A DNA stretch of 64,000 nt, taken from assembly GCA_964626635.1 (NCBI GenBank), contig CAZVFY010000001.1, positions 112,498 to 176,497 on the forward strand, written 5' to 3'. This document shows, piece by piece, positions 1 to 64,000 of this stretch. Below the pieces are notes generated by a model. It was not told where the DNA came from. It saw nothing but the letters and a program-made list of their open reading frames with translations, and did no database searches. How positions within the stretch are numbered: position 1 is the first letter of the stretch; each line of letters begins with the position of its first letter. Source of the DNA: an uncultured Candidatus Saccharibacteria bacterium. GTDB lineage: Bacteria > Patescibacteriota > Minisyncoccia > Phycocordibacterales > UBA918. The position numbers and the translations under genes were made by a program.

Positions 1-78
1 TCCAGTCACCGCTGCCAAGATCGAAACCTTGCCGGCAGTGCGGGCGTAGTGTGGAAGCTCTTTTTCGTTGTACTTCAT
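1..78 (-). CDS. hypothetical protein, N-terminal fragment only (gene continues beyond window start)
   Basis: ATG at 76-78 on the minus strand opens the frame MKYNEKELPHYARTAGKVSILAAVTG, which runs off the window edge. No recognisable family. Confidence 0.2.
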   Translation of the reverse strand, partial: MKYNEKELPHYARTAGKVSILAAVTG

Positions 79-172
79 AAATGACTATATTGCTTATTGC
101 TACTACATTGTACCGATCGGGTGCACGTGTTGCGTGCGGTTATACACACGAAAATCGTACAGTTGTTGATAA

Positions 173-1417
173 CTATTCGTAACGAATTGCATCCAGTGGG
201 TTCAAAGTCGACGCGCGTCGCGCTGGGAAAATTCCTGTCAAATACCCCACTCCGGCTGAAAATATTGCGATAAACAATAAGAAATCAAGCGGAAAGGCAA
301 ATAACGACACCGCCTGCCCCCCGTACCGACTAGCCACAAAGTTCAAAAATATATTGACTGCCCCACCCAGTATCACCCCCATCAAAATTCCAGTAATCCC
401 TCCCAAAAATCCTACTACTACTGATTCCGATACAAATAGGTACTTCACATCGTTAGGTGAGGCGCCAATGGTGCGCATAATACCAATCTCTTTAGTCCGC
501 TCCAGTAGGGTCACGGTCATGGTGTTAAACATGCCGATGGCAGACACAATTAATGCAATACCACCGAACACCGCCAATACCACCTGAATCCCTTGAAAAA
601 TTTGTGAGGCTTGCTCAACCGTTTTGGACAGAGCCGTCACACGGTAACCCTCTTCAACCAAGCGTTCTTCGACAAGGGGCAAGTTTTCGTTATCAATTAC
701 ATTCACCTGGATACGCTCAAATTCCTCAATACCAACGTACTGGCGCAGTTCAGGTAACATCATCAGCGCGTTGAGCACCCCCTCTTCTTTTGTAATACCT
801 CGCACCACGAACTCTTTGTCGATGGGGATCTCAGTCACATTGTCCGACCCATCTCCCGCTGGCACTAACAGGCGGAATGAGATCCGTTCCCCAATAAATG
901 ACTTAGCGTCTTCGTCCGCCACGCCAAATAGCTTGAGTACAGCCGGTGAAATCATCACGCTATTGGTGTCAGAAATGTCTTCTTCGAGGAACGTCTCACC
1001 GATACTAGGGGTGATACCAGCGTATCGTAGATACGCTGGTTCAGCCCCCTGCAAGAACAAATTACCAGTCAGCCCTTTGTACGTGACGAGCGCCGCGAAT
1101 CGCGCTAGCGGCGCCGCATCAACCACCGCTTCGTCGTCTTCGAATCGTTGCACGGTCTCTTGCGTCAGCGCGAGACCCTGCGCCCCAGTTGACGACACGC
1201 CGAGTGACAAAAGCGAGTCACCAAACACAATTTGTTCGAGAATAATCTGCTGTAACCCGAACCCTAATCCCACCAGAATCACTACTGCCCCAGTCCCGAC
1301 CCCCATACCCAAAATTGTCAGCCAAGTTCGCAACGGGTTGGTTTTAAACATTCTGGTGGATAACTGTGCTAAATCTTGAACTCTCATAAATAATATATTA
1401 GCCCTTATAGCTGACAT
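173..1417 (-). CDS. ABC transporter permease, FtsX/MacB family (4 TM, large extracytoplasmic domain between TM1 and TM2)
   Basis: Six-frame ORF of 414 aa. N-terminal FKTNPLRTWLTILGMGVGTGAVV motif typical of FtsX-like permeases, a ~200-aa extracytoplasmic domain, and three C-terminal TM helices. Overlaps the upstream ATPase gene by 20 nt; an alternative ATG at 1387 (MRVQDL) is possible. Confidence 0.8.
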   Translation of the reverse strand: MSAIRANILFMRVQDLAQLSTRMFKTNPLRTWLTILGMGVGTGAVVILVGLGFGLQQIILEQIVFGDSLLSLGVSSTGAQGLALTQETVQRFEDDEAVVDAAPLARFAALVTYKGLTGNLFLQGAEPAYLRYAGITPSIGETFLEEDISDTNSVMISPAVLKLFGVADEDAKSFIGERISFRLLVPAGDGSDNVTEIPIDKEFVVRGITKEEGVLNALMMLPELRQYVGIEEFERIQVNVIDNENLPLVEERLVEEGYRVTALSKTVEQASQIFQGIQVVLAVFGGIALIVSAIGMFNTMTVTLLERTKEIGIMRTIGASPNDVKYLFVSESVVVGFLGGITGILMGVILGGAVNIFLNFVASRYGGQAVSLFAFPLDFLLFIAIFSAGVGYLTGIFPARRASTLNPLDAIRYE

Positions 1418-2720
1418 CTACACCTTGAGCAATGATCTTCTCGAAATGTCTGGTCATATCGTCAGCCTCGCGCTCGCTAAGCCCCAAACCACCCGTGCGA
1501 ATTCCGCGCATGAGGCGGTTATTAAGCTCGAGCTCGTCACTCACACCGGTAACACGATCAGCAATTAAATCAGTCATATTGCTTTCCTGCTGTTTTGATA
1601 GCTTGATCCGGTGACCGTTAGCTAAGTGGTCACGCATACGCTCGGCCAGTTTGTCTTGGCTAAAGAAAATGTTGTCATTGTCTTTACGGGCTCTAAATCG
1701 ACGCACATCGTCGGCATCCTTGATCATCTTAGTCGCAATGCTGGCCATGCGACGCGCTTCGCGCTCGTCGACCTCGACCCCACCACGCTCTAACGGTTTG
1801 ACCAAGCTTTTGATAAATGCCTCACGTTCAATTCGGCCGGTGATGAACAAACCAATCGCGTGTTCAAGACGGCCGAGTTGTGTAAAGGTGTAGTCTTGCG
1901 TTAAATAGTTGACCATACTCTTGATTCGCCAAGTTTCAACTGAGTCGTACGGAAATAAACGAGCGAGCTGTTCTAACTCGGTGACAATCGTCTCGCCTTC
2001 ACGAACAGGCTTGATTTGTTTACGTTGCGGATTGACAACCTCGCGCAACACTTTACCGTCTTTGAGGTAATAGACGCGGTGCGCGTAGCTGAGGTGCGCC
2101 GCATTGTGAGACACCATAATGATCGTGCGGCGGTCAAACGTATTGATCTCATCGATCTTATCCATCACCTGCTGAGTGGATACTGAGTCGAGGTTGCCGG
2201 TCGGCTCATCGGCCAAGAGAATTTTGGGGTCGTTCACCATACTGCGCGACACCGAGACACGCTGCTGTTGCCCACCCGAGAGCATGGCTGGGATCTTGTG
2301 CGAGACGTGCCCTACCCCAAACCGATCCAATAGTGCTTGCGCGCGGCGATCGCGCTTTTGTTTGTCCGCATCACAAAAGATCATTGGCAGTGCCACATTA
2401 TCGAGCACAGACAGCGACATGATCAAGTTAAACTGCTGGAAAATAATTCCCATCATGTAGCGCTGAAAGTACACGCGCTCGGCCGGGGGATAGGCGTACA
2501 CATCGTCCCCTTTGACCAACAACGTCCCCTCGCCAGGCGGCAGACTACCCTGGATGGAATACATGAGGGTTGATTTACCGCAGCCAGACGGACCAAAGAG
2601 AATGATGTACTCACCCTCAAAAATATCCGTATTGACGCCAGACAATGCCTTGAATTCGTTGCTTTTGCCTTGGTTATAGATGATCGACAGATCACGCGCG
2701 ACGATGAGAGGTTTAGCCAT
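1398..2720 (-). CDS. ABC transporter ATP-binding protein (MacB/LolD-like) with an unusual ~200-aa helical C-terminal extension
   Basis: Walker A (GPSGCGKST), ABC signature ([13 protein letters not shown]) and Walker B ([12 protein letters not shown]). The ATG is confirmed at 2718-2720. The C-terminal ~210 aa beyond the ATPase fold has no match I recognise and carries two similar [15 protein letters not shown] / [16 protein letters not shown] segments. Confidence 0.85.
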
Positions 2721-2723
2721 ACG

Positions 2724-4241
2724 TTAGCCGCCAATATTATTAACCCAGCCAAACGTCGACTCGAAGTTCTCAATGATAAGGTCAATAATGTTTTTTTCCT
2801 GAATTGGCGTAAACAATACGAACTTTTCAGATTCGACAATATTACCAGCTTCATCGGTACAATTAAGCCAAAACGTGTACACTGTCGCCGGAGCAAATTC
2901 AACGATCACTTCGACATGCGCGGTGTTAAATTCTAACACCTCTTTCTCTATTTCAATTTGCTCGCCCGCACCGCTGGCCCCCTCTTCATAAGTCATGACA
3001 CAGCTGGCAGGCTCATCAGTGATCCATTCAACAATTGTTTGGATGCGCGACTCGCTGCCAGGGAAGAGCGTTGATTCGTTGGTGACGTTTGAGATTACCG
3101 GTGGAGCGGTGTCGCGCACTGTAATAAACTGGATAGGTTGCGAGCGGACCCGGTCTCCCCCACTGTTTTCAGCTGTCACGAACGCGACGTAGCGCGTTCC
3201 CAGGGTCAGGTCGGCTAGGCGCATTTGGTGAGTGGTGGCAAGGGTCGGTCGGCCGACTGAGTTTTGCCCACCAGTGGTTTGGTCTTGGTACTCGACCAAC
3301 GCCTTGGTTGGGACATTAGTGTCCCACGCCAGGGTGGCGGCATTTTCTTCGACCTTAACGACACGGAGATTGCGGATTTCGGGGGCGGTAGCCTTGGTGG
3401 TGAACTCGAATACTCGTGATTCACCGGTAATATTAAATTCGTCTGTTGAGAGCACGCGGAACGAATAGTCAGTAAACGCCGATAGGCCGATCAACCGTAC
3501 CGAGTGTTCGGTCGTGTTGGGGCCAGTCGAACGTTGTGAGAACTCAAAATTGGTTCCATCAAAAGCACTGGATTCAGAAAATACTACCTCACTACTGGCC
3601 GCACGATCAGTCGTCCAGCTAATCACTGCAGCATTAGTTTCTGGTTCGACCGTTGGCGGTCCGACAATGGTCAGGTCTTCGGTGATACCTTCGACTGCCT
3701 TGGCAGTCTCGTTTATAATCTCTTGTAATTGCTGGACGTCTTGGATTTCTTTGATGTCTTCGATCAATTCTTGTACGTCTACCACCTCGTCCACTTGTCC
3801 TGGTCCGACATCGACACCTTCCCCGTCACCGGCCGCTTGACCAGCACCCTCTCCATCGCCTGTCTGCGGCGTGCCGCCAGTGGTGACACGGTAGTCCGCC
3901 GAGATCCCCTGGTTGCCGTCTTCGTCAGACGAGACGACCCGAAAATAATACGTGCGTCCAGGTTCGAGATTATCCAGCGTCACGGAATGTTCCGTGCGGT
4001 CAGCTGTCGGAATACGAGCGATCCCGAGATCGGGTTGCAGACTATAGTTAACTGCCGAATCGGCGTCTTCGTCCGTGGTCCAGGTCACCGTGACCGAGTC
4101 TTCAGAGACATCAACGATCTGTAAATCAGTGATTTCGGGAGCCTCGCGATCACTTGACTGCGCCGTCAGCGTTGATGGATACGACCAAAGCACGAGCGCG
4201 CACATGCACAAAAATGAACTAAGCGAGAACACCCCCTTCAT
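2724..4241 (-). CDS. secreted protein with multiple fibronectin type III-like domains and an acidic linker
   Basis: The six-frame ORF is 2724..4535, but the signal peptide begins at the internal ATG 4239-4241 (MKGVFSLSSFLCMCALVLWSYPSTLTAQS). This start leaves a 46-nt gap after the giant gene stop. Repeated TVTWTT...YYFRV and AVISWTT...YSFRV FN3-like motifs. Confidence 0.6.
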   Translation of the reverse strand: MKGVFSLSSFLCMCALVLWSYPSTLTAQSSDREAPEITDLQIVDVSEDSVTVTWTTDEDADSAVNYSLQPDLGIARIPTADRTEHSVTLDNLEPGRTYYFRVVSSDEDGNQGISADYRVTTGGTPQTGDGEGAGQAAGDGEGVDVGPGQVDEVVDVQELIEDIKEIQDVQQLQEIINETAKAVEGITEDLTIVGPPTVEPETNAAVISWTTDRAASSEVVFSESSAFDGTNFEFSQRSTGPNTTEHSVRLIGLSAFTDYSFRVLSTDEFNITGESRVFEFTTKATAPEIRNLRVVKVEENAATLAWDTNVPTKALVEYQDQTTGGQNSVGRPTLATTHQMRLADLTLGTRYVAFVTAENSGGDRVRSQPIQFITVRDTAPPVISNVTNESTLFPGSESRIQTIVEWITDEPASCVMTYEEGASGAGEQIEIEKEVLEFNTAHVEVIVEFAPATVYTFWLNCTDEAGNIVESEKFVLFTPIQEKNIIDLIIENFESTFGWVNNIGG

Positions 4242-4287
4242 ATGTATTATGCTAGCACGCGCCACCCTTCCGAACGGCGCTAGTCCA

Positions 4288-7200
4288 CTAATCCGGGACC
4301 GCGGTAAAGGTATTGACGCCCGTGTGTGGGTTCGAGGCAGTACCAAATGGTACTTCGATACCCCAGAAGATTTGATCGGTGGTCGGCGGGTCAGTTGCCA
4401 CTGGTTTAGGCAGATCAACCTCGACATTAGTCCCAAGCACCGATAGCGTCGCACACCCCAGACACGCAGCATAATTGAACGAGCTGGTCGCAAATCGTTG
4501 CTGCCCGGCCGGGATGACTGAGGCAATACCGTCACTCATGTCTGTTCCAGCGACCTGCACGTCAATGTTCTCGTTTCCAACATTGATCAGATCGACATTG
4601 GGGTTATTGGTGCCCGTATCCTGAGCCACGTCGACCGTACCGTAGGCGATAGCATTCTGTACGTCGAGCGCGCGTAGTGTCAGCAGTTCGACCCCCATTG
4701 AAGAGCGCAGATCTGCCGCGCCGCTCTGGTCACTGACTTCGATGAATGCAAACCACTCTTCCCCGGCATCAAAGTCAGTTGGGTCGGCATGGTACACCAT
4801 CGGTATTGTACACTGCAAACTACATGAATTACCCGTACACGCGGTAAAGCTACACGTACTGGTTGCAATGTAACAATCATTATCATTCGGCGTACAGTTA
4901 CTGTTGGCGGTGGTTTTGTAGAACGTAGTCGTAGCGCTCGCCAGATCAGCCACCCCGTTAAAGTCAGTGACCGTAGTCGACGCAGTGATCAGGGTAGTAG
5001 TACCAGCCGTCAACTGGATATCTAGTCCGTCATTGAGCGAGACTTCTGAGATCACCGGATCAAACGCGAGCGTTAGTTCAGGCAGGTTATTGTACGCGTC
5101 CAGTTCGTCCCCGCTGTCTGTCACGCGGAAACAATACGCGTCATTCGCAGCGCTGGTTGTCAGGGTGAGCGCGTATTCCAGTTCGGTGTAACGATTTTGT
5201 CCCAAATTGAGATTGTTAGAGCGATTGCCTGTATTCGACACAATTTCTCCGGCCGAGAAGTCACCCGCATCAGTGACCAAATGATCAGAGGTAGCGTCCC
5301 CATTAGATACCTCAGTAGAATTAGCCATACAAATAGCACTGGTGCCACAAGAAGCGACCGTTGGCACCGGTGCGTAATTAGTCGCTGGAACGGCTTCACA
5401 GGTGGCAGCAGTGAGTTTCGGTGCAAACTCGATCTCGAAATTCTGGTTCTCGATTGGCAATCCGGTGTTTTCGATCCCCACTCGGAGTCGCGCCACCGAC
5501 CCAAAGCTAAAGCCGCCAGTTGGAGTATTTTGATCGCCGGCCCAGGTAGCGCCACCGTCTAGTTGCTCGTCACCTAGATATACCGTTGGGAGCGCGCCGA
5601 TACGCGGGTACGCTACGTACGAATCCCACCCGCCGTGTTGGAACCAGTAGGTAAAGCCGATGCCGCCGCTACTGTACGTTGTATCTATTGCTGATAGATC
5701 TGCTATTAATGTGCCATTAATGTCATACATCGCTACCTGCATCGCCCCATCGACACGCCAATCAATTACAAACTCATACCAACCTGTAGTAAAGATGGCC
5801 GAAGATGATTCTAAGATTGTACCGCTCGCCTCAGTATCGACCACGTCACGGACGAGTGATATGCGATCAACACCTGGCTGCTGTACACAAAGACCATAAT
5901 TATTATTATCTTGCATTTGTGATTGTACCGCAAATAACGTACAGACTTCATCGTTTGCTCCAGCCGAAGTATCAATGTACTGCATGTAGCGAATCGTCTG
6001 CCCTGCGCTGACGGTCACACCGTCCCGCGCAATACCGTCAGTCGCCCGCTGCTGTTCATTACCGTCCGTATCCAATCCCAGCGCGCCTCCAAACGCGAAG
6101 CTGTTACCAATATTGAACAAACTAATATCACCATCGTACGGCGTTAAGCCACTGCTCTCAAAATCTTCGACCGTATCAAACACCTGATCCGCATCGCTAC
6201 TGCTGTTGGCAGCGAGATTACCGTAGTACAAGTAAAATTCAGTCACGTCATCATTAAGGGCTGGCGCCTGGAACCAGACCGTTGCGTCCACCCCACTTTG
6301 GAAGCGTTCAATCCAGTGTGGGGTGATACTGACTCCGTCTGCTAACGTCACGCGAACATCATCAAAGTCAGTCTGCATATCAGCATCGTAAATCACTGGC
6401 AACTTAACCGCAGTAGTCGCGACGGCAGTCGGATTATTGTTGACAACACGGATACGCTGCCGCTGCCCCCAATCATCGTCGTACCAGGTACCAGTAGGGG
6501 CACCCTCACCCCCATCGTCGTTACGCCAGCGGTAGTTAGATTGCTCGATCAAGAGACATTCACTATCATCCCAGCGCACAGAACTACAAAGATCAGTACC
6601 GTCAATATCAAATGCTTCACCCCACAGATCGCCGATCGCGCCGGTAAAATTCCATGAATTTGTGGTAGTTGCGCTGAGATTGACGTTTACTCCGCCACTG
6701 AATCCACCCGCGTTAAACGCGGTGTCAGTCACGACCAAGTTCGGGTTAGAGTTAATCGTGATCGGTGTCAGGGTGATCAATGACGCACCATCACTCGTCT
6801 GCGTGAACGATCCGTTACTGAGTGATGTCACTCCGACTCCTAACAGCAGCTGTAGTCCGTCGCTGTCGATGTTTGTGATGTCATAGAATTCGGCGTTGAG
6901 GGTACCGGCTTGGGCAATCAAGGCGTACTGCCCAGTCCCCTGATTTGTGATCGTGGTAGTCGCGCCAGTCACCCCGAGAATATTGAGTACGCCACCATCC
7001 AGTATCACACTACTACTGCTCGCGATGCGAACCGTCACCGGTCGGTCAGAGATGTTGGCGCCGTCAAAGTCAGTGGCCGCACTCCAATGCTCGGTCGTGG
7101 TCGCGATGGTGTAGGAACCATAGATATTGAGTGCGCCATCGCTTCCGGCATGATCTTGAGAATACAGAGATGATGAGAGTGGGACGCTTGTGGTTGCAGC

Positions 7201-10200
7201 ACTACTGTTCCAGAAGGAAATATTACTGTTTGCACCGATCTGCAATGTGCCATACGTTTCTGTCGCAGTTGTTTTGACGCCGACTTCGTATCTATTGGCG
7301 CCGTCGAGAACTAAAGTGGTATCGGTCCAGGTAGTGGCAGCGCCGCCGACCGTATTACTGAACACTCCGCCAACGTAAACGCTACTATCCGGCGCCACCG
7401 TAAAACCGCCTGCGGTTTGCAAACTGAAATTGTTGGTCGTGGTGGCAGACCCGACTAATGTCCACGCTCCCGAACCAGCAACTACGAGGTTATTGAAGTC
7501 ATTGTCATTTCCTGTGTCAATAAACAGGCCGCTCGTTGCACCATTGAGGAGAATCGTTCCGCCATTATTATTGAACGTACCGCCAGACACATCGAATGAC
7601 TGTCCCACTGCTAGCGTGCCTGAGCCAGAGGTAAATACACCATTAGTAAGGGTCAGGCTACCTAGCAGTGTCGCGTCCGAGTCGGTTAACGTATAATCAC
7701 CGCCCGCCGCGCTGATCTGCACAGTACCGGCATCATCACCGCCAAGGGTTAGCTCGTTCCCACCAGCAGTATCAGTCAACAAGAGCGTACCGCCATTGTG
7801 GGCAATCGTGCTGCTGGCAATAAAGTTACCCGCCACCTCGAGCGTACCACTTGGGAGAGTGACTAATCCGCTGCTGATAATAATGTCATCAGTGGTGGTG
7901 GAATTTGTATCAAGAAACGCCCAGCTCCCCGATCCTGTAAACTCCACGCGATTAGCTGCAGAACCTCCAAACTGTATGTGTTGATTGGCCTCAATACTAT
8001 CGAGCACAAGCGCTCCAGCATTTGCATTAAAGCTTCCACCAGTGTTGACAAATGATCCCGATACCGTTGTGGTAGCCGCTGGTAAAGTTAATGTCCCACG
8101 GTTAATTATCAGATCCTGATTGATGTCACCCTCGGAATCAATTATGGTCCAACTACCAAGCCCATCGAGTACGAGCGAATGGAAACCAGAGTCATTAGTA
8201 TCAATCGTCCGTCCAGTCGCGCTACTGGTGAACGTAGTGGTCGATGTTTCAGCATCGAAGGTTGCTGCACTGTCAGACAGCAAGCTGCCGCCGATACTGT
8301 ATGCGTGCGTTCCACCGTCGAACGTGGCGCCAGCAAATAGTTCGAGTGATCCGCTGTGGGTTGCGATGCTGCCGCCCGGCAGTATCACATCGCCACCCGG
8401 AGCAAAAATCTTGTCATTCCAAATAATTAGACCCGTATCAGCCGCCAGTGTCAGGGTGTCAACCGCACCCGTTGTTGCGGTAAACGGAATATCCGAGTCA
8501 TTGCTACTATCGTAGACACTCATGGCTTCAATAGTCATTGGATCACTGCTCTCGTGACGGACGATCACGTGTGATTCGTATAGGTCTAGATTGCCGATCA
8601 GTGAAATTGGGTCTTTGGTCACGGTTGCTGCCTCGGTTCCGGCATCATTGATATAGACGGTTAGCGTATCACTCGGCCCGAATCCAATCCCCGGGAACGT
8701 GTACTCACCAGTCGTAGCATTACACGTAGTAGACGCAAACGTCAGACCTTGGATGCTTAAGCGAATGTTCGGTGTACTACCATTACATACGTTTGACACG
8801 GTAGTGCGATCTGCTTCGTACACTCGCCCAGTCACATCAATAATTGCAGCTGAATCTTCCCACACGATCGAGCCTGGGTCCCCACCAGCATCTGGGTCGG
8901 CGTCGAACGCTTCTCCCACCAAGTTTCCGAAGGCATTCACGAATCGCCACGAACTGACCGGTGTCCCCGTTGCCTTAACATTGACTGCGGCCCCTCCAGA
9001 AGCATTTGAGAATCCATTACCGGTAAAGTTACGCGCCTGGTTCGCATTGATGACACTGGCGCCGACTGTGATTCCTGATGCGCCAATCGTCGGACTGACA
9101 AAATCCCCGTGTGACAGCTCAATGATAGTTGGAGTACCAGCCAGCACCAATCCGTCGCTCGTCACGTCGCGCACCACGTAATGGTGCAAGTCAACTGTCG
9201 TCGTACCACCCAGCGTGAGATCAAAGGTGCCAGTGCCACCCAGCACCCCAATAGTTGTGCTCGCGGTCGAAGTGCCCGCCGCTGTCAGCGCACCGCCGGT
9301 ATACAAGACTGATCCACCGTTTTCGACCAACACATTGGCAATACGCTCGGTCGCTAGCGATGCACCATCCCAGTCCCGGGCATAGCTCCAGTGATCGTTG
9401 AAACTATCACTCCGCAAATCACCATAAATATGCAAATCACCGATCACTTGATCATGATCCATTGAGTACAACGAGCTGCCGGGCTCGGTCGTAATGGCCG
9501 CGTAATCAGAATTCCAGAAGCGCGGCTGCGTCGAAGACGAGACGCGAACTGTCGCGTAGTCGTCTGCGTCCAGCTTGTCGTTCACTACATACGCGCCACC
9601 ACCGAACAAATGGAGGGTTGATCCGGTCCAGGTGGTTAGTGCATTATCAAGCTGATTCCTGAACTCACCGCCGACAGCTAGTTGCTCCGCACTGTTAACC
9701 GTCACACTACCGCTCAGTAGCCGAGTGTCGTTAGTGGACGTCGCTGATTCGCTAAAGACAAAGTCACCTGCCCCAGCAATATCCAGGTCATAAAAGGCTG
9801 AGTCACCAGCATTGATCGCCACGGTACCCGTCGCATTTAGTAATTCGACCAATCCACCGTTCGCGATAAACTGCCCGTCATTAGTCCAACCGCCAAAGAC
9901 GTTAATTGGAGTGACGGCACTGGCGACCAGCGTTCCATTGGTGCCGATTACCAGGTCTTGGTTGACACCAAGAGTTGGATTGTTGGTATCGAGTCGCAGT
10001 GTCGAAGAACCAGTCTGTCCAATCTGCAGATCACCGAGCACTTGCAAACCAGTCGCCGGCGCGGTCGCGAGTGTGGTGCTACCGACGCCAGCGTCGATCT
10101 GCAGGTCATAGTAGGCCGTTTGGGTTACGTTTGGTGTGACTCCGCTATAACGGATGGTAGCCGTGTCTTCAAGGAAGGTGCCTTGCTCATCAAATACAGT

Positions 10201-13200
10201 ACCACTGCCAGTTAGATTCCAGCTGGTCGACCCCGCATCCAAGAAGTGGCCGCTGGCAATACGCAACTGATTGTTAATCGTCGTGACGACGCTCCCAGTC
10301 GCGGGGGTGGTGACTCCCGCTACTGCGCCACTACCAAATGTTAGGTTATAGAATGACCATGGGGTTGCGCTGCCGAAAGTATTGTCACTCCCAAGCGTCA
10401 CCGTGCCGTCAATCATATCTACCACCCCGGCCCCACTAAGGTCGCCATTTTCAACCGTTAGATCACTGACCCCAGTCAGTGTGCCGCTATTGACGGCGAC
10501 ATCGGTGTCCACTATTAGTGGGGTTTGCAGTGCATACATGCCGCTGCCAGCAAAGATTACGTCATGTATCGCAATCGTCGAGCTGCCAACCGCGCTAATA
10601 GAAACGGGATTGCTGGCACCAAATGTGACCGTACTAGAAGCACCACTGTACACCCCACCCGCATCTACATAAAACGAGCCGCCAACCGCTAGCCCATCAG
10701 TCGTGGTCGATAGATACGTAGCACTTTGGCCAATCCGGAATGACCCATCAGCAATGGTGCTACCTGCACCAGACAGCGTGACCGGTCCACCCGGGGTGAA
10801 TGTCTTGCCGTCAAACACCGCCAATCCATTGCCTGCTAACACCGTCAAACTATCAGGACTGGTGCCGATTACAAATGGTACGTCACTGTCATCAGTGTTA
10901 TCGAACAGATTCATATCGCTAATGGTTAGCGGGTCGCTGTCTTCATGACGTACGACTACGTGATCCTGGTACAGGTTCATATTGCGGATGGCGTTGGCAA
11001 CCGAGATCCGTTCTGGACGCAACGCTATTTGGATGGTGTGGGTTTCGTCGCCGCCACCTATACTAGAAATCATAACGTCACCGGTCGACCCAACAACGGC
11101 TTGTTGGCGATTGAGTACTGTGAGGTTACGCTGCGTTGTGCCGACTTGCAAATTTCGCACACGAATTTGCCAAGGGAGCGATGGTACATCGACGCTCAAT
11201 TCTGGCAACACGAACCAGGCAGCAATAATTTCGGCACCACCTGAAACAGTGGTCACACTTGGAGCCGCCGGAGTCGAATCATCGACTCGCTTGACCCAAG
11301 CGGCCGGCGCATCAACGACGACGTCTGTATCGACATTGTCATATGAGCCGATCCAGTAGGAGTGTTCCTGGGTGTTAACACCATTACTAATGAAGTCATA
11401 TGCAGCCGGTTCACTGGCAGCATTCGTCACGATGCGGTACCACGCACCCGTAAAGATATCGTTCTGCGTCGTATCAGCCAGGGTCGAGATCGCTGTCCAA
11501 CCAGCTGGCGGAGTAATTTCCGGATCATCCTCTTTCCCGATGATTGCAATCAGCACATCACCGTCTTGGGTGGCCGGACGAGTCAACGCGAGCGTACCGC
11601 CGGCGACCACGTTTTCTGCTCCAGACGCTTCGCCAGTCAAGGTAATAGTTTCAAAGGTGTCACCAGTTGCGCCGATTGGCGTCTTGGTGATGGCGGCTGC
11701 AGTGGCCGTGCCGCTGGCAGTTGCACCGGTGGCCGCGCGCATAGCAAACGTGATCACGTGCGGGTCACGACCACCATTGACACCAACTGCTTCGAGCGGA
11801 TCGGTGGCTCCAGCGACCGCTAACCGTTGCGATACTACATTAAAGTTGTTATTATCAGCGTTAGGTACATACTCTGTGTGCGTCACGAAATCTGGACTAG
11901 TTGGATAATCGACAGCGGCATCGTTATCAACAAACCAAGACGACAATACTAAACCTCCCGCCGCAGTCGTCGTGACGCTCGGCACGGCCGGTGTTTGATC
12001 ATCAACTAATTGTGTTACCCCACTACTGACATCGAGTGGGTTGGTAGTATCGACGTTAACAAGTGCACCAATCCAATACTGATACCGCTCATTGTTATCA
12101 ACCGTAGTAAATGTGTAGTTGGCCGGCTCGGCACTAGCGTCGCTGACAACACGATACCAAACACCAGTATAAATATCGTCGTCTGCCCCAGTACCAGCCC
12201 CAGCGATTTGGGTCCAACCGGCCGGCGGCGTGATCGCCGGGTCGTCGTCTTTGCTGATGATAGCTACAAGCACTGAACCGTCAATTGCTTCCGGTCGCGT
12301 AACGGTAAAGTCGGGTTGCGATACGCCAATACCGGTTACCTCCGACATGATTTCTGCCTGCACAAAACTGTTGTTCGGCGCTGTACTCTCGAGATACGTG
12401 GCCAGTTTTGGCTCACCGGTGTAACTGATGCCCGTGACAGTATACGACCCATCTAGCGGGCTACATGGAGCCCGGTACGTAGTGATGCCATCGACTACCA
12501 CTGTGACAACCTCGGTGACACCGTTACATACTGGGGCACTCATCGGCGTAACGGTATCAGCCTGGAATATCGTACCAGAGACAGCAATATTAAATGAACT
12601 ATCAGACCACTGAATGGCACCTGGATCACCATCATCATTATCAAATGACTCACCGTAGCGGTTGCCAGTACCAGTTTTGAATATCCAGAAGGCTGCGGGG
12701 ATGTCGTCAAGTGTGACATTGTGTGGTGCACCGGTGACAGTCGAGAACGCAATGTGGTTCAATTCACGCGATGGATCGGCTTCGATGGTCGCAGCATCAA
12801 TGGTCAAGGCAGTGCCCGTTGCAATCGCAAACTCGATGTCGGTAAAAGTGCCGAGCGTCGCACCGTCACGCAACTGCACCCCAGCCACATCGGTATTGGT
12901 CACTTCGAGATAGCGAGCATCGATAGTGCTGCCGCTCAGGACGGTGCTGTAGTTACCCGCCAAGGCGTCGACGGTGGAGCTCGCCGTCGCCGAACCAAGC
13001 GCAGACAGAGCCGATGTACTGGCGATGCGCACGACACCGCCGTTCGCCACCCTTACTTGCGCGGCTCTCTCACTTCCACCAGTTAGATCAGTACCGTCGA
13101 AATCTGTCGCGTAGCTCCAGTGTTCTGTACCACTAGTACGGTCGTACTGGCCATAGATGCGCAGTAGGCCATCGGTGCCACCGTAGTCAGGCATGTAAAT

Positions 13201-16200
13201 CGATGAGCTGTCAGCGATCGTTGAAGTCGCGATCGTTGAATTCCAAATGACAACATCGCTATCTTCCGACACACTAACATTGGCATAATCATCACCCGAG
13301 TCTAGTCGGTCAGTTACCACGTAGTCTCCGCCTGTCAGCACCAGTGTGCTGTCGGTCCAGGTCGTGGCCGCCGCCGCGAATCGGTTTTCAAATACGCCAG
13401 CCACGGTCAACGTCGTGTTCGGTTGTTGGGTAAAGCTCGCGCCAGTTTGTAATACTGCGCGATTCTCTACAGTGTTCGTCGCCACTGTCCAACCGCCGCC
13501 GACGCCATCAAACACTAGGTTGTAGAATGGCGCTGCACCAAACGCGACCACTTCGCCAGTGTCGGTACTGTTGAAAGTGGTAGTCGCGTTGTTCGCGTTA
13601 TACGAACCGCCAGTGTTTAGCGCTGACCCGCCAATGTTGAAGTTGTTGGTTGGTGCAACTAACTGCACGCCGTTGATCGTCACATCACCCAATGCGTTGG
13701 TGTTGACTTCATTAAGTCGGAACACCTGACTATCAGCGCTGAGACTCTGTGAGTCAGCAGTGTAGAACGTACTTGGGCTGTTTTGGTTGGCGTACTCAGC
13801 GGCGTACCAGTCGGCGCTGCGACTGACGCTCGAGAAGCGCACCTCGTCGAGTAATCCGTCGAAATAGTTACCAGTTCGCCAACGCCCAATTAATACCCCG
13901 TAGCCGCTGACATCTTGGGTGTTGAGCGATCGCCCAATAGTATCTTCGTTGATGGTATTTACGTAGGTTCGTACGTCACTGCCGTCATAATCAAGCGCCA
14001 CATGTTGCCACTCGCCAAAAGGCCTGGCAGCGAACGTATTGTCGCCATCCCAATGCTGCGCGCGCCATTGATTCGTATCGTTTACTCGTACTGTGTAGTC
14101 TTGCAGAGTCTGCGAGCCACCAAGATTCCACAGTCCACCTGCGTCCGACCAAGACTCGACGTTAGACCAGGCGCTGACTGACTTGGTATTGGCGCCTTCC
14201 AGTCCTGTGATCATGGCGGTGTTCAAATCAATAAAGTCACCGTTGTCACTATTCTCAAAATCTTGTGCGCTACCGAGCAGACCATTCGTACGCGTTGGCA
14301 CATCGACGGCTGCACCGGCGCCACCCTGCCCGTCGTAGCCATTGCCCGTACTATCAATAAATTCACCGGCCGTACCGTCACCAGTTTCCTCGAGGTGGAA
14401 GACTGCTTCGTAGCCGTTACTCCACACATTATTGCGACCGTACATGCTGCTCGGCGCCGGAGCGCTCGCGGCGCCGTTATTATGGTACAGATAAAACACT
14501 GTATCTGTAGTCGCCAAAAGCGTATCGGCACGGAAATGCAGCTCGCCAGTTTCGGCGTCGGTATCAATAGACACCAACTCGACTGGCATTTGCACATTAT
14601 CACTGTTCGTAACGCGGACATCAGCTCCGTCGCTAGCGACGTTACTCCAGAAGTCAGCCCCCAGATCACTGAGGTCGACGTAGACTGGGAAACTAGTCAA
14701 GGTTGCGTTTAGATTACTGGCGCTAATAGTAAGCTGCTGACGGCGCGTCCACGCAGCGTCAAACCAGTCGAATGATCCGCCAGCCCCAAACGTCACATCG
14801 TTAAATGCAGAGCCACCGGTAATGATATTAATGCTTTCGTCGCTGTAGAATCGCACCGAGCCATCGTTGTGAGCAAATGATCCGCCTGTGACATTCATCG
14901 TGTCGCCAATCGCCAGCGTACCAGTTGGCATCGTGACTGCGCCATTTTGGATCGCGAATTGCCCACTAGTCGTGGCGTTCGCATCAGTAACGCTCCACGC
15001 GCCGCTACCCGCGAATGTCACATCATTCAAAATGTTAGTAAACGGAGTCCCGCCGAGCGTGATGGTTTCGGTGCCAGCTCCATTAAACAGTACGGTACCG
15101 TTGTTATGCATGAACGAGGCATTGTTAGTAAAGCTACCACCAACAGTCAGCGTTCCCGTCGGGAGTGCAACCGTCCCGGTCGCCACGATAAAATCATCGG
15201 CGACTACGAGCGACGGTTCGGTAAAGACCGGTGTGGTACTCGCATCGTTGAGGCGTAGCGTATAGAACGCCGAACCACCTCCGGCAATATTATGGGTCGC
15301 TTCGTCAACCACAACATCTGGCTGGAAGCTCTCGGCGACTCCTGCAGAGTAAAAGATACTCGGTGTGTTTTGGTTGGTGTATTCCGCTTCGATCCAGGCA
15401 GTGTTGCGAGTGGTGGTGGCAATACGCAATTCATCAATGAGCGCATCAAAGTACGTTGTGCCGCCACCAAGGCGACCGACCTCGAAGCCATCGTTATTTG
15501 AGGGGCTGTTAACCGTTTGGTTCGCAACATCTCGCAAAATAGCGTTTTGGTAATAGCGATTTGAGCTGCCGCTGACTGTCGTACCGACAAAAAAGAATTG
15601 ATTCCAGCTGGTAGTGTTACGCGGGTTGATATTGAATCCGTCAGCATCACCAAAGTCAAAGTCACCATCGCCGCCACCAGTACCGCCACCGCTCCACGGT
15701 CGGAGATTGATGGTATTTGGATTGCCACCAGTGCCAAACTGGTAGTACGCGCCGCCATCAGCGTTATCCATCAAATACCACCCAGAAGTCACCAAAGCAT
15801 CGCCGGCGGTCCAGTCAAAGTCAGGGTTATTGAGGTACCCGTTCAGGCTTTCTAAATTAAGACCAACACCGAGTTGTCCGCTAGTTGTCGCCAGCGCGTT
15901 GTCGGTCACAACCAGATCACGGGCATTGCTCGTTGCGTCAGCTACCACATTACCTGTCGCACTGACATCATCGTTAAAGTGATAGACCGCTTCGTACTGG
16001 GCCCAAACCGCCTGGCTACCAAATTGCGCAGTAGGCGCGTAGGCGGTCGCGGCGGCATTAGCAAAGTACACGTAGAACGACGTGTCAGTCGTTGCGCTCA
16101 CGCTGTCAGCGAGGAAGTGTAATTCGCCAGTATCGTCTGCTCCGTCAAACTCGACTAGGTCATGTGGTAATTCTGTCTGCCCATCACCGCTGGTGATGCG

Positions 16201-19200
16201 GATATCGCGACCATCGCTCGCCACGTCAGTCCAGAACGCAGCCCCTAACGTACTGAGGTCGAGATAGATCGGAAAATTAGTTAGGGTGCTGTCGATCTCG
16301 TCGGCATCAATCACGACTGGGACCCTACGACCAAAATCCTCGTCCGAGTACCAGTCGCTCGAGCCTGGGATGATTGGTGGGTACACTCGGTCGTCTTCGA
16401 CAATCTCGACGATAGACGTACCAGCGTTAAACGACCCGTTATTAATCCAATCCCCACCAACCGAGATGGTGTTACCAGTCCCGCCCACCAAGGTATCGTT
16501 GTTGCCGATCACCACATCGTACGCAGCCACATCAGTCACCGCTGTCACTGTTAAATTGGCGCCGTCGATAGTGACGTTACCGATGTTTTGGGTGCTAGGA
16601 CTGTTGTCAGTCCAGGTGTGCGAACCGGTTCCGTTAAACGTGGTGGTGCCGGTACCCTGCCAGTTACCAGTCGCTCCGGTGAGCACTGACCCAGCGACCG
16701 CAATGTCACTCTCACCCCGATCAAACACCCCGGAATTGACAGACAAGTCACCCGAGAGATCAAGCGCTACATCAACCGTGATGGTAGCCGTAGCGCCAGT
16801 ACTGATGTTGAGGGTGTGGAAATCTAGCGGGATTTCGGTACTAGTGATCGTCTCGGCTGTGCTGGCTGCCGTAAAGGTAATGGTCGATGTGTCGGTTGAA
16901 CTAGTCGCGTTGTTGTCGTACGAACCGCTGAGAGTAAAACTATTGTTGTCGAGCTCGATGGTTCCGTCATTAATAAAGTCATGCGTGCTCACACTCACCG
17001 CGGTCGACGTCGCCGGCACGTAGCGCTGGCCCGGACCAACGTACAGATTGGCGTCGGTACATGTACCGCTACCGCAGACAGCCAAGTTATTGAGGCCATC
17101 AACCGCGAACAAGATATCTTCGTCGTCAGTGTTGTCGTACAGACCTAGTAGTTGGTTGGTAATGGTGCCTTGTTCGTCAGCTACGAATGATACGTGCTGC
17201 TCGTACAGCGCCACACCGGTGATATCACCCAGTCCGTCATAGACGAAACTGGTTACAGCTTCGTCCTGTTCGTCTGCCCCATCTACCCACACAGTCACAA
17301 TCTGCCCGTTAAATGCGGTTACGTTTGGCAATGTCCAGGTGCCGTTACTGACCACCCCGACACCACTGACCGGCACGCCATTTACCGCCGCGCGGACTGT
17401 CCCAGTAGTCACATTGGTAGTGCGGTCGTACTCCTGCAAGCTACCAGACATATTGACTCCCTCACTCCACTCTAGCTGCCAGTCATCTAAAGTTGGGCAG
17501 CTACTGCCAACGCACTCGAGAGTTGCGAGCGCGCGGATCGTGTCGTAGGTGTTAATGTCAACGCCACTAAGATCAATCGGACTAGTGGTAAAGCCCGTTG
17601 CATTGCCAGGGATTTGACTATCTGGGACGAGTGCATAGACACCCTCGCTCACGCGATATTGTAACTGAATGCGCACCACACTGGATGCTGGGGTGGAGGC
17701 GTTCCAGGCAAAATTCGCAAACTTTGGTCCAGCCCCATCCGAAAAGATAATGTCTTCGCCGGCAAACGTCCCGCTGAGTCCCCCACTATCCTGTCGCCGT
17801 AAGATTCCCGTGTCACTCTCGAACGCAAGTAAACTGACAGTCTCATCACCACCGTGCGCATCAGCACGGCTACCGACCTCAATCACACTAGCAAAGAGGT
17901 TGGTGTTGGACTGGGTACCCGATAGATCCTTGAGCGCAAAGCTACCATCCCCACCACCCTCAGAGTTTTGTTGCAGGAGCGTAAAGCCTGGCATTGTCGT
18001 AAAACCACTGAGATTGAAATTATGACCGCCATTACTAAATGAGTCTTCAACATCATTGAAGGCTCGACCGGTATCGAAGCGGGTGCCATTATTCGTACCA
18101 CTCCCTTGATCCATCAAAACAAAATCAACATCTTCTCCGCTCGAGTGCGGCAAGTCGGACATACTCTTGGCTAAGGACAGGCGAATCGAGCCCCCGGTCC
18201 ATTCATTACTGCGATTACCTGCGTCTAGGTGGGCTGATACCCACGTACTATCATTGACAGTCACGATGGTCGCAAACGCTAAGGGGTTGGTGCCGAAACT
18301 CGTACTGATCGGCACGGTTAATCCGGTACCATTATCGTATGGTTGTCGGATCAAGTCAGTCGATGCCAGACTTTCTGTTCCAGCCAGCAATGTAATGCCG
18401 CCAGCACCGTCATCAAGCTCCCACTCACCGGCTTCTAGCACCAAGTAATCTACAACAGTCGTACCACTGAAGCCGTCGTGATCGTCAACCTTGATTTCAA
18501 AGCCGGTGGCAGTTTTATTGCGAATGCGAGGCGTGCGGCCGTCACCTTGACCCGTCACGTTGTATTCCGGTGATGCCACGACAACCATATTGTCATAAGT
18601 GCGACTGGTCGTGATTGTTTCCCAAGCATTATTGATCAAGGTCACGGTGCCGTATTCACCAATCTCGTTTGTCAGGCTGACAGCTCCACTGGTGGTGGCA
18701 ACGGTGCCATTGAAGAAGCCCTGACTAAACTGATCCTGCGTAGTCTGGAACCAGGTCGACTCGGTGGTGGCTGTGTCAATAGTGAACGAATCAGGCTCGG
18801 ACCATGGCGACCACGCATTACCCCCGGCTGGATCCTTGGCGCGAGTGCGCCACCAGTACGTAACACCATTAGCGAATGGCGTACCGCTCGGTGTGTCAAA
18901 GGTGACACGTTCGCTCGAGATAAATGGTGACAGATCACTGCCGTTTGACTCATTGACAAACTGTGTGCTCACACCTGAGTTATACGTGGTAGTCGCACCG
19001 GCAAAATCAAAGTCCGTACTAAAAGAGATTTCGTATTCTAGGTCGTCGCCTTGCGGATCGGTAGACACAAAATCAAACGTTGGTAGCGTGTCTGCAGTCT
19101 TCTGATTATCGAACGGATCACCCTGTATCGGCACTTCAACCCGTTGCCCCCAACGCACTTGCCAGTTATTGAGGGTGACACTACTGCCGCTGAGATTGGC

Positions 19201-22200
19201 AACTAACCGGATTTCGTTGTACTCCCGAGTATCTAAATCGATCAAGTTAACTGGGCTGGTTGTAAAGCCAGTAGCATTACCCGTCAGTGACGCATCAGGC
19301 ACTAATTGCCAGGTACCATTATTGTTGTATTCGATCTGCACCGAGAACGAGCCAGTCGTCACTGTCGCATCCCAAGCTAATTCGCCCCACGCGTTGCCGA
19401 TCGTCGCATCGTCAAAATCGATGGCGGTGCTGGTGATGACGCCTGGACTACTGACCAAATCAGCGCCGCCGGTGGTGGTGGCGACACCAGTAAGCGCATT
19501 AGTAGCAAACTGACCACCAGTTGTCTGCAGCCATTCGCTGGTCGTCAATGTGGTGTCTGTAGTAAAGCTAAACGGCGCTGACCAATCACTGAATGCACCC
19601 GAACCATTTGGATCACTCGCGCGTACTCGCCACCAATAGGTGGTGCTGGAAGCGAGAATACTACTGCTGTCAAACCGTACAGTTGCACCCGAACTAAATG
19701 GGGCCTTATCTGCGGTTGCGCTTAAATTAGTAAATGATAGTGGACTGGTGAGCGAATTTGCCGACAACACGACTGAACTGAAAGTGCGGTTATCATCAAT
19801 CTCAAGTTCGTAGTGGATATCATCACCCGCAATGTCGTTGGCGACAAAGCTGAGCGACGGTGTTATTTGAGTAGTGTGTTCGTTGTCAAAGAATGACTGT
19901 AAGAGCGGCACGTTAGGTGGTCCGACCGTTTCTAATTCTGGGTATGAATCGTACGAGTCAAAAGTCTCTCCATTGGCGCGAATCATCCGGAAACAGTAGG
20001 TTTGGTTGACATCAATGTTATTAGTGAGCAGCACCCAATCCCATTCCATCACAGTACTTGGGCTAAACTCAACGGGATTGAAATTAGACAAGTTGCGCTC
20101 TTCGTAGGTGCCGGCGTCAGTTGAACTCGCTAGCAGCGTGCCTGGCAAAGTATTGCCGTCACTCACACTAGGATTATTAAACCCGGCAAACGCAGCGGTC
20201 GTACTCCCAACGCCACCCACCAGTTTCCAGTCGGTCGCGAGTCCACACTGACCGACAGTGGCAGGTGCGTACTGCAGTGCAAAGGCCTCGGTACCCGCCG
20301 TCGAAGTGGCGTTCCCGCCAGCCACGTTCATGCGCAGACGCAAAACATCGCCGGTGTTCACGGCTCCAGCGCCGGTTATTGAGTCGCCCTCGCTCACGAA
20401 TTCTGTCGAATTAATTGCCCAAGTAGTTGTTAGGTTCAGTGCAGCAGTATTCTGATACCAGCCGAAGGACAACTGCGTGTATTCAGGGCCATTCGCCTCT
20501 TGTTGCGCCAATGCACGGAAATTCGCGGCGCCGGCACCAAACTTACGCGCCTGACGTGGACCAAGGACGTTCTTTTCATCTTGATCAATCGACACGTCCT
20601 CCATAATCATATAGAACGGTCGATCGTTGGTCGCGCGTACTAATGTGCCTGCCGCAAAGTTTGCCCCATCACCGCTACCAGTGCCATTAGTGAAGTACGC
20701 TTTGCCGGGCGTGTTCGCCCCAGGACTACAGGTGCCGGTTTCGATAGTCACACCCAATGCCGTAGTGACTTCAAGTGACACGGCGCCGTACTCGGGTGCA
20801 CACACTACCGCGATGTAGGCGGTAGCGCCCGTGAGCGCGTATTGCGTGCTGAATTCGCTCGTTGGCCAGAACATTGTGGCTTCGTTACCGTCACTGTCGG
20901 CCTGCTGTGCAAAGCTAACGCCCGAACTAGCTCCCGTGATACGCACCGCTGACCCAGCTCCTTCGCTACCATTAGTACAGGTTTCACCATTTACTTCAAT
21001 ATCACCTTCAGTCAAACCAGAGTACGTACCAGTATTGCCGTCAGAACAATAGTACGTTGGATTGGCTGCGTCAGCCAATCCAATCCCCACTATATTGTCA
21101 GAGTCAACTCCATACAGATCATCGGTTGTGGGTTCAAGCAGCGTCAAACCATCACCCGGGTTGGTACTGCGGTGAGTGGCTAGAATAGGTACGTTTGATT
21201 CTATACGCATTCCCTCCCCATCTTGTACAGCAGAATCAGTCCCTTGGGGATTGGTGTTTGATACTGCCACCGCACCACTACTGAGTACGATGGTGTCGTC
21301 AGCCGTGGCGCTGTCCCCCAAGAAAAAGTCAACCGTCGCGGTGCCAAATGGCGCGTACACATATGTGCGATTTTCATTGCGCGCTGTTGGCAACACATAA
21401 CTGGTGGTGGCAAACGAAATTGGAACTAATACATCGCTACTATCGCCGCTATCTGTAATTACCGCCGCTGACACAGGCCCGAATGTACTGAGGGCTGAAG
21501 TGCCGTCGTACGTTGTAAAAGTAGCCTGCTCACCACGATTCAGGCTGACGGCTGTACCACCATCTAGCTGTACTTGGTTATTATCTACGAGACTTACGAC
21601 AGATACTGTACCAGCACCATTATTGTCTACGACATAATAAGACTCAGTGAGTGCGTCGTACGAAAAGGTGTCTAGCTCGTTACTTGCGCTCTCGGCGCCA
21701 CTATTACCATAGTACGCATAAATCAGCGATCCAGCGGCCTCTATGTTCGCTACTTGTACCCAAACTACCGCTTCGTCAGCTGTACTGTCCCAGGACTCAA
21801 TCCAGAAATCTAGTTCAGTGAACTCAGTAATTGCGAGAGTCTCTGCCGTTGAAGTGGAAAAGAATCGAGCATTATCAGCCATGTTTTCGTACTCGGTTTC
21901 CGCCCAACCAGCACTGCGCACCACCTCGGCTATACGCAGCTCATCGAGCTGTCCAATCAAACGCTGCTGATCGTCATACGCGCCATTAACCGCATCCTGC
22001 TCTTGTCCAATGACTAATCCACCGTTTGGAATATCAAAGGTATCAGTCATTGATTGTGTATCGGGATTTTCATTATCCCCTTGACCATCGACGTATAAAT
22101 TAACTTCGTCAGTCGCTGTGTTTCCCGTCACGACATAGTGCTGCCACTCGCCGGTATTGAACGTACCTACTGTATCATCGAGATTAAACAACTCGTTGCC

Positions 22201-25200
22201 CGTATTGTAGTATGCGCGGAAGACGTTTGGATCCGAGAAGAACATCGAGAACTCATTGTTATTATCAAAGTTCGCCCCACTCAAAATAGAGAGGTCAATT
22301 GATTGGGTTGTATTGTGCCACCAACTCACAGTGTGATTGCCGATTCCATCAATGATGTCGTTCGGTGGTTCGATCGCATCGTTGACACCGGCTCCAAACA
22401 CGGCGCCCCGCCCAAACAGACCACTCGTATCAGTGTCAGTATTATTATCGTCAGCGTGGTACCGGTTACTGGTGGAATCTAGGTACACATCTGGATTGTT
22501 GATCCCAGCCGCGAATTCTTCAAAGTGATATACTGCCCGAAAATTATTGGTCCAGACATTCTCACTTCCAAAAGTCGCATTACGTTCATACGCAATTGCA
22601 TCTTCATTATCATAATAGATGTAAAACTCGTTATTATCACCCCGCCCAAGATCAGCCTTGAAGTACAACTCGCCAGTATTATCAGTTGTATTGATATTGA
22701 CAAGTTCAATCGGCAGCTCGGTGACTCCGTCACCAGTCGTAATACGGATATCACTACCGTCGTTCGCGACACCGTTGAAGAAGTCATTACCAAGAATTGA
22801 CAAATCAAGGTAAACCGGGAAATCGGTTTGCGTACCGCTAACCCGACTGTCTGACGCAGTAAAGCGCTGACGACTTTCCCAACTAGTGCTGTACCAGTTG
22901 CGAGTAGCCGCGTTGTCTGGCGTCTGCACACCGCTGGTGACATAAAAGTCGCTGGCGCTGCTAAGGTTCGCGGACTCGGCGCGGACGAACGCGACCGACC
23001 GCGGCGCAATCCGAATACGCAATTCGTCTAGCTGCCCGTCCCAGTAGCGCCCTCCACCCTCACGACCGACATTAAAACCGTTACTATTAGTGTTAGATGG
23101 ATTGGCGGTGACTTGCACGGCCGTGTCTTGGAGAAAACCATTTTCGTACCAGTAATTTGTCCCACCCAATGTTGATGTACCAATTGTACCAAACCCCCGC
23201 CAAATACTAGTATCACGAGGTATAACCCGACTCTGTGCCGTATTATTATCAGTACCAAAGTAATGCAAGCCATTTGCAGCGTTGTACCACGGTCGAAATT
23301 CAATGTCATTAGGTTGATCACCGTTTCCCCACTGCCAAATCGCACCGTTATCAAAGCTCGACATAAAGTATGAACCACTGGTCGTCAGCGAGTCCCCGCC
23401 ATTAAATAGCCAGGTGGTCGACGCCGCCCGAGCGTTCGCACCTCGCAAGTCAAGCGCAGTGCCAAAGAACCCGCTGCTAGTGGCCATATCAGCGTTTTGA
23501 ATAACCAAGTCGTTACCGTTACCCGTCGCATCAGCCAGGAATGCACCCTGCGACACATCTGTATCATTGAAGTGATACACGGCGTCGTACTCGATCCACA
23601 CCGCCTGGGCGCCGAGCGGGTCAGTCGCCGCATATGGCATCAGCGTACTATTACCAAAGTACACGTAGAACGTCGTCGCGGCCGATGTCGGAATAATTGG
23701 AGCCAGGAAATGTAGTTCACCTGTTTCGGCTACAGTGTCGATAGACGCGAGGTCAATTGCTAGCTCAGTGCCGGCGCTCGTGTAAACCCGGATATCACCC
23801 CCATCGCTGCGTACGTTATTCCAGAAATCACTACCAAAGTCCGCCAGACTGACGCTAATTGGGAAATTGGCCAGATCAGCGTCGGCCGCGCCAGCCGGTA
23901 TCTCAAGCGGGATACGGTGCGTAAAGTCAAAGTCAAGCCAGTTATTGATGGCGGTGGCCTCGTTGCTAAAGTTACCAGCCATAGTTTCTTGTACGAACCG
24001 CAAGTCATCTCCGTCGGCGTCGACGTTCGTCCAGAAATCGTTAATCGCAGAATCGAGAGTGAGGCGGACCTGGAACTCTGTCTGGTCAGTACCAGTTGGG
24101 TTATCAACTTGTAGCGGCATTCGGTACTGCCAGTCTGATGACCAGAACGGGTCAAGGAGCCCGTACTCGCGATTACCAATGGCTTCCACCCAGTACTCGC
24201 CAGTACTAAACGGCGGGAAGCTAATATCCATCTTGAAATAGCGGGTTTCGCCCGGTGCAATACTGAACTGGTCTGGTGTGTACACCCGTCCTTCGAAATT
24301 GTCGGGTACGTCTTTGCGAGCCGGGCGCAACCCAAAGAACGCAGCTGTCCGCGCGAGCACCCCCTGCTCGGTACCCATCCCAGCGTTAGTAGTGACCGGA
24401 TCCCAACCACGGGCGTACTGCGTGACGGTGTGGTCTTGAACTTTTTGGGTGACGATACAAGCGGTTCCCTCACCCTCGATCACTTCACAAGTTCGCGCCA
24501 GATTAGTGCCCGGGCATGAATAAGTAGTTTCCGTGTCCGTTTCATTAACTGTAGTAGTGATGGTGCCGACGGCAGTATTCGCTGCTGCGGTAGTCATCGA
24601 CAACGCCAATTCGGTGGTAGTAGTTGGGCTGAGCTGACTACTTGTCGCACGTTCAGTAGTCAGGCTGTTAAGTGAATCAACTGGCTCGTCCACTGCCCAG
24701 CCGGCTTCACAGTGATACACGTACGGCCGATATTCTGGAATGACCGCCTGTCGGGGTTTGTTGAGACTGAAGACTTCTAGATTAGTGACTTCACCCACAT
24801 TGTTGGGGAAATACGTTTGGACACTAAATTCGTCAGCATTGTCACTGGTATTCGTGACGCTAAAGTAGGTCGTGACTTGGGACAGCCCTTCGTACGTTTT
24901 TTGATCTGACTTGATGATGAGTGTTTCGTCGTCGTTGTTATCGGTAAACGTAAACTGTACTTGCTCGCCGTCTGGTAGTGTCAAGGTGTCACCAGAGAGA
25001 TTGCTGTCGATAAAACCAGTGTTCTCGATCAGCTGGTCAAATGGCGTTGGTTCGGTATTCTCTGGTGGAGTCAGTACAAATAATTCTAGCCATGCGCTCT
25101 CGACGAACAGTTCACGGACAGTTGCGTCATCATGATCAAATCGTAATTCGACCACTACGTCGCGCAGCATAGCTGGATCGGTAATATCTGGTAGCGCGTA

Positions 25201-26610
25201 CAGGTAGTACCCACCGTTGACACTGTTGGATACCTCATCATCAATGATGACCGAGCCGCCAGTACTCCATGATGCACCCTGATCGAGGGAGTAGTTGACC
25301 GTCAAGGACGGCACCTCGTCTTGGGCATTGTTGCGCAATGCTGCGAGTGATAATCGTAGTTGCGCACCAGACAGAGTTGACCCCTCATCGAGCGGGTAGC
25401 CAAAGTTTGACAGGCGCATGGTATACTGACCACAGTCATCGCAGGTTAAAGTCGTCTCGTCATTTACGTCTGCACTAAAGTCAGTGATTGATCCGGCTGC
25501 CTCGCTTTCAGTGTCCGTATTGTCGACATTGCCAGATCTGGCTGCAGACGTGGTGGCAGTAGTGCCCGCATCATCAGCAGTGGTAGTGCCTGCAGCCGTA
25601 GCTGGTTGCGCCGGTACATTCGGTAGCGAAGTGCTGGTAGTAGCACTAGCAATGGCATTAGGATTGCCAGCCTCAACCGCATCTGGAGCCACTGGCTCTG
25701 TGACGGCGCCCGTCACTGTACTGGTGGCATCTGTTGCCGCTGCAATGTCCACAAGTTCTGGTGAGTCTAAGGCTGCAGTGTCAGCACTCTGCGTCGCCTG
25801 AGGTGCGTCAGCCACATCTATTTCAACAGCATCCGGGACAATCATAGCTTCAGCGTCGGTGCTCACCGCTGTCGTTGTCGCATCAAGCAGCAATCGACCG
25901 AGTGATGGTAAGAACACTGAAATGGTGCTAGTGCCAGCGTCAGGAGCAGTGTCTGTCGTAGCGTTTATCTCGATTGAATCGGTTGAATTATCAATACTCT
26001 CCTCTTCAATAGGAGTGGCAGGCGTGAGCGCGTCATTTGAGCCCGTTTGAGCGTTGTCAGACGGAACAGCATCGGCAACGGTGTCCGAATTGGTAGGCTC
26101 AGTATCCGCTGCTGCTGCTGATGCGTCGTTCGTCTCAACAGCAGACGCGACGTCAGACGTACTCGTGCTCGTACTAACAGCACTTTCAGTTTGACCGGAC
26201 GCAGTGGTAGTTCCGTTTTCTGGCAGGTCTACGAGCTCTGATGATCCCTGATTTGTTATTGACTCAGTACCCTCACCAGACTCTTGTGGCGGCTGGCCAG
26301 CTTGATCGAGAACATCGTTTGGGCCTGCATTGCCATCTACAGCTGGTTCATAATCTGGATCTAGCGTGGCTGAGTTGATGGTATTGAAATCTTGCAATAA
26401 TCCATACTCGTCAACGTTTTGGAACGTAACCGTTTTTGCATTTAGAAAACCTTCTGAGACAACCGCGGCAGGAAACACGTGTACGGTTTTTACAGTGTAT
26501 GCGCTCTGCATCAAATTTGCATACGACGAAAACGCTCCTCCCAATATGAGAGCAGCCAGCAACGCGTAGACAACATACTTTCTGGTACGTTTTGCGTTGT
26601 TCCGAATCAT
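4288..26610 (-). CDS. giant modular cell-surface protein (7,440 aa): signal anchor, acidic low-complexity stalk, DUF2341-like/LamG-like modules, FN3 domains, beta-helix-like modules
   Basis: Single uninterrupted 22,323-nt ORF. The ATG is confirmed at 26608-26610, preceded by SD AGGTGAGGT. The N-terminal hydrophobic helix is YVVYALLAALILGGAFSSYA. G(Q/L)LDE(L/V)R(I/F) LamG-like motifs recur. FWNNVRSDGGDIRV-type DUF2341-like motifs occur six times. YWWR(V/T)RA FN3 motifs occur twice. Every opposite-strand ORF inside it is short and composition-driven. Confidence 0.85.
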   Translation of the reverse strand: MIRNNAKRTRKYVVYALLAALILGGAFSSYANLMQSAYTVKTVHVFPAAVVSEGFLNAKTVTFQNVDEYGLLQDFNTINSATLDPDYEPAVDGNAGPNDVLDQAGQPPQESGEGTESITNQGSSELVDLPENGTTTASGQTESAVSTSTSTSDVASAVETNDASAAAADTEPTNSDTVADAVPSDNAQTGSNDALTPATPIEEESIDNSTDSIEINATTDTAPDAGTSTISVFLPSLGRLLLDATTTAVSTDAEAMIVPDAVEIDVADAPQATQSADTAALDSPELVDIAAATDATSTVTGAVTEPVAPDAVEAGNPNAIASATTSTSLPNVPAQPATAAGTTTADDAGTTATTSAARSGNVDNTDTESEAAGSITDFSADVNDETTLTCDDCGQYTMRLSNFGYPLDEGSTLSGAQLRLSLAALRNNAQDEVPSLTVNYSLDQGASWSTGGSVIIDDEVSNSVNGGYYLYALPDITDPAMLRDVVVELRFDHDDATVRELFVESAWLELFVLTPPENTEPTPFDQLIENTGFIDSNLSGDTLTLPDGEQVQFTFTDNNDDETLIIKSDQKTYEGLSQVTTYFSVTNTSDNADEFSVQTYFPNNVGEVTNLEVFSLNKPRQAVIPEYRPYVYHCEAGWAVDEPVDSLNSLTTERATSSQLSPTTTTELALSMTTAAANTAVGTITTTVNETDTETTYSCPGTNLARTCEVIEGEGTACIVTQKVQDHTVTQYARGWDPVTTNAGMGTEQGVLARTAAFFGLRPARKDVPDNFEGRVYTPDQFSIAPGETRYFKMDISFPPFSTGEYWVEAIGNREYGLLDPFWSSDWQYRMPLQVDNPTGTDQTEFQVRLTLDSAINDFWTNVDADGDDLRFVQETMAGNFSNEATAINNWLDFDFTHRIPLEIPAGAADADLANFPISVSLADFGSDFWNNVRSDGGDIRVYTSAGTELAIDLASIDTVAETGELHFLAPIIPTSAATTFYVYFGNSTLMPYAATDPLGAQAVWIEYDAVYHFNDTDVSQGAFLADATGNGNDLVIQNADMATSSGFFGTALDLRGANARAASTTWLFNGGDSLTTSGSYFMSSFDNGAIWQWGNGDQPNDIEFRPWYNAANGLHYFGTDNNTAQSRVIPRDTSIWRGFGTIGTSTLGGTNYWYENGFLQDTAVQVTANPSNTNSNGFNVGREGGGRYWDGQLDELRIRIAPRSVAFVRAESANLSSASDFYVTSGVQTPDNAATRNWYSTSWESRQRFTASDSRVSGTQTDFPVYLDLSILGNDFFNGVANDGSDIRITTGDGVTELPIELVNINTTDNTGELYFKADLGRGDNNEFYIYYDNEDAIAYERNATFGSENVWTNNFRAVYHFEEFAAGINNPDVYLDSTSNRYHADDNNTDTDTSGLFGRGAVFGAGVNDAIEPPNDIIDGIGNHTVSWWHNTTQSIDLSILSGANFDNNNEFSMFFSDPNVFRAYYNTGNELFNLDDTVGTFNTGEWQHYVVTGNTATDEVNLYVDGQGDNENPDTQSMTDTFDIPNGGLVIGQEQDAVNGAYDDQQRLIGQLDELRIAEVVRSAGWAETEYENMADNARFFSTSTAETLAITEFTELDFWIESWDSTADEAVVWVQVANIEAAGSLIYAYYGNSGAESASNELDTFSYDALTESYYVVDNNGAGTVSVVSLVDNNQVQLDGGTAVSLNRGEQATFTTYDGTSALSTFGPVSAAVITDSGDSSDVLVPISFATTSYVLPTARNENRTYVYAPFGTATVDFFLGDSATADDTIVLSSGAVAVSNTNPQGTDSAVQDGEGMRIESNVPILATHRSTNPGDGLTLLEPTTDDLYGVDSDNIVGIGLADAANPTYYCSDGNTGTYSGLTEGDIEVNGETCTNGSEGAGSAVRITGASSGVSFAQQADSDGNEATMFWPTSEFSTQYALTGATAYIAVVCAPEYGAVSLEVTTALGVTIETGTCSPGANTPGKAYFTNGTGSGDGANFAAGTLVRATNDRPFYMIMEDVSIDQDEKNVLGPRQARKFGAGAANFRALAQQEANGPEYTQLSFGWYQNTAALNLTTTWAINSTEFVSEGDSITGAGAVNTGDVLRLRMNVAGGNATSTAGTEAFALQYAPATVGQCGLATDWKLVGGVGSTTAAFAGFNNPSVSDGNTLPGTLLASSTDAGTYEERNLSNFNPVEFSPSTVMEWDWVLLTNNIDVNQTYCFRMIRANGETFDSYDSYPELETVGPPNVPLLQSFFDNEHTTQITPSLSFVANDIAGDDIHYELEIDDNRTFSSVVLSANSLTSPLSFTNLSATADKAPFSSGATVRFDSSSILASSTTYWWRVRASDPNGSGAFSDWSAPFSFTTDTTLTTSEWLQTTGGQFATNALTGVATTTGGADLVSSPGVITSTAIDFDDATIGNAWGELAWDATVTTGSFSVQIEYNNNGTWQLVPDASLTGNATGFTTSPVNLIDLDTREYNEIRLVANLSGSSVTLNNWQVRWGQRVEVPIQGDPFDNQKTADTLPTFDFVSTDPQGDDLEYEISFSTDFDFAGATTTYNSGVSTQFVNESNGSDLSPFISSERVTFDTPSGTPFANGVTYWWRTRAKDPAGGNAWSPWSEPDSFTIDTATTESTWFQTTQDQFSQGFFNGTVATTSGAVSLTNEIGEYGTVTLINNAWETITTSRTYDNMVVVASPEYNVTGQGDGRTPRIRNKTATGFEIKVDDHDGFSGTTVVDYLVLEAGEWELDDGAGGITLLAGTESLASTDLIRQPYDNGTGLTVPISTSFGTNPLAFATIVTVNDSTWVSAHLDAGNRSNEWTGGSIRLSLAKSMSDLPHSSGEDVDFVLMDQGSGTNNGTRFDTGRAFNDVEDSFSNGGHNFNLSGFTTMPGFTLLQQNSEGGGDGSFALKDLSGTQSNTNLFASVIEVGSRADAHGGDETVSLLAFESDTGILRRQDSGGLSGTFAGEDIIFSDGAGPKFANFAWNASTPASSVVRIQLQYRVSEGVYALVPDSQIPGNATGFTTSPIDLSGVDINTYDTIRALATLECVGSSCPTLDDWQLEWSEGVNMSGSLQEYDRTTNVTTGTVRAAVNGVPVSGVGVVSNGTWTLPNVTAFNGQIVTVWVDGADEQDEAVTSFVYDGLGDITGVALYEQHVSFVADEQGTITNQLLGLYDNTDDEDILFAVDGLNNLAVCGSGTCTDANLYVGPGQRYVPATSTAVSVSTHDFINDGTIELDNNSFTLSGSYDNNATSSTDTSTITFTAASTAETITSTEIPLDFHTLNISTGATATITVDVALDLSGDLSVNSGVFDRGESDIAVAGSVLTGATGNWQGTGTTTFNGTGSHTWTDNSPSTQNIGNVTIDGANLTVTAVTDVAAYDVVIGNNDTLVGGTGNTISVGGDWINNGSFNAGTSIVEIVEDDRVYPPIIPGSSDWYSDEDFGRRVPVVIDADEIDSTLTNFPIYLDLSTLGAAFWTDVASDGRDIRITSGDGQTELPHDLVEFDGADDTGELHFLADSVSATTDTSFYVYFANAAATAYAPTAQFGSQAVWAQYEAVYHFNDDVSATGNVVADATSNARDLVVTDNALATTSGQLGVGLNLESLNGYLNNPDFDWTAGDALVTSGWYLMDNADGGAYYQFGTGGNPNTINLRPWSGGGTGGGDGDFDFGDADGFNINPRNTTSWNQFFFVGTTVSGSSNRYYQNAILRDVANQTVNSPSNNDGFEVGRLGGGTTYFDALIDELRIATTTRNTAWIEAEYTNQNTPSIFYSAGVAESFQPDVVVDEATHNIAGGGSAFYTLRLNDASTTPVFTEPSLVVADDFIVATGTVALPTGTLTVGGSFTNNASFMHNNGTVLFNGAGTETITLGGTPFTNILNDVTFAGSGAWSVTDANATTSGQFAIQNGAVTMPTGTLAIGDTMNVTGGSFAHNDGSVRFYSDESINIITGGSAFNDVTFGAGGSFDWFDAAWTRRQQLTISASNLNATLTSFPVYVDLSDLGADFWSNVASDGADVRVTNSDNVQMPVELVSIDTDAETGELHFRADTLLATTDTVFYLYHNNGAASAPAPSSMYGRNNVWSNGYEAVFHLEETGDGTAGEFIDSTGNGYDGQGGAGAAVDVPTRTNGLLGSAQDFENSDNGDFIDLNTAMITGLEGANTKSVSAWSNVESWSDAGGLWNLGGSQTLQDYTVRVNDTNQWRAQHWDGDNTFAARPFGEWQHVALDYDGSDVRTYVNTINEDTIGRSLNTQDVSGYGVLIGRWRTGNYFDGLLDEVRFSSVSRSADWYAAEYANQNSPSTFYTADSQSLSADSQVFRLNEVNTNALGDVTINGVQLVAPTNNFNIGGSALNTGGSYNANNATTTFNSTDTGEVVAFGAAPFYNLVFDGVGGGWTVATNTVENRAVLQTGASFTQQPNTTLTVAGVFENRFAAAATTWTDSTLVLTGGDYVVTDRLDSGDDYANVSVSEDSDVVIWNSTIATSTIADSSSIYMPDYGGTDGLLRIYGQYDRTSGTEHWSYATDFDGTDLTGGSERAAQVRVANGGVVRIASTSALSALGSATASSTVDALAGNYSTVLSGSTIDARYLEVTNTDVAGVQLRDGATLGTFTDIEFAIATGTALTIDAATIEADPSRELNHIAFSTVTGAPHNVTLDDIPAAFWIFKTGTGNRYGESFDNDDGDPGAIQWSDSSFNIAVSGTIFQADTVTPMSAPVCNGVTEVVTVVVDGITTYRAPCSPLDGSYTVTGISYTGEPKLATYLESTAPNNSFVQAEIMSEVTGIGVSQPDFTVTRPEAIDGSVLVAIISKDDDPAITPPAGWTQIAGAGTGADDDIYTGVWYRVVSDASAEPANYTFTTVDNNERYQYWIGALVNVDTTNPLDVSSGVTQLVDDQTPAVPSVTTTAAGGLVLSSWFVDNDAAVDYPTSPDFVTHTEYVPNADNNNFNVVSQRLAVAGATDPLEAVGVNGGRDPHVITFAMRAATGATASGTATAAAITKTPIGATGDTFETITLTGEASGAENVVAGGTLALTRPATQDGDVLIAIIGKEDDPEITPPAGWTAISTLADTTQNDIFTGAWYRIVTNAASEPAAYDFISNGVNTQEHSYWIGSYDNVDTDVVVDAPAAWVKRVDDSTPAAPSVTTVSGGAEIIAAWFVLPELSVDVPSLPWQIRVRNLQVGTTQRNLTVLNRQQAVVGSTGDVMISSIGGGDETHTIQIALRPERISVANAIRNMNLYQDHVVVRHEDSDPLTISDMNLFDNTDDSDVPFVIGTSPDSLTVLAGNGLAVFDGKTFTPGGPVTLSGAGSTIADGSFRIGQSATYLSTTTDGLAVGGSFYVDAGGVYSGASSTVTFGASNPVSISAVGSSTIAIHDVIFAGSGMYALQTPLIVDTDVAVNSGTLTGVSDLTVENGDLSGAGVVDMIDGTVTLGSDNTFGSATPWSFYNLTFGSGAVAGVTTPATGSVVTTINNQLRIASGHFLDAGSTSWNLTGSGTVFDEQGTFLEDTATIRYSGVTPNVTQTAYYDLQIDAGVGSTTLATAPATGLQVLGDLQIGQTGSSTLRLDTNNPTLGVNQDLVIGTNGTLVASAVTPINVFGGWTNDGQFIANGGLVELLNATGTVAINAGDSAFYDLDIAGAGDFVFSESATSTNDTRLLSGSVTVNSAEQLAVGGEFRNQLDNALTTWTGSTLHLFGGGAYVVNDKLDADDYATVRVSSSTQPRFWNSDYAAITTEPGSSLYSMDHDQVIGDLHIYGDLRSDSFNDHWSYARDWDGASLATERIANVLVENGGSVLYTGGALTAAGTSTASTTIGVLGGTGTFDLTLGGTTTVDLHHYVVRDVTSDGLVLAGTPTIIELSHGDFVSPTIGASGITVGASVINANQARNFTGNGFSNASGGAAVNVKATGTPVSSWRFVNAFGNLVGEAFDADPDAGGDPGSIVWEDSAAIIDVTGRVYEADRTTVSNVCNGSTPNIRLSIQGLTFASTTCNATTGEYTFPGIGFGPSDTLTVYINDAGTEAATVTKDPISLIGNLDLYESHVIVRHESSDPMTIEAMSVYDSSNDSDIPFTATTGAVDTLTLAADTGLIIWNDKIFAPGGDVILPGGSIATHSGSLELFAGATFDGGTHAYSIGGSLLSDSAATFDAETSTTTFTSSATGRTIDTNDSGFHSLVLDGLGSWTIIDSEGDINQDLIINRGTLTLPAATTTVSGSFVNTGGSFNANAGALVLDSIEANQHIQFGGSAANRVEFTGSGSWAFLDTNSTTTDDIIISSGLVTLPSGTLEVAGNFIASSTIAHNGGTLLLTDTAGGNELTLGGDDAGTVQISAAGGDYTLTDSDATLLGSLTLTNGVFTSGSGTLAVGQSFDVSGGTFNNNGGTILLNGATSGLFIDTGNDNDFNNLVVAGSGAWTLVGSATTTNNFSLQTAGGFTVAPDSSVYVGGVFSNTVGGAATTWTDTTLVLDGANRYEVGVKTTATETYGTLQIGANSNISFWNSSAATTSVPLSSSLYSQDHAGSDGALNIYGSYTIATTTEHWSAATDFDGANISDRPVTVRIASSSSVILDGGVLNILGVTGATTTITNQGTGQYALIAQAGTLNAEFYDITNIDSDGLQLLLGVGVTSLSNGSFTQTSDGASLITLTPITINSNPNLVVTDTAFNAGGFSGGVNVNLSATTTNSWNFTGAIGDLWGEAFDIDGTDLCSSVRWDDSECLLIEQSNYRWRNDDGGEGAPTGTWYDDDWGQRQRIRVVNNNPTAVATTAVKLPVIYDADMQTDFDDVRVTLADGVSITPHWIERFQSGVDATVWFQAPALNDDVTEFYLYYGNLAANSSSDADQVFDTVEDFESSGLTPYDGDISLFNIGNSFAFGGALGLDTDGNEQQRATDGIARDGVTVSAGQTIRYMQYIDTSAGANDEVCTLFAVQSQMQDNNNYGLCVQQPGVDRISLVRDVVDTEASGTILESSSAIFTTGWYEFVIDWRVDGAMQVAMYDINGTLIADLSAIDTTYSSGGIGFTYWFQHGGWDSYVAYPRIGALPTVYLGDEQLDGGATWAGDQNTPTGGFSFGSVARLRVGIENTGLPIENQNFEIEFAPKLTAATCEAVPATNYAPVPTVASCGTSAICMANSTEVSNGDATSDHLVTDAGDFSAGEIVSNTGNRSNNLNLGQNRYTELEYALTLTTSAANDAYCFRVTDSGDELDAYNNLPELTLAFDPVISEVSLNDGLDIQLTAGTTTLITASTTVTDFNGVADLASATTTFYKTTANSNCTPNDNDCYIATSTCSFTACTGNSCSLQCTIPMVYHADPTDFDAGEEWFAFIEVSDQSGAADLRSSMGVELLTLRALDVQNAIAYGTVDVAQDTGTNNPNVDLINVGNENIDVQVAGTDMSDGIASVIPAGQQRFATSSFNYAACLGCATLSVLGTNVEVDLPKPVATDPPTTDQIFWGIEVPFGTASNPHTGVNTFTAVPD
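10990..12340 (-). repeat. tandem pair of ~200-aa homologous domains inside the giant ORF (approximate coordinates)
   Basis: Protein segments DGSVLVAIISKDDDPAITPPAGWTQI...VWYRVV...EPANYTF and DGDVLIAIIGKEDDPEITPPAGWTAI...AWYRIV...EPAAYDF. The PPAGWT codons were located at ~12215 and ~11505, about 710 nt apart. Confidence 0.6.
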
Positions 26611-26651
26611 CTATACTTACCTCACCTGTAGAGCTAGGATCGGTTTATGCA

Positions 26652-26688
26652 GTATACCGCGCAATCCCCTCAGGATTCCGCGGTATAC
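26652..26688. promoter_or_regulatory. long palindrome in the giant-gene upstream region; candidate operator overlapping a putative -10 (TATACT)
   Basis: GTATACCGCG c AATCC cctca GGATT c CGCGGTATAC: perfect 10-bp outer arms (26652-61 / 26679-88) plus a 5-bp inner stem. It lies 42-78 nt upstream of the ATG at 26610. The minus-strand TATACT (plus 26651-26656) overlaps the left arm. No U-tract follows in either orientation. Confidence 0.4.
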
Positions 26689-26725
26689 GCTCAATATGTT
26701 GATAAACAAACGTTATTTTGATGGT

Positions 26726-28258
26726 TTACTTTAGTATTGCCTTCACATCAGTAATCTCTTTTTCAATCAGTGTTTCAGATACTTCAAGTGCCTGAGTCAA
26801 ACCTTCTACAGCTTCTTTCTCGTTCTGTGATAATCGCTTGCGTTTAGTAATGTGGTTGATCTGATCATAAATTTCGTCGCGCAGCGCTGAGAATATTTTT
26901 TCCATCTGATCCTGTATCTCGCGTGTTTCGCGGCGCAGCTTGTCCTCTTTAATTTTAAGCGTTTTCTTCTCGTACCAGACATAGACACTCATAAGTCCTA
27001 GTGCAACAATAAGGAAGCAGATCAATAAATTTACAAATGTGAGATAGTCCAGCAAACTTCGTGACTCTTCGGCCTCGAATGGCTTGACCCAGCCAGCAGT
27101 AACCAAGGCAGCGGATGCAGCCTCGCGAGTGTTGCCAGCGAGATCGTGGGCTACTACGGTGACTGAATATGTTCCATCTTCAAGGTCACGTAGTAAATAG
27201 CCTAACTGAGCCTGCTCCGGAGTGATGGTCTCAGGTTCGTTCGTGCCAACGGTAACATCGTAGCGATCAATACCCGAAGTAGTATCTTCGGCCGAAAACA
27301 GTAGCGTTGGGAACGCGCTGCGGTCATTACCTGGCCTTACCTCAATTGAAAATGGTTCGGGTGGAGTAGTATCAATTCTAAGTAAACGATTAGTAACAGC
27401 TCCCCATCCAACTTGATTTTGGAAGCTGATACTGACGTACTGCTCACCCTCTAATGCATTATCTGCATTAACAGTAAAATCTTCGATGGGTGGGTCGATG
27501 ATCGCACCTTCGTTCTCATGAGGCACGTTGTTAGGATCATCGCTGATCTCTACCGCAATCGCAGTCACATCAAATGGTAATGACCAGCGAAACTGTCCTA
27601 CTACACTGCTGTACCACTCTGCAGCCTCAAGAAAGACCGGTGAACCAATTTCTGGCGCCCTGGGTGGATCACCAAAAATAATTGCGTCTCCGCTCGTCGG
27701 GTCACTTGTTTCAGTTGGGGCTGATTCTTCATTTAGCGCGCTCGGTGTCGGGGCCGTAGCCTGAGCGAGGGTGTACTGACCACCGCTGCCTCCAGCGTAT
27801 ACATCCGTCCCTAGCCCATCAGCAGCTAAGACAGAAGCTTCAGCAAACGACACCCCGGCATCGCCCTCTCCAATCACTCGAAAAGTTACATTGACTACCG
27901 TAGAGCTAGTCGTGAACGGTTGTGGGCTACCACCGCCAAAGGTGATAGTCCCAGCGGTATTAGAAAATGTCGGCTCAGTCGTCCACAGTGAAAATACCGA
28001 ACCATTTTTATCTACGCTTACCACCGATAACTGGGACGGATCGAACCCTAACGTTGCTTCAACTGCGTTCACACTGTCGCCACCAGGTACTGCTCGCACG
28101 GTGGTGGTGAAAGTTTGGCCACTATTATAAGTACCGGTACTGGGCGAAAGATTGAGGGTAGCTGCACTCGCAGACCACCCAAGACCCAGCAGTACTATAA
28201 TAAATACAAACCTGCTCACTATCCGTAAAATATCATTTTGTAAAATTAGCTTATGCAT
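26726..28258 (-). CDS. membrane-anchored surface protein with N-terminal cohesin-like domain, FN3-like region, one TM helix and cytoplasmic coiled-coil tail
   Basis: Signal peptide, then ATLNLSPSTG...VNAVEATLGFDPSQLSVVSVD...GTITFGGG...VVNVTFRV, which matches the cohesin beta-sandwich pattern. TM LICFLIVALGLMSVYVWY precedes a K/E-rich helical C-terminus. Confidence 0.55.
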   Translation of the reverse strand: MHKLILQNDILRIVSRFVFIIVLLGLGWSASAATLNLSPSTGTYNSGQTFTTTVRAVPGGDSVNAVEATLGFDPSQLSVVSVDKNGSVFSLWTTEPTFSNTAGTITFGGGSPQPFTTSSTVVNVTFRVIGEGDAGVSFAEASVLAADGLGTDVYAGGSGGQYTLAQATAPTPSALNEESAPTETSDPTSGDAIIFGDPPRAPEIGSPVFLEAAEWYSSVVGQFRWSLPFDVTAIAVEISDDPNNVPHENEGAIIDPPIEDFTVNADNALEGEQYVSISFQNQVGWGAVTNRLLRIDTTPPEPFSIEVRPGNDRSAFPTLLFSAEDTTSGIDRYDVTVGTNEPETITPEQAQLGYLLRDLEDGTYSVTVVAHDLAGNTREAASAALVTAGWVKPFEAEESRSLLDYLTFVNLLICFLIVALGLMSVYVWYEKKTLKIKEDKLRRETREIQDQMEKIFSALRDEIYDQINHITKRKRLSQNEKEAVEGLTQALEVSETLIEKEITDVKAILK

Positions 28259-28755
28259 GAATATACTTGATTACTTTTGTTTGAACGCATTCGGGAAGCT
28301 GTCTTTGGTTTGCTACTACCGACCTTGAGGGTGACCTTTGATTTCTCACTCGCTTTAAGGAGAGGCAGTGTGAGCACTAACACACCGTACTTAATCTTGG
28401 CATCCGCTTCATCGATGTTGACTGACTCAGGTAAAATGATACGGCGATAAAATTCGCCCCACTCGCACTCTTCAGCCACAAACGCACCAGAAACTTTTTT
28501 ACGCGGGAAAGCTATGTGTTCTGGGCGGGTGCGACGACCCTCAATTAGCACGATGTCGGCGTCACCCTCAATGGATACATGCACGTCTTCCATATCAGCA
28601 CCAGCACACTGTGCGTACACGACGATCATCCGTTCTGTTTGGTAGACATCAACGTGTAGTTGAGCAATCTTGTCCGCAGCGGTTTCTTCTGAGTCGGATA
28701 GAAGACCATCATTTTCACGCACCCCCTTACCTTTTAATCGCTGCAGAAAGGACAT
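28246..28755 (-). CDS. Hsp20/alpha-crystallin family small heat shock protein
   Basis: Alpha-crystallin domain pattern DVYQTERMIVVYAQCAGADMEDVHVSIEGD...GAFVAEECEWGEFYRRIILPESVNIDEADAKIKYGVLVLTLP, ending with the typical GVL.LTLP motif. Confidence 0.8.
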   Translation of the reverse strand: MSFLQRLKGKGVRENDGLLSDSEETAADKIAQLHVDVYQTERMIVVYAQCAGADMEDVHVSIEGDADIVLIEGRRTRPEHIAFPRKKVSGAFVAEECEWGEFYRRIILPESVNIDEADAKIKYGVLVLTLPLLKASEKSKVTLKVGSSKPKTASRMRSNKSNQVYSCIS

Positions 28756-28812
28756 ATATCAATAGTATACAAAGTTTAGTTCTGTCAATGCGTGGTTTAC
28801 CCACACAAGCGA

Positions 28813-30681
28813 CTAGCCCGTCCAATTAAACAACAAGATCGAGAAGTCAGTCAGGCTCACATTCCCGTCGCCGTTTATATCAGCCGGTGGGTCAGACGCG
28901 CCACCGTCAGTCTGCCACCAAAACAACAAGATCGAGAAGTCAGTCAGATTAACTGACCCATCTCGATTGAGGTCAGCGGCCATACCGGCAGCTAAGGCTT
29001 GACCAACACCGAAAAACTCGTGCTGAGACCAATTCGTATTAGCGCCGCCGACTTGCTCGGCTTTGGCTCGTACCTGGTACGTATCTCGCGCGTAGGTGCT
29101 TGTATCGAGCGTGATGCGATAGGCACCAGTTTGGTCAGTCAGGGCGGTCGAGGTCTTTTGTACCCCACTCCCGCGCCGACCTGACTCAATGGTGACGGTG
29201 GCGTTTGGTAACCCATAACCACTTACAATAAGGGTCTCACCTGGCTCGACTGGATCAGGTGTGATGGTTATTGTGGGTGTGATATTAATATTTGATAATT
29301 CTGAAGCGCGGGCGCCACTAACTGTAAAGGTGGTGCTAAATACCCCAGATTGCTCGTCATTTTCATCGGTGGCGAACACCGCAAAGGTGTACGCACCCCG
29401 AGCAATATCATCCACCGTTACTTCATATGAGCCATCTGCGTCGGCGCGGACTCGGTCTGACTGAAACCCATCTACCAGCACCGATACCTCTGACCGCGGC
29501 GGTGCAAAGCCGCTGATGATCACTCGACCTTCACCTGACTCGTACGGTCCGTCATTTTCAAATCCGCCACCTGTACCATCACCATCGCGGCGTCCACCAC
29601 CACCGCCGCCGCCCGAGCCGCCCGAGCCGCCCGCACCTGATGTTTGTCCCTCGGTATTTGCACCTCCATCTGATGAGCCACTAGTACCACCACCTCCATC
29701 ACCAGACCCGGTACCATCATTGCCAGAGCCAGTACCATCACCACTCGTACTACCAGTGGTGTTAGATTGACCCGTCGGTTGCGCCAAGACAGTAAAGGAA
29801 ATTAAATAATCGTCAATATTTTCGTTAGTCTCATCGTCAACGCACCGAACATAAAATTCTTGCACTGAGTTTGGTGTGACGGTCACGACCGAAGTGTGTA
29901 CCACTAATCCAGTGTTATCAAACGTAAAAGGCTGTAAGGCAAACGCGATATCTGGCGTCCGGGCATACTTACAAACTGCAAACTCGTTCGTTTCAACGGA
30001 AATTTCTACACTCAGGTTTGTTCCCGCAATCGTACTAGTCGGTGAACCACCGAATCGCTCGGGCGGAATTTCTTCGGTCGTGTCACCGGTGACCGTGACT
30101 TTTTCATTTAGAAATACGGTGAAATCCGCTCCAGCAATTTTCCCGCCGTTTTGCACCGAAAACGGAATGCGATGCAATCCTAGATCCGTGCTATTGCGAA
30201 TCGGTTCAATATCAGCCGGGATAGTAGTCGTGCCCGTGGTCGTGCTAAAGACGTCACGCACGCCGAGGGCACCCAATGTCTGGTTACCAATATATAGCTC
30301 GAGCTCAGCACCAGATGGAATGGACAGGTCAGATCCCAGAGTATATGTAATTAACCCACCCGAGCCACCGGCGATACTGACCCCGTCGACACCAACTCCA
30401 GCGCTCGACGCCGTGTCACGCGCAATCCCATCAACGTGCAGCTGGACGTTACGCACTCCAAAGGTGGTGGTGGCTGGCGTCAGGTAAAAGTCACCAGGTA
30501 ATTGATACGTGAACACTGAACCAGGACCAAATGGTACCAAGGTGGTAAAAGAAAGCGTGTGATTTGAAAATTCCGCCGGCCCAGAATCCGACACCGTGTT
30601 CTTGAAATTTGAAATATTTGTTGCGTCAGTACTACTTGGCCACAGCCCAATCAACACAAACAGAAAGAGTACTCGCCACAT
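28813..30681 (-). CDS. secreted protein with Gly/Ser-rich linker, two Ig-like/carboxypeptidase-regulatory-like domains and a C-terminal dockerin (two Ca-binding repeats)
   Basis: Signal peptide MWRVLFLFVLIGLWPSSTDA. The C-terminus DLNRDGSVNLTDFSILLFWW...DINGDGNVSLTDFSILLFNW is a type-I dockerin duplicated segment (DxNxDGxVNxxD). Confidence 0.7.
   Translation of the reverse strand: MWRVLFLFVLIGLWPSSTDATNISNFKNTVSDSGPAEFSNHTLSFTTLVPFGPGSVFTYQLPGDFYLTPATTTFGVRNVQLHVDGIARDTASSAGVGVDGVSIAGGSGGLITYTLGSDLSIPSGAELELYIGNQTLGALGVRDVFSTTTGTTTIPADIEPIRNSTDLGLHRIPFSVQNGGKIAGADFTVFLNEKVTVTGDTTEEIPPERFGGSPTSTIAGTNLSVEISVETNEFAVCKYARTPDIAFALQPFTFDNTGLVVHTSVVTVTPNSVQEFYVRCVDDETNENIDDYLISFTVLAQPTGQSNTTGSTSGDGTGSGNDGTGSGDGGGGTSGSSDGGANTEGQTSGAGGSGGSGGGGGGGRRDGDGTGGGFENDGPYESGEGRVIISGFAPPRSEVSVLVDGFQSDRVRADADGSYEVTVDDIARGAYTFAVFATDENDEQSGVFSTTFTVSGARASELSNINITPTITITPDPVEPGETLIVSGYGLPNATVTIESGRRGSGVQKTSTALTDQTGAYRITLDTSTYARDTYQVRAKAEQVGGANTNWSQHEFFGVGQALAAGMAADLNRDGSVNLTDFSILLFWWQTDGGASDPPADINGDGNVSLTDFSILLFNWTG
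28828..28947. repeat. perfect 27-bp direct repeat (AAACAACAAGATCGAGAAGTCAGTCAG) 93 nt apart, encoding the two dockerin segments
   Basis: Copies at 28828-28854 and 28921-28947. The reverse complement encodes LTDFSILLF in both dockerin repeats. Confidence 0.9.
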
Positions 30682-30695
30682 ATGTACACCTTACC

Positions 30696-31124
30696 TTACA
30701 TCACCGGGCGCATTGAAGGCTTTTCCCTAACCGCTGGTCGCTGGCGCACAAAATCCAGCACATAATTGAGTACAATCAGCACCAACATGATAAATAATAT
30801 TGAGGCGAGAACGTACGTAGAACGATCCATTGGTTCGCCAGACTCGCGGAGCGAGACTGCTATTTCCCGCTCTTCTAACATCGCTTCACGCGTCGCGAGC
30901 GCCGTCCGCTGTGCGGTCAGCTCAGCAGTGATGCTGTTGAACTCGTTTGGGGCGACAGAGGCCGACATACCGACACTAGCGCCGAGATACTCGATCGCGC
31001 CATCAAACATATCTGCAGTACTGGGGTGGAGCAAGCCAGTGGCATACACCAACGTGATCGCTGTCACCAGGGATCCGATTCGCAGTAGTTTGTGGTACAG
31101 CGTATCACGCATACTGTTAGGCAA
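30696..31124 (-). CDS. small bitopic/double-TM membrane protein with central coiled coil (hypothetical)
   Basis: 142-aa ORF with hydrophobic segments IGSLVTAITLVYATGLL and YVLASILFIMLVLIVLNYVL and a helical A/E/R-rich middle. An 8-nt overlap with the upstream gene and a 14-nt gap before the dockerin gene suggest co-transcription. Confidence 0.4.
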   Translation of the reverse strand: MPNSMRDTLYHKLLRIGSLVTAITLVYATGLLHPSTADMFDGAIEYLGASVGMSASVAPNEFNSITAELTAQRTALATREAMLEEREIAVSLRESGEPMDRSTYVLASILFIMLVLIVLNYVLDFVRQRPAVREKPSMRPVM

Positions 31125-32196
31125 ATAATAGCAACATTACGAGTAAGAATATCGCCAGCACCACCAGCACCGCCAGCAGCGTCACTAGCAACAGTGACTG
31201 GCCGCCCGCTTGCTTGCGGCGGACCACGCGCCGTCCGACGCTGAGCTGCGCCACTTTACGTTTGATGTAGATACGCACCCCGATGACAGTGACTAGCAGT
31301 ACCACCGCTAGCACGCCCAGCACTGGGCCGATAATACTGAACGGCAAAATCCAGAATGTCACCGTGCTACTCATGGTCTTTCGTGCACCATCGAGTCCAT
31401 ACACTGGACTGAGGATCGCTTCGTACCGCCCAAAGCCAATCTCGTCTCCTTCCCATGTCAGTGCAAATTCTCGAGTGTCATTGGGGAAGACACCGGCTTG
31501 CGTGTCATTAAACGCCACCTCTCCTACCCTCGCTCCGAGTGCATTGTAAATCTCCAACGGTCCAGTCGGGCGGACTAGTACATTTCCCTGATTTTCAATC
31601 CGGACTTGGAAATCGACATTTTGTGATCCATACAAGAATTTACCTGTCGAGAACTGTCGGATATTCGCGGTCTCTACTGCGTCACCGCTGACCCTGATAC
31701 TGACGATGTTGGCTACCTGGTAGCCTACCGCTGCGCCACTTTGGCTGATGTCCGGGGCCTCGACCGACACAAAAATCCCCCCAAAATTACTACCTGGCGG
31801 CGCGTCCTCAGGCACATCCATCTGGAACGTAAACGCTCGAGTTGTCCCGGCTGGTACCGTGATCGTGGTGGTCGATAGCGTGATCCAGTCGACCAATTCA
31901 AAGCCGGTTGCATCCAAGTTCGAATTAGCAAACACCGGCACTCCACCATCGTCTACTGATTCAATGTTGCGTGTAAACAAAAAATACGTCTGCTCTTCAT
32001 CGGTTAGGTTACCGACCTCGACAGTACGGTTGACGGTGATTCCGGGATCGAGCGTTTCCTCGATTACTGCCGGCGAGATACTGACGCCGGCACCTGACTG
32101 TGCGTGCAATGCCTGTGTTCCGAAAAGCCACACTGAAACAGCGAGTGTCAGCAGCGTGATGATTCGTAATATCAGTGGGTGAGATAAGGCTTGCAT
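31117..32196 (-). CDS. cell-surface protein resembling the DUF916 (CscA-like) family with C-terminal double TM anchor (DUF3324-like)
   Basis: Signal peptide, then VSISPAVIEETLDPGITVNRTVEVGNLTDEEQTYFLF...VPEDAPPGSNFGGIFV, as in DUF916. The C-terminus has two hydrophobic helices separated by basic residues. Confidence 0.45.
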   Translation of the reverse strand: MQALSHPLILRIITLLTLAVSVWLFGTQALHAQSGAGVSISPAVIEETLDPGITVNRTVEVGNLTDEEQTYFLFTRNIESVDDGGVPVFANSNLDATGFELVDWITLSTTTITVPAGTTRAFTFQMDVPEDAPPGSNFGGIFVSVEAPDISQSGAAVGYQVANIVSIRVSGDAVETANIRQFSTGKFLYGSQNVDFQVRIENQGNVLVRPTGPLEIYNALGARVGEVAFNDTQAGVFPNDTREFALTWEGDEIGFGRYEAILSPVYGLDGARKTMSSTVTFWILPFSIIGPVLGVLAVVLLVTVIGVRIYIKRKVAQLSVGRRVVRRKQAGGQSLLLVTLLAVLVVLAIFLLVMLLLFA

Positions 32197-32244
32197 ATTG
32201 CACTAGTGTAGCAGCCGCAGAGGATTAAATATTTCTGTATACAC

Positions 32245-32278
32245 AAAACCACCCAGGCCGGATGGTCTGGGTGGTTTT
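32245..32278 (-). terminator. bidirectional Rho-independent terminator after the WxL-like gene
   Basis: AAAA CCACCCAG gccggatggt CTGGGTGG TTTT: perfect 8-bp GC-rich stem with a 10-nt loop, flanked by an A-tract and a T-tract, immediately 3' of the minus-strand CDS ending at 32328. Confidence 0.75.
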
Positions 32279-32327
32279 GATGCTCTCAGTGACTAATAGA
32301 TTCAGCCAGTGTAGCGGGTGCGAGCAA

Positions 32328-33461
32328 CTAGAAGGTTGGTGTCGCGATGTAGGTCAGAGTTGTGTTGTAGTCGTCACCAGCTTCCTGGAGTGGAGTGATT
32401 TCGAGCTTGTACGCAACTTGTGTTACACCTTCGTTGGCAACTGTACCGTTGGTTACTCCGTCGTGTGAGAAGATTTCTCGTGGCGTAGTACTCGCTGATA
32501 CGAATAATGATGTACCAAATTCATCAGTGTTCAGGTCATCTTCTGAAGTCAGACCCCAGTGACCGTAGGTGTTTTCACTATTGACTGTGTTAGTCGGTGA
32601 AGCCCAAACCGTTGGTGTATCGGTGTAAGTACCGTCAACGAATCCGTCGATGTCAGCTCCGGTTGATGAGATCAGATTAGAGTCCTGCTCGACTGTCACC
32701 ACAAAACCATTGATGGCGTTAGTAGTAACATTGAGCTGCTGTCCAATGATCTTGGCGTTAGCAGATCCTGGTGCTACTTCACCAAATGGGATGGTAGTAG
32801 TTGAACTGTCATCAGTGGTAGTCTCGCCATTGACGTCAGTACCAGCTGCTAATGGGCTAATTACAAAGTCAAAGATAGATGCCACTTCGGCAGTGACTTC
32901 AACTGTGTCGATGATAGCTACTCGAGTACGACCACTGTCCGGTGTACCGTTGGTTGCATCCGCAACTTCGACGAGAACCTCGTACGAGTCGCCGATGCCG
33001 GCCGCTGCTACTTTAGCTGGATTGACGATTTTACCGTCTGCGACCACGACTTGAATAGTATCTCCCGCGCCGGCAGCCAGACCGTCAAAGGTAATGCTGT
33101 CAGCTGTTGCTGTAAATGTACCTAGCGTGAATGCCCCATCGCCAGTTACCGTGAGGTCAGCTCCGACAACTGTTTCGATGTCGTCAAACGGTTCTGAGAC
33201 TGCACCCTGATCACGAGCATCCCAAGTGATGGTGATGTCGTCAGCCGTGGTTATAGTCGAACCGGTTGGTACGGTGAACTCAATGGTGTGAGAAGACGTC
33301 ACGCTCGGATTTGAACTCGAGAGTGTGTTACTCACGCTAGTAAGGTTAGCTGCTTGTGCAGAATGGAAATACCCTGCTGAGGCAAATACCACTGCACCAG
33401 CAACAAGTGTCGCGACCACTCGTTGCGAAATGCCAACTGAATTGGTTGGAATTACGAACAT
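32328..33461 (-). CDS. secreted surface protein, candidate WxL-domain (CscB/CscC-like) protein
   Basis: Signal peptide (AGAVVFASAGYFHSAQA), a T/S/D-rich beta-rich body, and a C-terminal region with YGHWGLTSED (W-x-L) that ends ...TLTYIATPTF. Sits next to the DUF916-like gene. The second WxL motif is degenerate, so the call is tentative. Confidence 0.4.
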   Translation of the reverse strand: MFVIPTNSVGISQRVVATLVAGAVVFASAGYFHSAQAANLTSVSNTLSSSNPSVTSSHTIEFTVPTGSTITTADDITITWDARDQGAVSEPFDDIETVVGADLTVTGDGAFTLGTFTATADSITFDGLAAGAGDTIQVVVADGKIVNPAKVAAAGIGDSYEVLVEVADATNGTPDSGRTRVAIIDTVEVTAEVASIFDFVISPLAAGTDVNGETTTDDSSTTTIPFGEVAPGSANAKIIGQQLNVTTNAINGFVVTVEQDSNLISSTGADIDGFVDGTYTDTPTVWASPTNTVNSENTYGHWGLTSEDDLNTDEFGTSLFVSASTTPREIFSHDGVTNGTVANEGVTQVAYKLEITPLQEAGDDYNTTLTYIATPTF

Positions 33462-33788
33462 GTATTATTTTATTTAATTGTAAATAACGTGGCGCTCACT
33501 TCCTTATATTATGTAAAGAGTGAACTAACCCGGCACAACACTTGTATGGAGAGATGTCTGGCATTCGTATGTGAGAAAGTCTCAGCCTGTGAATGCGACA
33601 TCAATGTTGTACCGATCTACGATTATTTTACGCTACTACCCGAGTGCTTGTCCGATTACTGCTGTTGATAACTACTATTGGACGTCCCTGTATCGCTTAT
33701 TCCAGCCTTATTCGCCTAGTCGCAATAGCTTGCTTTCGGCCATGTCCCATGGATCCCGTCATGTACAAACGTCTTTTTATGGTCGATG

Positions 33789-35063
33789 TTAGGCGGCTTT
33801 GACCGTAGGCAAGTCACTCCAGCGCGTCGTATAGGCTGGACTGCGAGACGCTGATTTGGGTTGCCACTGCCGGGTGCGCAATCGCGACCCGATCACCACT
33901 AGCTCTCGATCTGCCTTGGCATTGATTGCGTCTAGGGCACTCAGCAGTGTCTCGTTAGTATCGGCCAGTTTGGCAAAAAAGCTACTGGTCGCCACGCCAG
34001 CGAGTGTAATACCGCTGACTGCCACCAGGACTTTTTGGTACGGTACGCCGGGTTCATGAAGTGCGAGTAACTGTGTTTGTACCATGCTGACTAACGCAAA
34101 TGTGTCATTGGTTGGGTTCGCCAAAGCGATCTCGCGAGACCCGCCACGCAACACAAAATCCCCGTGACGACTGGTGTGTAGCGATACGCGGACCGCCCCT
34201 GCGACCGCCTGCATAGCGCGCAGTTCCTCGGCGATATGCCGGGCGTGGTAGCTGGCGGCGTCTTGAATAATGGATAGATTATTTGTAGTACGGCTAAAAG
34301 ACCGTGAGTTCATCAAGCTCTTTTGTAAGGCTCGGACTGGCGTGACCGGGTACGCCACTGACCCGCGCAGTTCGGCCTGTAACCGTACCGCTCCGACTCC
34401 ACCACACGACCGAATCAGGGTACTATCGGCCTGCAATAATTCACCTACCGTACTGATACCAGCGGCGCAGTAGCGCTCGAGCATCCCTCGCCCCACACCC
34501 CAGACTTCGCCAACGCCAAGTGACCGTACGTCAGAGTGCCACCAATCCTCGGTCTCAACAAAAATACCAGTGTCGCGCTTGGCGGCACTCACGGCACATT
34601 TAGACAGAGTTTTAGTGCGTGCCACCCCGATCGAGACCGGAACACCGGTTTGTTGCCAGATCGCAGCCCGCATAGCAGCGATATTGTCCTTGACGTTCTC
34701 ATCAGCTGCGATCGTAAAAAAGCATTCGTCGATCGAGTACTGTTCCACACAGGAAAAATAAGTGCGGATGACATCAGAGACCCGTCGAGACAGATCACGA
34801 TACAGCGTAATGTTACCTGAAAACAATGTGACATCATTGTCTTTGAGACTATCTTTTACCTTAAAATAGGGTGTACCCATAGGGACACCTATGTCCTTTA
34901 TCTCTTGCGAGCGCGCGATAATGCAGCCATCGTTTGATGATAAGACAGCCACTGGTTTGGTCGCCAAATCCGGCCTAAATAGTCGTTCGCACGACACGAA
35001 GAAATTATTGCAGTCGACCAAACCAATCAGCTGGCCTTGGTTGCTATGACTCATTTGATTCAT
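33789..35063 (-). CDS. umuC: Y-family DNA polymerase, UmuC-like (Pol V catalytic subunit)
   Basis: N-terminal LIGLVDCNNFFVSCERLFRPDL matches the Y-family start (palm domain with DxNxF). A 4-nt overlap with the upstream S24 peptidase gene matches umuDC organisation. Confidence 0.85.
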   Translation of the reverse strand: MNQMSHSNQGQLIGLVDCNNFFVSCERLFRPDLATKPVAVLSSNDGCIIARSQEIKDIGVPMGTPYFKVKDSLKDNDVTLFSGNITLYRDLSRRVSDVIRTYFSCVEQYSIDECFFTIAADENVKDNIAAMRAAIWQQTGVPVSIGVARTKTLSKCAVSAAKRDTGIFVETEDWWHSDVRSLGVGEVWGVGRGMLERYCAAGISTVGELLQADSTLIRSCGGVGAVRLQAELRGSVAYPVTPVRALQKSLMNSRSFSRTTNNLSIIQDAASYHARHIAEELRAMQAVAGAVRVSLHTSRHGDFVLRGGSREIALANPTNDTFALVSMVQTQLLALHEPGVPYQKVLVAVSGITLAGVATSSFFAKLADTNETLLSALDAINAKADRELVVIGSRLRTRQWQPKSASRSPAYTTRWSDLPTVKAA

Positions 35064-35506
35064 ACACGCGCAAATTGCCGAACCGTACCAGTGACGACAC
35101 CCCAGACGTACACATCATCGGCCCCCTCAATCACGATTGGTTCGTAGCCAGTTTGCGCCGAACGCAGTTCAGTCGCGGTAGCGGTTTTGTAGAGTTGCTT
35201 AACGACCAGTTCACCAAACACCGCCGCAACGACGATACTGCCGTGCGTTGCGGTCACTGACCGATCGACCACCAGCACGTCGCCATCAAATATGCGCAAT
35301 CCCTCCATCGAGTCACCCGACACTCTGACAAAGAAGGTTGCAGTGGGATTGTCGACCAGTAAATCATTAATATTAAGTGGTGCCTCGACCAGATCATCAC
35401 CGGGCGCGGGGAATCCAGCCGCGGGGCGCGATACATACAATGGCCACTGCCGTGAATCGACATTGAGTGCAGTGGGTTTGATGTGGGTGACGCGCGTGGT
35501 TGGCAT
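35060..35506 (-). CDS. umuD: S24 LexA-like autopeptidase, UmuD-like (Pol V accessory subunit)
   Basis: 148 aa with no DNA-binding domain. Has the FFVRVSGDSMEG Ser nucleophile motif and a downstream KQLY lysine region. Translationally coupled to umuC. Confidence 0.8.
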   Translation of the reverse strand: MPTTRVTHIKPTALNVDSRQWPLYVSRPAAGFPAPGDDLVEAPLNINDLLVDNPTATFFVRVSGDSMEGLRIFDGDVLVVDRSVTATHGSIVVAAVFGELVVKQLYKTATATELRSAQTGYEPIVIEGADDVYVWGVVTGTVRQFARV

Positions 35507-35515
35507 AGCAAAATA

Positions 35516-35541
35516 CTAGCACGTCCCCTACTTTGTGCTAG
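35516..35541. promoter_or_regulatory. inverted repeat CTAGCAC-N12-GTGCTAG 10 nt upstream of the umuD start; candidate SOS-type operator or weak terminator of the upstream gene
   Basis: 7-bp perfect arms at 35516-22 and 35535-41. The right arm overlaps the stop codon of the CAP gene. On the minus strand it is followed by TATTTTGCT and then the ATG. Confidence 0.3.
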
Positions 35542-36695
35542 GCAATCGTAACGGTGCCGACGAGCGCGAACTGCACCCACCATAAACCTCCGACCAGCAG
35601 CAATAGTGCGACAGCATAAGACACTTGTCTAAAATGTAATCGCCTCGTCTCACCTAGTAGCGCAATGATGCTACAAATGATTGCCACCCCAACGAGCAAT
35701 GAATACACCGTGTCGAGGATCAGTTGCGGTCTGGTCAGCAGGCCGCTGAGGCCAGTATGCCCGCTATGCACACCATTTGACACTACTACTGGCGGTAAGC
35801 TGGCCACTGGCTCGGCGTCGACCTCGGGCACAAAGTCTGACGCAACCACGCGGTCAGATGGCACCAGAGGCGGTGCGAGAGTAGGTAGGCCCACCGGAAT
35901 GGGCGGCATAGTTGGACTGGTTTGGCCACGTGGCGAACTTTCATTTACTGGTGCAGGTGCGGAGTCTGATACCGGTGCCGGAGTCGCGAGTCCAGCTATT
36001 GCAGCGTCTTCGGTGGCGGCCGCAAGTAATTCGACTGGCTCTGGTGTCGCCGGCGTTGGTTCTGACACTGACAATGGCTCACTGAGGGTGGTTGGCGCAC
36101 TAACAGTGTCGGGTGCGGCACGCGTGGCCAAGGCCGGCGCTATCGGCGTGTCAGTTGGTGTGCCGAATAATTGCACTACGAAGATAGTTTCGTACCCTTC
36201 GTATTGACCACGAGCTGTCCCGACGCCAATCTCGGTGAATTTGCTGTCGACGATGTTTTCTTTATGGGTTGGTGAATTCATCCAGGCGCGCACTACGGCG
36301 TCCGCATCATTAAAATGTACGGCGAGATTCTCGCCCGCGTGTACATAGTCATAATTGACGTCAGCAAAAAACTCCCAGGGTGTCGTACCGTCTGGTGCAA
36401 AGTGTGCAAAATAGCCGTTTGCAGCCATGTGTTCGGCTTTGGCGGTCGCCGCTGCATCCAGCAGCGGCGACCGAGCGAGCGATGTAGCTGCGTACCCGGC
36501 TCGCTCGACGTTTGTTTCTTCGACCACCACCGCCGGCAACACCGCGCCGACTAGCCAATCTGACGATCGCCACAATAGCGCTTGGGCACTGGTACCGACG
36601 AACGTCAGTACGATCAGCCCGCCAACACACGCGAGCGCTACTTTCTCAAATTTATTGGGGGCGTACGTATCGTCTGGCGCAAACCACTGTCTCAT
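35538..36695 (-). CDS. CAP/SCP/PR-1-like (YkwD-type) extracellular domain protein with N-terminal signal anchor, Pro/Thr-rich linker and C-terminal TM segments
   Basis: CAP motifs GYFAHFAPDG...HAGENLA...AWMNSPTHKENIVDSKFTEIGVG. The start is placed at the internal ATG 36693-95 (MRQWF), 40 nt after the sortase stop. The six-frame ORF extends to 36770. Confidence 0.7.
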   Translation of the reverse strand: MRQWFAPDDTYAPNKFEKVALACVGGLIVLTFVGTSAQALLWRSSDWLVGAVLPAVVVEETNVERAGYAATSLARSPLLDAAATAKAEHMAANGYFAHFAPDGTTPWEFFADVNYDYVHAGENLAVHFNDADAVVRAWMNSPTHKENIVDSKFTEIGVGTARGQYEGYETIFVVQLFGTPTDTPIAPALATRAAPDTVSAPTTLSEPLSVSEPTPATPEPVELLAAATEDAAIAGLATPAPVSDSAPAPVNESSPRGQTSPTMPPIPVGLPTLAPPLVPSDRVVASDFVPEVDAEPVASLPPVVVSNGVHSGHTGLSGLLTRPQLILDTVYSLLVGVAIICSIIALLGETRRLHFRQVSYAVALLLLVGGLWWVQFALVGTVTIA

Positions 36696-36735
36696 ACATT
36701 GTATCGTACCATTTTCGAAGTACGTGCCGGTGCCA

Positions 36736-37419
36736 CTATGTAGATTCGCGAGTACCAACGAGCTCGGCAAATACTACGCGGTTATGCGAGTACCGCTGTG
36801 TCCCCTGGTCAAATATTCCGGAACAAGTAATTAGTCGTAACCCAGCGTGGTCGATGTCTTGGTATACCAAGTCAGTCGGGAAATCGTTCTGATCGTAGCG
36901 CTCGTTACGCGTGACCGCATATACGAGTGACACCCCATCATCGCGTTCAACAATCACTTCGTCGCCGGTTTGCAGTTGTCCGAGCGAGAAAAACACCGCC
37001 GGACCACCCACCGAGTCAACGTGCCCGAGGATCACCGAGGGCCCTAGATTGCCCGGCACTGGACTGTAGCGATACCACCCGACCTGATCGTACGTGGCTG
37101 GCACAGCCACTTCTCCAGAATCGAGCAAGCCGAGCGGATCCACAAACGTACTGTCTACTTGCGCGCGAGGGACAATCAGACGAGTCGGCCTCGTATCACT
37201 GGTGGCAGATACAACGAGAGTATCGGTTGCAACTGTAGATGTAACTGGCTCAGTCACTGCGGGCTGTACGCTCCTCGGACCTGTCACCGGATCGCCGCCT
37301 GTTTGCTGGCCGAGCACCACCAATATAACTAGCGCACACAAAAGTACGCCGACAGGCGAACCTGCGGCGTACTGCATGTGGTTTTTTAGTTGTGAGAGGA
37401 TTTCTCTAGCCTTGTCCAT
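36736..37419 (-). CDS. sortase family transpeptidase (class E/F-like)
   Basis: Signal anchor, catalytic His in ILGHVDS, Cys in the LRLITCSG (TLxTC) motif, and a downstream Arg (YSHNRVVFAEL). The start is placed at ATG 37417-19 (MDKARE), 13 nt after the upstream stop. Confidence 0.7.
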   Translation of the reverse strand: MDKAREILSQLKNHMQYAAGSPVGVLLCALVILVVLGQQTGGDPVTGPRSVQPAVTEPVTSTVATDTLVVSATSDTRPTRLIVPRAQVDSTFVDPLGLLDSGEVAVPATYDQVGWYRYSPVPGNLGPSVILGHVDSVGGPAVFFSLGQLQTGDEVIVERDDGVSLVYAVTRNERYDQNDFPTDLVYQDIDHAGLRLITCSGIFDQGTQRYSHNRVVFAELVGTREST

Positions 37420-40327
37420 GTGACTGCATTCGAACAAATCGAAGTGCAAATGTCAAGAGAGCAAGGATGGCAAGAGCTCCGGCCGCGTTCGTGCCAGTGG
37501 CTGTTCCACCGGCTCCGGTATTAGCACCACCGCTTGGTACTACGGTGACCTGCTCGCCTGCAACTAGTGGAGTTGGTGCGGCGGTTGTGCTGATACCAGC
37601 CACAGTGCCGGCCACCTCGTCACCAGACTCGATGTCAGCGACCACTAGAGCGCCGCCAGCTCCACCGTTGTTGCTTCGATTAACGCGCGTTGCTAACGGA
37701 TTTGACGAGTCGTTTTCATCTGGATTCAAGCTTCCTTGATTACCGGTCGCTCCGCCGCCAGTACCACCGGTACTGCCACCGTTACCTGATCCTGTAGCAA
37801 CGTACGGAGTACAACTACTGTCCAAGATTACAATCGCGTCGACATCATACCCATCACCGCCCACGGTTGTTTGGTCAACTAATCGGACGTGGGTGACCTC
37901 CGTCAAACCGGCTACAGCGATGTCAACACTGCCGTCGCCAGTGATTGTACCAGCTGAAGCAAAGTTAACTCCGTCATCCGATAGTAAGACTTCTACAGCC
38001 TCTTTCGTGTCGCGGTTGCTACCGGTCACTTCGTAGATTGCAATATCGTCGCCAGCTGTATCAACTGCTTTTTGACCAGTAAATTCATAGTCTAGTTCAC
38101 CGTTGATACCGAGTGAGAAGAAATCACTTGGGTTAAACGTTGCTTCGCCGCCGGTAACGTTTTGGTAGCTAGCGATTGTATCAAGCGCCGTGAGAGTTCG
38201 TCGCTCAGTCGCTACTGGATTGCCGTCACTATCTACTGCATTGTCAGTCGATCGAACGATCGCGCCCTCAAGCGAACAAACGTTTGGTGTCGTGTCTGGA
38301 GCTACACACCCTGCAACGGTGACCGTAAGCGTTCCGCGATTATCTCTGTACCACTTATTTTTCTCTTCAAAAATGGCAAAGTTCATCGGGCTGTCTGTTC
38401 CGCTTACCAATGTTTGGTACGTATGAGCTGCGTTGTACGCACCCCACTCAACGTCTACCCCATCAATATAGAGATCGTGGGTTTCTTTCCCGGCTGCTTT
38501 CTTTGTCTGACCAGTTGGATCCCAGAACGCTGGTGATGATGGCTGGCTAGATCCAAATCCATTAAATGAGCTATATTCTGCATCTGATACATTGTCTTTT
38601 GATGTGCTGTTGCCGCCTAATCGATCAGACTCTTTACCGGTCCCGGGACCCCACGTAAAGGTACCGGATACAGTAATCAAGTAGTCTTCAGTGCTGAGCA
38701 AGTCAATGTCAGTCGTGGCTCCGGCTGGATTACGCGAATCAACGCTGAGGGTGGCAATTGTCTCGACTGTATGATCGGCTGGGCACTGGAGGACTGGGGT
38801 CGGTTCTGATGCTGGACACAAAGTAAACGTGTACGTAGCATTGTTTCCATCCACGTCATAGACAACCATGGTGTTTTGACCCGCAACCGCACCAAACACA
38901 CCGGGCTTAATAAAGTTCACATCACTCCATTCATTGTCTGACAAATCTTTCACAACGCCGTTGATTTCGACCCGATCAATCTCGCCGCCCTTATCGCGTA
39001 ACTTGTAGCTAATCATCGAATAGCCAAGTTCACAGGTAGTGGTGAATTTTTCTTCTGGTTTGATAGTCGCGGTTGGTGCGCTCGACTCTTTGTCTCGACC
39101 GGCACACAGCGTCACTATAATTTCTGTCATGTTGCCAGCAGTATCAAACAACTGAATTGTGTTCATGCCTTCAACCGCACCGTCACGTCCGGCCCGCACG
39201 CCATTAAGATCACTGAATTTGTCATCCTTCAAGTCTTTCTTTTCGCCGTTGATAAGTACGTAGTCAATTGCAACATTGTCTTTCAATTTGTAACTGACAT
39301 TTGAGAATCCTTGACCTGATTCGCACCGGTTAGCGCCATCTTTTTGGTCAATTTGTGGTTTTTTAGTGTCAATAGGAGTTGGTTCAGGACATACTGCGCC
39401 AAGACTTCCAGCCGTGGCAGTACGACTCTTGCCTTCAGCTGGGTTACCAAGTGTCCATTCAATTGCTTCAGTCGCTAGGTCAAATTCAACCGAAAACGCT
39501 GCATTTTCTGGCCGAAAGACTCCAGTATCATTAACAAATGGTGTGCGGCCAGGTAGAAATTCTGTTGGCTGTCCACGGTCTGGTCCATCCTGTACCTTGT
39601 TAAAGTCACCAAAATCAATGGTTACTGTTTCGGTGTTGCTATTTGTGTATCCAAAGTAGCCGGTCGCAGTCACACCGTCTTCATTTGGCAGGTAACACTC
39701 AAAGATTGGCTTAATTTCCCATGTTGGGTTGGTGTCAGGCTGATTTGTGTCTTCTGACTCATTTTCACCTCCCTGGTCATCTTCACCCATAGAAACAACG
39801 GCTTTAACTGTTGCAGTTTGAGCAATTAGAATAGTATTGTCACCAGTCGTTACTTCGGTGAAAATATCATACTCACCTTCGGCATCATTTTGATAGCAAA
39901 CACTCTTGCTTTGTGAATTTGTTCTAATAGTCACTTGCGTAATTGGTCCATTGTCGACATTACACACACCCTCATGAGTTCCGCCAAAGAATGTACCTCC
40001 AGCACCGCCGTCAGACAATTTCACAGTAGTTGTCTCAGTAGCCTTTTGATCAAGACTTAACTTGAAATTAATTGGCTGTCCAACCACGCCCGCAATGTTT
40101 CCCAGCTCTTCAATTTTAGTTGGTGGTGTTGGTGTATCTGGCGTGTCTAAGGCCTGAACGTCAGACAAGTCCTCTAATGTCAGATCTTCGCCTGTCTCGG
40201 TTTCAATCTCCGCATTTAATTCAGCATCCTCTTGCGCTGTCGCCACCGGCACGCTACCGATTGCAATTGCCACCAGCGCGAACGCAGTGAAGCACTTTGT
40301 AATAAAACTTTCTTGCATACGTATCAA
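37406..40327 (-). CDS. large secreted surface protein (973 aa) with tandem ~85-aa repeats and C-terminal hydrophobic anchor plus basic tail; putative sortase substrate
   Basis: Signal peptide MIRMQESFITKCFTAFALVAIAIGSVPVATAQ. Repeated ...C..G...SYKL(K/R)D...ID.V.ING..KDL...LC modules. The C-terminus is ...AGALAILALLTFALRFVRMQSHGQG, a sorting-signal-like topology but without a canonical LPXTG. Confidence 0.55.
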   Translation of the reverse strand: MIRMQESFITKCFTAFALVAIAIGSVPVATAQEDAELNAEIETETGEDLTLEDLSDVQALDTPDTPTPPTKIEELGNIAGVVGQPINFKLSLDQKATETTTVKLSDGGAGGTFFGGTHEGVCNVDNGPITQVTIRTNSQSKSVCYQNDAEGEYDIFTEVTTGDNTILIAQTATVKAVVSMGEDDQGGENESEDTNQPDTNPTWEIKPIFECYLPNEDGVTATGYFGYTNSNTETVTIDFGDFNKVQDGPDRGQPTEFLPGRTPFVNDTGVFRPENAAFSVEFDLATEAIEWTLGNPAEGKSRTATAGSLGAVCPEPTPIDTKKPQIDQKDGANRCESGQGFSNVSYKLKDNVAIDYVLINGEKKDLKDDKFSDLNGVRAGRDGAVEGMNTIQLFDTAGNMTEIIVTLCAGRDKESSAPTATIKPEEKFTTTCELGYSMISYKLRDKGGEIDRVEINGVVKDLSDNEWSDVNFIKPGVFGAVAGQNTMVVYDVDGNNATYTFTLCPASEPTPVLQCPADHTVETIATLSVDSRNPAGATTDIDLLSTEDYLITVSGTFTWGPGTGKESDRLGGNSTSKDNVSDAEYSSFNGFGSSQPSSPAFWDPTGQTKKAAGKETHDLYIDGVDVEWGAYNAAHTYQTLVSGTDSPMNFAIFEEKNKWYRDNRGTLTVTVAGCVAPDTTPNVCSLEGAIVRSTDNAVDSDGNPVATERRTLTALDTIASYQNVTGGEATFNPSDFFSLGINGELDYEFTGQKAVDTAGDDIAIYEVTGSNRDTKEAVEVLLSDDGVNFASAGTITGDGSVDIAVAGLTEVTHVRLVDQTTVGGDGYDVDAIVILDSSCTPYVATGSGNGGSTGGTGGGATGNQGSLNPDENDSSNPLATRVNRSNNGGAGGALVVADIESGDEVAGTVAGISTTAAPTPLVAGEQVTVVPSGGANTGAGGTATGTNAAGALAILALLTFALRFVRMQSHGQG

Positions 40328-40392
40328 TAGTTATAGTTCAGTAATCGCCTACCCACCAGACTCGTTTGAGTGCGGCTAGAATGGTTTACTCC

Positions 40393-40420
40393 ACAGTACG
40401 CAATGTGGACTTTTTGTCAA
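40393..40420 (-). promoter_or_regulatory. candidate sigma70-type promoter for the 973-aa surface protein gene
   Basis: On the minus strand: TTGACA (plus 40415-40420), 16-nt spacer, TACTGT (plus 40393-40398), about 60 nt upstream of the ATG at 40327. Confidence 0.35.
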
Positions 40421-40436
40421 GTTGTACAAACAAATA

Positions 40437-41291
40437 TTATTGTGGTCGGACGCGCATATTCATCACAGCGTGACACGGATGCGCTTGATTGGTAGCGATT
40501 TTTTGCTCCATTTTGTCAACGTATGCTATCAAAGCAGCGCGTTCTTTTACCAGTGTGGCTCGGGTAGGCTTGCTGCTTTTGAGGGTCATAGGCATCACGC
40601 CACAGGCGGTGAACCGCCCAACAGTGGTGGTCGGTGCGCCAAATAGTCGCACCATTTGGTTGTCCTGGTGTCCGACAAATTGCTGCACTAATTCTGGTTC
40701 TGCAAATACTATCCAAGACTGATTGTCTGCATCTAGTAATACCACTGTCGAAGTTGAGCGCCGATCCTGCACGACCCCCATTAACCTGCCTTGTTGGGGT
40801 GCTTGCCATAACCTGGCTTCACGTTCGGCTTGGGAGGTATACATTGGCGCTACATCACCGAGCCAAGAGTCAAAATACCAGCCAAAATTATTGATATACA
40901 GTGCAGCACCCAGTAGCACGCTACTGCATACACTAGTACCGGCCAAGAATGCCACCGACGAGCGATACCCTCGCCCCACGCGGCGTAATTGCCTAATCGC
41001 AACGAGCAACATTAAGGCAAACACGCCTAGCCATACAAATGGCAGTGTATCAATCAAAAACGTCACGAAGTTACTGTGCGTCGCCTCATAAAAATCATAA
41101 TACCGATACATCCCCGCAAACGACAATACTGCTAGTGCCACGCCGCCGAGCGCGATGGACCCTACCCACAAGACCCAAGTCGCGCCACGCCGACACAAAA
41201 ACCAATACCGCGCGCGCGGCGCAATGCCTTGCTGATCTATGCAATTATAGACGCGATCTTTAAGTGGTTCTCTGGTGGGTGGAGTGGTCAT
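40437..41291 (-). CDS. membrane protein of unknown function; candidate anti-sigma factor by position
   Basis: Sits 10 nt downstream of the ECF sigma gene and is co-oriented with it. Cytoplasmic N-terminus, 3-4 TM helices and an extracytoplasmic C-terminal domain. No zinc-finger anti-sigma motif was seen. Confidence 0.3.
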   Translation of the reverse strand: MTTPPTREPLKDRVYNCIDQQGIAPRARYWFLCRRGATWVLWVGSIALGGVALAVLSFAGMYRYYDFYEATHSNFVTFLIDTLPFVWLGVFALMLLVAIRQLRRVGRGYRSSVAFLAGTSVCSSVLLGAALYINNFGWYFDSWLGDVAPMYTSQAEREARLWQAPQQGRLMGVVQDRRSTSTVVLLDADNQSWIVFAEPELVQQFVGHQDNQMVRLFGAPTTTVGRFTACGVMPMTLKSSKPTRATLVKERAALIAYVDKMEQKIATNQAHPCHAVMNMRVRPQ

Positions 41292-41301
41292 AGACTTTTC
41301 T

Positions 41302-41934
41302 TTACATACGGATAGTGTCGGTTTTTATGACAGTAGAGAGCTGTTTTTTGCCGCGGTGGATCAGCGTCCCAACTGAGCCAATCGGAATTTTGAGGATGTC
41401 GCTAATTTCTTCGTACTCTTTGTGTTCAAAAAATCGCAACAGCAACACTTGACGATACTTGTCGTCGATTTGTAATAAAGCCTGGTTGATGACCTCTGCA
41501 TTGATACCTTGGTCGAACTGCACATCAGCGTCAGTCACGTCACCGGCTGACATAAACCCGATCAGTTCGTCACTATCGCCGACCATATGCCCCTCGGGTC
41601 GAACGTTTCGTTTGCGGTACCAGCTGATGGCTTCGTTGTGCGCGATCCGGTACACCCAGGATGAAAACTTTAATTTTGGATCAAAGCCGTTGATGTTGCG
41701 GTAGGTTTTAAGGAAAATATCTTGCAGTACATCCAGTTGATCGTCCGGGTTACGCACCCCGAGCCTCGTGATGTATCGTCGTAGCGGCGCCTCGTAACGT
41801 TCGATCAATACACCGAACAATTCTTTGTTGTCGGACACGCGGGTGGCGATGGCTTCGTCACTCTCAGGAGTTGCTGGTTGTTGTTGCGAGTCATCCACCG
41901 TACAATAGTGACATGAATACCCCCGACAAGCCAA
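41302..41934 (-). CDS. RNA polymerase sigma-70 factor, ECF subfamily
   Basis: Region 2 (LFGVLIERYEAPLRRYI...DVLQDIFLKTYRNINGFD...FSSWVYRIAHNEAISWYRKR) and region 4 (VLLLRFFEHKEYEEISDILKIPIGSVGTLIHRGKKQL). The true start may lie downstream of the six-frame start. Confidence 0.8.
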   Translation of the reverse strand: MACRGYSCHYCTVDDSQQQPATPESDEAIATRVSDNKELFGVLIERYEAPLRRYITRLGVRNPDDQLDVLQDIFLKTYRNINGFDPKLKFSSWVYRIAHNEAISWYRKRNVRPEGHMVGDSDELIGFMSAGDVTDADVQFDQGINAEVINQALLQIDDKYRQVLLLRFFEHKEYEEISDILKIPIGSVGTLIHRGKKQLSTVIKTDTIRM

Positions 41935-41945
41935 TGACTTTTCCG

Positions 41946-42647
41946 ATGCGCCTCAACAAATATTTGGCCCATACTGGAGTCTCGTCCCGGCGCGAGGCAG
42001 ATACACTGATCGAGAAAGGCCAAGTCCTCATCAACGGCAACGTGGCTGCCCTCGGCACCCAAGTTCAAGACGGTGACGACGTGATAATCAAAGGCAAAAC
42101 CCCCAAGAAACAATACCTCGCCTATTACAAAGGGCGCGGGATTATCTCGCACTCACCGGAGGCGGGCGAACAAGACATCGCGACGCAACTCGAAAAGACC
42201 TACGGGCTCAGAGGTATTCACCCCGTCGGACGCCTCGACAAGGACTCGGAAGGTTTAATGATATTGACTAATGATGGTCGCCTAACCGGACCACTACTCG
42301 ATCCAGCCAGCTCCAACGAGAAAGAGTACGACGTCCTCGTCGACAAGCCGCTGACTGGTATGGCCGCGCGCATTATGGCCGGTGGTGTCGATATCGAGGG
42401 CTACCAGACTAAGCCAGCCGAGGTCACCCGTAATCCCAAGAATGACAAGCGATTCAAAATCGTCCTTACCGAAGGTAAAAAACACCAAATCCGCCGCATG
42501 TGCGCGGCGGTCGGGTACCAAGTCCAGTCACTTAAGCGAGTGCGAGTAATGAATGTAGAGCTGGGTGAGCTGAAACCAAATCAATTCCGCAAGATCAGCG
42601 GTGACGAGTTGGGCGAACTAGCTCAGCAGCTAGGTATTACATTATAA
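41946..42647 (+). CDS. pseudouridine synthase, RsuA/RluB family (S4 domain + catalytic GRLDKDSEGL)
   Basis: MRLNKYLAHTGVSSRREADTLIEKGQVLING is an S4 RNA-binding domain. The catalytic Asp motif is GRLDKDSEGLMILTNDG. The six-frame ORF starts at 41871; ATG 41946 is preferred because it matches the family N-terminus. Confidence 0.8.
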   Translation: MRLNKYLAHTGVSSRREADTLIEKGQVLINGNVAALGTQVQDGDDVIIKGKTPKKQYLAYYKGRGIISHSPEAGEQDIATQLEKTYGLRGIHPVGRLDKDSEGLMILTNDGRLTGPLLDPASSNEKEYDVLVDKPLTGMAARIMAGGVDIEGYQTKPAEVTRNPKNDKRFKIVLTEGKKHQIRRMCAAVGYQVQSLKRVRVMNVELGELKPNQFRKISGDELGELAQQLGITL

Positions 42648-42659
42648 CCGTAATTCGGG

Positions 42660-43025
42660 TTATCCAGCCACAAACACCTCCTCATCATTCACACACGACA
42701 CCATTTGCCACATATTGGCGGCGTCGTACGCCACCTCATGACATTGCTCTAGCGCAGCTTCTTTCGAAAGTGATGCGGCAGACTGGTTTAGCATGACTTC
42801 ACCATCAACACTGATCACAAAGGTGGCCGCTGGAGTGGTGCTGACACTAGCTAGTAACAGGGCTTGGACGCGGTTTATTTGGGCAGCAATCCATTGCAGC
42901 TGTACCATTATTTCAGATTCACTGCGAACCGATGGTGTAAAGTCTTCATTCGCAATTGTGCTAACTGGGTATACAAAAAGAATCCCACTCATGATTGCCA
43001 ATACTACTATGTATTTCATATACAT
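42660..43025 (-). CDS. small secreted protein, hypothetical
   Basis: 121 aa with signal peptide MKYIVVLAIMSGILFVYPVSTIA. No recognisable domain. Confidence 0.35.
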   Translation of the reverse strand: MYMKYIVVLAIMSGILFVYPVSTIANEDFTPSVRSESEIMVQLQWIAAQINRVQALLLASVSTTPAATFVISVDGEVMLNQSAASLSKEAALEQCHEVAYDAANMWQMVSCVNDEEVFVAG

Positions 43026-43052
43026 TGACTATAGTTATGGTAGTACTACTTG

Positions 43053-43655
43053 TCAAGTATTTTTTAGGTCCAGCAGTTGCTCTAAGAGCATAACGATTTT
43101 TTGTAAGAGTTCTATTTGCTCGAGTAGCTGTTTGGTCTGGTATTGTGCCGGAGTGTCAATAGTGACGTTTAGTGTGCCGCCGGTAGAATCCCCGTTTGTC
43201 GCAGCAATGAGGTCTTTCGCTAGGTCAGAATCATCTGCAAATACGTTTGATACGAGGTATTCGTCCGGGGTATCACCACTGCGCAAGACGTACACTTGGG
43301 TTGTGTCATCGGCTGGTGGCGCACCGGCGCACAAATAACCCCACGTTGGATCAACTGTAAAACTCACCGTCAGCTGCTCTGGTGCTGCACCCTGATGTAC
43401 CGCGCTAATTGCGACCGTTTGTGTCACAGCACCAGCCACGAACTGTTCATTCGGATCATCTGAACCAGTTGCTGTCAGCTCACCGTCAGTATTCAATACT
43501 TCGGCCGTCACGATAATTGCTTGGCTGTCGGCCGCCGTATAAAATTCAATCGAGCTAACAGGGTCAAGGCAAGAAAGCGCCTGGGCGGGTTGTGGTTGCG
43601 CAAAATAACCAGCTGATAGAATTGCAGCAAACAAAAATGGTGTAAAGAATTTCAT
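43053..43655 (-). CDS. secreted protein with C-terminal coiled coil, hypothetical
   Basis: The six-frame ORF runs to 43754, but the classic signal peptide MKFFTPFLFAAILSAGYFAQPQPAQA starts at ATG 43653-55. The C-terminus has the heptad segment QLLEQIELLQKIVMLLEQLLDL. Confidence 0.4.
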   Translation of the reverse strand: MKFFTPFLFAAILSAGYFAQPQPAQALSCLDPVSSIEFYTAADSQAIIVTAEVLNTDGELTATGSDDPNEQFVAGAVTQTVAISAVHQGAAPEQLTVSFTVDPTWGYLCAGAPPADDTTQVYVLRSGDTPDEYLVSNVFADDSDLAKDLIAATNGDSTGGTLNVTIDTPAQYQTKQLLEQIELLQKIVMLLEQLLDLKNT

Positions 43656-43683
43656 ATTTATAAAGTATACCAATGTAAATGCC

Positions 43684-43710
43684 CCTGTCGATCGTCTCGA
43701 CAGGGGCAGG
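43684..43710. promoter_or_regulatory. perfect 11-bp GC-rich palindrome overlapping a putative -35 (TCGACA) of a promoter for the 43655 gene; alternatively a hairpin ending typA transcription
   Basis: GCCCCTGTCGA tcgtc TCGACAGGGGC. Minus-strand TCGACA, 16-nt spacer, then TATACT about 9 nt before the ATG, which implies a near-leaderless mRNA. Confidence 0.35.
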
Positions 43711-43925
43711 GTGAGGATGAGGCGTACCAGACGCATGTTCGCAGCAATCAGCACCGCGGCATCTCCAGAGCTTCGGTTGCGCGTGCCATTAGCTACTAAC
43801 GCATTGATTTGACCTTAGCTACAGGTTAGGGTATTGCAAGGCTGCCTCCCTTTAAGTAACAAAAGCTGTTTCTTGCTACCGTTCGGCCTCAATGAGAATG
43901 TATCATCTAGGAACGCAAATTGCAA

Positions 43926-45704
43926 CTACCTCTTTCGCTCACTTTCCTTTAACTTTTGCTTTCGCAGACGGATGCTCTCGGGACAGACTTCGAGGTATTC
44001 GTCTGGCTGCATGATCTCGAGGCCGAGTTCAATCGTCAGTGGCCGATGTGGCACCAGGTTGATCGCATCATCAGACCCACTGGCGCGGACGTTCGTTAAC
44101 TGCTTACCTTTGGTTGGGTTCGCGGCCATTTCTTCACCCTTGTTGGTGTTTCCAATAACCATTCCTTCGTACACCTCGGTACCGGCGCCAATGTACAGCT
44201 CGCCGCGATCCTGGAGGTTATATAGTGAGAAGCCTAGTGCTTTGCCGGTCGCCATCGAGGTCATTGAGCCAACCTGACGTTTTTTAATCTCGCCGGCGTA
44301 GGCGCGGAATTCAATGAACCGCGACGCGAGGATCCCTTCGCCTTTCGTATCAATAATAAACTGATTCTTAAAGCCTAACAATCCGCGGGTCGGCCCCTCA
44401 AACAGCAATCGCACCTGGTTCTCGTGCGGGATCATATTCTGCATGATAGAGCCGCGGTTCGAAAGACGTTCGATCACGGTACCTTGGAACTCGCTCGGGA
44501 TATCGATAGTCACTTCTTCGTACGGTTCACTTTTGACGCCGTCGATGTCCTTGACGATGACTTGTGGTTGCGACACTGACAGCTCGTACCCTTCGCGACG
44601 CATATTTTCGAGGAGCACCGCGATGTGCATCTCGCCACGCCCTTTGACGTCGTAGGCGTCACCGCCGGCTGACTCAACCTGTAACCCGACGTTAATCTCT
44701 AGTTCTTTCTCGAGGCGTTCACCGATCTGGCGACTAGTGACGTACTTGCCTTCGCGGCCGGCAAATGGGCTCGAGTTTACTAAAAATTGCATCGCAACAG
44801 TTGGCTCGTCCACGGCAATAGCTGGAAGTAATTCGGCGTCTTCGCTGTCCGTAATAGTGGTGCCGATATCGGCATTTTCTAGACCCGCGATTAGTACGAT
44901 GTCACCCGCGAACGCTTCATCTAGTTCGACTTGTTTGACACCCTGATAACCAGACAGTTTGACGATTTTGCCCTTTTTAGTTTCCTCGCCTTCGGCCTTG
45001 AGTAGCACTTGCTGACCTTTCTTGATCGAGCCGTCATAAATACGCGCGACCGCTAATCGTCCAAGGAAGTTGTCGTACCCCAAGTTAAACACCTGCGCGC
45101 GCAGCGCCTCGCCTTCGGTATAGGTTTTGGCAACGGGGACGTGTTCCAGGATCGTATCGAGGACTGGCGCGAGGTCCACTAGTTCGTCGTCTAGGTTGCG
45201 TTTGGCGACACCGTCGCGCCCGATCGCGTAGACGACTGGAAAATTCGACTGCTCGTCGTCTGCGCCGAGTTCGAGGAATAGCTCGAGGACTTGTTCTTCG
45301 GCGCGGTCAGGATCAGCTGCAGGCTTGTCGATCTTGTTAATAACGACGATCGGTTTAAGGCCAAGTTCGAGGGATTTCTTGAGGACGAACCGGGTCTGTG
45401 GCATCGGACCTTCCTGCGCGTCGACTACCAGCAATACCGAGTCAATCGACCGCAGAACGCGCTCGACCTCTGACCCAAAGTCGGCGTGACCTGGCGTATC
45501 AACGATGTTGATCTTGGTGTCTTTGTATTCGACACTGGTGTTTTTCGCATAAATAGTGATACCGCGCTCTTGTTCGAGGGCGTTGTTGTCCATTGAGGCG
45601 TCGCCTTCGCGCGCACCAGTGAATTCCATCAGACCATCGGTCAGGGTCGTCTTGCCGTGGTCAACGTGGGCGATAATAGCGATATTGCGGATGTCAGTGC
45701 TCAT
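43926..45704 (-). CDS. typA: translational GTPase TypA/BipA
   Basis: [27 protein letters not shown]1 motif, DTPGHADF G3, NKIDKP G4, and an EF-G-like domain arrangement with a BipA-specific C-terminal domain. 592 aa. Confidence 0.9.
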
Positions 45705-45887
45705 AGAATATAAAAGTGAGTGTGTAGCATACGTATAAATGCAGCTTTTGTCTACTATTGGATGGGTGTGAGCGCTCGACTACAACACCTCGCTACAACT
45801 GGAACCATTCTCCCGAGAACGCATACCACCCAAACCAAAATATCCCACACCCAAATGCGATAATTATGAGAATTTTAAGTAAACCGA

Positions 45888-46544
45888 TCATTGCAATTGA
45901 TCGTCTGTGGTAGTACGCCGCCGCAGGTACCACGTGCCAGCTATGGCCACTACCAGTAAGATGATACCAAGCGGATAATACAGTAAATTCGAACCTAGCA
46001 TCCGGACACCACTGTAGCCGAACTCATTCTGGATTGTCCGGGTACGTGCGAGCGCACTCCCATACCCAATCGCTACATCACCGCCCACTGACAACAAATA
46101 CGGCCCGACATTGTCCGGCGTACTGACTTCGATGCGATACTGCCCCGCTGGCAGCGTCTCATTTGAGAGCATGGCTAGGCGGACGTTTATTCCCAATTCG
46201 CTATTGCGCCCAGCTGGCAGTGTCAAAGGATCAACAATCACCCGAGAAATTTCCTCTACCCCTCCACCGCGGGCGTCGCGGCGCACTAATAACGCCATAT
46301 ACACATCGTCGAGGTGCGCCGGGACGGTCAGCTGCAGCGCGATGTCTCGGTCTTGTTCGATTATTAGTTCGTACGTGTGTGGGTAGCCCGCCAGCGTCCC
46401 GACGTACTCGTTGGGCAGGGCGCTAGATTCAATCGGAATAAGTTCAAACGGCGCTGCATCATTCACAGTGACCGGAGCAGCTAGCACTAAGGCCCCAGGT
46501 AGCAGCAGCACCAATAAGAGACCCAAACGCAGCGGAATATTCAT
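45888..46544 (-). CDS. secreted protein with C-terminal TM anchor, hypothetical
   Basis: Signal peptide MNIPLRLGLLLVLLLPGALVLAAP and a C-terminal helix LGIILLVVAIAGTWYLRRR. Relatively GC-rich. Confidence 0.35.
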   Translation of the reverse strand: MNIPLRLGLLLVLLLPGALVLAAPVTVNDAAPFELIPIESSALPNEYVGTLAGYPHTYELIIEQDRDIALQLTVPAHLDDVYMALLVRRDARGGGVEEISRVIVDPLTLPAGRNSELGINVRLAMLSNETLPAGQYRIEVSTPDNVGPYLLSVGGDVAIGYGSALARTRTIQNEFGYSGVRMLGSNLLYYPLGIILLVVAIAGTWYLRRRTTTDDQLQ

Positions 46545-46625
46545 GGTTCTATCATAGCAGACTACTGCCGGCAGTGGCTATGCGCCAGACCCACTATCAG
46601 TTGTGCTGCGCCGCCGATATACCCT

Positions 46626-47045
46626 TTACCAACTAGATGCTGACCGGCCACGCGGCTCGAGCCCGGCTTCTTCTAGAATGGCCCTGAACGTCTCGCGATC
46701 ATTGCTCATTCGAGCGACGTGTAATGCTTCGGCCTGGTCATCAGTTAGATGCTCCCTGATCTGCAGTAGTTGGGTACGGTGGCGCTGCTGCTGTCTAGCG
46801 TGGCGGAGGTTCGCGATGACCTTTTCATCAATCCCGCCAGCAATCAACGCGTCGCGGGCGGCTGCGATGTCCCCCTGCTCGCGCAGCTCTCGGGCCACTT
46901 GGATCGCGATAACTTGATCGTCAGACAATCCAGCGCGGGTGAGGAACTCCTGGTTTCCAAAGGCTTGGACACTGGTAATCGTGACAGCGAATGCCCCTAC
47001 CGCAAATGCGAGTGAAGTTGAAGTTTGTTTCAGTGCTTTTTTCAT
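46626..47045 (-). CDS. small secreted helical protein with an internal duplicated motif, hypothetical
   Basis: Signal peptide, then two similar segments: SDDQVIAIQVARELRE and TDDQAEALHVARMSND. Confidence 0.35.
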   Translation of the reverse strand: MKKALKQTSTSLAFAVGAFAVTITSVQAFGNQEFLTRAGLSDDQVIAIQVARELREQGDIAAARDALIAGGIDEKVIANLRHARQQQRHRTQLLQIREHLTDDQAEALHVARMSNDRETFRAILEEAGLEPRGRSASSW

Positions 47046-47143
47046 ACAAATGAAGTGATGTGTGACTTACGAGTACATAGTTTAGTACCCCGTTAGCTGG
47101 CGACTATTTCACATCACGATACATCGAGGCAATATGGCAATAC

Positions 47144-47659
47144 CTAGTTGGTGATTTGCTCGAAATAGAGCCACATTCCCGATAGCGCGAGCCACAATTC
47201 GCTGGCCGGATCGACCGTCGTCCCGCACGAATCGAGCGTGTACTCGGCGTCATTCAAAGTAATTTCATACCGGACATCAATCCCCTCGGTGTATGAATTA
47301 CAAAGCGCCGGAGTGGTCGGCTGGCTTTGGGCGCGCAACGCGCTAACACGTAACACCTCTTCTAGCTCGCCCACTACCCTGCGACTAGCCTCGCCCGAGC
47401 GTAGCACTCGGCCACTGCCACCAGGGTAAAAGAAATAGCGATACTCACCGGTGTCGTCGATGCGAAATTGCGGACACGTGCCAGTCGCGTCACAACTACC
47501 GTAAGCGTTGCTGATGATGGTAAAGGTATCTTGTCGTTCTTCGACGGCAGTGGTGACTGTACGCTCGACCGGCGCAAAGCCAGTGAAATAGGTGTACACA
47601 CCAATCATCACCCCCGTAAAGAAGGTGAGGAACATGAGGAGTAGGTCACGGCGTTCCAT
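47144..47659 (-). CDS. membrane-anchored extracytoplasmic protein with four Cys, hypothetical
   Basis: N-terminal TM LLLMFLTFFTGVMIGVYTYF, then a soluble domain with CDATGTC and CNSY...DSCG cysteines. Confidence 0.35.
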   Translation of the reverse strand: MERRDLLLMFLTFFTGVMIGVYTYFTGFAPVERTVTTAVEERQDTFTIISNAYGSCDATGTCPQFRIDDTGEYRYFFYPGGSGRVLRSGEASRRVVGELEEVLRVSALRAQSQPTTPALCNSYTEGIDVRYEITLNDAEYTLDSCGTTVDPASELWLALSGMWLYFEQITN

Positions 47660-47716
47660 TCTGTATATCCTACCGCATTAGCAGATTGTTGGTATACTGT
47701 TGTGCCAAAGCGCATT

Positions 47717-47801
47717 GGAAGAGTGGCTGAGTGGTCGAAAGCGCACGCTTGGAAAGCGTGTGGGGCGAAAGCCCTCGCAGGTTCGAATCCTGTCTCTTCC
47801 G
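47717..47801 (+). tRNA. tRNA-Ser (anticodon GGA), class II with long variable arm
   Basis: Acceptor stem GGAAGAG/CTCTTCC. 3-bp D stem GCT/AGC. Anticodon stem CACGC/GCGTG with loop TTGGAAA, giving anticodon GGA. Variable arm GGGGCGAAAGCCCTC. T arm GCAGG TTCGAAT CCTGT. Discriminator G; CCA is not encoded. Confidence 0.85.
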
Positions 47802-47874
47802 CATATTGACGTATCACTTTTTATGTTATACTATTTAGACTGATCTTCGCCCTTTTCACTACTGGAGGAAGCCC

Positions 47875-48582
47875 ATGGCAAAGTTCGCCATCAAGTCAGT
47901 CAGCGAACCGACAATCAGCCGCACTCGTCCCGTTTACGTCATGTTCGACGAAGGCGTGGAAGAGTTGGAGGCACAAGCAGTATTCGACGGCCTCTCGCAG
48001 GTCATGATCGCTGCTGGTACCCCCGCGCACATGAAGGTTACAAACTTCAGCGTGTGGCGGAACGCCAACTGGCTCGATGGCGATGGATACCTCACTGAGT
48101 GGAACTCGGTGGATTGGTACATTGCCTACACCAAGGAGCAAAGCCGTGAAGGTCAGCTCCATGGTGGCACCCTGCTGCGCTTACTTTACAGCGAACCGTG
48201 GCAGGAAGCTGACCCACACTACGACATCGTGGTCACGAGCCGTGACCTCTACGATGACGACTGCCACTTCTGCATCGGACTGGCCATTCGTGGATTCGGT
48301 ACGATCATCTCAACCAACCGCTTCCGTGGCCTGTCCATGCAGGACGCCTACAACTGTATCGTCACCGAGACGATGCATGAGGTCGGTCATGTGTTTGGTC
48401 TTGTCGCTGAGACGAGAAAGAGCAATGTCGAACGTTCGCTGGGGCTACATTGCACCAATCGGTGCATCATGCGGCAAGGGCTTCGAGTTCCTTATGACTG
48501 GCAGGCCATCACGGCTGACCGTCTTGAGGGACACGAGTTCTGCGGCGAATGTGCCCACGACCTCAAGCGATACTTTCACTAG
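47875..48582 (+). CDS. archaemetzincin-like zinc metalloprotease (peptidase M54-like)
   Basis: HEVGHVFG (HExxHxxG), then GLHC...CIM and a C-terminal CGEC, matching the archaemetzincin signature HExxHxxGxxHC...CxM...CxxC with a ~12-aa insertion. SD GGAGGA lies 5 nt before the ATG. GC content is clearly above that of neighbouring genes. Confidence 0.55.
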   Translation: MAKFAIKSVSEPTISRTRPVYVMFDEGVEELEAQAVFDGLSQVMIAAGTPAHMKVTNFSVWRNANWLDGDGYLTEWNSVDWYIAYTKEQSREGQLHGGTLLRLLYSEPWQEADPHYDIVVTSRDLYDDDCHFCIGLAIRGFGTIISTNRFRGLSMQDAYNCIVTETMHEVGHVFGLVAETRKSNVERSLGLHCTNRCIMRQGLRVPYDWQAITADRLEGHEFCGECAHDLKRYFH

Positions 48583-48583
48583 A

Positions 48584-48636
48584 CCGCTCAACCGAGAAAG
48601 GCTTAGCCTGACTTCGGTTGGGCGGCTTTTCTTTTG
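48584..48636 (+). terminator. Rho-independent terminator after the metalloprotease gene
   Basis: Stem CCGCTCAACCG / CGGTTGGGCGG: 11 bp with one G-U pair, a loop holding an inner AGGCT/AGCCT helix, followed by CTTTTCTTTTG. Confidence 0.7.
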
Positions 48637-48729
48637 TCTAGACGACCACCTCCTCTAACAAAGAGGTTCTGATGTTATCTAGTTCCCTCCGGAGATTAAA
48701 ACTTTTTGCTCTAAAAGGACTAATTGAAC

Positions 48730-49638
48730 CTATAAATTCATCCCGCGCAATCTTGCAATCCGCTCGGGTGCGGGAGGATGGGTCTGAAATAGGCTGCCGA
48801 GGCGCTGCCACAAGTTCTGCTTTTGGCCACCGTATGGATCACTGATGAATAAATGCGCCGTGGCGTGTGACGCCTTGCGCATCGGGACGCGTCGGCCCGC
48901 TGTCGAGATCTTGTCGAGTGCTGACGCGAGGCCCTCGGGGTAGCGCGTTAGCATGGCGCCAGTCGCGTCGGCCAGGTATTCGCGTTTGCGCGAGATAGCC
49001 AGCTGCATCAGCTGCGCGGCAATCGGTAGCAGGATGATCCCCGCCAGACCGAGGATGAGGAAAATCGGGCTGCGGTCACGCCCACCACCGAACATAAGCG
49101 ACCGAGACAAGAAGTCTGCCAAGATCGCCACAAACCCCGCCAGCACGACAGCCACCGTCATCACTAACATATCGCGGTTCCCTACGTGCGCGAGTTCGTG
49201 CGCCATCACGCCCTCTAGCTCATTTTTATCGAGAATCTCTAGTAGTCCAGATGTCGCTGCCACAACGGCATGTTCAGGATTGCGACCGGTCGCAAATGCG
49301 TTCGGTGAGGGGTCGTCGACGATATAGACGCGCGGCATCGGCAGGCCAGCGGTGATCGATAAGTTTTCGACCATCCGGATCAGCTCGAGTTCCTGAAACA
49401 CTTCGCGTCTCGCCTCGCGGGCATTGGTCATGCGCAACACCAATTTGTCTGAGCGCCAGTACGAAAAAATGTTCATACCCACCGCAAACGCTACGGCCAC
49501 ATACAAGATCCATGGACTACCGATATACCACGCCGCGGCGTAGCCGATGGCAATAATCATGACCAGGAACACCGCCATTAACATGATCGTTTTAAATATA
49601 TTCCTGGACTGGTGGGTGTAGATGTTTTGGTTACTCAT
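48730..49638 (-). CDS. htpX: zinc metalloprotease HtpX (peptidase M48)
   Basis: Two N-terminal TM helices, the HELAHVGNRD HExxH motif, two further TM helices, and the C-terminal EYLADATGA and HPPAPERIARL motifs typical of HtpX. Confidence 0.85.
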   Translation of the reverse strand: MSNQNIYTHQSRNIFKTIMLMAVFLVMIIAIGYAAAWYIGSPWILYVAVAFAVGMNIFSYWRSDKLVLRMTNAREARREVFQELELIRMVENLSITAGLPMPRVYIVDDPSPNAFATGRNPEHAVVAATSGLLEILDKNELEGVMAHELAHVGNRDMLVMTVAVVLAGFVAILADFLSRSLMFGGGRDRSPIFLILGLAGIILLPIAAQLMQLAISRKREYLADATGAMLTRYPEGLASALDKISTAGRRVPMRKASHATAHLFISDPYGGQKQNLWQRLGSLFQTHPPAPERIARLRGMNL

Positions 49639-49979
49639 GACTGTGTATACGTGGATGATAGCAGAAAATTGCGCTTTTTATAGAGGCCTTTTTGCTCGAC
49701 ATTAGACTGCATCGCCAGCGCGAATTCAGCCTCGCTGATCTCGTGGTGTTTGGTCAGTGTGTCAAGCGCCACCATCAAGTCGCAATACTCGCGGATAAAT
49801 GCTTCACGGTCGCTGGTTGCAACAAGTTCGGCTGCTTCTTCGAGCACTTTGTTACCCAATAATGCGACATACTCCTCATCATCTGTCACTTGGCGCACCT
49901 CGCAGGTATCGCCAGCCTGCGCGATGTTGTAGGGCACCAGATCACGCACCAATTTGTTGTAGGTAACAGTATGACTCAT
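49635..49979 (-). CDS. small all-alpha NTP pyrophosphohydrolase, MazG/HisE-like
   Basis: 114 aa starting YNKLVRDLVP with EEAAELV...E...EY.DLMVAL acidic helix motifs characteristic of the MazG-like fold. Overlaps htpX by 4 nt. Confidence 0.45.
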   Translation of the reverse strand: MSHTVTYNKLVRDLVPYNIAQAGDTCEVRQVTDDEEYVALLGNKVLEEAAELVATSDREAFIREYCDLMVALDTLTKHHEISEAEFALAMQSNVEQKGLYKKRNFLLSSTYTQS

Positions 49980-49999
49980 AACAAGGACGAACTACCAGT

Positions 50000-50614
50000 T
50001 TAGGCAGTAGCACTTGATCCAAAGTCGACCTTGACTGGCTGACGAGCTGCTTGTTCGGTCGGATCAAGTTCAAAGTATTCGAACGGTCGGAAATTGAAGG
50101 CGTTACCGATGATGTTACTCGGGAATGATTGCAGGGCGATCAACAAGTCGCGTACATTAGTGTTGTAGAATCGTCGTGAGGCTTGAATTTTGTTTTCGGT
50201 GTCGGTCAGCTCGGCCTGTAATTCCGAAAAGTTCTGTGATGCTTTTAGGTCCGGGTACGCCTCGGCGATCGCCAAGAGGTTACCGATTGCGCCACCGAGC
50301 GCTGCCTCAGCGCCGGCCATGGCCTTAATCTGTTCTGGTGTGACGTTTGACGGATCAACGTGCGTGGCGGTCGCATTGGCGCGTGCTGCTGTCACGGCGT
50401 CGAGGGTTTCGCGTTCATGGGCCGCATAGCCTTTGACGGTCTCGATCAAGTTCGGGATAAGGTCGTAACGTCGTTTTAGTTGGACGTCAATGTCTGACCA
50501 GGCCTCTTTGGTGCGCTGGGTGAGTTTAATAAATTTGTTGTACGCGTAAATCACGTATCCAATTAGCAATACGGCGATAACGATTAAAATGATGAGTCCA
50601 ATTCCAAGTTCCAT
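50000..50614 (-). CDS. lemA: LemA family membrane protein
   Basis: N-terminal TM, then YNKFIKLTQRTKEAWSDIDVQLKRRYDLIPNLIETVKGYAAHERETL, the LemA signature. Confidence 0.8.
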   Translation of the reverse strand: MELGIGLIILIVIAVLLIGYVIYAYNKFIKLTQRTKEAWSDIDVQLKRRYDLIPNLIETVKGYAAHERETLDAVTAARANATATHVDPSNVTPEQIKAMAGAEAALGGAIGNLLAIAEAYPDLKASQNFSELQAELTDTENKIQASRRFYNTNVRDLLIALQSFPSNIIGNAFNFRPFEYFELDPTEQAARQPVKVDFGSSATA

Positions 50615-50696
50615 AGATATTAATTAGTTTGTACTTTTATTATACAACAAAACACTGGCGTAAACCAGCGTTTTATACGCACATTTAGTAGTTAAC

Positions 50697-52358
<1,662 letters not shown>

Positions 52359-52365
52359 TTACTGA

Positions 52366-52686
52366 TTATTGTTTGTTAAAAACTCCCAAAATGCTTGATT
52401 CAGATACAATAAAGTACTCCTTTTCTTCGATTTTTACTTCGTCGTAGCCGTACTTACTAAATACCACTCGGTCACCTACGCTCACATCCATTTTCAGTCG
52501 CTCGTCGCCATCATCGTTCCACTTACCAGCACCGACCGCCACTACAATCCCTTGTTCTGGCTTTTCTTTCTTGGCTGTTTCAGGAATAATAATGCCGCTT
52601 TTCGAGACACTGCCTGATTCTTCTTCTGTTAATGGACGTACCACTACGCGGTCATGAAGTGGTTTGATTGGACTTTTTTCTGACAT
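52366..52686 (-). CDS. groS: co-chaperonin GroES (Cpn10)
   Basis: IKPLHDRVVVRP, a mobile loop, and VGDRVVFSKYG. Lies 16 nt upstream of groEL. Carries a ~12-aa insertion (KWNDDGDERLKM) relative to canonical GroES. Confidence 0.9.
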   Translation of the reverse strand: MSEKSPIKPLHDRVVVRPLTEEESGSVSKSGIIIPETAKKEKPEQGIVVAVGAGKWNDDGDERLKMDVSVGDRVVFSKYGYDEVKIEEKEYFIVSESSILGVFNKQ

Positions 52687-52805
52687 ACAATTCTATAGTT
52701 GGATTATTTGAAATAACAGTGTAGCGGACGAAAGTCACCACAACTTCCATAACGCTTCCGTCGCACTGCCATTATAACGCAGGTCGTAAAGGTTGCAATT
52801 TTAGG

Positions 52806-52833
52806 TTGACACATATGATTTTTCATGTATAAT
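52806..52833 (+). promoter_or_regulatory. near-consensus sigma70 promoter (TTGACA-N16-TATAAT) for the downstream GC-rich gene
   Basis: TTGACA at 52806-11 and TATAAT at 52828-33. SD AAGGAGA at 52856-62 and ATG at 52869. Confidence 0.55.
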
Positions 52834-52868
52834 GTACTTCTACATCACAAAATTCAAGGAGACTCGTG

Positions 52869-53372
52869 ATGATACGTACTCTGTTCTTTCTGCTCGCCCT
52901 GTTTGCACCCGCGGGCGCCTCGGCCATGACCCAGCAGCGGCTCGAGTCCTGCTGGGGTAACATCCAGCCCTACCAGGTTGGCTTCACCGAGGTCTACAAC
53001 GATGGATCTCGCGCCCGCGGCACGTTCGTCGTCGAGAGTCCCTCGACCGTTCGACTGCGGTACCACTCGGGCGCCGAGACCTGGTTCACTCGACAGAAGT
53101 TTCACGTCCGTGACCATGTGTCCGGGCGTGTGGAAGAGTATCCGGGCGGCACGTTCACCTACCTGATGCGTCGCAAGCCCCAGCTCGGTCGCGTGGCGAC
53201 GCAGATCATGCCTGGTGACCGAGAAACCGGTGTCCGTCTGCACGATCCCAGTGGTCGAGTTGGCGGACATGTCGACGTCTATTTCGACAACAACTGCCGG
53301 ATGGTGCGATGGGAAACCCGCACCATCGTCGACGGGAGGCAGAACCATGTTGACACCCACTTCGGTGGGTGA
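52869..53372 (+). CDS. secreted protein of unknown function, compositionally atypical (GC-rich)
   Basis: Signal peptide MIRTLFFLLALFAPAGASA. GC content is far higher than in the flanking groES and secG. The six-frame ORF starts at GTG 52866; the ATG at 52869 is preferred. Confidence 0.5.
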   Translation: MIRTLFFLLALFAPAGASAMTQQRLESCWGNIQPYQVGFTEVYNDGSRARGTFVVESPSTVRLRYHSGAETWFTRQKFHVRDHVSGRVEEYPGGTFTYLMRRKPQLGRVATQIMPGDRETGVRLHDPSGRVGGHVDVYFDNNCRMVRWETRTIVDGRQNHVDTHFGG

Positions 53373-53378
53373 GACCCC

Positions 53379-53408
53379 AGCCCCGCGCTTCTTGAGCGCG
53401 GGGCTTTA
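53379..53408 (+). terminator. GC-rich hairpin terminator candidate (weak U-tract)
   Basis: AGCCCCGCGC ttcttga GCGCGGGGCT: perfect 10-bp stem starting 7 nt after the stop, followed by TTACC. Confidence 0.45.
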
Positions 53409-53411
53409 CCA

Positions 53412-53439
53412 TTGAAGTTTTACGCCAATCTGCTATAGT
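53412..53439 (+). promoter_or_regulatory. candidate promoter TTGAAG-N16-TATAGT for secG, implying a leaderless or near-leaderless transcript
   Basis: The -10 ends at 53439 and the ATG is at 53448. No SD lies upstream. Confidence 0.35.
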
Positions 53440-53447
53440 TTTCCTTA

Positions 53448-53687
53448 ATGAATGTAATTGCAACTATTCTGGCAGTATTGCCATACATCCAAATTGTGCT
53501 CGCAATAGTACTGGTGACAGTTATTTTGTTACAACAACGCGGGTCGAGCCTCGGGGGTGCTTTTGGTGGCGACAACTTTAGCTCAGCCTTCAATAAGCGC
53601 CGTGGCGCAGAAGAATTCTTATTCCGATTTACGGTCGTTACCGCACTGTTATTTGTCGTCTCGACGTTCCTCAACATTCTGTTGTAA
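53448..53687 (+). CDS. secG: preprotein translocase subunit SecG
   Basis: 79 aa, two TM helices, and the LLQQRGSSLGGAFGGDN glycine-rich loop typical of SecG. Confidence 0.75.
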   Translation: MNVIATILAVLPYIQIVLAIVLVTVILLQQRGSSLGGAFGGDNFSSAFNKRRGAEEFLFRFTVVTALLFVVSTFLNILL

Positions 53688-53823
53688 ACAGTTATTGTGC
53701 GTGCCTTGCGTGCACTAGTTCCCGGCTGATAGCAGATGCAGCAGTGTGCTGACACACATCAGCTGGCGCCCCATTGGATCTTTTGCATTCGATATCATAC
53801 ACAATCCATCTCTCTTGTAGTAC

Positions 53824-55548
53824 ATGAAAAGATTATTTTCACCCGTTCGTCTCATATCGTTTATTGAATCCGCTAAAGCGAGCGATCGATGGTTGTTGCG
53901 TATATTGTTATTTGCCATGATTGGAGCGCTGATCTGGTCTATCATCGCCGTCAGTAGCATGTTTACAGAAGCCACTGCTGGGGCTGGTGGACACTGGCAC
54001 GAAGGGATCCTCGGTACACCGAGATTCGTAAACCCGGTCCTAGCCCAAAGCCAAGCTGACCGCGATATGGTGGCTCTGGTGTATTCCGGTCTACTTAAGA
54101 TTGATGCCAATGGTGAATTGACTACAGACCTAGCTAGCGACTGGACCGTTACTGACGACGGACTGACGTACGTCGTGTCCTTGCGTCGCGACGCCACATT
54201 TCATGACGGCGTACCGGTCACGAGCGAAGATGTCGCTTTTACCATTGACCTAATCCAGAATGACGCTCTCAACAGCCCGCGCAGTGGCGAGTGGGTTGAT
54301 GTGTCGCTCGCTGTCATCGACGCGTACACCATCGAATTTACCCTGACCGAACCGTATGCACCATTTTTGTATAACCTCACGCTCGGCGTACTACCAGCCC
54401 ACGAGTGGCGCGGATTACCAGTTGAGCAGCTGCCGTTTAGTAATTTGAATCTGGTACCAGTCGGGTCTGGGCCGTACGAGATTGCTGACACTCGTTTTGC
54501 GGACACTGGCGCGATCAATCGCTACCGATTAAACCGCGCGGACAACCATTATGCCCAACCCCTAATTAAACAAATCACGGTGTCATTTTATGATTCGGTT
54601 GAACTACTCGAACAAGCGCTAGCTAGCGGCGATGTAGACGCCACGGCGTACGCCAGTCCAACATTTGTGACCGACCTCGCAGCAGAAGGGCTAGGGGCTG
54701 AGGCGGTACCCCAGACCAGGGTATTTGGGTTGTTTTTTAATCAAAACCGCTCGGCTGCATTGCGAGATGCGGCGGTCCGCGAGGCGTTAGATATTGTGAT
54801 TGATCGTGATCAGATTATTGCCGAAGCTAACCTCGCCGCACGTCCCCGATTATTTGCTGGGCAATTAGATGATAATGCGCTAGAATCAAACGATCAGCAG
54901 GAAGCGTCCGCAACTCGACCTGACTCCCCCATTGCCGTAGCCAATGACGTATTAGAAGCGGCTGGCTGGTCGCAAAACGCAGACGGACTATGGCAAACGG
55001 AAGTTGATGAAAGTGAAGTGGAGCTAACTGTCGTGATCAAAACCAGTAACGCCCCGGTCTTTAATGACATCGCAAAAGCGGTGCAAACTGCTTGGGAGTC
55101 ACTCGGCGTGAGCGTAGCGATCGAACAGTACGAGCGTAATGATTTAGCTCGCTCAGTGATTGGTCCACGTGATTTTGAGGTATTGTTGTTTGGGGTTGAT
55201 CCCGGGTATAGCCAAAACTTGTATCCCCTCTGGCACTCGTCGCAGCGAGATGATCCAGGTTCGAATATATCACAGTACACCAATCTGACGGTGGACGATG
55301 CACTTGAGGTATTGCAGGTCAGTGCAGATCCAGTTGAGCGGACCGACGCCATCAACACCATCAATACCGTCATTTACGAAGAAAAACCAGCCCTGTTGCT
55401 ATTTACCCCGACTGTCCAGTACGTGTACCCGAACAATCTCACCGAGAGTCTCCCGCCATTGCTAACGGAACCAGCTGATCGATTTTCGACAGTGAGCGAC
55501 TGGTACATCGAAACCGATTCCATTTGGCCAATTTTTAATACTGATTAA
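53824..55548 (+). CDS. ABC transporter substrate-binding protein, family 5 (oligopeptide/dipeptide/nickel type)
   Basis: N-terminal TM/signal anchor, then WTVTDDGLTYVVSLRRDATFHDGVPVTSEDVAFTID, the SBP_bac_5 core. 574 aa. Confidence 0.8.
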   Translation: MKRLFSPVRLISFIESAKASDRWLLRILLFAMIGALIWSIIAVSSMFTEATAGAGGHWHEGILGTPRFVNPVLAQSQADRDMVALVYSGLLKIDANGELTTDLASDWTVTDDGLTYVVSLRRDATFHDGVPVTSEDVAFTIDLIQNDALNSPRSGEWVDVSLAVIDAYTIEFTLTEPYAPFLYNLTLGVLPAHEWRGLPVEQLPFSNLNLVPVGSGPYEIADTRFADTGAINRYRLNRADNHYAQPLIKQITVSFYDSVELLEQALASGDVDATAYASPTFVTDLAAEGLGAEAVPQTRVFGLFFNQNRSAALRDAAVREALDIVIDRDQIIAEANLAARPRLFAGQLDDNALESNDQQEASATRPDSPIAVANDVLEAAGWSQNADGLWQTEVDESEVELTVVIKTSNAPVFNDIAKAVQTAWESLGVSVAIEQYERNDLARSVIGPRDFEVLLFGVDPGYSQNLYPLWHSSQRDDPGSNISQYTNLTVDDALEVLQVSADPVERTDAINTINTVIYEEKPALLLFTPTVQYVYPNNLTESLPPLLTEPADRFSTVSDWYIETDSIWPIFNTD

Positions 55549-55565
55549 GCAGTAACTAACCATTT

Positions 55566-57614
55566 ATGAACGAACAAAACAATCAATCTAATAACAATCG
55601 CTCGCGGCGCACGTTTTCGCCTCGTCGCGGATTTGGTAACCGTACCAATAACAACGACAATCGCTCGGGGGGCAGTGGCCAAAACCGCGGTGGTGGACCG
55701 CGTGGCGGCGGTGGCCAACACCGCCCCGGCGGCGTACAACGATCTAGTGGCGGTAACCGCGGTGGTGGACGCAATGTCCAAGATCGTGGTGGCAATGGTA
55801 AGGGCGGTAATCGTGGTGCCGGTGGCGGACAGCGTCGCGGTGGCAACAATCACCGCCGTCGCTCCGACAAAGCTCCTGCCCTCACGCACCGCCTCAGCGA
55901 AACCACCGACAAAATGCCAGTCATTCCTGAAATCACTGACGAAGACACTGTACGCATCATCACCGTATCAGGGGTCGAAGAAATCGGCCGCAACATGAAC
56001 ATCATCGAAACCAAAGACGATATCCTCGTGATCGACGCTGGGTTCCAGTTTGTATCAGAAGAAAGCAATGCGCCCGGTATTAACTACATTCTACCGAACA
56101 CGCAGTACCTCGAGGAACGCAAGCACAAAATTCGCGGACTCTTGGTGACGCACGGTCACCTCGACCACATCGGCGGTATTCCCTTCGTGCTCGAACGAAT
56201 TGGCAATCCACCAATTTACACGCAGTACCTGACTTCACTGATGATCCTCAAGCGCCAAGAGGAATTCCCGCAGATGGAACCAGTCAACATGAACGTCGTC
56301 AAAGAAGGCGAAACGTTCACTGTCGGCAACACCAAGGTCAAGTCATTCCCAGTGACCCACTCGATTCCAGATGCGATGGGTATTGGCATCGAAACCAAGC
56401 ACGGTGATATCGTCATCACGGGCGACATCAAGCTAGTCCACGAAAACGGTGAGGTCGTCGTCGAAGAACGGTCCAGCTGGGAAAAGGTGGGAAAGAACAA
56501 CAACCTGGCTCTCTTATGTGACTCGACCAACTCTGACCGCGCAGGTTTCTCGGCGACCGAAGCCCGTGTATACGAAACTCTCGAAAATATTATCCGTGCT
56601 GCCACTGGCCGCCTGATCATCGGGACATTTGCGTCGCAGTTTGATCGTTTGATCAACGTGATCAAAACGTGTGAAGAACTCGGCAAAAAGGTCGTCCTCG
56701 AAGGCCGCTCCATGAAAACCAACGTCGAGATCGCCCTGCACGCAGAACTGCTACAAGTCGACCCCGGCGTGTTTATTCCAGCTGGTGATATTGGTGAATA
56801 TCCAACCGACAAAATCGTCGTATTATCAACTGGTGCCCAGGGCGAAGAGTTCGCCGCCCTGATGCGCATGGCCACTGACAAGCACAAGTTTATTACTTTG
56901 ACAGAACGTGACACCATTGTGTTGTCATCATCTGTCATCCCAGGAAATGAAATTGCTGTCCAGAAATTAAAAGACAACATCTACCGCAAGAACGTCAAAG
57001 TCATTAACTACCAAGGCTCACACGTGCACTCTAGCGGGCACGGCAACGCTGGTGAGTTGATCTGGGTACAACAAACCGTTAAGCCCAAGTTCCTCGTCCC
57101 GGTGCACGGTCACCACTACCACCTCAAGAGCCACATGTACGCCTCAGTGGAGAATGGCTTCCCTCGTGAGAATATTGTAGTACCGGATAACGGTACCATC
57201 ATCGATATTCACAACGGCGAGACTATTAGCGTCCAGCCAATGAAAGTTCCCAATGAACTATTGATGGTCGACGGTTTTACAGTTGGCACTAAACAAGAAG
57301 TCGTCTTGCGCGATCGCCAAACGCTGGCCGAAGACGGCATGTTCGTGATTATTGCAACCGTCAACACCAAGACCGGTAAACTGCGCAAGTCGCCAGACAT
57401 CATCTCTCGTGGGTTTGTGTATCTGCGTGAGAATCAGCAATTACTCTCGGAAGCGCGCGTTCTCGTCAAGCGCACCATTGAAAAGCACACTGAACACATG
57501 CAGCCGCTCGACCTCGAATACGTTAAGGAGCAAGTATCAGACACACTATCTGGTTTCCTCATGCAGCGCACCCAAAAGACACCGATGGTGATCCCGGTAC
57601 TAATCGGCATCTAA
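55566..57614 (+). CDS. rnj: ribonuclease J (metallo-beta-lactamase/beta-CASP) with ~110-aa N-terminal Arg/Gly/Asn-rich low-complexity extension
   Basis: LLVTHGHLDHIGG (HxHxDH), beta-CASP motifs and a C-terminal domain. The N-terminus is RGGGPRGGGGQHRPGGVQRSSGGNRGGGRN...GGQRRGGNNHRRR. Confidence 0.9.
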   Translation: MNEQNNQSNNNRSRRTFSPRRGFGNRTNNNDNRSGGSGQNRGGGPRGGGGQHRPGGVQRSSGGNRGGGRNVQDRGGNGKGGNRGAGGGQRRGGNNHRRRSDKAPALTHRLSETTDKMPVIPEITDEDTVRIITVSGVEEIGRNMNIIETKDDILVIDAGFQFVSEESNAPGINYILPNTQYLEERKHKIRGLLVTHGHLDHIGGIPFVLERIGNPPIYTQYLTSLMILKRQEEFPQMEPVNMNVVKEGETFTVGNTKVKSFPVTHSIPDAMGIGIETKHGDIVITGDIKLVHENGEVVVEERSSWEKVGKNNNLALLCDSTNSDRAGFSATEARVYETLENIIRAATGRLIIGTFASQFDRLINVIKTCEELGKKVVLEGRSMKTNVEIALHAELLQVDPGVFIPAGDIGEYPTDKIVVLSTGAQGEEFAALMRMATDKHKFITLTERDTIVLSSSVIPGNEIAVQKLKDNIYRKNVKVINYQGSHVHSSGHGNAGELIWVQQTVKPKFLVPVHGHHYHLKSHMYASVENGFPRENIVVPDNGTIIDIHNGETISVQPMKVPNELLMVDGFTVGTKQEVVLRDRQTLAEDGMFVIIATVNTKTGKLRKSPDIISRGFVYLRENQQLLSEARVLVKRTIEKHTEHMQPLDLEYVKEQVSDTLSGFLMQRTQKTPMVIPVLIGI

Positions 57615-57643
57615 ACAAAACTACTACGTAGTACACAAGTACA

Positions 57644-57676
57644 CCCCTCAGCACAGTTGTGCCGCGGGGTTTCTTG
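57644..57676 (+). terminator. Rho-independent terminator candidate after rnj
   Basis: CCCCTCAGCAC agtt GTGCCGCGGGG (9 of 11 pairs) followed by TTTCTTG. Confidence 0.5.
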
Positions 57677-57691
57677 TATACTAGTCTCAGT

Positions 57692-58897
57692 ATGCCGATC
57701 CCGACACACGTTTCGCCTGTTCATTTCTTGCGTACCACTCCACGTAAACGACAGTTATGGCCAACTTATGCCATGACGCTGCTGCTGATTTTCCACGGTC
57801 TTACAGTCCTGTTCTACAACTCTACCTACCTTGGACAGTTCTTTAGCACTGAACACATTGGGCTGATTTTTATGTCTGGTTCGTTACTGGGAGTTATGTG
57901 CTTCCTAGGAATCGCAAAACTCCTGCGAATATTTGGCAATTTTTACCTGACAATACTTTTATTAGCAGCAGATTTCGTGGCTATAATCACCATGGCAGTT
58001 ACGACCAACGCTGTGATTGCAGTGACCTCTCTACTAGTACACTTGTTGACAGTACCGCTCATTATATTTTCGCTCGATGTATTTTTAGAAGCTCGAATTG
58101 GTAATGATGAATCCAGCACAGGTTCCAGCCGCGGCCTTCTGCTCACGCTCAGTAGTCTGGTGGCTGCGCTGTCACCGCTAATAGCTGGACTAGTGATCAG
58201 CGAAGACAATCTTTCAATGGCATATATATTGAGCGCGTGTAGCATTGTGCCAATAATCATCCTACTATTTATACATGAGCGCCAATTCAAAGATCCAAAG
58301 TACCCATCTGTACCGGTCTGGGGTGCGGTACGTCTATTTTTGCATAATCATAACTTGCGCGGTGTGAGTGTGGCACATTTAGTGCTACAAACCTTTTTTT
58401 CAGTAATGGTTATTTATATGCCAATTTATCTAACCCAAGAGATCGGCTTAACTCTGCGCGAATTTGGTGTCATTATGTTTATCGCAATTATGGCCTTTGT
58501 TTTACTCGAGTACCCCGTAGGCAAATTAGCTGATAGTACAATTGGAGAAAAAGAACTGATGGCAGTGGGGTTTACAATTATGATTCTGGCTCTGGGTTGG
58601 ATATCATTTACCACCACTACGCACGTTGCGGCATGGGCTGGAATATTATTCTTTTCGCGCATTGGGGCGGCCTTGGCCGAGGTAACCACTGAGAGTTACT
58701 TTTTTAAACAAACCAAATCAGTAGACGCGCAAATTATTAGCTTTTTTCGACTGACCAGACCGCTCGCGGGTTTCTTAGGCGCAGCATTCGGTAGTCTTGC
58801 ATTACTTTTCATACCTTTAAATCTAGTATTTGTAGCGTTTGCAGTGCTTGTGCTACCGGCTCTGATTGCTACTATGACCATCACTGACTCGCGATAG
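57692..58897 (+). CDS. multi-pass membrane transporter, MFS-like
   Basis: About 12 hydrophobic helices and a G(K)LAD..IGEK loop resembling MFS motif A in the second half. AT-rich relative to its neighbours. The six-frame start (GTG 57659) lies inside the rnj terminator, so ATG 57692 is used; ATG 57773 is also possible. Confidence 0.5.
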   Translation: MPIPTHVSPVHFLRTTPRKRQLWPTYAMTLLLIFHGLTVLFYNSTYLGQFFSTEHIGLIFMSGSLLGVMCFLGIAKLLRIFGNFYLTILLLAADFVAIITMAVTTNAVIAVTSLLVHLLTVPLIIFSLDVFLEARIGNDESSTGSSRGLLLTLSSLVAALSPLIAGLVISEDNLSMAYILSACSIVPIIILLFIHERQFKDPKYPSVPVWGAVRLFLHNHNLRGVSVAHLVLQTFFSVMVIYMPIYLTQEIGLTLREFGVIMFIAIMAFVLLEYPVGKLADSTIGEKELMAVGFTIMILALGWISFTTTTHVAAWAGILFFSRIGAALAEVTTESYFFKQTKSVDAQIISFFRLTRPLAGFLGAAFGSLALLFIPLNLVFVAFAVLVLPALIATMTITDSR

Positions 58898-58907
58898 TAC
58901 ATAATTG

Positions 58908-59762
58908 TCAGGTACCCAACCGGTACGCACGACCGTTGCGCGTAATCAATCCTTCGGCTTCTAATGTAACTAGAACAGCCCCGACTCGCTCGTCGTGAAT
59001 GGATTGCTGTAATGCATTCGCCGTCTGCGGCCCCGCCGAGAGATGGCGCAATACTGCTCCTCGGACAGCCCTCCGAGAGCCTAAAAAGATTGGTTGACTG
59101 CGATACTGCGATAGTACGCGGGTGTTATTACCATGCACAGTTTTGAGGTGCGCACCATAGTCCATTAAGGCCGCGTACCAGTCACGTGGATTTGTTGTAT
59201 CAACAGTGTCCGAAACGAGTGCGACAAGATCTGATTCCTTTACTTCTGTGCAGCCCGAAAAATAATGGTGAATGTAGACCTGGCGCACATTAGTTTCGAT
59301 CAGTGTGACAGGCTGGTTGTAAGCAAAGACTTGAATGGCACTGGCGGTATAGGTTCCAACACCCGGTAGTTTCAGTAGATCAGATCGCTCGCGAGGCAAC
59401 ACTCCACCTGGCTGCCCAACCACTGTCTGAGCACACTGCCATAAAAACTTCGCCCGGCGATTGTACCCCAAACCTTGCCAATGTCGTAACACGTCTGATA
59501 AATCTGCTGTGGCTAAGGCTGATAGCGTCGGGAACGTTGCCAAGAAAGCAGTAAATTTTGGAATTACTCGCGCCACTTGGGTTTGCTGGAGCATAAGTTC
59601 TGACACTAATACCTGGTATGGCTCAAAGGTTTCTCGCCATGGCAAATCGTGCCGACCGTGTGCAGCGTAATAGTCCCACACTGTTTTCTTTAAAGCGGTG
59701 TGGCGGTCCGATTTAGCTAGTTTTTTGACCATAGGTGGCGCACAATTGCACCAGCCAACCAC
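58908..59762 (-). CDS. HhH-GPD base-excision DNA glycosylase, MutY-like, lacking the [4Fe-4S] cysteine cluster
   Basis: VSELMLQQTQVARVIPKF...LGYNRRAKFL...LPGVGTYTASAI is close to the MutY core (SEVMLQQTQV, LPGVGRSTAGAI). It has no Cx6Cx2Cx5C cluster. LIETNV sits where MutY has LDGNV. The C-terminal ~90 aa is not NUDIX-like. A probable alternative start is 59732 (MVKKLAK). Confidence 0.7.
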   Translation of the reverse strand: MVGWCNCAPPMVKKLAKSDRHTALKKTVWDYYAAHGRHDLPWRETFEPYQVLVSELMLQQTQVARVIPKFTAFLATFPTLSALATADLSDVLRHWQGLGYNRRAKFLWQCAQTVVGQPGGVLPRERSDLLKLPGVGTYTASAIQVFAYNQPVTLIETNVRQVYIHHYFSGCTEVKESDLVALVSDTVDTTNPRDWYAALMDYGAHLKTVHGNNTRVLSQYRSQPIFLGSRRAVRGAVLRHLSAGPQTANALQQSIHDERVGAVLVTLEAEGLITRNGRAYRLGT

Positions 59763-60814
59763 ATCACACTAAGGCCATACACGAACGCCAATACTTGAGG
59801 AACAAACCCCAAGATGCCAATCACTAACCCACCGAACAGCACTGACATCAATCCGATATCGCTTCGTTTTGCAAACCAGCGTTGCAACGTATGGCCAAGT
59901 AGAATTGGCACACACGCTCCCGCTACCAAAAACAGCAGTAAGTACAACAGCAAAAGAATGGTGGCTACATATAACCCTACCGTGGTAAGCGAAAGTACGC
60001 CAATTAGTATTGGTAGTAGTATTAAAAGGGTCAACCCAACCAGGCCAGATATGATTGCCCGGTATGGCGCGCCTTTAATCAGATCGGTCACTGACGCGCG
60101 GGCGATGAATAGCAGTGTACACGATGCAAACAATAAGGTTGCTAGCGCGACGTATTGAAAACTGAGCAGTGGATTGCTATCAGCCTGGACCGGATCGTTA
60201 CGCAGCAACTCACCTTGTAGCACTGCCGATGGGGCTACCGCTGCTACGTTACTACTAATATAACGAATTGATTCGGTCACAGATGCAGTAGCACCGATAT
60301 TAAAAGCATTCACTCGTACGTCTACCCGCTCTCGCACTACACTATCGAGCGACAAATCACCATAGGTACCCAGCACACTACCAGCAATATCTCCTGCAAC
60401 AGTCGCTCGGTTAACGTAAAGAATTACGTCTCCACCAATCACTGCAGTTGAAAGAATGGATACTTCGTTCGCGAGGACGAGAACGTCGCCATTGATCGTA
60501 CCTGATAACTCGACACTACCACCAACAATACGCACATCACCTGCGACCTCGCCAGTGCTAGTTACAAACAATCCGGCCGCAGTCAGGTCATCTGTAATGA
60601 CGCCATTGTGAGATACTCGATTACCTACTAATGTACCGTCACCATTAACCACGCCGGAGAGAACGACTGGCGTACCAATTGCTACCAAATTACCGTCAAC
60701 TGCTTCCTGACCGCTTAATTCGAAATTTTGCGCGGTCCGGATGACCGTATCTGCAGATACCCACGCTGGGGCGAGAAACGTTATACAACACAGAATTAGG
60801 TACAAATACTTCAT
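59717..60814 (-). CDS. membrane protein with secreted beta-helix-like (bactofilin/DUF583-like) repeat domain and C-terminal multi-TM region
   Basis: Signal peptide MKYLYLILCCITFLAPAWVSA. Repeated ...G(D/N)(V/L)...VxGDV... units (VAGDVRIVGGSVELSGTINGDVLVLANEV...IGGDVILYV...VAGDIAGSV) are followed by 4-5 TM helices. Confidence 0.35.
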   Translation of the reverse strand: MKYLYLILCCITFLAPAWVSADTVIRTAQNFELSGQEAVDGNLVAIGTPVVLSGVVNGDGTLVGNRVSHNGVITDDLTAAGLFVTSTGEVAGDVRIVGGSVELSGTINGDVLVLANEVSILSTAVIGGDVILYVNRATVAGDIAGSVLGTYGDLSLDSVVRERVDVRVNAFNIGATASVTESIRYISSNVAAVAPSAVLQGELLRNDPVQADSNPLLSFQYVALATLLFASCTLLFIARASVTDLIKGAPYRAIISGLVGLTLLILLPILIGVLSLTTVGLYVATILLLLYLLLFLVAGACVPILLGHTLQRWFAKRSDIGLMSVLFGGLVIGILGFVPQVLAFVYGLSVMWLAGAIVRHLWSKN

Positions 60815-61602
60815 GTTTGTATATCTTCTCTTATTACAGTTCGCTTGACAGCTATTCTCTCCTCCACTTCCTGAATAATCTTACTTTCCTCTATTCGCTT
60901 TAGTTCCTCCTTCTTTATAGTAGAAGTGGCAATATTTTCTTTCTCACCCAAATTCATAACGAGAAACAAAAAGGTTGCAATACCGATAATGCCAATTAGG
61001 TTGAGTATCAGGATTAGGAACGCGCCACGCGCGACTTCAATGTCGAGGGCAGCCATCCCAATGCCAATGGTTGCAAGCGGCGGAATTAAAGCTACTGCGA
61101 TCGCTACGCCAGGCAGTGCCTCGCTCCACTCTGGTCGAGCAAGCATGTACGCCACCGCCGCTCCAGCTACAATGGCAACAAACAGATGGAGTAGGTGCGG
61201 CTCGGTGCGTAGGAGGACCTGCTCGGTCAAATACGAATTGCCGCTGCCAAACAAAAGCGCTGCTACGGTCGCCAACACGACACCGCTAGACAGTGATATA
61301 AAAAGTGTACGCACAGCCCGCTGGAGAATAGATATTCTCTCGCCCATCATCACAAGTCCCAAAGCCACACCTAAAACCGGATACATGAGTGGCGCAATAA
61401 GCATGCTACCAATCACAATAGAACTACTGTCCAATAACAGTCCGAATGTTGCCATTAGGGTAGACAAGCCGATCAGATAAAAATAATCAAAATCAGCTGT
61501 ACTGCTTGACACTAATTTGCGAACCAAAGCAGCCTTATCTTGTTCGGGAACAGCCCGAAAACGGGCAATAATACTCATGGAGCAAATATACCATACTGTC
61601 AC
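60811..61602 (-). CDS. DUF389/TIGR00341-like multi-pass membrane protein
   Basis: Hydrophobic helices with the LIAPLMYPVLGVALGL...IALIPPLATIGIGMA pattern recalled from the DUF389 family. The C-terminal tail is charged and helical. Confidence 0.5.
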   Translation of the reverse strand: MTVWYICSMSIIARFRAVPEQDKAALVRKLVSSSTADFDYFYLIGLSTLMATFGLLLDSSSIVIGSMLIAPLMYPVLGVALGLVMMGERISILQRAVRTLFISLSSGVVLATVAALLFGSGNSYLTEQVLLRTEPHLLHLFVAIVAGAAVAYMLARPEWSEALPGVAIAVALIPPLATIGIGMAALDIEVARGAFLILILNLIGIIGIATFLFLVMNLGEKENIATSTIKKEELKRIEESKIIQEVEERIAVKRTVIREDIQT

Positions 61603-61804
61603 TAGATTATTAGCCGGTTATCAGTGGACTAACTGCACTGACACGGGAGCCTGCAATACCCCGATCAACAATAATGCTACCAATACCAAAATGACGCAGA
61701 TGATGAACAAACGCAACCTTGAACGGGATAGTTCTCGCTGACCGGTATGCCAGTTGCGCTCGTATAAGAAATGAAACGCAAACTGTAAGAAATTACGCAT
61801 TACT

Positions 61805-63043
61805 TTATTGTACTGACTGGGGTGCTCGATCTAGGGTGACATCCACAGTTTCTTCAGTGCCATCAATTAGCAAAGTCAAGGACACTGTGTCTCCTGGTTG
61901 ATATTCACGCAACACCGCAGCAAGCGTACGCCCCTCTAATTTGGTATCGTCAATAGACAAAATTATGTCTCCTGCTTGCAGACCGATAGAATCAGCCGGT
62001 GAACCGGGCATGACTGCCCGCAGTCCAGTGGCGGCATCGCCCACAATCAGGGCGCCATACTCGACCGTCAGATTATCCCGCTCGGCAATTTGTGACGTAA
62101 TATTGGCGTATCGTACACCGATGTACGGTCGCACAATCTCGCCAAACTCTTCAACTGACTGTACGACCGTCTCGACTACGTGCGCTGGCAGCGCAAAGCT
62201 AATGTTATCAGCGCCTCTTGAGGTGGCAACATTAACCCCAATAACTTCCCCACGCAAATTTACGAGCGGACCTCCTGAATTACCCGGGTTGATAGCTGCG
62301 TCTGTTTGAATCACAGAATCTAGCGTTTCACTTCGACCCATACCATCACTAGCAACGATCGATCGCCCCAACCCAGAGACAACCCCAACCGATACTGAGT
62401 TTCGAAATTCTGCTAGGGCATTACCGATAGCGACCACTGATTCACCTAATTGAAGGTTTTCGGAGTCTCCAAACTGTAAAAACGGTAAATCAGTTACAGA
62501 TTGATCTGCTACTTGCAGTAAGGCAATATCTAATTGTGGATCACGAGCCACCACCTCGGCTTCATAGATATTGCCGTCAGTGAGTACGACTGAGTAGTCT
62601 GCTTCTCGATCATCTACTACGTGACGATTCGTCACAATTAATCCATCACTTGAAACCAGAAACCCGGACCCTCCACCCACTTCACGTTGTTCAGTTCCAT
62701 TGCTGCGCACCCGTGGTACTGACCACCCGAACCAACTATCTTCGTAAAACCGCTCAAACACCGGCACGTCTCTAGTCACGATCACTGACACTACCGCTGG
62801 GTTCACCGCGGCAATGGTGTCAACTACGGACCCATTCGCAATAAAAGGAGCTGTTGTGCCAGTGCTCATGATCGGATTGTCACTGGGTCCTGAGGTGGCA
62901 TTTGGAGTAACGTCAAGCTGCTGTGCGAGCGATGTGACGAGTTGATCTTTCGCGAGTAGAGCTACCACCCCAATGATAGCAAGCGTGGTGGTGACACTAA
63001 TCACAATAGTAACGAATGTATTATTCTGGTTTGAATGTTGCAT
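61805..63043 (-). CDS. htrA: HtrA/DegP-family serine protease with PDZ domain
   Basis: N-terminal TM, catalytic His (TNRHVV), Asp, and Ser in GNSGGPLVN. A C-terminal PDZ domain (GSPADSIGLQAGDIILSID). Confidence 0.85.
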   Translation of the reverse strand: MQHSNQNNTFVTIVISVTTTLAIIGVVALLAKDQLVTSLAQQLDVTPNATSGPSDNPIMSTGTTAPFIANGSVVDTIAAVNPAVVSVIVTRDVPVFERFYEDSWFGWSVPRVRSNGTEQREVGGGSGFLVSSDGLIVTNRHVVDDREADYSVVLTDGNIYEAEVVARDPQLDIALLQVADQSVTDLPFLQFGDSENLQLGESVVAIGNALAEFRNSVSVGVVSGLGRSIVASDGMGRSETLDSVIQTDAAINPGNSGGPLVNLRGEVIGVNVATSRGADNISFALPAHVVETVVQSVEEFGEIVRPYIGVRYANITSQIAERDNLTVEYGALIVGDAATGLRAVMPGSPADSIGLQAGDIILSIDDTKLEGRTLAAVLREYQPGDTVSLTLLIDGTEETVDVTLDRAPQSVQ

Positions 63044-63074
63044 AAGCTGTGGTTTCTAATACGCCGCTAATTTA

Positions 63075-63932
63075 TTAGTCTTTCGCTGCCTTATCAAATT
63101 GGTAGTAATTACTTTCGGGAAACAATTGTAAGCCTCGCTCCCACATTTCGGGGCGATCTTGTAATTTTAACCAATACCACCATTCGGCTCCCCACAGGTA
63201 TTGCTGTTCATATCGGGTTGAAGCGGCGTAGGTCAAGATATCTTCAAATTTCTGCAAATTCATCCGGGTAAATTGCACTGGTATGGGTACGTCGACAATC
63301 GGCTCGAGCAGCCACGGCTCGGCCGAGAGTTCTATAAGGACTGTTTCCTTCTGGCCATAGCGCCACTCCATCAACGTTTCCTTGGCGCGGTAGAACCACG
63401 GTGGTAGCCATGTGCGAAACTGTCCTAGCTCAGGATTCCAAAAGTGAACGTACACGCTGGTCCCGAACACATCCCCGCGCGAATACGCGCCAGCCCACAG
63501 ACCAAGATTACCTGAATCAGTGATGATGATCGGTCTATTGGGATCCATTTCGCGCACCAATTCGATTGACTGGTCGAGAAAGGCTTTGTCTAGTTCACCG
63601 CAGTGTTCGAACGCAAATGCCGCCAAAAATGGCTCGTTCTCAACCTGCCACCACATCACGGCCGGGCTGTCGCGATAGCGTTCGACGACGGCTTGCATGT
63701 ATTCTAGCTGCGCTGCATTACGCTCCGCCAGCGTAAACTCCTGATCCTGCAACCAGTTCGGGTCATGGCACTCTGGCCAGCGTGGCAAACGGCGCCCGAC
63801 AGCTAGTACAACCGTTGCCCCCACCTCCTCCGCTCTCGTTATTTGGTAATCTAGCTCGGCCCAGTTATATGCGTCTAGCTGTGGCTCGATCATTGGCCAG
63901 TGGGCCGTCAGGCGCAAGTGACGCACCCCCAT
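63075..63932 (-). CDS. glycoside hydrolase, GH-A clan TIM-barrel (GH5/GH42-like); N-terminus may extend past window end
   Basis: WPMIEPQLDAYNWAELD...VVLAVG...WWQVENEPF (NEP acid/base motif). The ATG is at 63930-32 and the frame may continue toward 64000. Confidence 0.45.
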   Translation of the reverse strand: MGVRHLRLTAHWPMIEPQLDAYNWAELDYQITRAEEVGATVVLAVGRRLPRWPECHDPNWLQDQEFTLAERNAAQLEYMQAVVERYRDSPAVMWWQVENEPFLAAFAFEHCGELDKAFLDQSIELVREMDPNRPIIITDSGNLGLWAGAYSRGDVFGTSVYVHFWNPELGQFRTWLPPWFYRAKETLMEWRYGQKETVLIELSAEPWLLEPIVDVPIPVQFTRMNLQKFEDILTYAASTRYEQQYLWGAEWWYWLKLQDRPEMWERGLQLFPESNYYQFDKAAKD

Positions 63933-64000
63933 GTCGTCGAGAATGGCATCATATGCTTCCTGCCAATTTAGTCCCAGTTCACGGGCATACGGCGTATTGA

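What the first reader, a model, noticed from the sequence alone, without database searches (positions are those of the whole stretch)
26726..30681. Cohesin-like membrane protein and dockerin-bearing secreted protein in one gene cluster, with an Hsp20 between them
Gene 26726..28258 begins with a cohesin-type beta-sandwich pattern and is membrane-anchored with a cytoplasmic coiled-coil tail. Gene 28813..30681 ends in a textbook type-I dockerin duplicated segment (DLNRDGSVNLTD... / DINGDGNVSLTD...). A cognate cohesin-dockerin pair encoded side by side implies a non-cellulosomal Ca-dependent surface-display system. It would tether the secreted Ig-like/Cna-B-like protein to the cell via the cohesin anchor. 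The cytoplasmic small heat-shock protein inserted between them overlaps the cohesin gene start by 13 nt, which is an odd companion for two envelope proteins.
Basis: partly seen in the sequence, partly recalled or inferred. Interest (0 to 1): 0.65.

Follow-up and report, generated by a model that had tools for sequence, protein, structure and literature searches.

The report
Cohesin-dockerin surface tether in ultrasmall bacteria
A group of ultrasmall (Patescibacteria) bacteria keeps one membrane anchor with a cohesin module and one secreted protein with the matching dockerin module next to a giant surface protein, which looks like a plug-and-socket device for fixing proteins to the cell surface, borrowed from cellulose-degrading bacteria; binding itself has not been tested.

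Summary
Gene 26726-28258 (-) encodes signal peptide, cohesin (Pfam 31.2 bits, cut-off 24.1; best fold matches are type I cohesins), PT-rich linker, two Ig-like domains, one membrane helix and a cytoplasmic helical tail. Gene 28813-30681 (-) ends in a two-segment dockerin (31.0 bits, cut-off 22.9). An Hsp20 gene lies between them and overlaps the cohesin gene by 13 nt.

The cluster is conserved in about 80 Patescibacteria species. Each locus has exactly one cohesin and one dockerin. They occur together in 60 loci and are absent together in 4. One genome (L082) has degraded both and lacks the giant gene. One genome (L083) keeps a divergent cohesin without the dockerin gene. A cognate pair is therefore likely, but binding is untested.

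- The anchor's core (two Ig domains, membrane helix, nearly invariant tail) is an older and wider family, and the cohesin is an add-on.
- Hsp20 was not inserted. Hsp20 and the anchor look like one two-gene unit, with a conserved upstream motif and a downstream hairpin.
- A 7,440-residue DUF2341/LamG protein always accompanies the dockerin gene, and WxLIP-like genes lie upstream.

This is a new variant of a known kind, of moderate interest.

The parts
26726..28258 (-). Anchor protein (510 aa): signal peptide, cohesin, PT linker, two Ig-like domains, membrane helix, cytoplasmic tail
   Evidence: ORF; Pfam Cohesin 31.2 bits, Big_13 weak; AlphaFold2 model; more than 890 homologs, the top 120 being 59-69% identical over full length
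27764..28162 (-). Cohesin module (residues 33-165)
   Evidence: Foldseek best hits are type I cohesins, target TM about 0.75. Near-invariant columns are enriched on strands 3, 5, 6 and 8: 21/49 against 8/51, p 0.004
27074..27676 (-). Two Ig/Fn3-like domains (residues 195-395), part of the older core
   Evidence: AlphaFold2 strands; Big_13 24.4 bits; present in cohesin-less relatives
26969..27046 (-). Transmembrane helix region (residues 405-430)
   Evidence: Kyte-Doolittle peak 2.52 at 409-427 and positive-inside charge pattern
26729..26968 (-). Nearly invariant cytoplasmic two-helix tail (residues 431-510) with invariant TKRKR in its loop
   Evidence: Alignment A1; median 89% identity to consensus against 74-75% for the ectodomain; 219 hits in the 1.84-billion representative library, always at the C-terminus
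28246..28755 (-). Hsp20 small heat-shock protein (169 aa), cytoplasmic
   Evidence: Pfam HSP20 39.9 bits; no hydrophobic segment; directly upstream of the anchor gene wherever upstream DNA is present (77 loci with both ORFs called), 59-82% identical
28797..28805 (-). Conserved motif TGTGGGTAA upstream of hsp20
   Evidence: Single copy in the window. Found in 67 of 74 distinct loci, mostly 49-52 nt before the hsp20 ATG
28764..28769 (-). -10-like box TATACT, 8 nt before the hsp20 ATG
   Evidence: A TATAAT-like box ends 8 nt from the ATG in 39 of 64 scored loci and lies 26-29 nt after the motif
28813..30681 (-). Secreted dockerin protein (622 aa): signal peptide, two-domain head, Gly-rich linker, two Big_6 Ig domains, dockerin
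   Evidence: ORF; Pfam; AlphaFold2 model; 606 homologs, the top 120 being 50-61% identical apart from a 100% identical fragment, nearly all carrying PF00404
28816..28977 (-). Dockerin module (residues 569-622), two near-identical segments
   Evidence: Pfam Dockerin_1 31.0 bits; nearly invariant across orthologs; weak sequence match to the C. thermocellum CelS dockerin, E 0.002
26649..26690 (-). Strong hairpin after the anchor gene, terminator-like but with no U tract
   Evidence: MFE -34.4 kcal/mol, z -3.5. An equivalent hairpin occurs in 67 of 77 distinct loci, with varying inner stem sequence but kept pairing
4288..26610 (-). Giant secreted protein (7,440 aa) with DUF2341 and LamG/pentaxin-like repeats
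   Evidence: ORF; Pfam DUF2341 86 bits, Laminin_G_3 46-49 bits. It follows the anchor gene in every locus with enough downstream DNA except L082 and L083
30696..31124 (-). Small protein (142 aa) with two hydrophobic segments, function unknown
   Evidence: ORF; hydropathy; conserved in synteny
31117..32196 (-). WxLIP/DUF916-like membrane protein (359 aa)
   Evidence: The window copy scores 26.1 bits on WxLIP_PGBD, just below the 27.3 cut-off. 32 of 33 orthologs match, best E 2.1e-9. C-terminal membrane helices
32328..33461 (-). Secreted protein (377 aa) whose N-terminal two domains are paralogous to the head of the dockerin protein
   Evidence: hhalign of A3 against A2: probability 98.9%, E 2.5e-17, 235 columns; no Pfam family

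Best explanation
This is a non-cellulosomal, one-to-one cohesin-dockerin tether on the surface of a Patescibacteria (CPR, Kaiserbacteria/Paceibacteria-type) cell.

The anchor (26726-28258) is exported by a cleaved signal peptide and held in the membrane by one C-terminal helix. Its two Ig-like domains and PT-rich linker hold a single type I-like cohesin away from the membrane. The 622-residue protein (28813-30681) is secreted, and its C-terminal two-segment, calcium-loop dockerin plugs into that cohesin. This fixes its beta-sandwich head, on a long glycine-rich linker, to the cell.

The tether belongs functionally with the 7,440-residue DUF2341/LamG protein encoded just downstream. Most likely it is part of one surface adhesion or attachment structure, possibly with the dockerin protein as an adaptor.

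Hsp20 is not part of the tether. It forms an older two-gene unit with the anchor's core (Ig-Ig-TM plus invariant cytoplasmic tail), and the cohesin was grafted onto that core.

Shown here: domain identities, topology, one-to-one stoichiometry in the loci, co-occurrence and co-loss, and signals consistent with a separate hsp20-anchor transcription unit.
Inferred: physical binding, calcium dependence, the link to the giant protein, and the biological role.
For: Domain identity:
- Cohesin and dockerin both score above Pfam's curated cut-offs.
- The cohesin fold matches solved type I cohesins.
- Both calcium loops have D/N at positions 1, 3, 5 and 12 (sequence).

Topology:
- Both proteins have signal peptides. 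The anchor has a single membrane helix with a positive-inside charge pattern.

Stoichiometry and conservation:
- There is one cohesin and one dockerin per locus across 1.54 Mb of related loci, and only one dockerin in the 64 kb window.
- Gene order is conserved in about 80 species representatives.
- The dockerin is almost invariant.
- Cohesin near-invariant positions are concentrated on strands 3, 5, 6 and 8, the face that binds dockerin in solved type I complexes (p 0.004).

Presence and absence:
- Both present in 60 loci, both absent in 4, dockerin without cohesin in 0.
- In L082 the dockerin gene is a remnant, the cohesin module is deleted in frame and the giant gene is absent, while hsp20 and the Ig-TM-tail core are kept.
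- In L083 the dockerin and giant genes are absent. Its cohesin has changed 14 of 41 otherwise near-invariant positions, 13 of them on or next to the 3-5-6-8 face.
- The giant gene is present exactly where the dockerin gene is.

The older core:
- Cohesin-less relatives form a wide family.
- Their loci have no dockerin protein, giant gene or WxLIP block.
Against: - No binding experiment or complex model was possible.
- AlphaFold2 gives the dockerin pLDDT below 50 and no helices.
- The dockerin helices are unusually hydrophobic compared with solved dockerins, and the sequence match to those is weak (E 0.002).
- No covariation between cohesin and dockerin was seen: L045 and L077 have several cohesin changes with an unchanged dockerin.
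- L083 keeps a Pfam-positive cohesin (36.7 bits) without a dockerin gene in the locus.
- Only the local 10 kb flanks were examined, so further cohesins or dockerins elsewhere in these roughly 1 Mb genomes are not excluded.
- Neighbouring unrelated genes (umuD, umuC) are also syntenic. Gene order alone is therefore weak evidence, and the cohesin-less loci are not phylogenetically independent.
Confidence: 0.65

Rival explanations
1. Both modules are real but are not partners. The cohesin binds something else, for example the giant protein or a host-cell ligand. The dockerin serves as a calcium-binding or carbohydrate- or host-binding module, or docks to a cohesin encoded elsewhere.
For: L083 keeps a cohesin without the dockerin gene. 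No cohesin-dockerin covariation was found. The dockerin is poorly modelled. Many non-cellulosomal dockerins have no known cohesin partner (general knowledge). A dockerin-domain protein was classed among essential cell-envelope proteins in a Saccharibacterium; the authors speculated that it targets host glycans and did not mention a cohesin (PMC10633639).
Against: There is one of each per locus. Dockerin never occurs without cohesin. Both are degraded together in L082. The conserved face of the cohesin is the canonical dockerin-binding face.
Confidence: 0.2
2. The dockerin protein is the outer subunit of a two-component surface layer. The cohesin anchor is its membrane stalk, comparable to a stalk-plus-lattice S-layer. 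It is then not an adaptor for the giant protein.
For: The best Foldseek hit of the dockerin protein is an archaeal S-layer glycoprotein (7ptp_A, E 3.6e-10), and SlaA/SlaB also appears in the list. Both proteins are highly conserved and single-copy in the loci.
Against: TM-scores of those hits are only 0.13-0.15, which is a generic multi-Ig resemblance. L082 and L083 do without the dockerin protein. Its presence tracks the giant gene perfectly.
Confidence: 0.12
3. The adjacency has no functional meaning. This lineage simply keeps gene order, and the cohesin and dockerin genes are neighbours by descent.
For: umuD, umuC and a CAP/YkwD gene are syntenic with the cluster over the same range and even beyond it.
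Against: Unrelated genes are often inserted between other members of the cluster (FGE-sulfatase paralogs, ABC transporter, MgtE, FG-GAP protein). Yet the modules are gained and lost together.
Confidence: 0.08

Closest known systems
Type I cohesin-dockerin pairs of clostridial cellulosomes (e.g. C. cellulolyticum 2vn5, C. acetobutylicum 6kgf, C. thermocellum OlpC 4dh2)
   Same: Same two Pfam families. The cohesin fold superposes at rmsd 2.3-2.9 A. The dockerin has two duplicated calcium-loop segments about 31 residues apart. The near-identical segments (LTDFSILLF in both) recall dockerins with a dual binding mode.
   Different: There is a single cohesin, not a multi-cohesin scaffoldin. The dockerin protein carries no enzyme or carbohydrate-active domain. 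The anchor is a C-terminal membrane helix with a cytoplasmic tail rather than SLH domains or sortase. The dockerin helices are hydrophobic rather than K/R-rich. The host is an ultrasmall bacterium with no sign of cellulose use.
Non-cellulosomal cohesin and dockerin modules found widely in bacteria and archaea (e.g. the C. perfringens glycoside hydrolase cohesin 2vo8; surveys of non-cellulosomal modules, from my own knowledge)
   Same: The plug-and-socket pair is used outside cellulose degradation. 2vo8 is among the fold matches.
   Different: Here the pair is strictly one-to-one and encoded two genes apart. It is conserved across about 80 species and co-inherited with a giant DUF2341/LamG protein. 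I found no paper describing it.
WxL / Csc cell-surface clusters of lactobacilli and enterococci (WxL proteins, DUF916-DUF3324 WxL-interacting protein, small anchored protein)
   Same: The upstream gene 31117-32196 belongs with the WxLIP_PGBD (DUF916) family at the level of its orthologs and has C-terminal membrane helices. It sits beside a secreted protein and a small membrane protein.
   Different: No WxL domain is detected in 34 orthologs of the neighbouring secreted protein. The small protein has no LPXTG motif. The window copy of the WxLIP domain is 1 bit below the Pfam cut-off.
Giant DUF2341-containing proteins of Patescibacteria noted in PMC11809585
   Same: Proteins of more than 4,000 residues with DUF2341 domains in Patescibacteria, proposed to act in adhesion or host interaction.
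   Different: That paper does not describe the conserved cohesin anchor, dockerin protein or Hsp20 next to them.

Membership tests
Cohesin (PF00963, type I-like) | Sequence profile match above the curated cut-off | tested here: met
   31.2 bits against 24.1, E 2.9e-7. Most homologs carry a precomputed PF00963 hit.
Cohesin (PF00963, type I-like) | Nine-stranded beta-sandwich fold like solved cohesins | tested here: met
   AlphaFold2 pLDDT mostly near or above 90 (87-94 per 10-residue block over residues 31-140); the strands map in order onto the nine cohesin strands. Foldseek 6kgf_C E 1.8e-9, target TM 0.75, rmsd 2.3 A.
Cohesin (PF00963, type I-like) | Conserved dockerin-binding face (strands 8-3-6-5) | tested here: met
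   Near-invariant columns: 21/49 on strands 3, 5, 6, 8 against 8/51 on strands 1, 2, 4, 7, 9, Fisher p 0.004. Strand mapping was by sequence order, not by superposition.
Cohesin (PF00963, type I-like) | Calcium-dependent binding of a dockerin | not testable with these tools
   No multimer prediction or experiment was available.
Dockerin type I (PF00404) | Sequence profile match above the curated cut-off | tested here: met
   31.0 bits against 22.9, two stretches. NCBIfam dockerin_GC scores only 20.7 against 29.
Dockerin type I (PF00404) | Two tandem segments of about 22 residues, each with a 12-residue EF-hand-like calcium loop | tested here: met
   DLNRDGSVNLTD and DINGDGNVSLTD, 31 residues apart, with D/N at positions 1, 3, 5 and 12.
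Dockerin type I (PF00404) | Loop-helix (F-hand) fold | tested here: inconclusive
   AlphaFold2 pLDDT is below 50 over almost all of 565-622 (only residues 600-614 are not flagged), and no helices are assigned.
Cellulosome | Scaffoldin with several cohesins and dockerin-bearing carbohydrate-active enzymes | tested here: not met
   One cohesin and one dockerin per locus. The dockerin protein has only Ig-like and beta-sandwich domains.
Hsp20 / alpha-crystallin (PF00011) | Alpha-crystallin domain above the cut-off, no export signal | tested here: met
   39.9 bits against 20.8; no hydrophobic segment.
WxL / Csc surface cluster | DUF916 (WxLIP_PGBD) protein with a C-terminal membrane anchor | tested here: inconclusive
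   The window protein scores 26.1 bits against the 27.3 cut-off. 32 of 33 orthologs match, best E 2.1e-9. Membrane helices at 288-306 and 340-358.
WxL / Csc surface cluster | Protein with a C-terminal WxL domain (PF13731) | tested here: not met
   No WxL hit in 34 orthologs of gene 32328-33461. The 'HWGL ... LTYIATPTF' resemblance is only my impression. The giant protein's C-terminus shows no relation to it.
DUF2341/LamG giant surface proteins | DUF2341 and Laminin_G_3 domains above the cut-offs | tested here: met
   DUF2341 86.3 and 57.7 bits; Laminin_G_3 46.2 and 49.5 bits.

The most novel reading that the evidence does not exclude
The anchor is a transmembrane adhesion receptor rather than a passive peg. 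Its nearly invariant cytoplasmic tail is more conserved than the ectodomain and is shared by a wide Patescibacteria family with or without the cohesin. That tail engages a cytoplasmic partner, the co-transcribed Hsp20 being the obvious candidate. What is docked outside (the dockerin protein and the giant adhesin, perhaps in contact with a host cell) would then be coupled to the inside of the cell, somewhat as integrin tails couple adhesion to the cytoplasm.
Probability: 0.12. Interest if true: 0.85.

Novelty: new variant of a known kind. Interest (0 to 1): 0.55.

Why it matters
Patescibacteria are a large share of uncultivated bacterial diversity. The few cultivated ones live attached to host cells, and how the others attach is largely unknown.

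A conserved, single-copy plug-and-socket pair next to a 5,500-7,750-residue surface protein gives a concrete and testable candidate for part of that attachment apparatus. The two small modules can be expressed and tested for calcium-dependent binding without culturing the organism.

It also extends cohesin-dockerin use to a membrane-helix anchor with a conserved cytoplasmic tail. That architecture differs from cellulosomal scaffoldins.

The natural loss variants (L082, L083, and L010 with a one-segment dockerin) offer ready-made controls.

Tried and rejected
1. Apparent Hsp20-anchor fusion ORFs of 667-672 aa in L018, L062 and L077 were a bug in my ORF script. Real stop codons separate the genes.
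2. I tested whether the giant protein's C-terminus is related to the C-terminal part of gene 32328-33461. hhalign gave probability 0.1%, so this is rejected.
3. I looked for WxL domains in gene 32328-33461 and its orthologs and found none.
4. I looked for covariation between cohesin and dockerin substitutions and found none; the dockerin is too invariant.
5. L083's cohesin might show relaxed constraint. The result is suggestive only, because L083 is also the most divergent sequence elsewhere.
6. A third homolog search, seeded with the cohesin-less P0262, returned mainly cohesin-bearing proteins. The cohesin-less ones sat on contigs too short for context.
A subgroup alignment (A7) worked.
8. 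The generic sigma-70 promoter and terminator scan of 26000-34000 found no more sites than shuffles. It missed both conserved signals found later by comparison.
9. Foldseek of the dockerin protein gave only generic multi-Ig matches and no functional lead.
10. Profile searches of both families against PDB sequences gave only weak dockerin hits and an Ig motif.
11. Rfam found only a tRNA at 47717-47801.
12. Literature searches for this operon found nothing.
13. A cohesin-linker-dockerin fusion for AlphaFold was considered and dropped.

Full report
**What is in the window.** All genes of interest lie on the - strand.

| Coordinates | Product |
|---|---|
| 35060-35506 | umuD (just upstream of the cluster) |
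| 33789-35063 | umuC (just upstream of the cluster) |
| 32328-33461 | 377 aa secreted protein |
| 31117-32196 | 359 aa protein |
| 30696-31124 | 142 aa protein |
| 28813-30681 | 622 aa dockerin protein |
| 28246-28755 | 169 aa Hsp20 |
| 26726-28258 | 510 aa cohesin anchor |
| 4288-26610 | 7,440 aa giant protein |

**Domain assignments.**
- Pfam places the 510-residue protein in Cohesin (31.2 bits, cut-off 24.1) and the 622-residue protein in Dockerin_1 (31.0 bits, cut-off 22.9) and Big_6.
- The 169-residue protein is in HSP20 at 39.9 bits.
- The giant protein carries DUF2341 and Laminin_G_3/pentaxin-like domains.
- The 13-nt overlap between the hsp20 stop and the anchor ATG is real at the sequence level.
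- Only one dockerin-type motif pair exists in the whole 64 kb.

**The anchor protein.** An AlphaFold2 model built on 37 homologs has mean pLDDT 81.5. It shows these elements:
- a signal-peptide helix;
- a beta-sandwich at residues 33-165;
- a disordered PT-rich linker at 169-194;
- two further beta domains at 221-295 and 305-386;
- a long helix at 408-471 that includes the membrane segment;
- a second helix at 478-509.

The best PDB matches of the first domain are type I cohesins, with E down to 1.8e-9, target TM about 0.75 and rmsd 2.3 A. Hydropathy gives one membrane helix at 409-427. Eight K/R follow it within 20 residues against two before it, so the tail is cytoplasmic.

**The dockerin protein.** Its model has mean pLDDT 69.9.
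- It has a confident N-terminal beta domain (23-191) and a second, less confident domain (223-298).
- A disordered, glycine-rich linker follows (299-382; 35 G among 84 residues).
- Two Ig domains come next, and then the dockerin.
- The dockerin itself is poorly modelled (pLDDT below 50).
- Both calcium loops are canonical by inspection.
- The helices FSILLFWW and FSILLFNW are unusually hydrophobic. The two segments are nearly identical.
- Fold search gave only generic multi-Ig matches.

**Who has it.**
- The anchor has more than 890 homologs. The top 120 are 59-69% identical over the full length and about 505-520 residues long. Source names include Candidatus Kaiserbacteria, Pacebacteria and Paceibacterota.
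- The dockerin protein has 606 homologs. Apart from a 100% identical fragment, the top 120 are 50-61% identical, and almost all carry PF00404.
- In 80 species-representative genomes the order is kept wherever the contig reaches far enough. The order is umuD, umuC, 377-aa gene, 359-aa gene, 142-aa gene, dockerin gene, hsp20, anchor, giant gene.
- Unrelated genes are often inserted between the 142-aa gene and the dockerin gene: FGE-sulfatase-domain paralogs, an ABC transporter, MgtE and EamA. An FG-GAP protein sits between the dockerin gene and hsp20 in L001. None of these carries a dockerin.
- Across 1.54 Mb of related loci there is exactly one cohesin and one dockerin per locus.

**Is the pair cognate?** Binding could not be tested. 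Four lines of evidence bear on it.
- *Conservation.* The dockerin is almost invariant. Near-invariant cohesin positions are concentrated on strands 3, 5, 6 and 8 (21 of 49 positions against 8 of 51 on the other sheet, p 0.004). That is the face that binds dockerin in solved type I complexes (established knowledge of 1OHZ-type complexes).
- *Presence and absence.* Among loci with at least 5 kb upstream, 58 were scored with both modules and 3 with a cohesin but no full dockerin. Two of those three are not real exceptions. L057 is masked by N, and L010 has a dockerin reduced to one segment. That leaves 60 with both, 1 with cohesin only (L083), 4 with neither and 0 with dockerin only.
- *Loss together in L082.* The dockerin gene is a remnant: residues 4-84 run into residues 552-596, followed by a stop. 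The cohesin module of the anchor is deleted in frame. The giant gene is missing. Hsp20 and the Ig-Ig-TM-tail core are intact.
- *Divergence in L083.* This locus lacks the dockerin and giant genes. Its cohesin has changed 14 of 41 otherwise near-invariant positions, 13 of them on or next to the putative binding face. L083 is also the most divergent sequence overall, so this is only suggestive.

Four points weigh against the claim. I found no cohesin-dockerin covariation. The cohesin-less loci are not independent lineages. Only the local flanks were examined. Gene order in this clade is conserved even for unrelated neighbours.

**The anchor's core is older than the cohesin.**
- Searching the TM-plus-tail segment (111 residues) against 1.84 billion representatives gave 219 hits. 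The match is always at the C-terminus.
- Of the best 150, 62 have the cohesin module. Another 42 are complete proteins of 310-400 residues with signal peptide, the two Ig domains, the membrane helix and the tail, but no cohesin.
- The tail (KLRRETREIQDQMEKIFSALRDEIYDQ ... TKRKRLS ... ALEVSETLIEKEI) is the most conserved part of the protein. Its median identity to consensus is 89%, against 74-75% for the ectodomain.
- Loci of a cohesin-less subgroup show this order: CAP/YkwD, umuD, umuC, the Ig-TM-tail gene, an AI-2E transporter, a small gene, PGA_cap, FKBP and TGT.
- Those loci have no dockerin protein, giant gene or WxLIP block.
- One such locus (L091) has hsp20 between umuC and the anchor core. 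Five others do not.
- L082 and L083 share the same downstream backbone.

In the window's clade, then, the dockerin gene block was added upstream of hsp20. The cohesin was added to the N-terminus of the anchor, and the giant gene was added downstream.

**Hsp20.** It is a normal cytoplasmic small heat-shock protein.
- It lies directly upstream of the anchor gene in every locus of the clade that has the DNA. True stop codons separate the genes, and the gap is usually a few to about 40 nt.
- Comparing upstream regions revealed a conserved motif TGTG(G/T)(G/A)TAA. In the window it lies at 28797-28805 and is the only copy in 64 kb. It is present in 67 of 74 distinct loci, mostly 49-52 nt before the hsp20 ATG.
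- A TATAAT-like box follows 26-29 nt later and ends 8 nt before the ATG. This suggests a dedicated promoter and a nearly leaderless mRNA.
- Directly after the anchor gene there is a strong hairpin (window 26649-26690, -34.4 kcal/mol, z -3.5).
- Equivalent hairpins occur in 67 of 77 distinct loci. Their inner stems differ in sequence but keep pairing. A conserved TCCACA lies within 50 nt after the stop, mostly at 12-14 nt, in 47 of 77 loci.
- Hsp20 and the anchor therefore look like a two-gene unit with its own start and stop signals.
- In many loci the dockerin gene's stop is followed at once by the motif, so read-through from upstream is also likely.
- Hsp20 is retained with the anchor core after the giant gene is lost. 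That argues against a chaperone dedicated to the giant protein.

**Other members of the cluster.**
- The 359-residue protein is WxLIP/DUF916-like at family level: 32 of 33 orthologs match, best E 2.1e-9. The window copy is 1 bit below the cut-off. It has C-terminal membrane helices.
- The 377-residue protein has no Pfam family. Its first two domains are homologous to the head of the dockerin protein (hhalign 98.9%, E 2.5e-17). The cluster therefore encodes two paralogous heads with different C-terminal ends.
- These three upstream genes persist in L082 and L083, so they are independent of the dockerin-giant module.

**Comparison with what is known.**
- The modules are members of the cohesin and dockerin families.
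- The system is not a cellulosome. It has one cohesin, no enzymes and a membrane-helix anchor.
- Non-cellulosomal cohesin-dockerin pairs are known (my own knowledge; 2vo8 among the fold hits).
- Giant DUF2341 proteins of Patescibacteria have been noted (PMC11809585). A dockerin-domain protein classed as essential has been noted in a Saccharibacterium (PMC10633639).
- I found no description of this operon.
- I rate it a new variant of a known kind, with moderate interest. It is not surprising in principle but is unusually clean and directly testable. The invariant tail and Hsp20 linkage are an open question.

Noticed in passing
window 28797-28805 and 28764-28769 (- strand): A conserved 9-mer TGTG(G/T)(G/A)TAA lies upstream of hsp20 in 67 of 74 distinct related loci. 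A TATAAT-like box follows 26-29 nt later and ends 8 nt before the ATG. This looks like a dedicated promoter or operator with a nearly leaderless mRNA. The factor that would bind it is unknown.
   Followed up: partly
window 26649-26690 (- strand); 90 nt after the anchor stop in L001-L084: A strong GC-rich hairpin follows the anchor gene in 67 of 77 distinct loci. Stem sequences vary but pairing is kept. There is no U tract, and the outer stem contains a TATA(A/C)T box. A conserved TCCACA lies within 50 nt after the stop, mostly at 12-14 nt, in 47 of 77 loci (not exact in the window). TCCACA partly mirrors the upstream TGTGG motif.
   Followed up: partly
window 26729-26968 (- strand): The cytoplasmic tail of the anchor is nearly invariant across the family. 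Its loop contains the invariant residues TKRKR followed by L-S (S nearly invariant). No Pfam or PDB relative was found. The loop resembles a basophilic kinase site, but that is speculation.
   Followed up: partly
L082 8985-9354 and 9971-11110: This natural variant has a dockerin gene reduced to a remnant, an anchor with an in-frame deletion of the cohesin, and no giant gene. Hsp20 and the Ig-TM-tail core are kept.
   Followed up: yes
L010 7658-9466: The ortholog's dockerin has only one of the two repeated segments (ADLNSDGKVNLTDFSILLFNWTG). This looks like a precise deletion between the repeats.
   Followed up: partly
window 29536-29787 (- strand), residues 299-382 of the dockerin protein: The glycine-rich linker (35 G, 12 S, 10 T and 7 D among 84 residues) is conserved in sequence, not just in composition, across orthologs. 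It has GDGTGSGNDGTGSG-type repeats that might bind calcium.
   Followed up: no
window 32328-33461 and 28813-30681: The first two domains of the 377-aa protein and of the dockerin protein are paralogous (hhalign 98.9%). The 377-aa protein ends in HWGL ... LTYIATPTF, which reminded me of WxL domains, but Pfam does not support that.
   Followed up: partly
L020 2633-5126, L053 1688-7426 and many other loci: Relatives carry arrays of 2-6 paralogous proteins of about 267 aa with FGE-sulfatase domains, plus an ABC transporter, MgtE or EamA genes. These sit between the 142-aa gene and the dockerin gene. The window has none.
   Followed up: partly
window 33789-36770; L085-L091: The order CAP/YkwD, umuD, umuC, (hsp20), anchor core is kept well beyond the cohesin-bearing clade, at 31-43% identity for umuC. 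The reason for the link between translesion polymerase genes and this membrane protein is unknown.
   Followed up: partly
window 4288-26610 (- strand): This is a 7,440-residue ORF with a signal peptide, a long acidic/Ser/Thr-rich region near the N-terminus and repeated DUF2341/LamG units. Domain order varies between orthologs. A GGTGAGG ribosome-binding site lies 9 nt before its ATG.
   Followed up: partly
window 173-4535 (- strand): Downstream of the giant gene lie a 603-aa fibronectin-III/purple-acid-phosphatase-N protein and a MacB-like ABC ATPase plus FtsX permease pair. The longest ORF of the 603-aa protein overlaps the giant gene's end by about 250 nt, so its true start is probably later.
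   Followed up: no
P0001 (100% identical to window 26726-28258): One public source (JGI) names the identical protein 'large-conductance mechanosensitive channel'. None of the domain evidence here supports that name.
   Followed up: no

Follow-up and report, generated by a model that had tools for sequence, protein, structure and literature searches.

Do three adjacent genes of an uncultured bacterium that is not a Firmicute encode a surface-anchoring system of the WxL/WxLIP (Csc) type? Clusters of this type have been described so far almost only in Firmicutes, to which 91% of WxL sequences belong (PMC9772566). Their discussion treats them as modules of adhesion and virulence in gut commensals. 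We addressed this question in a window of 64,000 nucleotides (the whole stretch of DNA analysed here, from contig CAZVFY010000001.1), for which an earlier note had proposed, from the sequence alone, a csc/WxL-like trio of co-oriented genes, possibly outside Firmicutes and next to a cohesin-dockerin pair. Three co-oriented ORFs on the minus strand do adjoin genes with cohesin and dockerin domains, and the host belongs to the Parcubacteria/Paceibacteria group of the Patescibacteria (CPR); a Firmicute is excluded. The features relevant here are as follows.

32328-33461, minus strand: gene 1, an ORF encoding a secreted, acidic protein of 377 aa
32907-33350, minus strand: N-terminal beta-sandwich domain of gene 1 (residues about 38-185, from AF2 secondary structure)
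32331-32900, minus strand: C-terminal domain of gene 1, probably WxL-like but Trp-less (residues 188-377)
32245-32278, minus strand: bidirectional intrinsic terminator (A-run, GC stem, T-run)
31117-32196, minus strand: gene 2, encoding a WxLIP (CscA-type) homologue of 359 aa, from the ORF and profiles
30696-31124, minus strand: gene 3, an ORF encoding a small conserved membrane protein of 142 aa from a TTG start
28813-30681, minus strand: secreted dockerin protein of 622 aa (PF17936, 5.1e-9; PF00404, 2.8e-7)
26726-28258, minus strand: cohesin-domain protein of 510 aa (PF00963, 2.9e-7)
36736-37449: sortase gene

In 59 of 71 related loci, which come from different CPR species, gene 1 is followed by gene 2 and then by gene 3, and the synteny also takes in the genes for the cohesin, dockerin, Hsp20 and 7440-aa proteins. 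Dozens of related species share this arrangement and the terminator, so the features of the trio are not due to chance. The clusters of two relatives (L080 and L087) each contain one large protein with the gene 1 C-terminal domain, two gene 1 copies and three gene 2-like genes. A giant LamG-rich protein is encoded downstream. Rfam yielded no RNA families between positions 26000 and 38000.

On the evidence of its sequence, gene 2 is a real homologue of the WxL-interacting protein WxLIP (DUF916 + DUF3324). It matches PF06030 (DUF916/PGBD) with an E-value of 9.5e-6 and 26.1 bits (cutoff 27.3), and 55 of 60 members of its family match this model at E<=0.01, the best at 3.2e-9. The family profile matches the solved EfmWxLIP1 (9i25_C and 9i1y_A) at E 1e-4, and hhalign aligned gene 2 with five genuine WxLIPs at a probability of 96% (E 2.8e-9, 232 columns). 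This alignment spans both ectodomains (gene 2 residues 21-263 against WxLIP residues 18-273) and continues through gene 2 residues 160-263, which correspond to WxLIP residues 170-273 inside the HBD. PF11797 (DUF3324/HBD) matched none of 60 gene 2 relatives. Thus, of the two domain profiles that had been suggested as a check on gene 2, DUF916 was recovered just under its cutoff and DUF3324 was detected by profile-profile alignment only, not by Pfam. The overall layout also agrees with the CscA-like protein with a double C-terminal membrane anchor that had been described: gene 2 begins with a signal-like hydrophobic segment, ends with two hydrophobic segments (about 277-313 and 329-359) that have a basic loop between them and, at 359 aa, has the length of genuine WxLIPs (346-360 aa). 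The N-terminal strand NQIDKxxxYFDLK, conserved in WxLIPs, is absent from gene 2, in which the aligned region reads ISPAxIEETLDPG with a deletion.

Some gene 2 relatives carry the NCBI name 'DUF916 domain-containing protein'. We also considered as gene 2 homologues the 'peptidoglycan-binding domain' proteins reported to be highly expressed in cultured Paceibacteria (PMC10936435), and rejected them because their domain is of the 1lbu / PG_binding_1 type and the supplements of that paper contain no WxL or DUF916 term.

Gene 1 encodes a protein with a signal peptide (predicted cleavage after AQA36) and a mature form of about 35 kDa that has a pI of 4.05 and lacks Cys. It has no match in Pfam or NCBIfam. 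Homologues number more than 1500 (the best 120 listed are 51-65% identical), and all 80 genome loci, like the named sources, belong to CPR. The peptides YGHWGLTSED (residues 299-308) and TLTYIATPTF (the C-terminal end), which the earlier note had read as signs of a WxL protein, are both present. As a candidate for WxL motif 1, H301-W302-G-L304 was rejected, hhalign consistently placing motif 1 on NGFVVTV instead. The WxL model PF13731, for which a lack of matches had been named as refuting the proposal, matched neither gene 1 nor any of 60 relatives at E<=1, and genuine small WxL proteins in the same library matched it at 1e-38 to 1e-72. This model also misses large proteins with C-terminal WxL-type motifs in those same Firmicutes clusters, and it is therefore insensitive to large proteins of this kind.

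Genuine WxL domains share two conserved blocks, D-x-R-G..G-W-x-L-x-V and Y-x-x-x-L-T-W-x-L-x-x-x-P. Using a WxL alignment built from plasmid records, we found by profile-profile comparison that the C-terminal domain of gene 1 is co-linear with these domains at FG, at NGFVVTVEQ (against xxWxLxVxQ) and at YxTTLTYIATP (against YxxxLTWxLxxxP). The equivalent of motif 1 is N251-G-F253-V-V255-T-V257-E-Q and that of motif 2 is Y365-N-T-T-L369-T-Y371-I-A373-T-P375, so that both tryptophans are replaced at the aligned positions (G-F253-V-V and T-Y371-I-A), where Asp W1-8 and Arg W1-6 are absent as well. Against 15 genuine WxL domains the score was 29.2 (P 1.1e-3); leaving the C-terminal motif out of both profiles gave 27.9 (P 5.6e-4), and the C-terminal 32 aa alone scored 16.8 (P 4.2e-3). 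Column shuffles gave 10.2+/-1.9, 9.4+/-1.9 and 7.9+/-1.4, respectively, and none of 50-60 shuffles matched the observed scores. Reversed profiles reached 10.6-11.4, and six control families from the same loci 11-17, as against 28-29 for gene 1 and WxL. The signal rose when the WxL profile was enlarged from 6 to 15 sequences; against small WxL proteins alone, only the last strand of the domain aligns. Unannotated proteins inside Firmicutes WxL clusters show the same replacements of W by F and of W by Y (NGFTI, NYQL/SYQL), and we take these proteins to be WxL-like themselves.

The hhalign probability of the gene 1/WxL alignment is only 20-30%, below conventional significance for homology. This would suit a different explanation, namely that gene 1 forms an abundant protein of the surface or S-layer type without any binding to gene 2, that the genes are neighbors only because envelope genes lie together in such small genomes, and that the likeness to WxL is convergent, reflecting Thr-rich beta-strand patterns. 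Such independence would also be in keeping with the terminator, which separates gene 1 transcriptionally from genes 2 and 3, and with a second, paralogous locus type in which gene 1 paralogues adjoin dockerin/cohesin genes and only a weak gene 2-like gene lies nearby. Against it, the trio keeps its order even though gene 1 is only 44-62% identical among the loci and insertions occur elsewhere in the cluster, two non-overlapping segments of gene 1 are co-linear with WxL and each scores far above shuffles and controls, and the partner of gene 1 is homologous specifically to the WxL-interacting protein. We consider this explanation quite improbable. Weak profile homology and gene context together indicate that the C-terminal domain of gene 1 is probably a very divergent WxL-type domain in which the tryptophans have given way to Phe and Tyr. 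What stands of the original assignment of gene 1 to the WxL proteins is thus the co-linear alignment of this domain, and not the Pfam match or the HWGL motif.

The AF2 model of gene 1 has a pLDDT of 83. Foldseek with the whole two-domain model was uninformative because its matches were all generic ones (Ig-like, integrin and adhesin; TM-scores of 0.2), and the family profile matched no PDB chain at E<=10. When re-modelled alone, the C-terminal domain is predicted to adopt a pilin/TasA-like sandwich of the donor-strand-complemented class. Such a fold fits the AlphaFold2 prediction that a strand of WxLIP fills a gap in the WxL sandwich (PMC10599100); a solved complex of WxLIP with a long WxL protein exists in the PDB (9i25).

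The incomplete Ig fold of pilin type in this model could also mean that gene 1 is a donor-strand-exchange subunit that polymerizes head to tail into a fibre or pilus, as in TasA, archaeal bundling pili or TLP-1 pond fibrils, with gene 2 as a membrane-bound anchor, initiator or chaperone in a TapA-like role and with larger proteins that end in the same module as tip subunits. However, the N-terminal strand of gene 1 lies within the folded N-terminal domain in the AF2 model, and the corresponding strand is internal in larger fusion proteins. Homology to TasA/camelysin or to chaperone-usher pilins was likewise not detected, gene 1 matching no Peptidase_M73 or fimbrial Pfam model. We consider a fibre of this kind unlikely.

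The C-terminal domain of gene 1 defines a large family without a Pfam model, matching 995 clusters at 50% identity. In the library of representatives searched with its profile, the family itself fills the best 150 matches, all at E<1e-43, leaving no room for distant relatives from outside CPR. In nearly all of these 150 the domain extends to the last residue, and some of the proteins that it terminates are 457-1022 aa long; larger proteins with LamG, LVIVD or Listeria-Bacteroides repeats also end in it. Representatives of 219-250 aa are no evidence of 'small' forms and were rejected as such, because they look like gene fragments without signal peptides. The family HMM identified no second domain of this type in any ORF of the window; we dismissed as noise the weak matches of the C-terminal-domain HMM to gene 2, Big_6 regions and even GroEL (E 1e-5 to 7e-3).

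The N-terminal domain of gene 1 has a relative within the cluster: a profile match indicates that it is homologous to the N-terminus of the neighboring dockerin protein, residues 10-99 of which match the gene 1 family HMM at E 4.2e-6, with the common block A-x-N-[LI]-[TS]..NT[LV]SDSxP...SxHT[IL]xFT. This gene 1-like domain is followed in the dockerin protein by a Gly-rich linker, Big_6 domains and a C-terminal dockerin, and most related loci retain its gene downstream of gene 3. The cohesin protein, whose synteny is conserved as well, has a C-terminal TM segment (400-430) and is presumed to be the membrane anchor for the dockerin protein, a pairing suggested by the Pfam matches of the two.

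Gene 3 indeed encodes a small membrane protein, as had been stated, with hydrophobic segments at 13-32 and 99-128; metagenome gene callers place it at 30696-31112 (138 aa). It consists of an N-terminal TM segment, heptad-like charged repeats and a C-terminal TM segment with a conserved LNYxLDY, and its orthologues (59 aligned) always directly follow gene 2. We found neither a significant Pfam match nor an LPXTG motif in gene 3, which is without a csc counterpart; identity with a CscD-type LPXTG protein is excluded.

The strong bidirectional terminator attributed to gene 1 is borne out. The hairpin at 32245-32278 (AAAACCACCCAG...CTGGGTGGTTTT), 50 nt past the gene 1 stop codon, folds with -29.1 kcal/mol (z = -5.9), and no shuffled sequence folds equally well; a simple terminator scan, restricted to loops of at most 8 nt, overlooked it for that reason alone. 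Of 79 related loci, 69 have an equivalent hairpin and T-run no more than 120 nt past gene 1, whereas such a structure follows gene 2 in 4 of 66, gene 3 in 7 of 57 and the upstream IMS gene in 4 of 64. Promoter-like sites in a sigma-70 scan did not exceed the number expected by chance, and the interval from gene 1 to gene 2 had none.

Taken as a whole, we judge with a probability of roughly 0.55 that the trio is a Trp-less variant of the WxL/WxLIP (Csc) surface-anchoring system, conserved in CPR bacteria of the Parcubacteria group. Under this reading gene 2, as its homology shows, is a WxLIP-type protein that is exported and held by its C-terminal helices in the cytoplasmic membrane, with two Ig-like ectodomains, and gene 1 would be a secreted acidic protein of high abundance. 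If the two interact as WxL and WxLIP do in the Enterococcus complex, the incomplete beta-sandwich of the gene 1 C-terminal domain may be completed by a strand or hairpin from the DUF916 domain of gene 2; gene 1 would thereby be attached non-covalently at the cell surface, and larger proteins ending in the same module could be tethered likewise. The N-terminal domain of gene 1 might, more speculatively, point outward and connect the anchor with both the cohesin-dockerin pair and the giant LamG-rich protein. The conserved terminator may ensure that gene 1, as the structural subunit, is made in excess over gene 2 and gene 3.

A bolder view is that WxL domains and donor-strand-exchange subunits form one structural continuum and that, in CPR bacteria of the Parcubacteria group, gene 1 is the subunit of an unrecognised surface fibre or lattice, nucleated and anchored by a WxLIP-type protein through strand complementation and serving as a platform that displays the cohesin-dockerin and giant LamG-rich proteins for attachment to hosts or particles. 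We hold this to be improbable; if true, some of the appendages or surface layers that still lack an explanation in ultra-small groundwater bacteria could be of this nature.

If the trio is instead the anchoring system that we favor, many CPR species of the Parcubacteria group have a syntenic module made up of a WxLIP homologue and its Trp-less WxL-like partner, flanked by a cohesin-dockerin pair and a surface protein of 7440 aa. This would offer a concrete, testable surface-anchoring mechanism for uncultured ultra-small bacteria, whose surface proteins are mostly 'hypothetical', and a likely role for the large uncharacterised family of the gene 1 C-terminal domain. It would also imply that the domain can do without the Trp-x-Leu signature, which helps to explain the unannotated proteins of Firmicutes WxL clusters. 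Our literature search found no paper linking DUF916 or WxL to CPR; DUF916 in CPR had already been labelled by NCBI, and what is new here is the gene 1 partner, the conserved cluster architecture and its distribution.

Compared with known systems, gene 1 differs from TasA, archaeal bundling pili, TLP-1 fibrils and chaperone-usher pilins in lacking sequence similarity to them and in having an extra N-terminal domain. Unlike donor-strand-exchange pilins, it shows no evidence of a free donor strand, and its neighbor is a WxLIP homologue, with no cognate signal peptidase, usher or chaperone seen. Cohesin-dockerin scaffolds, whether cellulosome-type or non-cellulosomal, differ in that no glycoside hydrolases are attached here and in that the dockerin protein has an N-terminal domain of the gene 1 type, but the adjacency of a membrane-anchored cohesin and a secreted dockerin is shared with them and would provide the cluster with a second non-covalent tethering pair.

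Our reference Csc systems were those of Lactobacillales and Listeria, including L. plantarum cscA-D, E. faecium loci A-C and E. faecalis Elr. Unlike the clusters in these hosts, the CPR cluster is syntenic with cohesin, dockerin, Hsp20 and 7440-aa protein genes, has one WxL-like gene in the window rather than the small and large pair that, with at least one WxLIP, defines such clusters, and has the two-TM, coiled gene 3 in place of an LPXTG CscD, a frequent but not obligatory member; the proposed csc likeness holds for the WxLIP homologue and probably for its WxL-like partner, and fails for the WxL pair and the CscD-type protein. Gene 1 has F253 and Y371 for the two tryptophans and escapes PF13731, and gene 2 has two C-terminal TM helices instead of one and lacks NQIDKxxxYFDLK. 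Nevertheless, as in Csc clusters, the WxLIP-type gene 2 is co-oriented with and directly downstream of a secreted acidic protein gene, an order (WxL-like gene, then WxLIP gene) also found in Firmicutes plasmid clusters, and a sortase gene lies nearby. Gene 2 resembles Csc WxLIPs in its signal peptide, DUF916-like and putative DUF3324-like domains, C-terminal membrane anchor and length of about 360 aa, the extreme C-terminal domain of gene 1 aligns with WxL domains block for block, and, like large WxL proteins, larger multi-domain surface proteins end in the gene 1 C-terminal module.

The three genes that the earlier note likened to Firmicutes cell-surface-complex genes are co-oriented minus-strand ORFs, as it had proposed, and the motifs it quoted from gene 1 are present in the translated ORF. 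Gene 2 has the double C-terminal hydrophobic anchor ascribed to it, and gene 3, called a small membrane protein, is conserved in 59 orthologues and has two TM segments flanking a charged, heptad-like middle; neither a Pfam match nor an LPXTG motif was found in it. The reported cohesin-dockerin neighbours were also found, downstream of the trio and on the same strand, as are an Hsp20 gene and a giant ORF. This part of the window, which is identical to part of a 210-kb JGI metagenome contig as is the rest of the window, reads, all on the minus strand:

4288-26610, minus: giant ORF, 7440 aa, rich in LamG, DUF2341 and pentaxin-type domains (Pfam)
26726-28258, minus: cohesin protein, 510 aa, with a C-terminal TM segment
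28246-28755, minus: Hsp20/alpha-crystallin gene (PF00011, E 4.8e-10)
28813-30681, minus: dockerin protein, 622 aa, with Big_6 and dockerin domains
30696-31124, minus: gene 3, ORF of 142 aa from a TTG start (138 aa according to metagenome gene callers)
31117-32196, minus: gene 2, ORF of 359 aa
32328-33461, minus: gene 1, ORF of 377 aa
33789-35506, minus: S24 LexA/UmuD-like peptidase gene overlapping an IMS (DinB/UmuC-type) polymerase gene, upstream of gene 1
35538-40327, minus: CAP-domain protein, sortase (PF04203, E 1.1e-21) and a 973-aa protein, further upstream

The 973-aa protein ends in a hydrophobic segment and a basic tail and is a possible sortase substrate. Hsp20, a cytoplasmic chaperone, is oddly located amid genes for exported proteins, and its position between the dockerin and cohesin genes is kept in many related species. 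The 7440-aa ORF (C-terminus ...EVPFGTASNPHTGVNTFTAVPD) recurs, at 7413 aa, behind the cohesin gene of a 63%-identity relative. A 633-aa protein at a paralogous locus (L078:1682-3583) ends in ...GLNTFTAV, resembling the end of the giant ORF; the gene 1 HMM matched neither protein.

We scanned one genome per GTDB species, obtaining 180 matches, and drew synteny counts from the 80 loci kept, which represent different species. These CPR bacteria keep the three genes together as a unit: genes 1, 2 and 3 are directly consecutive in 59 of the 71 loci that had enough flanking sequence. This adjacency counts against the weaker of two alternatives, namely that the gene 1 and gene 2 proteins do not interact. 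The usual wider order is [sortase]-CAP-S24-IMS-gene 1-gene 2-gene 3-(0-3 kb insert)-dockerin protein-Hsp20-cohesin protein; the umuDC-like S24/IMS pair adjoins gene 1 on its upstream side in almost every related locus, and sortase and CAP genes recur upstream in many. Homologues of gene 1 number over 1500, and the 120 best listed share 51-65% identity. The earlier note had left the phylum uncertain and possibly outside Firmicutes. The MAGs behind the 80 loci carry the labels Paceibacteria/Paceibacterota, Parcubacteria, Kaiserbacteria, Nomurabacteria, Patescibacteria, 'Saccharibacteria' or just 'bacterium', and gene 2 relatives in NCBI are named as proteins of Kaiserbacteria or Nomurabacteria, which NCBI taxonomy places within the Patescibacteria and Parcubacteria groups. 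These labels and placements indicate that the host belongs to the CPR, not Firmicutes.

Gene 2 encodes a membrane-anchored WxLIP homologue, in line with its earlier description as DUF916-like and CscA-like, and the main tests of WxLIP membership came out positive. Its match to PF06030 (WxLIP_PGBD, formerly DUF916; E 9.5e-6, 26.1 bits) falls just below the cutoff of 27.3, and 55 of 60 relatives match the same model (best 3.2e-9). The family profile retrieved the solved E. faecium WxLIP1 (9i25_C, 9i1y_A) at E 1e-4. Aligned by hhalign with five genuine WxLIPs encoded on Enterococcus and Lactococcus plasmids, three of which were scanned and match PF06030 and PF11797 at 1e-23 to 1e-48, the CPR family gave Prob 96% and E 2.8e-9 over 232 columns. 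Gene 2 residues 21-263 correspond to WxLIP 18-273, covering the entire DUF916 and most of DUF3324; Pfam did not detect DUF3324 in the family (60 relatives). Some relatives of gene 2 already carry a DUF916 label from the NCBI pipeline; no publication in the literature searched joins DUF916 or WxL with CPR.

For gene 1 and 60 relatives, PF13731 and NCBIfam gave nothing at E<=1, the outcome that the earlier note had named as counting against its WxL assignment; the same run detected genuine small WxL proteins at 1e-38 to 1e-72. The family profile matched no PDB chain at E<=10. The PF13731 result is not decisive, because this model also misses large surface proteins of Firmicutes WxL clusters that have C-terminal WxL-type motifs. 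Four proteins of genuine Enterococcus/Lactococcus plasmid clusters (L089:5168-5776, L089:2736-4280, L092:6287-6775 and L090:3591-5966) are annotated as 'hypothetical' or by another domain and have putative WxL-type domains at their C-termini, in some of which W has given way to F or Y; since none matched PF13731 where scanned, the Pfam model seems insufficiently sensitive for this branch.

Profile-profile comparison with seven small WxL proteins aligned only the last strand (Prob 1%). With enlarged alignments (150 diverse gene 1 C-domain representatives; 15 C-terminal WxL domains encoded on plasmids of Enterococcus, Lactococcus and Listeria), hhalign aligned the full domain end to end with a score of 29.2 (P 1.1e-3, Prob 20%), which none of 60 column shuffles reached (10.2 +/- 1.9, max 16.8). 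Splitting the alignment into two parts served as a test of independence. Without the last 32 residues of both, the score was 27.9 (Prob 30%, P 5.6e-4), reached by 0/50 shuffles (9.4 +/- 1.9, max 13.5); those residues alone scored 16.8 (P 4.2e-3; shuffles 7.9 +/- 1.4, max 10.9). Reversed WxL profiles scored 10.6-11.4 and six other families from the same loci 11-17. The score increased as the WxL profile grew from 6 to 15 sequences, as expected of true remote homology.

Three blocks are co-linear: TxIPFG of gene 1 with svPxxxdFG of WxL, QQLNVTTNAxNG-F253-V-V255-T-V257-EQ with lxVxDxRGxxxx-W-x-L-x-V-xQ, and Y365-NTT-L-T-Y371-I-A-T-P375 with YxxxLTWxLxxxP. Both WxL tryptophans are thus replaced in gene 1 (F253, Y371). 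In L. garvieae (NGFTI) and E. gilvus (NYQL, SYQL), unannotated proteins encoded beside WxL genes, presumably WxL-like themselves, show these replacements too. The WxL call had rested on overall topology and on a W-x-L motif at the wrong site: H-W302-G-L was rejected as motif 1, which aligns with G-F-V-V. The block E-N-T-[WY]-G-H-W-G-L (gene 1 298-302; window 32556-32570, minus strand) lies outside the WxL-aligned blocks and may be a ligand-binding site; G300, H301 and W302 are invariant in 61 close relatives, and distant ones replace W by Q, I, M or F.

Modelling gave gene 1 two beta domains (pLDDT 83), and the C-domain modelled alone (pLDDT 87, pTM 0.84) is predicted with good support to have a donor-strand-type Ig fold. 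Its top Foldseek match is the TasA fibre (E 5.4e-4). A second list of structural matches has, just below its head, the Pyrobaculum bundling pilin, Csu, CFA/I, CS17, the Sulfolobus thread and TasA. Chain 9i25_A, the solved long WxL, is in neither top list (9i25_C is in one), which argues against close structural similarity. In the main alternative reading, gene 1 would polymerise into a TasA-like fibre, and gene 2 would act as its anchor or chaperone. Counting gene context with the profile signal, we consider the gene 1 C-domain probably homologous to the WxL domain, at about two chances in three.

Gene 1 encodes a secreted, conserved protein and is followed by a terminator of its own; the mature form is acidic (pI 4.05), lacks Cys and is 25% Ser+Thr. 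Its signal peptide (residues 1-37; 33351-33461, minus strand) is unusually conserved between species (M1 F2 T6 V9 R14-V-V-A17 L19-V-A21 ... A-Q-A|A-N-L), which hints that a dedicated step recognises or processes it; the neighbouring genes that were examined showed no SipW-type peptidase. The C-domain matches 995 clusters of the representative library at E<=1e-3. In nearly all of the best 150 this match extends to the final residue, and longer members carry LamG, LVIVD or Listeria-Bacteroides repeats ahead of the entire gene 1 module. The N-terminal domain is homologous to the dockerin protein N-terminus (~100 residues, E 4.2e-6). The two share the block A-x-N-[LI]-[TS]..NT[LV]SDSxP...SxHT[IL]xFT, which in the dockerin protein (minus strand) is followed by a long Gly-rich linker (GSGNDGTGSGDGGGGTSG...).

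Folding bore out the strong bidirectional terminator proposed for gene 1 (32245-32278; -29.1 kcal/mol, z = -5.9). Of 79 loci, 69 have a terminator-like hairpin and T-run no more than 120 nt downstream of gene 1, 60 of these with a 5'-side A-run, and the stem sequences vary from locus to locus; similar structures follow gene 2 in 4/66, gene 3 in 7/57 and the IMS gene in 4/64. Such a terminator would leave the gene 1 subunit in excess over its anchor. Gene 2 may tether gene 1 by strand complementation, and larger proteins with the same C-terminal module would be held likewise; more speculatively, the shared N-domain might couple this anchor with the giant protein and with the cohesin-dockerin pair.

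A second, paralogous locus type (L066, L068, L072, L074, L076, L078, L081, L082, L085), of which no equivalent was found in the window, places a gene 1 paralogue (44-46% identical) between a DUF4215/Big_6/dockerin protein upstream and three cohesin- or dockerin-related proteins downstream. Several of these loci also have a weak gene 2-like SP+TM protein nearby; some genomes carry both types on one contig.

By analogy, the gene 1/gene 2 arrangement would work like the WxL/WxLIP system. Gene 1 lacks the defining Trp-x-Leu and a Pfam match but gives weak, specific signals of homology. Gene 2 lacks the NQIDKxxxYFDLK strand conserved in genuine WxLIPs and has two C-terminal TM helices where they have one. 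The window does not have the two WxL genes that define Firmicutes clusters, but two related CPR loci come near the 'large WxL + small WxL + WxLIP' composition: L080 and L087 encode a large protein with a gene 1-type C-domain at its end (E 1e-21; its length is 984 aa in L080, whereas the locus edge truncates it in L087), followed by two further gene 2-like genes, a pair of gene 1 copies, and gene 2 with gene 3.

Follow-up and report, generated by a model that had tools for sequence, protein, structure and literature searches.

The locus comprises a umuD gene and, directly 3' of it on the same strand, a umuC gene, which lie in a 64,000-nt stretch of DNA from a Paceibacteria MAG (hereafter the window) and follow a gene for a CAP/YkwD-like membrane protein (Table 1). 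The two genes are presumably co-transcribed, and a 4-nt ATGA at 35063..35060 on the minus strand is common to the end of umuD and the start ATG of umuC, which confirms the overlap described by the first-pass annotation. The CAP gene, whose product matches Pfam CAP (7.8e-18) and TIGR02909 YkwD (4.6e-26), ends in a TAG stop codon at 35540..35538. An inverted repeat and the hexamers of a putative umuD promoter are found at the junction of CAP and umuD.

Table 1. Features of the umuDC locus (positions of the window).
Feature	Position	Strand	Remarks
CAP/YkwD-like membrane protein gene	36770..35538	minus	longest ORF 410 aa; 385 aa according to JGI
Inverted repeat CTAGCAC-N12-GTGCTAG	35516..35541		7-bp arms; exact match
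Putative weak -35 hexamer CTAGCA	35541..35536	minus	17 nt from the -10 hexamer; overlaps the CAP stop; from consensus and comparison
Putative -10 hexamer TAGTAT	35518..35513	minus	6 nt 5' of the umuD ATG; read from the sequence
umuD	35506..35060	minus	148 aa; S24 autopeptidase subunit of Pol V
umuC	35063..33789	minus	424 aa; Y-family polymerase subunit of Pol V

The umuD product carries Peptidase_S24 (PF00717, 6.7e-26, residues 22-138) as its sole Pfam domain and has a short N-terminal arm with no DNA-binding (wHTH) domain, in agreement with its earlier description as a LexA-like S24 peptidase without a DNA-binding domain. Its score on NCBIfam NF007621 (131.5 bits, cut-off 110) lies above the curated family threshold; the LexA equivalog TIGR00498 yielded only 72 bits (cut-off 111), and the alignment to LexA was restricted to the LexA C-terminal domain (residues 83-202). 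When the protein was aligned to E. coli UmuD (8gmt_B) and UmuD' (1umu), with an identity to UmuD of about 40% over 135 residues as judged by eye, A30/G31 fell on C24/G25 of E. coli UmuD and G31 on residue 1 of UmuD' (1umu), while Ser66 (GDSM) and Lys103 (VVKQL) aligned with S60 and K97. We predict A30/G31 as the cleavage site and Ser66/Lys103 as the catalytic dyad, both conserved with respect to E. coli.

For the umuC product, Pfam returned IMS (PF00817, 1.2e-32), IMS_C (PF11799, 2.1e-12) and DUF4113 (PF13438, 1.1e-14), and the NCBIfam UmuC model NF002955 was matched over its full length (3-422 of 422) at 253.8 bits. This score does not reach the curated cut-off of 431, but NF002955 was still the best model, the Pol IV models scoring at most 137.8 bits, about half of the UmuC value. 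We take the protein for a divergent UmuC and not for a DinB, in line with the first reading of the locus. D17 and D112-E113 sit in VDCNNFF and SIDEC motifs, and a PDB sequence search with UmuC gave no match at 1e-20 or better. The C-terminal DUF4113 domain and the adjacency and overlap of the two genes are further points of likeness to umuDC of E. coli. The earlier reading as a complete UmuD/UmuC pair of the Pol V type is supported. The Pol V label of both proteins is already given by the JGI and NCBI pipelines, and the pair alone adds little new.

The first-pass annotation hinted that the module, wedged inside a surface-protein region, might be plasmid- or island-borne, and neither composition nor synteny bore this out. 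The GC contents of umuD and umuC (0.533 and 0.555) and their GC3 (0.56-0.57) fall inside the range spanned by 30 other genes of the window, as does their RSCU distance, and neither an integrase nor a transposase turned up among the umuDC neighbours. The CAP gene is the 5' neighbour of umuD in most related loci, and the order ECF sigma, 284aa, sortase, CAP, umuD, umuC, 377aa, 359aa, 142aa, 622aa is shared by many Paceibacteria MAGs. Because the cluster is syntenic in dozens of relatives, umuDC does not form an island; we take it, on these sequence comparisons, to be probably part of the core genome and vertically inherited, not mobile cargo. More than 1,600 UmuD homologues were retrieved, of which the best 120, from metagenomes and Patescibacteria MAGs, are 59-99% identical, or 59-75% once P0001, which is from the same population, is left out, the nearest sequenced relative being only 72% identical in UmuD. 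Most Paceibacteria relatives have orthologous umuD and umuC (58-73% and 38-55% identity, respectively) in the same cluster running from CAP to 377aa. In these, however, umuD and umuC are about 350-3300 nt apart, with a GH18 gene, an opposite-strand NUDIX gene or both in the gap, whereas the lineage of the window shares a compact overlapping umuDC operon with L003, L085, L111, L016 and L166; the roughly 84 kb of its genome covered here contain neither a NUDIX nor a GH18 gene.

The region between CAP and umuD appears to hold a promoter, of which the -35 hexamer CTAGCA matches TTGACA at three of six positions, and a simple promoter scan of the region did not flag it. The case for it is comparative. 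Of 56 distinct regions upstream of related umuD genes, 45 have a TAnnnT ending 4-10 nt before the ATG, where about 15% would be expected. The closest clade (L091-L102) shows cTGACA-17-TATACT right after the CAP stop, positionally equivalent to the hexamers of the window, and L166 shows CAAGCA-17-TATACT, with a base-for-base alignment of the -35 region (AGCACAAA) and the same 17-nt spacing. In most Paceibacteria relatives a leaderless -10 box such as GGTATACT stands before both umuD and umuC, and other genes of the window have the same leaderless -10 layout. Since the putative -10 hexamer stands so close to the umuD ATG, a leaderless or near-leaderless mRNA is implied, and we infer a umuD promoter producing such a transcript. 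We also considered GGTATACT(GCA/AG) as a regulon-specific motif and rejected it: the same letters occur before the 7440-aa gene, before HSP20 and at the separate umuC promoters of relatives, and the motif reads simply as the local (extended) -10 consensus.

The inverted repeat CTAGCAC-N12-GTGCTAG lies, exactly as first described, directly 5' of umuD, with a gap of 10 nt between its end and the ATG, and is found once in the window even when two mismatches are allowed. Its distal arm covers the TAG stop of CAP and the -35 hexamer, and its proximal arm reaches 3 nt into the -10 hexamer. A repeat of this general kind does not exceed chance: perfect 7-bp inverted repeats with a spacer of 0-20 nt number 137 in the window (about 82 expected in random sequence), that is about one per 470 nt, and five of the 137 have a 12-nt spacer. 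A second copy was sought in about 84 kb of genome (the window and about 20 kb of flank along the 210-kb source contig, JGI Ga0450789_213872; roughly 8% of an assumed 1 Mb or so) and none was found. Likewise, none of 56 distinct relatives has the repeat at its umuD promoter, not even L166, the nearest that shares the promoter layout. In these genomes, by contrast, the intergenic region that follows in the cluster shows strong nucleotide conservation, and functional non-coding sequence of the cluster is therefore detectable at these distances. Contigs of the same population (L080-L084) are 99.94-100% identical and hence offer no variation informative on the repeat. A CTGA-N12-TCAG in part of the closest clade was discarded as a shared repeat, being 4-5 bp long, shifted by 3 nt at its centre, different in sequence and not general.

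The repeat might act as a weak intrinsic terminator or insulator of the CAP gene, umuDC then being transcribed mainly from its own promoter. We consider this unlikely, although it deserves some weight. The hairpin CUAGCAC-12 nt-GUGCUAG (7-bp stem, 4 GC pairs) is followed by UAUUUUGCU, with 5 T (U in the RNA) in the next 8 nt, and L004-L007, L087, L103, L119 and L121 have real terminator hairpins in the interval from the CAP stop to the -10 box of umuD. The window hairpin reaches only -8.0 kcal/mol, however, compared with -26 to -29.5 in L004-L006 (-11.6 in L007), its 12-nt loop is beyond the usual 3-8 nt, the scan of the region did not flag it, and the 66-nt region around the repeat folds no better than shuffles (z = -0.14). 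Under a relaxed rule, equally weak terminator-like features number 13 in the window against 8.4 in shuffles and are mostly intragenic, and the closest clade (L091-L102) as well as L166 and L167 have no hairpin at the position of the repeat. The hairpin and its T-rich tail would fit the earlier proposal of a weak CAP terminator, but the low stability, long loop, shuffle score and chance frequency leave it a weak alternative.

An SOS operator was the other function proposed for the repeat. Searches with E. coli LexA and RecA queries (tblastn in the case of LexA) matched umuD alone in the window and 58 related loci, which upholds the statement that the window has no lexA; nor were lexA, recA or other SOS genes found in the approximately 84 kb of genome. 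The repeat also differs from all known LexA boxes compared, including the motifs listed in PMC8565304, as had been noticed at first sight. It could still be a new type of SOS box, bound by the LexA of this Paceibacteria lineage. The known divergence of LexA motifs (PMC8565304) would allow for this, and the umuD promoter of L120 contains, between its -35 and -10, a perfect LexA box of the Gram-positive type, AGAACGCTCGTTCA, from which it follows that LexA control of umuD probably exists somewhere in the group. But this lone LexA-like box, present in one of the 57 Paceibacteria umuD promoters examined, is GAAC-N4-GTTC, unlike CTAGCAC-N12-GTGCTAG; it is missing near the umuD promoter of the window even with one mismatch, and the repeat is not conserved in relatives. 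With no lexA in the window, the 20 kb of extra flank or 56 related loci, we find this reading hardly credible, and with no LexA-box match, no occurrence in related promoters and no second copy in about 84 kb, the SOS-operator proposal was not supported.

Work by Sanchez-Osuna, Barbe & Erill (2017, Environ Microbiol 19:3465; cited in PMC8565304) is said to concern the DNA-damage network of Patescibacteria, the superphylum to which the host of the window also belongs; the literature citing it gave no LexA motif. PMC8565304 places translesion polymerases among the usual core SOS genes and describes umuDC or dinB under the control of S24-family repressors whose palindromic operators (GGA-N5-TCC, CTAA-N5-TTAG) are novel. 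Bacteroidetes LexA-like proteins, HdiR and UmuDAb are thus precedents for non-canonical SOS repressors, and S24 repressors other than LexA that use new motifs have been described in Bacteroidetes, Streptococcaceae and Acinetobacter (PMC8565304). In contrast to UmuDAb, the UmuD of the window lacks a DNA-binding extension at its N-terminus, no gene for a COG2932-like repressor is found near umuDC, and the dyad, in its sequence and 12-nt spacer, fits none of these operators and is not conserved.

Since the umuD promoter has no canonical LexA box, any transcriptional control would need another site. The repeat could accordingly be thought of as the operator of a lineage-specific repressor other than LexA, which would block the -35 and -10 hexamers of umuDC and come off upon DNA damage or another stress. 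The arms of the repeat fall on these hexamers, where binding of a repressor would be expected, and tight repression is usual for error-prone polymerases. If true, a CPR bacterium with a reduced genome, whose relatives show no conserved operator, would have evolved independently a damage or stress switch for its leaderless Pol V operon. We give it a distinctly slim chance, as none of the 56 distinct related promoters has the dyad, not even that of L166 with the same -35 sequence and spacing, no further dyad stands near a gene start in the roughly 84 kb of genome, and repeats of this kind arise at the chance frequency given above. The search for a candidate regulator gene in the conserved cluster found none besides the ECF-type sigma factor. 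Moreover, the centre-to-centre distance of the half-sites is 19 bp, which is unusual for LexA-type dimers.

Our preferred explanation, which we hold to be probable but well short of assured, is an ordinary, vertically inherited umuDC operon with its own weak leaderless promoter and an incidental repeat. The repeat is most likely a lineage-specific by-product and most likely not a dedicated SOS operator or terminator. Its two CTAG cores would derive from the CAP stop codon and the -10 box, the symmetry being extended by just three base pairs. It is unsuitable as a seed for an SOS-box search. Under the same explanation, umuDC would be transcribed from a weak sigma-70-type promoter beginning at the very end of the CAP gene, with the start of transcription at or beside the umuD ATG. 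As umuC lacks a Shine-Dalgarno sequence and shares the ATGA with umuD, its translation would proceed by termination-reinitiation. The activity of Pol V may then be controlled mainly post-translationally, as family knowledge suggests: RecA-stimulated self-cleavage of UmuD at A30/G31, carried out by Ser66/Lys103, would give UmuD', which would assemble with UmuC. The operon differs from E. coli umuDC in that it has no CTGT-N8-ACAG or other recognisable LexA box, in its apparently leaderless mRNA, whose promoter extends into the end of the upstream gene, in its host, a reduced-genome CPR bacterium, and in a UmuC below the NCBI curated cut-off (254 against 431 bits).

A conserved, covarying leader RNA of roughly 100 nt (33624..33522) was also observed directly 3' of umuC. 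Rfam gave no match in or around the umuDC locus, the leader RNA included, and this RNA is probably the more valuable lead of the locus.

In Paceibacteria, the Pol V genes are fixed members of a conserved sortase/surface-protein cluster. Judging by the promoters compared here, they appear to be transcribed into leaderless mRNAs with no conserved SOS operator at the promoter, which suggests that mutagenic synthesis in these reduced genomes may be controlled largely through the processing of UmuD.

Judged by their sequences, the two ORFs are UmuD and UmuC by function and membership, in agreement with the first-pass annotation, which had described a complete umuD-umuC module with a 4-nt overlap and a UmuD-type S24 protein without a DNA-binding domain; the overlap reads ATGA, and annotation pipelines likewise already label these proteins Pol V. 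The 148-aa protein, too short to fit a DNA-binding domain, carries one Peptidase_S24 domain (6.7e-26), passed the NCBIfam UmuD model (131.5 bits, cut-off 110) and failed the LexA equivalog (72 bits against the 111 required). It aligned across 135 residues with E. coli UmuD (8gmt_B, 1e-27) and UmuD' (1umu), its Ser66 and Lys103 matching S60 and K97 of E. coli UmuD; G31 falls on the first UmuD' residue of 1umu, and the cleavage site is therefore placed at A30|G31. Every defining UmuD feature tested was present. The 424-aa protein contains IMS, IMS_C and the UmuC-specific DUF4113, and its best NCBIfam match is the full-length UmuC model (254 bits), with Pol IV models scoring at most 138. The refuting case named earlier, a dinB lacking a UmuD partner, does not apply. 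UmuC has the expected domains, but its 254 bits lie below the strict curated NCBIfam cut-off of 431.

Features of the window and of one related locus
Feature	Position	Strand	Remarks
Giant 7440-aa ORF	4288-26610	minus	Pentaxin, Laminin_G_3, DUF2341 domains
Conserved cluster	about 28800-42650; also L002-L017, L093, L096, others		large surface protein before sortase
umuC-377aa spacer	33788..33462		327 nt
Leader RNA	33624..33522	minus	rod-shaped, ~100 nt, downstream of spacer promoter
Conserved spacer promoter	33654..33625	minus	
Conserved blocks upstream of spacer promoter	33640-33788	minus	directly after umuC stop
umuC	35063..33789	minus	424-aa ORF
umuD	35506..35060	minus	148-aa ORF
Putative umuD -10 TAGTAT	35518..35513	minus	6 nt upstream of ATG
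Putative umuD -35 CTAGCA	35541..35536	minus	17 nt upstream of TAGTAT
Inverted repeat CTAGCAC-N12-GTGCTAG	35516..35541		exact match
Gene starts with close -10	RluB 42647 region, CAP 36695, 359aa 32196, HSP20 28755		
Terminator-like hairpin	43680-43708	minus	12-bp stem, -24 kcal/mol, T-rich tail
LexA box of L120	about L120:3897-3908		29 nt upstream of umuD ATG

The earlier suggestion that umuDC is plasmid- or island-borne, wedged into a surface-protein region, is contradicted by composition and context. The window lies on a 210-kb contig from a JGI metagenome. GC (0.533 for umuC, 0.555 for umuD), GC3 and codon usage fall inside the spread of values seen in 30 other genes of the window, no mobility genes were found among the neighbours, and the gene order, namely RluB (divergent, on the opposite strand), ECF-type sigma, 284aa, (973aa), sortase, CAP (CAP/YkwD), umuD, umuC, 377aa, 359aa (WxLIP-like), 142aa and 622aa (Big_6/dockerin-like), recurs whole or largely in dozens of related loci. 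Therefore, umuDC is an established member of a conserved cluster rather than an insertion, the Pol V genes being fixed among sortase and surface-protein genes in the window and its relatives. UmuD homologues at 58-73% identity are plentiful in Paceibacteria/Parcubacteria MAGs and metagenomes.

Elsewhere in the window, cohesin- and dockerin-like proteins lie near the 7440-aa ORF, as does an HSP20 gene that overlaps the gene of a 510-aa cohesin-like protein. The window has a single strong terminator-like hairpin, situated within the 5' end of a called 233-aa ORF (43754..43053), about 220 nt after BipA; this ORF or its start may be mis-called.

Many window genes lack a Shine-Dalgarno sequence, and their start codons follow a -10-like hexamer at 5-8 nt (e.g., RluB TACAAT-6, CAP TGgTACGAT-7, 359aa TACACT-8), a pattern which suggests that leaderless mRNAs are widespread in this genome. 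A TAnnnT whose last base falls 4-10 nt ahead of the umuD ATG occurs in 45 of 56 distinct relatives (expected, about 15%). In the closest clade (L091-L102, 70-73% identity), cTGACA-17 nt-TATACT-9 nt-ATG comes right after the CAP stop, and the window sequence cTAGCACaaa-...-TAGTAT-6-ATG aligns with cAAGCACaaa-...-TATACT-7-ATG of L166, a relative with adjacent umuDC (72% identity). A generic promoter scan left the umuD -35/-10 site unflagged. From these hexamers close to starts, in window genes and relatives, we infer a weak promoter belonging to umuDC itself, which overlaps the CAP 3' end and would give a leaderless mRNA.

The inverted repeat is present 5' of umuD exactly as first described, in a single copy in the window even allowing two mismatches. 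Its distal arm (35541..35535, gene strand) includes the CAP stop codon TAG (35540..35538) and its proximal arm (35522..35516) stops 10 nt short of the umuD ATG; the CTAG cores come from the stop-codon context and the -10 box, which leaves CAC/GTG alone to extend the symmetry. The window has 137 perfect inverted repeats of 7 bp with spacers of 0-20 nt, five of them with a 12-nt spacer. No repeat occurs at this position in any of the 56 distinct relatives, L166 nearly keeping the left arm within its -35 region and reading TTCTGTA at the right arm. The next intergenic region is strongly conserved in the same genomes, so functional non-coding sequence is detectable at these distances.

The SOS-type operator proposed earlier is disfavoured by the absence of the repeat from relatives and by a scan of ~84 kb of the genome, in which no promoter carried another dyad (spacer 10-14, at most 3 mismatches). 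As already remarked, the dyad is unlike known SOS boxes: GAAC-N4-GTTC (up to 1 mismatch) was not found at the window umuD promoter, and the repeat resembles none of the LexA/SOS motifs listed in PMC8565304. The reported lack of lexA in the window extends to recA, to 20 kb of extra flank and to the related loci examined. A novel LexA box is thus highly improbable, and an operator for a lineage-specific non-LexA repressor seems quite doubtful. That the repeat is a weak terminator or insulator of CAP, whose stop codon it covers, is conceivable though unlikely: its hairpin reaches -8.0 kcal/mol with a 12-nt loop, whereas terminators at the same position in L004-L006 reach -26 to -29.5 kcal/mol, shuffled sequences fold as well as the region does (z = -0.14), and a relaxed rule finds 13 terminator-like features window-wide, compared with 8.4 for shuffled sequence.

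Among 57 relatives examined, one (L120) has a GAAC-N4-GTTC box at umuD, about 0.05 being expected by chance across the scanned promoters, which hints that LexA control, where present in the group, uses a Gram-positive-type box. The box is a perfect AGAACGCTCGTTCA, placed between the umuD -35 and -10 hexamers.

umuD and umuC stand apart in most Paceibacteria relatives: gaps of about 350-3300 nt hold a GH18 gene, a NUDIX gene on the other strand, or both, and umuC is then preceded by a leaderless extended -10 promoter of its own (TGGTATACTAG-6/7-ATG). The compact overlapping arrangement is shared, among relatives examined, only with L003, L085, L111, L016 and L166; no NUDIX or GH18 homologue was found across the 84 kb covered for this genome. 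The intervening genes encode a secreted GH18 protein and a NUDIX hydrolase (e.g., L010:6449-8220, L096:4403-4945, L167:6457-6951). In L107, a second, partial umuD-like segment (2830-3132, 55% identity to residues 4-106) adjoins the full umuD directly upstream.

Downstream of umuC, the spacer keeps its length (292-345 nt) and nucleotide blocks in 22 relatives and holds a leader RNA, which sits before the 377-aa surface-protein gene. Pairing in the 9-bp closing helix reaches 95.5%, 7/9 pairs show compensatory changes, and covariation is 0.568 against 0.261 in shuffles (0/500 reach 0.568; slid controls, at most 49% paired). All 22 sequences fold individually as P1-P2-P3-hairpin, with GGCUGAG and UCUCCACA invariant. 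Searched with a covariance model, 32 loci (10 outside the seed) each gave a single copy, at constant position, and the window gave no further one; Rfam had no match. The RNA may act as a 5' stabiliser or attenuator. On its 3' side come a variable hairpin, the conserved GUUAUUUA and then a stretch rich in A that runs to AAC-AUG. The blocks after the umuC stop comprise, in 21 genomes, GAC(A/G)TTTGT(A/T)C, TTGA, cATGTCc and the invariant GTTATCAACAG, one mismatch from the DnaA-box-like TTATCCACA; a GGACAT...ATGTCC dyad co-varies with AGACAT...ATGTCT. Possibly, these blocks are regulator-binding sites for the surface-protein operon.

In this family, RecA-stimulated cleavage of UmuD gates Pol V activity. 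We lean, with moderate confidence, towards a joint reading in which the weak promoter overlapping the CAP end would yield a leaderless bicistronic umuDC mRNA, UmuD would be translated from the 5'-terminal AUG and UmuC via reinitiation at the ATGA overlap, Pol V would by analogy be gated by RecA-stimulated UmuD cleavage, and the inverted repeat would be incidental. Compared with the E. coli umuDC paradigm, the operon stands apart in having no recognisable LexA box and a promoter predicted to be leaderless.

Follow-up and report, generated by a model that had tools for sequence, protein, structure and literature searches.

The 64-kb window, by which we mean the whole stretch of DNA that was analysed, carries on its minus strand a confirmed open reading frame at 58908..59762, corresponding to 284 amino acids if translation is read from a GTG codon. 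This GTG falls within the upstream gene, whose end lies at position 59717, and an ATG at 59732 is most likely the true start, giving a protein of 274 aa and a 16-nt overlap with the 3' end of the upstream gene (Table 1). The ATG is favored because public gene calls on identical metagenome contigs (several JGI samples, the longest contig being 210 kb) begin there, because the collection contains a protein identical to the 274-aa product, and because the lengths of the homologues have a median of 272 aa. An antisense ORF of 69 aa at 59461..59670 (plus strand), wholly within the conserved coding sequence, was considered spurious.

The immediate upstream neighbor encodes a membrane protein that weakly matches bactofilin/DUF8173, and genes for DUF389 and HtrA proteins lie further upstream on the same strand. 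Downstream, a converging MFS transporter gene is found 10 nt away. The local gene order, with GH5, DUF389, DUF8173-like and glycosylase genes on one strand and MFS, RNase J and SBP5 genes facing them on the other, recurs in a Candidatus Paceibacterota MAG, in which RNase J is 78% identical over 581 aligned residues. This synteny assigns the window to the Patescibacteria. These flanking genes (membrane proteins, HtrA, MFS transporter and RNase J) offer no functional support for a glycosylase role, and a scan for promoters and terminators across 58500..63300 returned no more sites than shuffled sequence.

Within the 64-kb window, a six-frame regex search combined with Pfam analysis of most large ORFs revealed no NUDIX box, Fpg N-terminus, Nth or second MutY, and the GO partners mutM/fpg, mutT and ogg were not seen. 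The flanks of 80 related loci, searched by regex, likewise showed no recurrent NUDIX or Fpg linkage, with NUDIX boxes at 4 of the 80 loci and Fpg motifs at none. Other DNA-damage genes in the window are limited to one pair, a UmuD-like gene and a Y-family polymerase gene, at 33789..35506.

Table 1. Window coordinates of the predicted glycosylase gene and of the protein features discussed in the text.
Feature	Position	Strand	Basis or correspondence
CDS of the probable MutYX-type adenine DNA glycosylase	58908..59732	-	274 aa + stop, ATG at 59732
N-terminal MutY-like HhH-GPD catalytic domain, residues 14-196	59145..59693	-	TIGR01084, Pfam, Foldseek
Glu45, predicted catalytic general acid, in SELMLQQTQV	59598..59600	-	MutYX Glu33, GsMutY Glu43; role per PMC12631127
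Gln50 and Thr51, predicted OG Watson-Crick-face contacts	59580..59585	-	MutYX Gln38/Thr39; role per PMC12631127
Tyr90, predicted intercalating wedge Tyr, in GLGYNRRA	59463..59465	-	MutYX Tyr78, GsMutY Tyr88
Helix-hairpin-helix, residues 109-133, LPGVGTYTASAI	59334..59408	-	Pfam HHH, E = 8e-6
Tyr128, canonical active-site Tyr position	59349..59351	-	opposite Eggerthella MutYX Ala116
Leu144-Ile145-Glu146	59295..59303	-	Glu146: MutYX Glu134, EcMutY Asp138, GsMutY Asp144
Segment in place of the Fe-S cluster loop, residues 197-212	59097..59144	-	E. coli MutY alignment
C-terminal X domain, winged helix, residues 218-274	58911..59081	-	AlphaFold, 8UUC superposition
Predicted 8-oxoG recognition sphere	59070..59096	-	Gln213 (59094..59096) and Arg221 (59070..59072)

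A MutY-like catalytic core without the cluster loop

A sequence-only reading of the locus had assigned the N-terminal part of the protein to the MutY-like HhH-GPD core, and profile searches bear this out. The NCBIfam equivalog TIGR01084 (mutY) aligned residues 14-196 to profile positions 2-189 of 277 with E = 3.7e-52, and the Pfam HhH-GPD family was matched with E = 1.5e-14. The TIGR01084 score of 177.6 bits lies below the cut-off of 286.5 bits for a canonical full-length MutY. The PRK10880 model scored 143.6 against a cut-off of 427, its match ending at profile position 194 of 351, and the Nth model TIGR01083 reached 52.5 bits against the 211.7 bits that mark an Endonuclease III. The motifs quoted in the earlier reading (SELMLQQTQV, LPGVGTYTASAI and LIETNV), together with the C-terminal sequence it cited, were all located in the protein.

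Among PDB entries, the best match by a wide margin was 8UUC chain A (E = 5.9e-56), aligned over residues 28-236 (209 residues) with no gaps, so that the numbering of the corresponding publication equals the residue number of the window protein minus 12. The E. coli, Geobacillus and human MutY structures aligned only to residues ~16-197, with E values of ~1e-33 to 1e-26. 8UUC is the DNA-bound MutYX of Eggerthella sp. YY7918 (Trasvina-Arenas et al., NAR 2025, PMC12631127; bioRxiv January 2025), a protein with no [4Fe-4S] cluster, with Glu134 for the catalytic Asp, and with an X domain instead of the MutT-like domain. The window protein resembles it in length (274 versus ~273 aa), in its two-domain architecture, in the absence of a [4Fe-4S] motif and in its winged-helix X domain. 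Residue by residue, Glu45, Gln50, Thr51, Leu88, Tyr90, Glu146, Tyr192, Arg205, Gln213 and Arg221 correspond to Glu33, Gln38, Thr39, Leu76, Tyr78, Glu134, Tyr180, Arg193, Gln201 and Arg209 of the Eggerthella enzyme. The two proteins differ in that they are only 40% identical and in that Arg194 of the Eggerthella protein corresponds to Val206.

With canonical MutY/MUTYH (TIGR01084; 1KG2, 6U7T), the window protein has in common the HhH-GPD core, at 35-38% identity and an rmsd of ~2 Å over ~190 residues, as well as the catalytic Glu, the MLQQTQV motif, the wedge Tyr, Asn148 and the H8 Tyr (GsMutY Tyr126), and the chemistry is presumed to be the same. Unlike the canonical enzymes, it lacks the Cx6Cx2Cx5C motif and the FCL loop, has Glu for Asp and Gln151 for the bridging Arg, and ends in a winged-helix domain of ~57-67 aa that replaces the NUDIX/MutT-like domain and the FSH loop.

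The Glu at the catalytic Asp position, also pointed out in the sequence-only reading, is confirmed by the phmmer alignment to E. coli MutY, in which TLIETNVRQV stands opposite PILDGNVRRV with no gaps and Glu146 pairs with Asp138. In MutYX, the Glu134 side chain bends so that its carboxylate takes the place of the catalytic Asp (PMC12631127), and in earlier work, as cited in that paper, replacing the catalytic Asp of EcMutY by Glu left the enzyme with wild-type-like activity. By analogy with the 8UUC structure, which would explain it, the substitution in the window protein is best read as conservative.

The loss of the cluster is seen in the following segment, residues 197-212. The alignment to E. 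coli MutY stops at Cys192, the first cluster ligand, which lies opposite Lys197; the Cx6Cx2Cx5C motif occurs in none of the six frames of the 64-kb window, and the Fe-S-loop Pfam family matched neither the protein nor any of 118 family members. The earlier count of a single Cys was in error, as the 274-aa protein contains two (C100 and C161; four with the GTG start), and the conclusion that there is no [4Fe-4S] cluster is unchanged. Among the 120 closest homologues, 61 contain no Cys at all. Gln151 occupies the position of EcMutY Arg143 (GsMutY Arg149), which bridges the Asn/catalytic site to a Cys ligand, and this replacement fits the loss of the cluster.

In MutYX, an extended H11, which includes Tyr180, and an additional helix, Hw, which bears Arg193, compensate for the lost cluster (PMC12631127). 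The AlphaFold prediction for the window protein contains a long helix at residues 182-200, followed by a short one at 204-206, and Arg205, the counterpart of Arg193, may likewise contact the DNA phosphate or backbone. The clusterless MutYs of Lactobacillales (Lactobacillus brevis, Streptococcus pneumoniae) are similar to the window protein in lacking the four Cys ligands, but they keep the NUDIX-like OG-recognition domain and the FSH loop (PMC12631127), whereas the window protein has no NUDIX-like domain.

A winged-helix domain at the C-terminus

The C-terminal region was examined in an AlphaFold model built from a 118-sequence MSA (pLDDT 95.4, pTM 0.90, with pLDDT >90 in the X domain), which was used instead of a discarded single-sequence model (pLDDT 40.6). 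The chain ends at residue 274 in a well-folded winged helix, with helices at 220-232, 238-245 and 250-259, strands at 263-266 and 269-272, and the order H-b-H-H-b-b for residues 220-272. A Foldseek search of the PDB with this model ranked 8UUC_A first, with 271 columns aligned (of 274 residues), TM scores of 0.87/0.87 and an rmsd of 2.0 Å at 40% identity. Canonical MutYs were superposed over only ~190 columns, with an rmsd of ~2 Å, and alignment to them brought out neither a conventional Asp nor a Cys cluster.

Profile searches are in line with the model and with the view of the sequence-only reading that the C-terminus is a winged helix and not a NUDIX domain. NUDIX Pfam families, including NUDIX_4, had no match in the protein or in the 118 family members. 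The sole C-terminal Pfam match in the protein was a sub-threshold one to the winged-HTH family HVO_A0261_N, and ~20 of the 118 members gave weak winged-HTH matches (HVO_A0261_N, HxlR, MarR_2, ArsR and TrmB across the protein and the family).

A phmmer search of the PDB with the C-terminal 64 aa returned no match even at E = 10, the X-domain sequence being too diverged for this test. With residues 198-274 as the query against 1.84 billion representatives, phmmer found 50 matches at E <= 0.001, a number that reflects the sensitivity limit of a 77-aa query and not the size of the family. These were the C-termini of ~270-aa homologues or fragments thereof, together with two long multi-stretch matches, one to TPR repeats and one to a repeat protein, that were read and dismissed as artefacts. 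No stand-alone regulators were recovered with this query.

In the Eggerthella enzyme, the X domain consists of three helices and three short strands (~67 aa) and clamps the lesion duplex, and 8-oxoG is read by Gln201 in the connector and by Arg209 in the first X-domain helix, the latter directed to the 8-oxo group (PMC12631127). The equivalent residues of the window protein, Gln213 and Arg221, pair with them in the gapless alignment to 8UUC. A related architecture has been described for the archaeal "MutYA", with a MutY-like N-terminal domain and a predicted winged helix-turn-helix C-terminal domain that is similar to the MutYX X domain, itself termed a winged helix-turn-helix (Horvath et al., Struct Dyn 2025, PMC12585504, meeting abstract); by this description, which is the sole basis of our comparison, MutYA resembles the MutYX-type architecture. 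Archaea-labelled loci in our own searches (Methanoregulaceae/Methanoregula, Woesearchaeota, Halobacteria) shared the key residues, with best-segment identities of 43-46%.

Conservation and distribution of the family

Next, we evaluated the conservation of the named residues and the spread of the family. A word-indexed search returned 7705 proteins at E <= 1e-10, a total that includes canonical MutYs through their common N-terminal domain, and the best 120 of these were all 263-301 aa long. A scan of one genome per species gave at least 599 confirmed loci. With thousands of metagenomic homologues and a relative in at least 599 species genomes, the combination of features is common and not rare. 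By record title, Patescibacteria (Saccharibacteria, Paceibacterota, Kaiserbacteria and others) account for 51 of the 80 best of the at least 599 loci, a ranking that is biased to the query's own lineage. The remainder of these 80 includes Nitrospirota, Thermodesulfobacteriota, Coriobacteriia, Treponema, Jettenia and Omnitrophota, as well as Methanoregula- and Woesearchaeota-labelled loci, among others.

Glu45, Gln50, Thr51, Leu88, Tyr90, Glu146, Asn148, Tyr192, Lys197, Gln213 and Arg221 were invariant in 118-120 homologues, and 92 of 120 had Arg or Lys at position 205. Across the 80 best of the at least 599 species loci, Glu45, Tyr90, Gln213 and Arg221 were present in all 80. Position 146 was Glu in 120 of 120 close homologues and in 77 of the 80 species loci, the three exceptions being Nitrospirota loci with Asp.

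The active-site Tyr behaves differently. In Eggerthella MutYX, Ala116 replaces the canonical active-site Tyr (GsMutY Tyr126) and Tyr132 is recruited from the connector, whereas the Entamoeba and Chlorobi MutYXs retain Asp and the H8 Tyr; the swap is described as clade-specific and limited to Actinobacteria (PMC12631127). The window protein, with Tyr128 and Leu144 opposite Ala116 and Tyr132, has the Glu of this Actinobacteria-type subgroup and lacks its Tyr/Ala swap. Judged by alignment, it represents a mixed state, Glu with the H8 Tyr, that is common in the family: among the 120 closest homologues, the combination of residues at positions 128 and 144 was Y+L in 41 cases and N+F in 68, and across the 80 species genomes Y+(L/M/V/I/F), N+F, A+F, N+Y and A+Y were all found. 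In many CPR members, H8 bears Asn or Ala and the connector bears Phe, which leaves no Tyr hydroxyl at either site. The pairing put forward in PMC12631127, of Glu with the Tyr/Ala swap (Actinobacteria) and of Asp with the canonical Tyr (Entamoeba/Chlorobi), breaks down across the family.

At position 128, the 120 homologues and 80 loci had Y, N, A, S, G or H; Lys did not occur. We take this position to be that of EndoIII Lys120 and EcMutY Ser120, which decides lyase activity, and because it is never Lys in the family, the glycosylase is probably monofunctional.

Proposed function and alternative explanations

Together, these data place the window protein in the MutYX family by fold, architecture and conservation of the named residues, and we consider it highly probable that its gene specifies a monofunctional adenine DNA glycosylase of the MutYX type, acting in the GO (8-oxoguanine) repair system, in a Patescibacteria (CPR) genome. 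Its activity as an 8-oxoG:A adenine glycosylase, and its substrate, are inferred from the characterized homologue, and its mode of action is most likely that of the Eggerthella enzyme. The Eggerthella protein excises adenine from OG:A with a k2 of 6.2 per min, compared with 5.8 per min for EcMutY, and prefers OG:A over G:A by ~40-fold, compared with ~80-fold for EcMutY; an R209A substitution collapses its OG:A specificity (PMC12631127).

By homology to the DNA-bound Eggerthella structure and its enzymology, the following mechanism can be proposed. The HhH-GPD and winged-helix X domains would together encircle the duplex, with Tyr90 wedged in on the 5' side of 8-oxoG. Gln50, Thr51 and Leu88 would read the Watson-Crick face of 8-oxoG, and its Hoogsteen face and 8-oxo group would be read by Gln213 in the interdomain connector and Arg221 in the first X-domain helix. 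The mispaired adenine would be flipped into the pocket and protonated at N7 by Glu45; Glu146, in the role of the canonical Asp, would stabilize or capture the oxocarbenium ion, and water would then release the abasic site. The [4Fe-4S] loop would be replaced by the longer helix and the short extra helix, the latter touching the DNA backbone through Arg205.

The sequence-only reading had raised the possibility of an altered lesion specificity or else of a role in regulation. We find instead that its three oddities are the defining traits of the published MutYX family (PMC12631127). The observation was partly confirmed, the number of Cys residues being the detail in error, and the interpretation partly supported, in the sense that the description was correct and that the inference drawn from it finds no support, the published enzymology favoring neither a regulatory role nor a markedly different specificity. 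One form of the first proposal, in which the MutYX fold has shifted its substrate range in this lineage, acting mainly on G:A or on adenine or other bases opposite other lesions such as deamination products, is in our view unlikely. It draws on the weaker discrimination between OG:A and G:A by the Eggerthella enzyme, whose authors speculate on other substrates in anaerobes (PMC12631127), on the high variability of positions 128 and 144 and on the lack of GO partner genes nearby. However, the OG-specificity residues Arg221 and Gln213 are invariant in all 200 sequences examined, which argues for continuing selection on 8-oxoG reading. The wedge Tyr and the residues that contact the Watson-Crick face do not vary either.

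The second proposal, a winged helix serving as a sequence-specific DNA-binding or regulatory module on a repurposed or inactive glycosylase core, is very improbable. The winged-HTH transcription-factor families that might suggest it all scored under their curated Pfam cut-offs, the catalytic residues are all invariant, and the search with residues 198-274 led to no stand-alone regulators; moreover, the X domain of 8UUC clamps the lesion duplex and contributes Arg209 to the 8-oxo group, by analogy with which the winged-helix domain here is best understood as a lesion reader and not a regulator. A third alternative, which the resemblance of the N-terminal 190 aa to canonical MutY cores might suggest, is that the protein is a conventional MutY or EndoIII and that misalignment or a wrong frame hid its Asp, Cys cluster and NUDIX domain. 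It is refuted by the truncated and sub-threshold profile matches, the two Cys residues, the absence of the cluster motif from every frame, the winged-helix terminus with NUDIX_4 in 0 of 118 members, and the same architecture in hundreds of genomes.

With the assignment to a MutYX-type adenine DNA glycosylase, the three oddities of the protein become traits of its family, for which a structural explanation has been published. In substance, "A/G-specific adenine glycosylase" is a correct annotation, and "MutYX-type" makes it more precise. The understanding of the mechanism is unchanged, and what is added to the published account is limited to the breadth of MutYX in CPR bacteria and the variability at the active-site Tyr positions; that account discusses 46 clusterless MutY homologues in terms of a "devolution in anaerobes" and does not mention Patescibacteria (PMC12631127). 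The family is spread far more widely than these 46 homologues and is especially common in small-genome CPR bacteria. As a tentative extension, which we hold at somewhat less than even confidence, the usual MutY of Patescibacteria/CPR may be MutYX, which would then not be a rarity restricted to a few anaerobes, with scattered occurrences in Nitrospirota, Thermodesulfobacteriota, Planctomycetota, spirochaetes and methanogenic archaea. Within the family, the supposedly essential active-site Tyr would repeatedly have been moved or lost, and the window protein, with Glu and the canonical Tyr, would be one of several intermediate states. If this is true, the picture of 46 clusterless MutYs arising by devolution in anaerobes would need revision, and the family would provide a natural series for dissecting the dispensability of the Tyr-Glu dyad.

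Probable surface-protein genes and a cohesin-dockerin pairing

The longest reading frame in this set (Table) carries Laminin_G_3/Pentaxin, DUF2341 and Ig-like domains, as identified by Pfam searches of two 2000-aa segments (14611..26610), and because of these domains its product is likely to be a giant surface protein. The first ~250 nt of the reading frame, in window coordinates, overlap the ORF at 2724..4535, the product of which combines fibronectin-III and purple-acid-phosphatase N-terminal domains. A cohesin-dockerin pairing (26726..30681, minus strand) lies close together, apparently in a Patescibacteria genome. The 973-aa ORF adjoining the sortase gene matched no Pfam family at E ≤ 0.001; its product could be a substrate for sortase or a surface protein of some other kind.

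Table. Features of the window surrounding the MutYX gene, in window coordinates.
Feature	Coordinates	Strand	Remark
Fibronectin-III ORF	2724..4535		
Giant ORF, 7440 aa	4288..26610	-	Single ORF
Cohesin-domain protein	26726..28258	-	Pfam
Small Hsp20 gene	28246..28755	-	Between cohesin and dockerin genes
Big_6 and dockerin type I protein	28813..30681	-	Pfam
Y-family polymerase gene	33789..35063	-	IMS, IMS_C and DUF4113 domains (Pfam)
UmuD-like Peptidase_S24 gene	35060..35506	-	Overlaps Y-family polymerase gene
CAP-domain protein	35538..36770		Near cohesin-dockerin genes
Sortase	36736..37449		Near cohesin-dockerin genes
973-aa ORF	37406..40327	-	Directly upstream of sortase gene
168-aa ORF	52854..53360	-	Mirror of plus-strand ORF
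168-aa ORF	52866..53372	+	Mirror of minus-strand ORF
RNase J gene	55566..57614	+	Metallo-beta-lactamase domain preceded by N-terminal extension

Translesion pair, RNase J and mirrored reading frames

The two overlapping genes at 33789..35506 (minus strand) are predicted to encode a UmuDC-like translesion pair and, besides the MutYX gene, are the only DNA-damage genes in the window. The N-terminal extension of RNase J comprises ~100 aa of very Gly-, Arg- and Asn-rich, low-complexity sequence. In related loci, tblastn alignments to RNase J start at query residue 102 at the earliest, and the extension is therefore either unconserved or masked as low complexity. Neither 168-aa mirror ORF in 52854..53372 had a Pfam match; public gene calls place a 167-aa gene of unknown function there.

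Active-site residues across the MutYX family

We compared the window protein with the best 80 of at least 599 species-genome loci with relatives and with its closest homologous proteins (P0002-P0120). Many of these MutYX homologues, especially those labelled Saccharibacteria, replace the helix-H8 Tyr (Tyr128 in the window protein) by Asn or Ala and have Phe at the connector position (Leu144), such that a Tyr hydroxyl is absent from both proposed partner sites of the catalytic Glu. The Ala and Phe combination also occurs in one Coriobacteriia locus, L056. Among MutYXs, the connector Tyr has been described as exclusive to Actinobacteria (PMC12631127); in contrast, a few Saccharibacteria homologues carry it too, together with Asn or Ala at the H8 position.

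At the catalytic position, Glu was found in all loci examined (the best 80 of at least 599) except three from Nitrospirota, L054, L066 and L070, where Asp is retained, as are both the Tyr of helix H8 and the Gln/Arg 8-oxoG-reading sphere. These Asp-type homologues may preserve the ancestral condition in the MutYX family.
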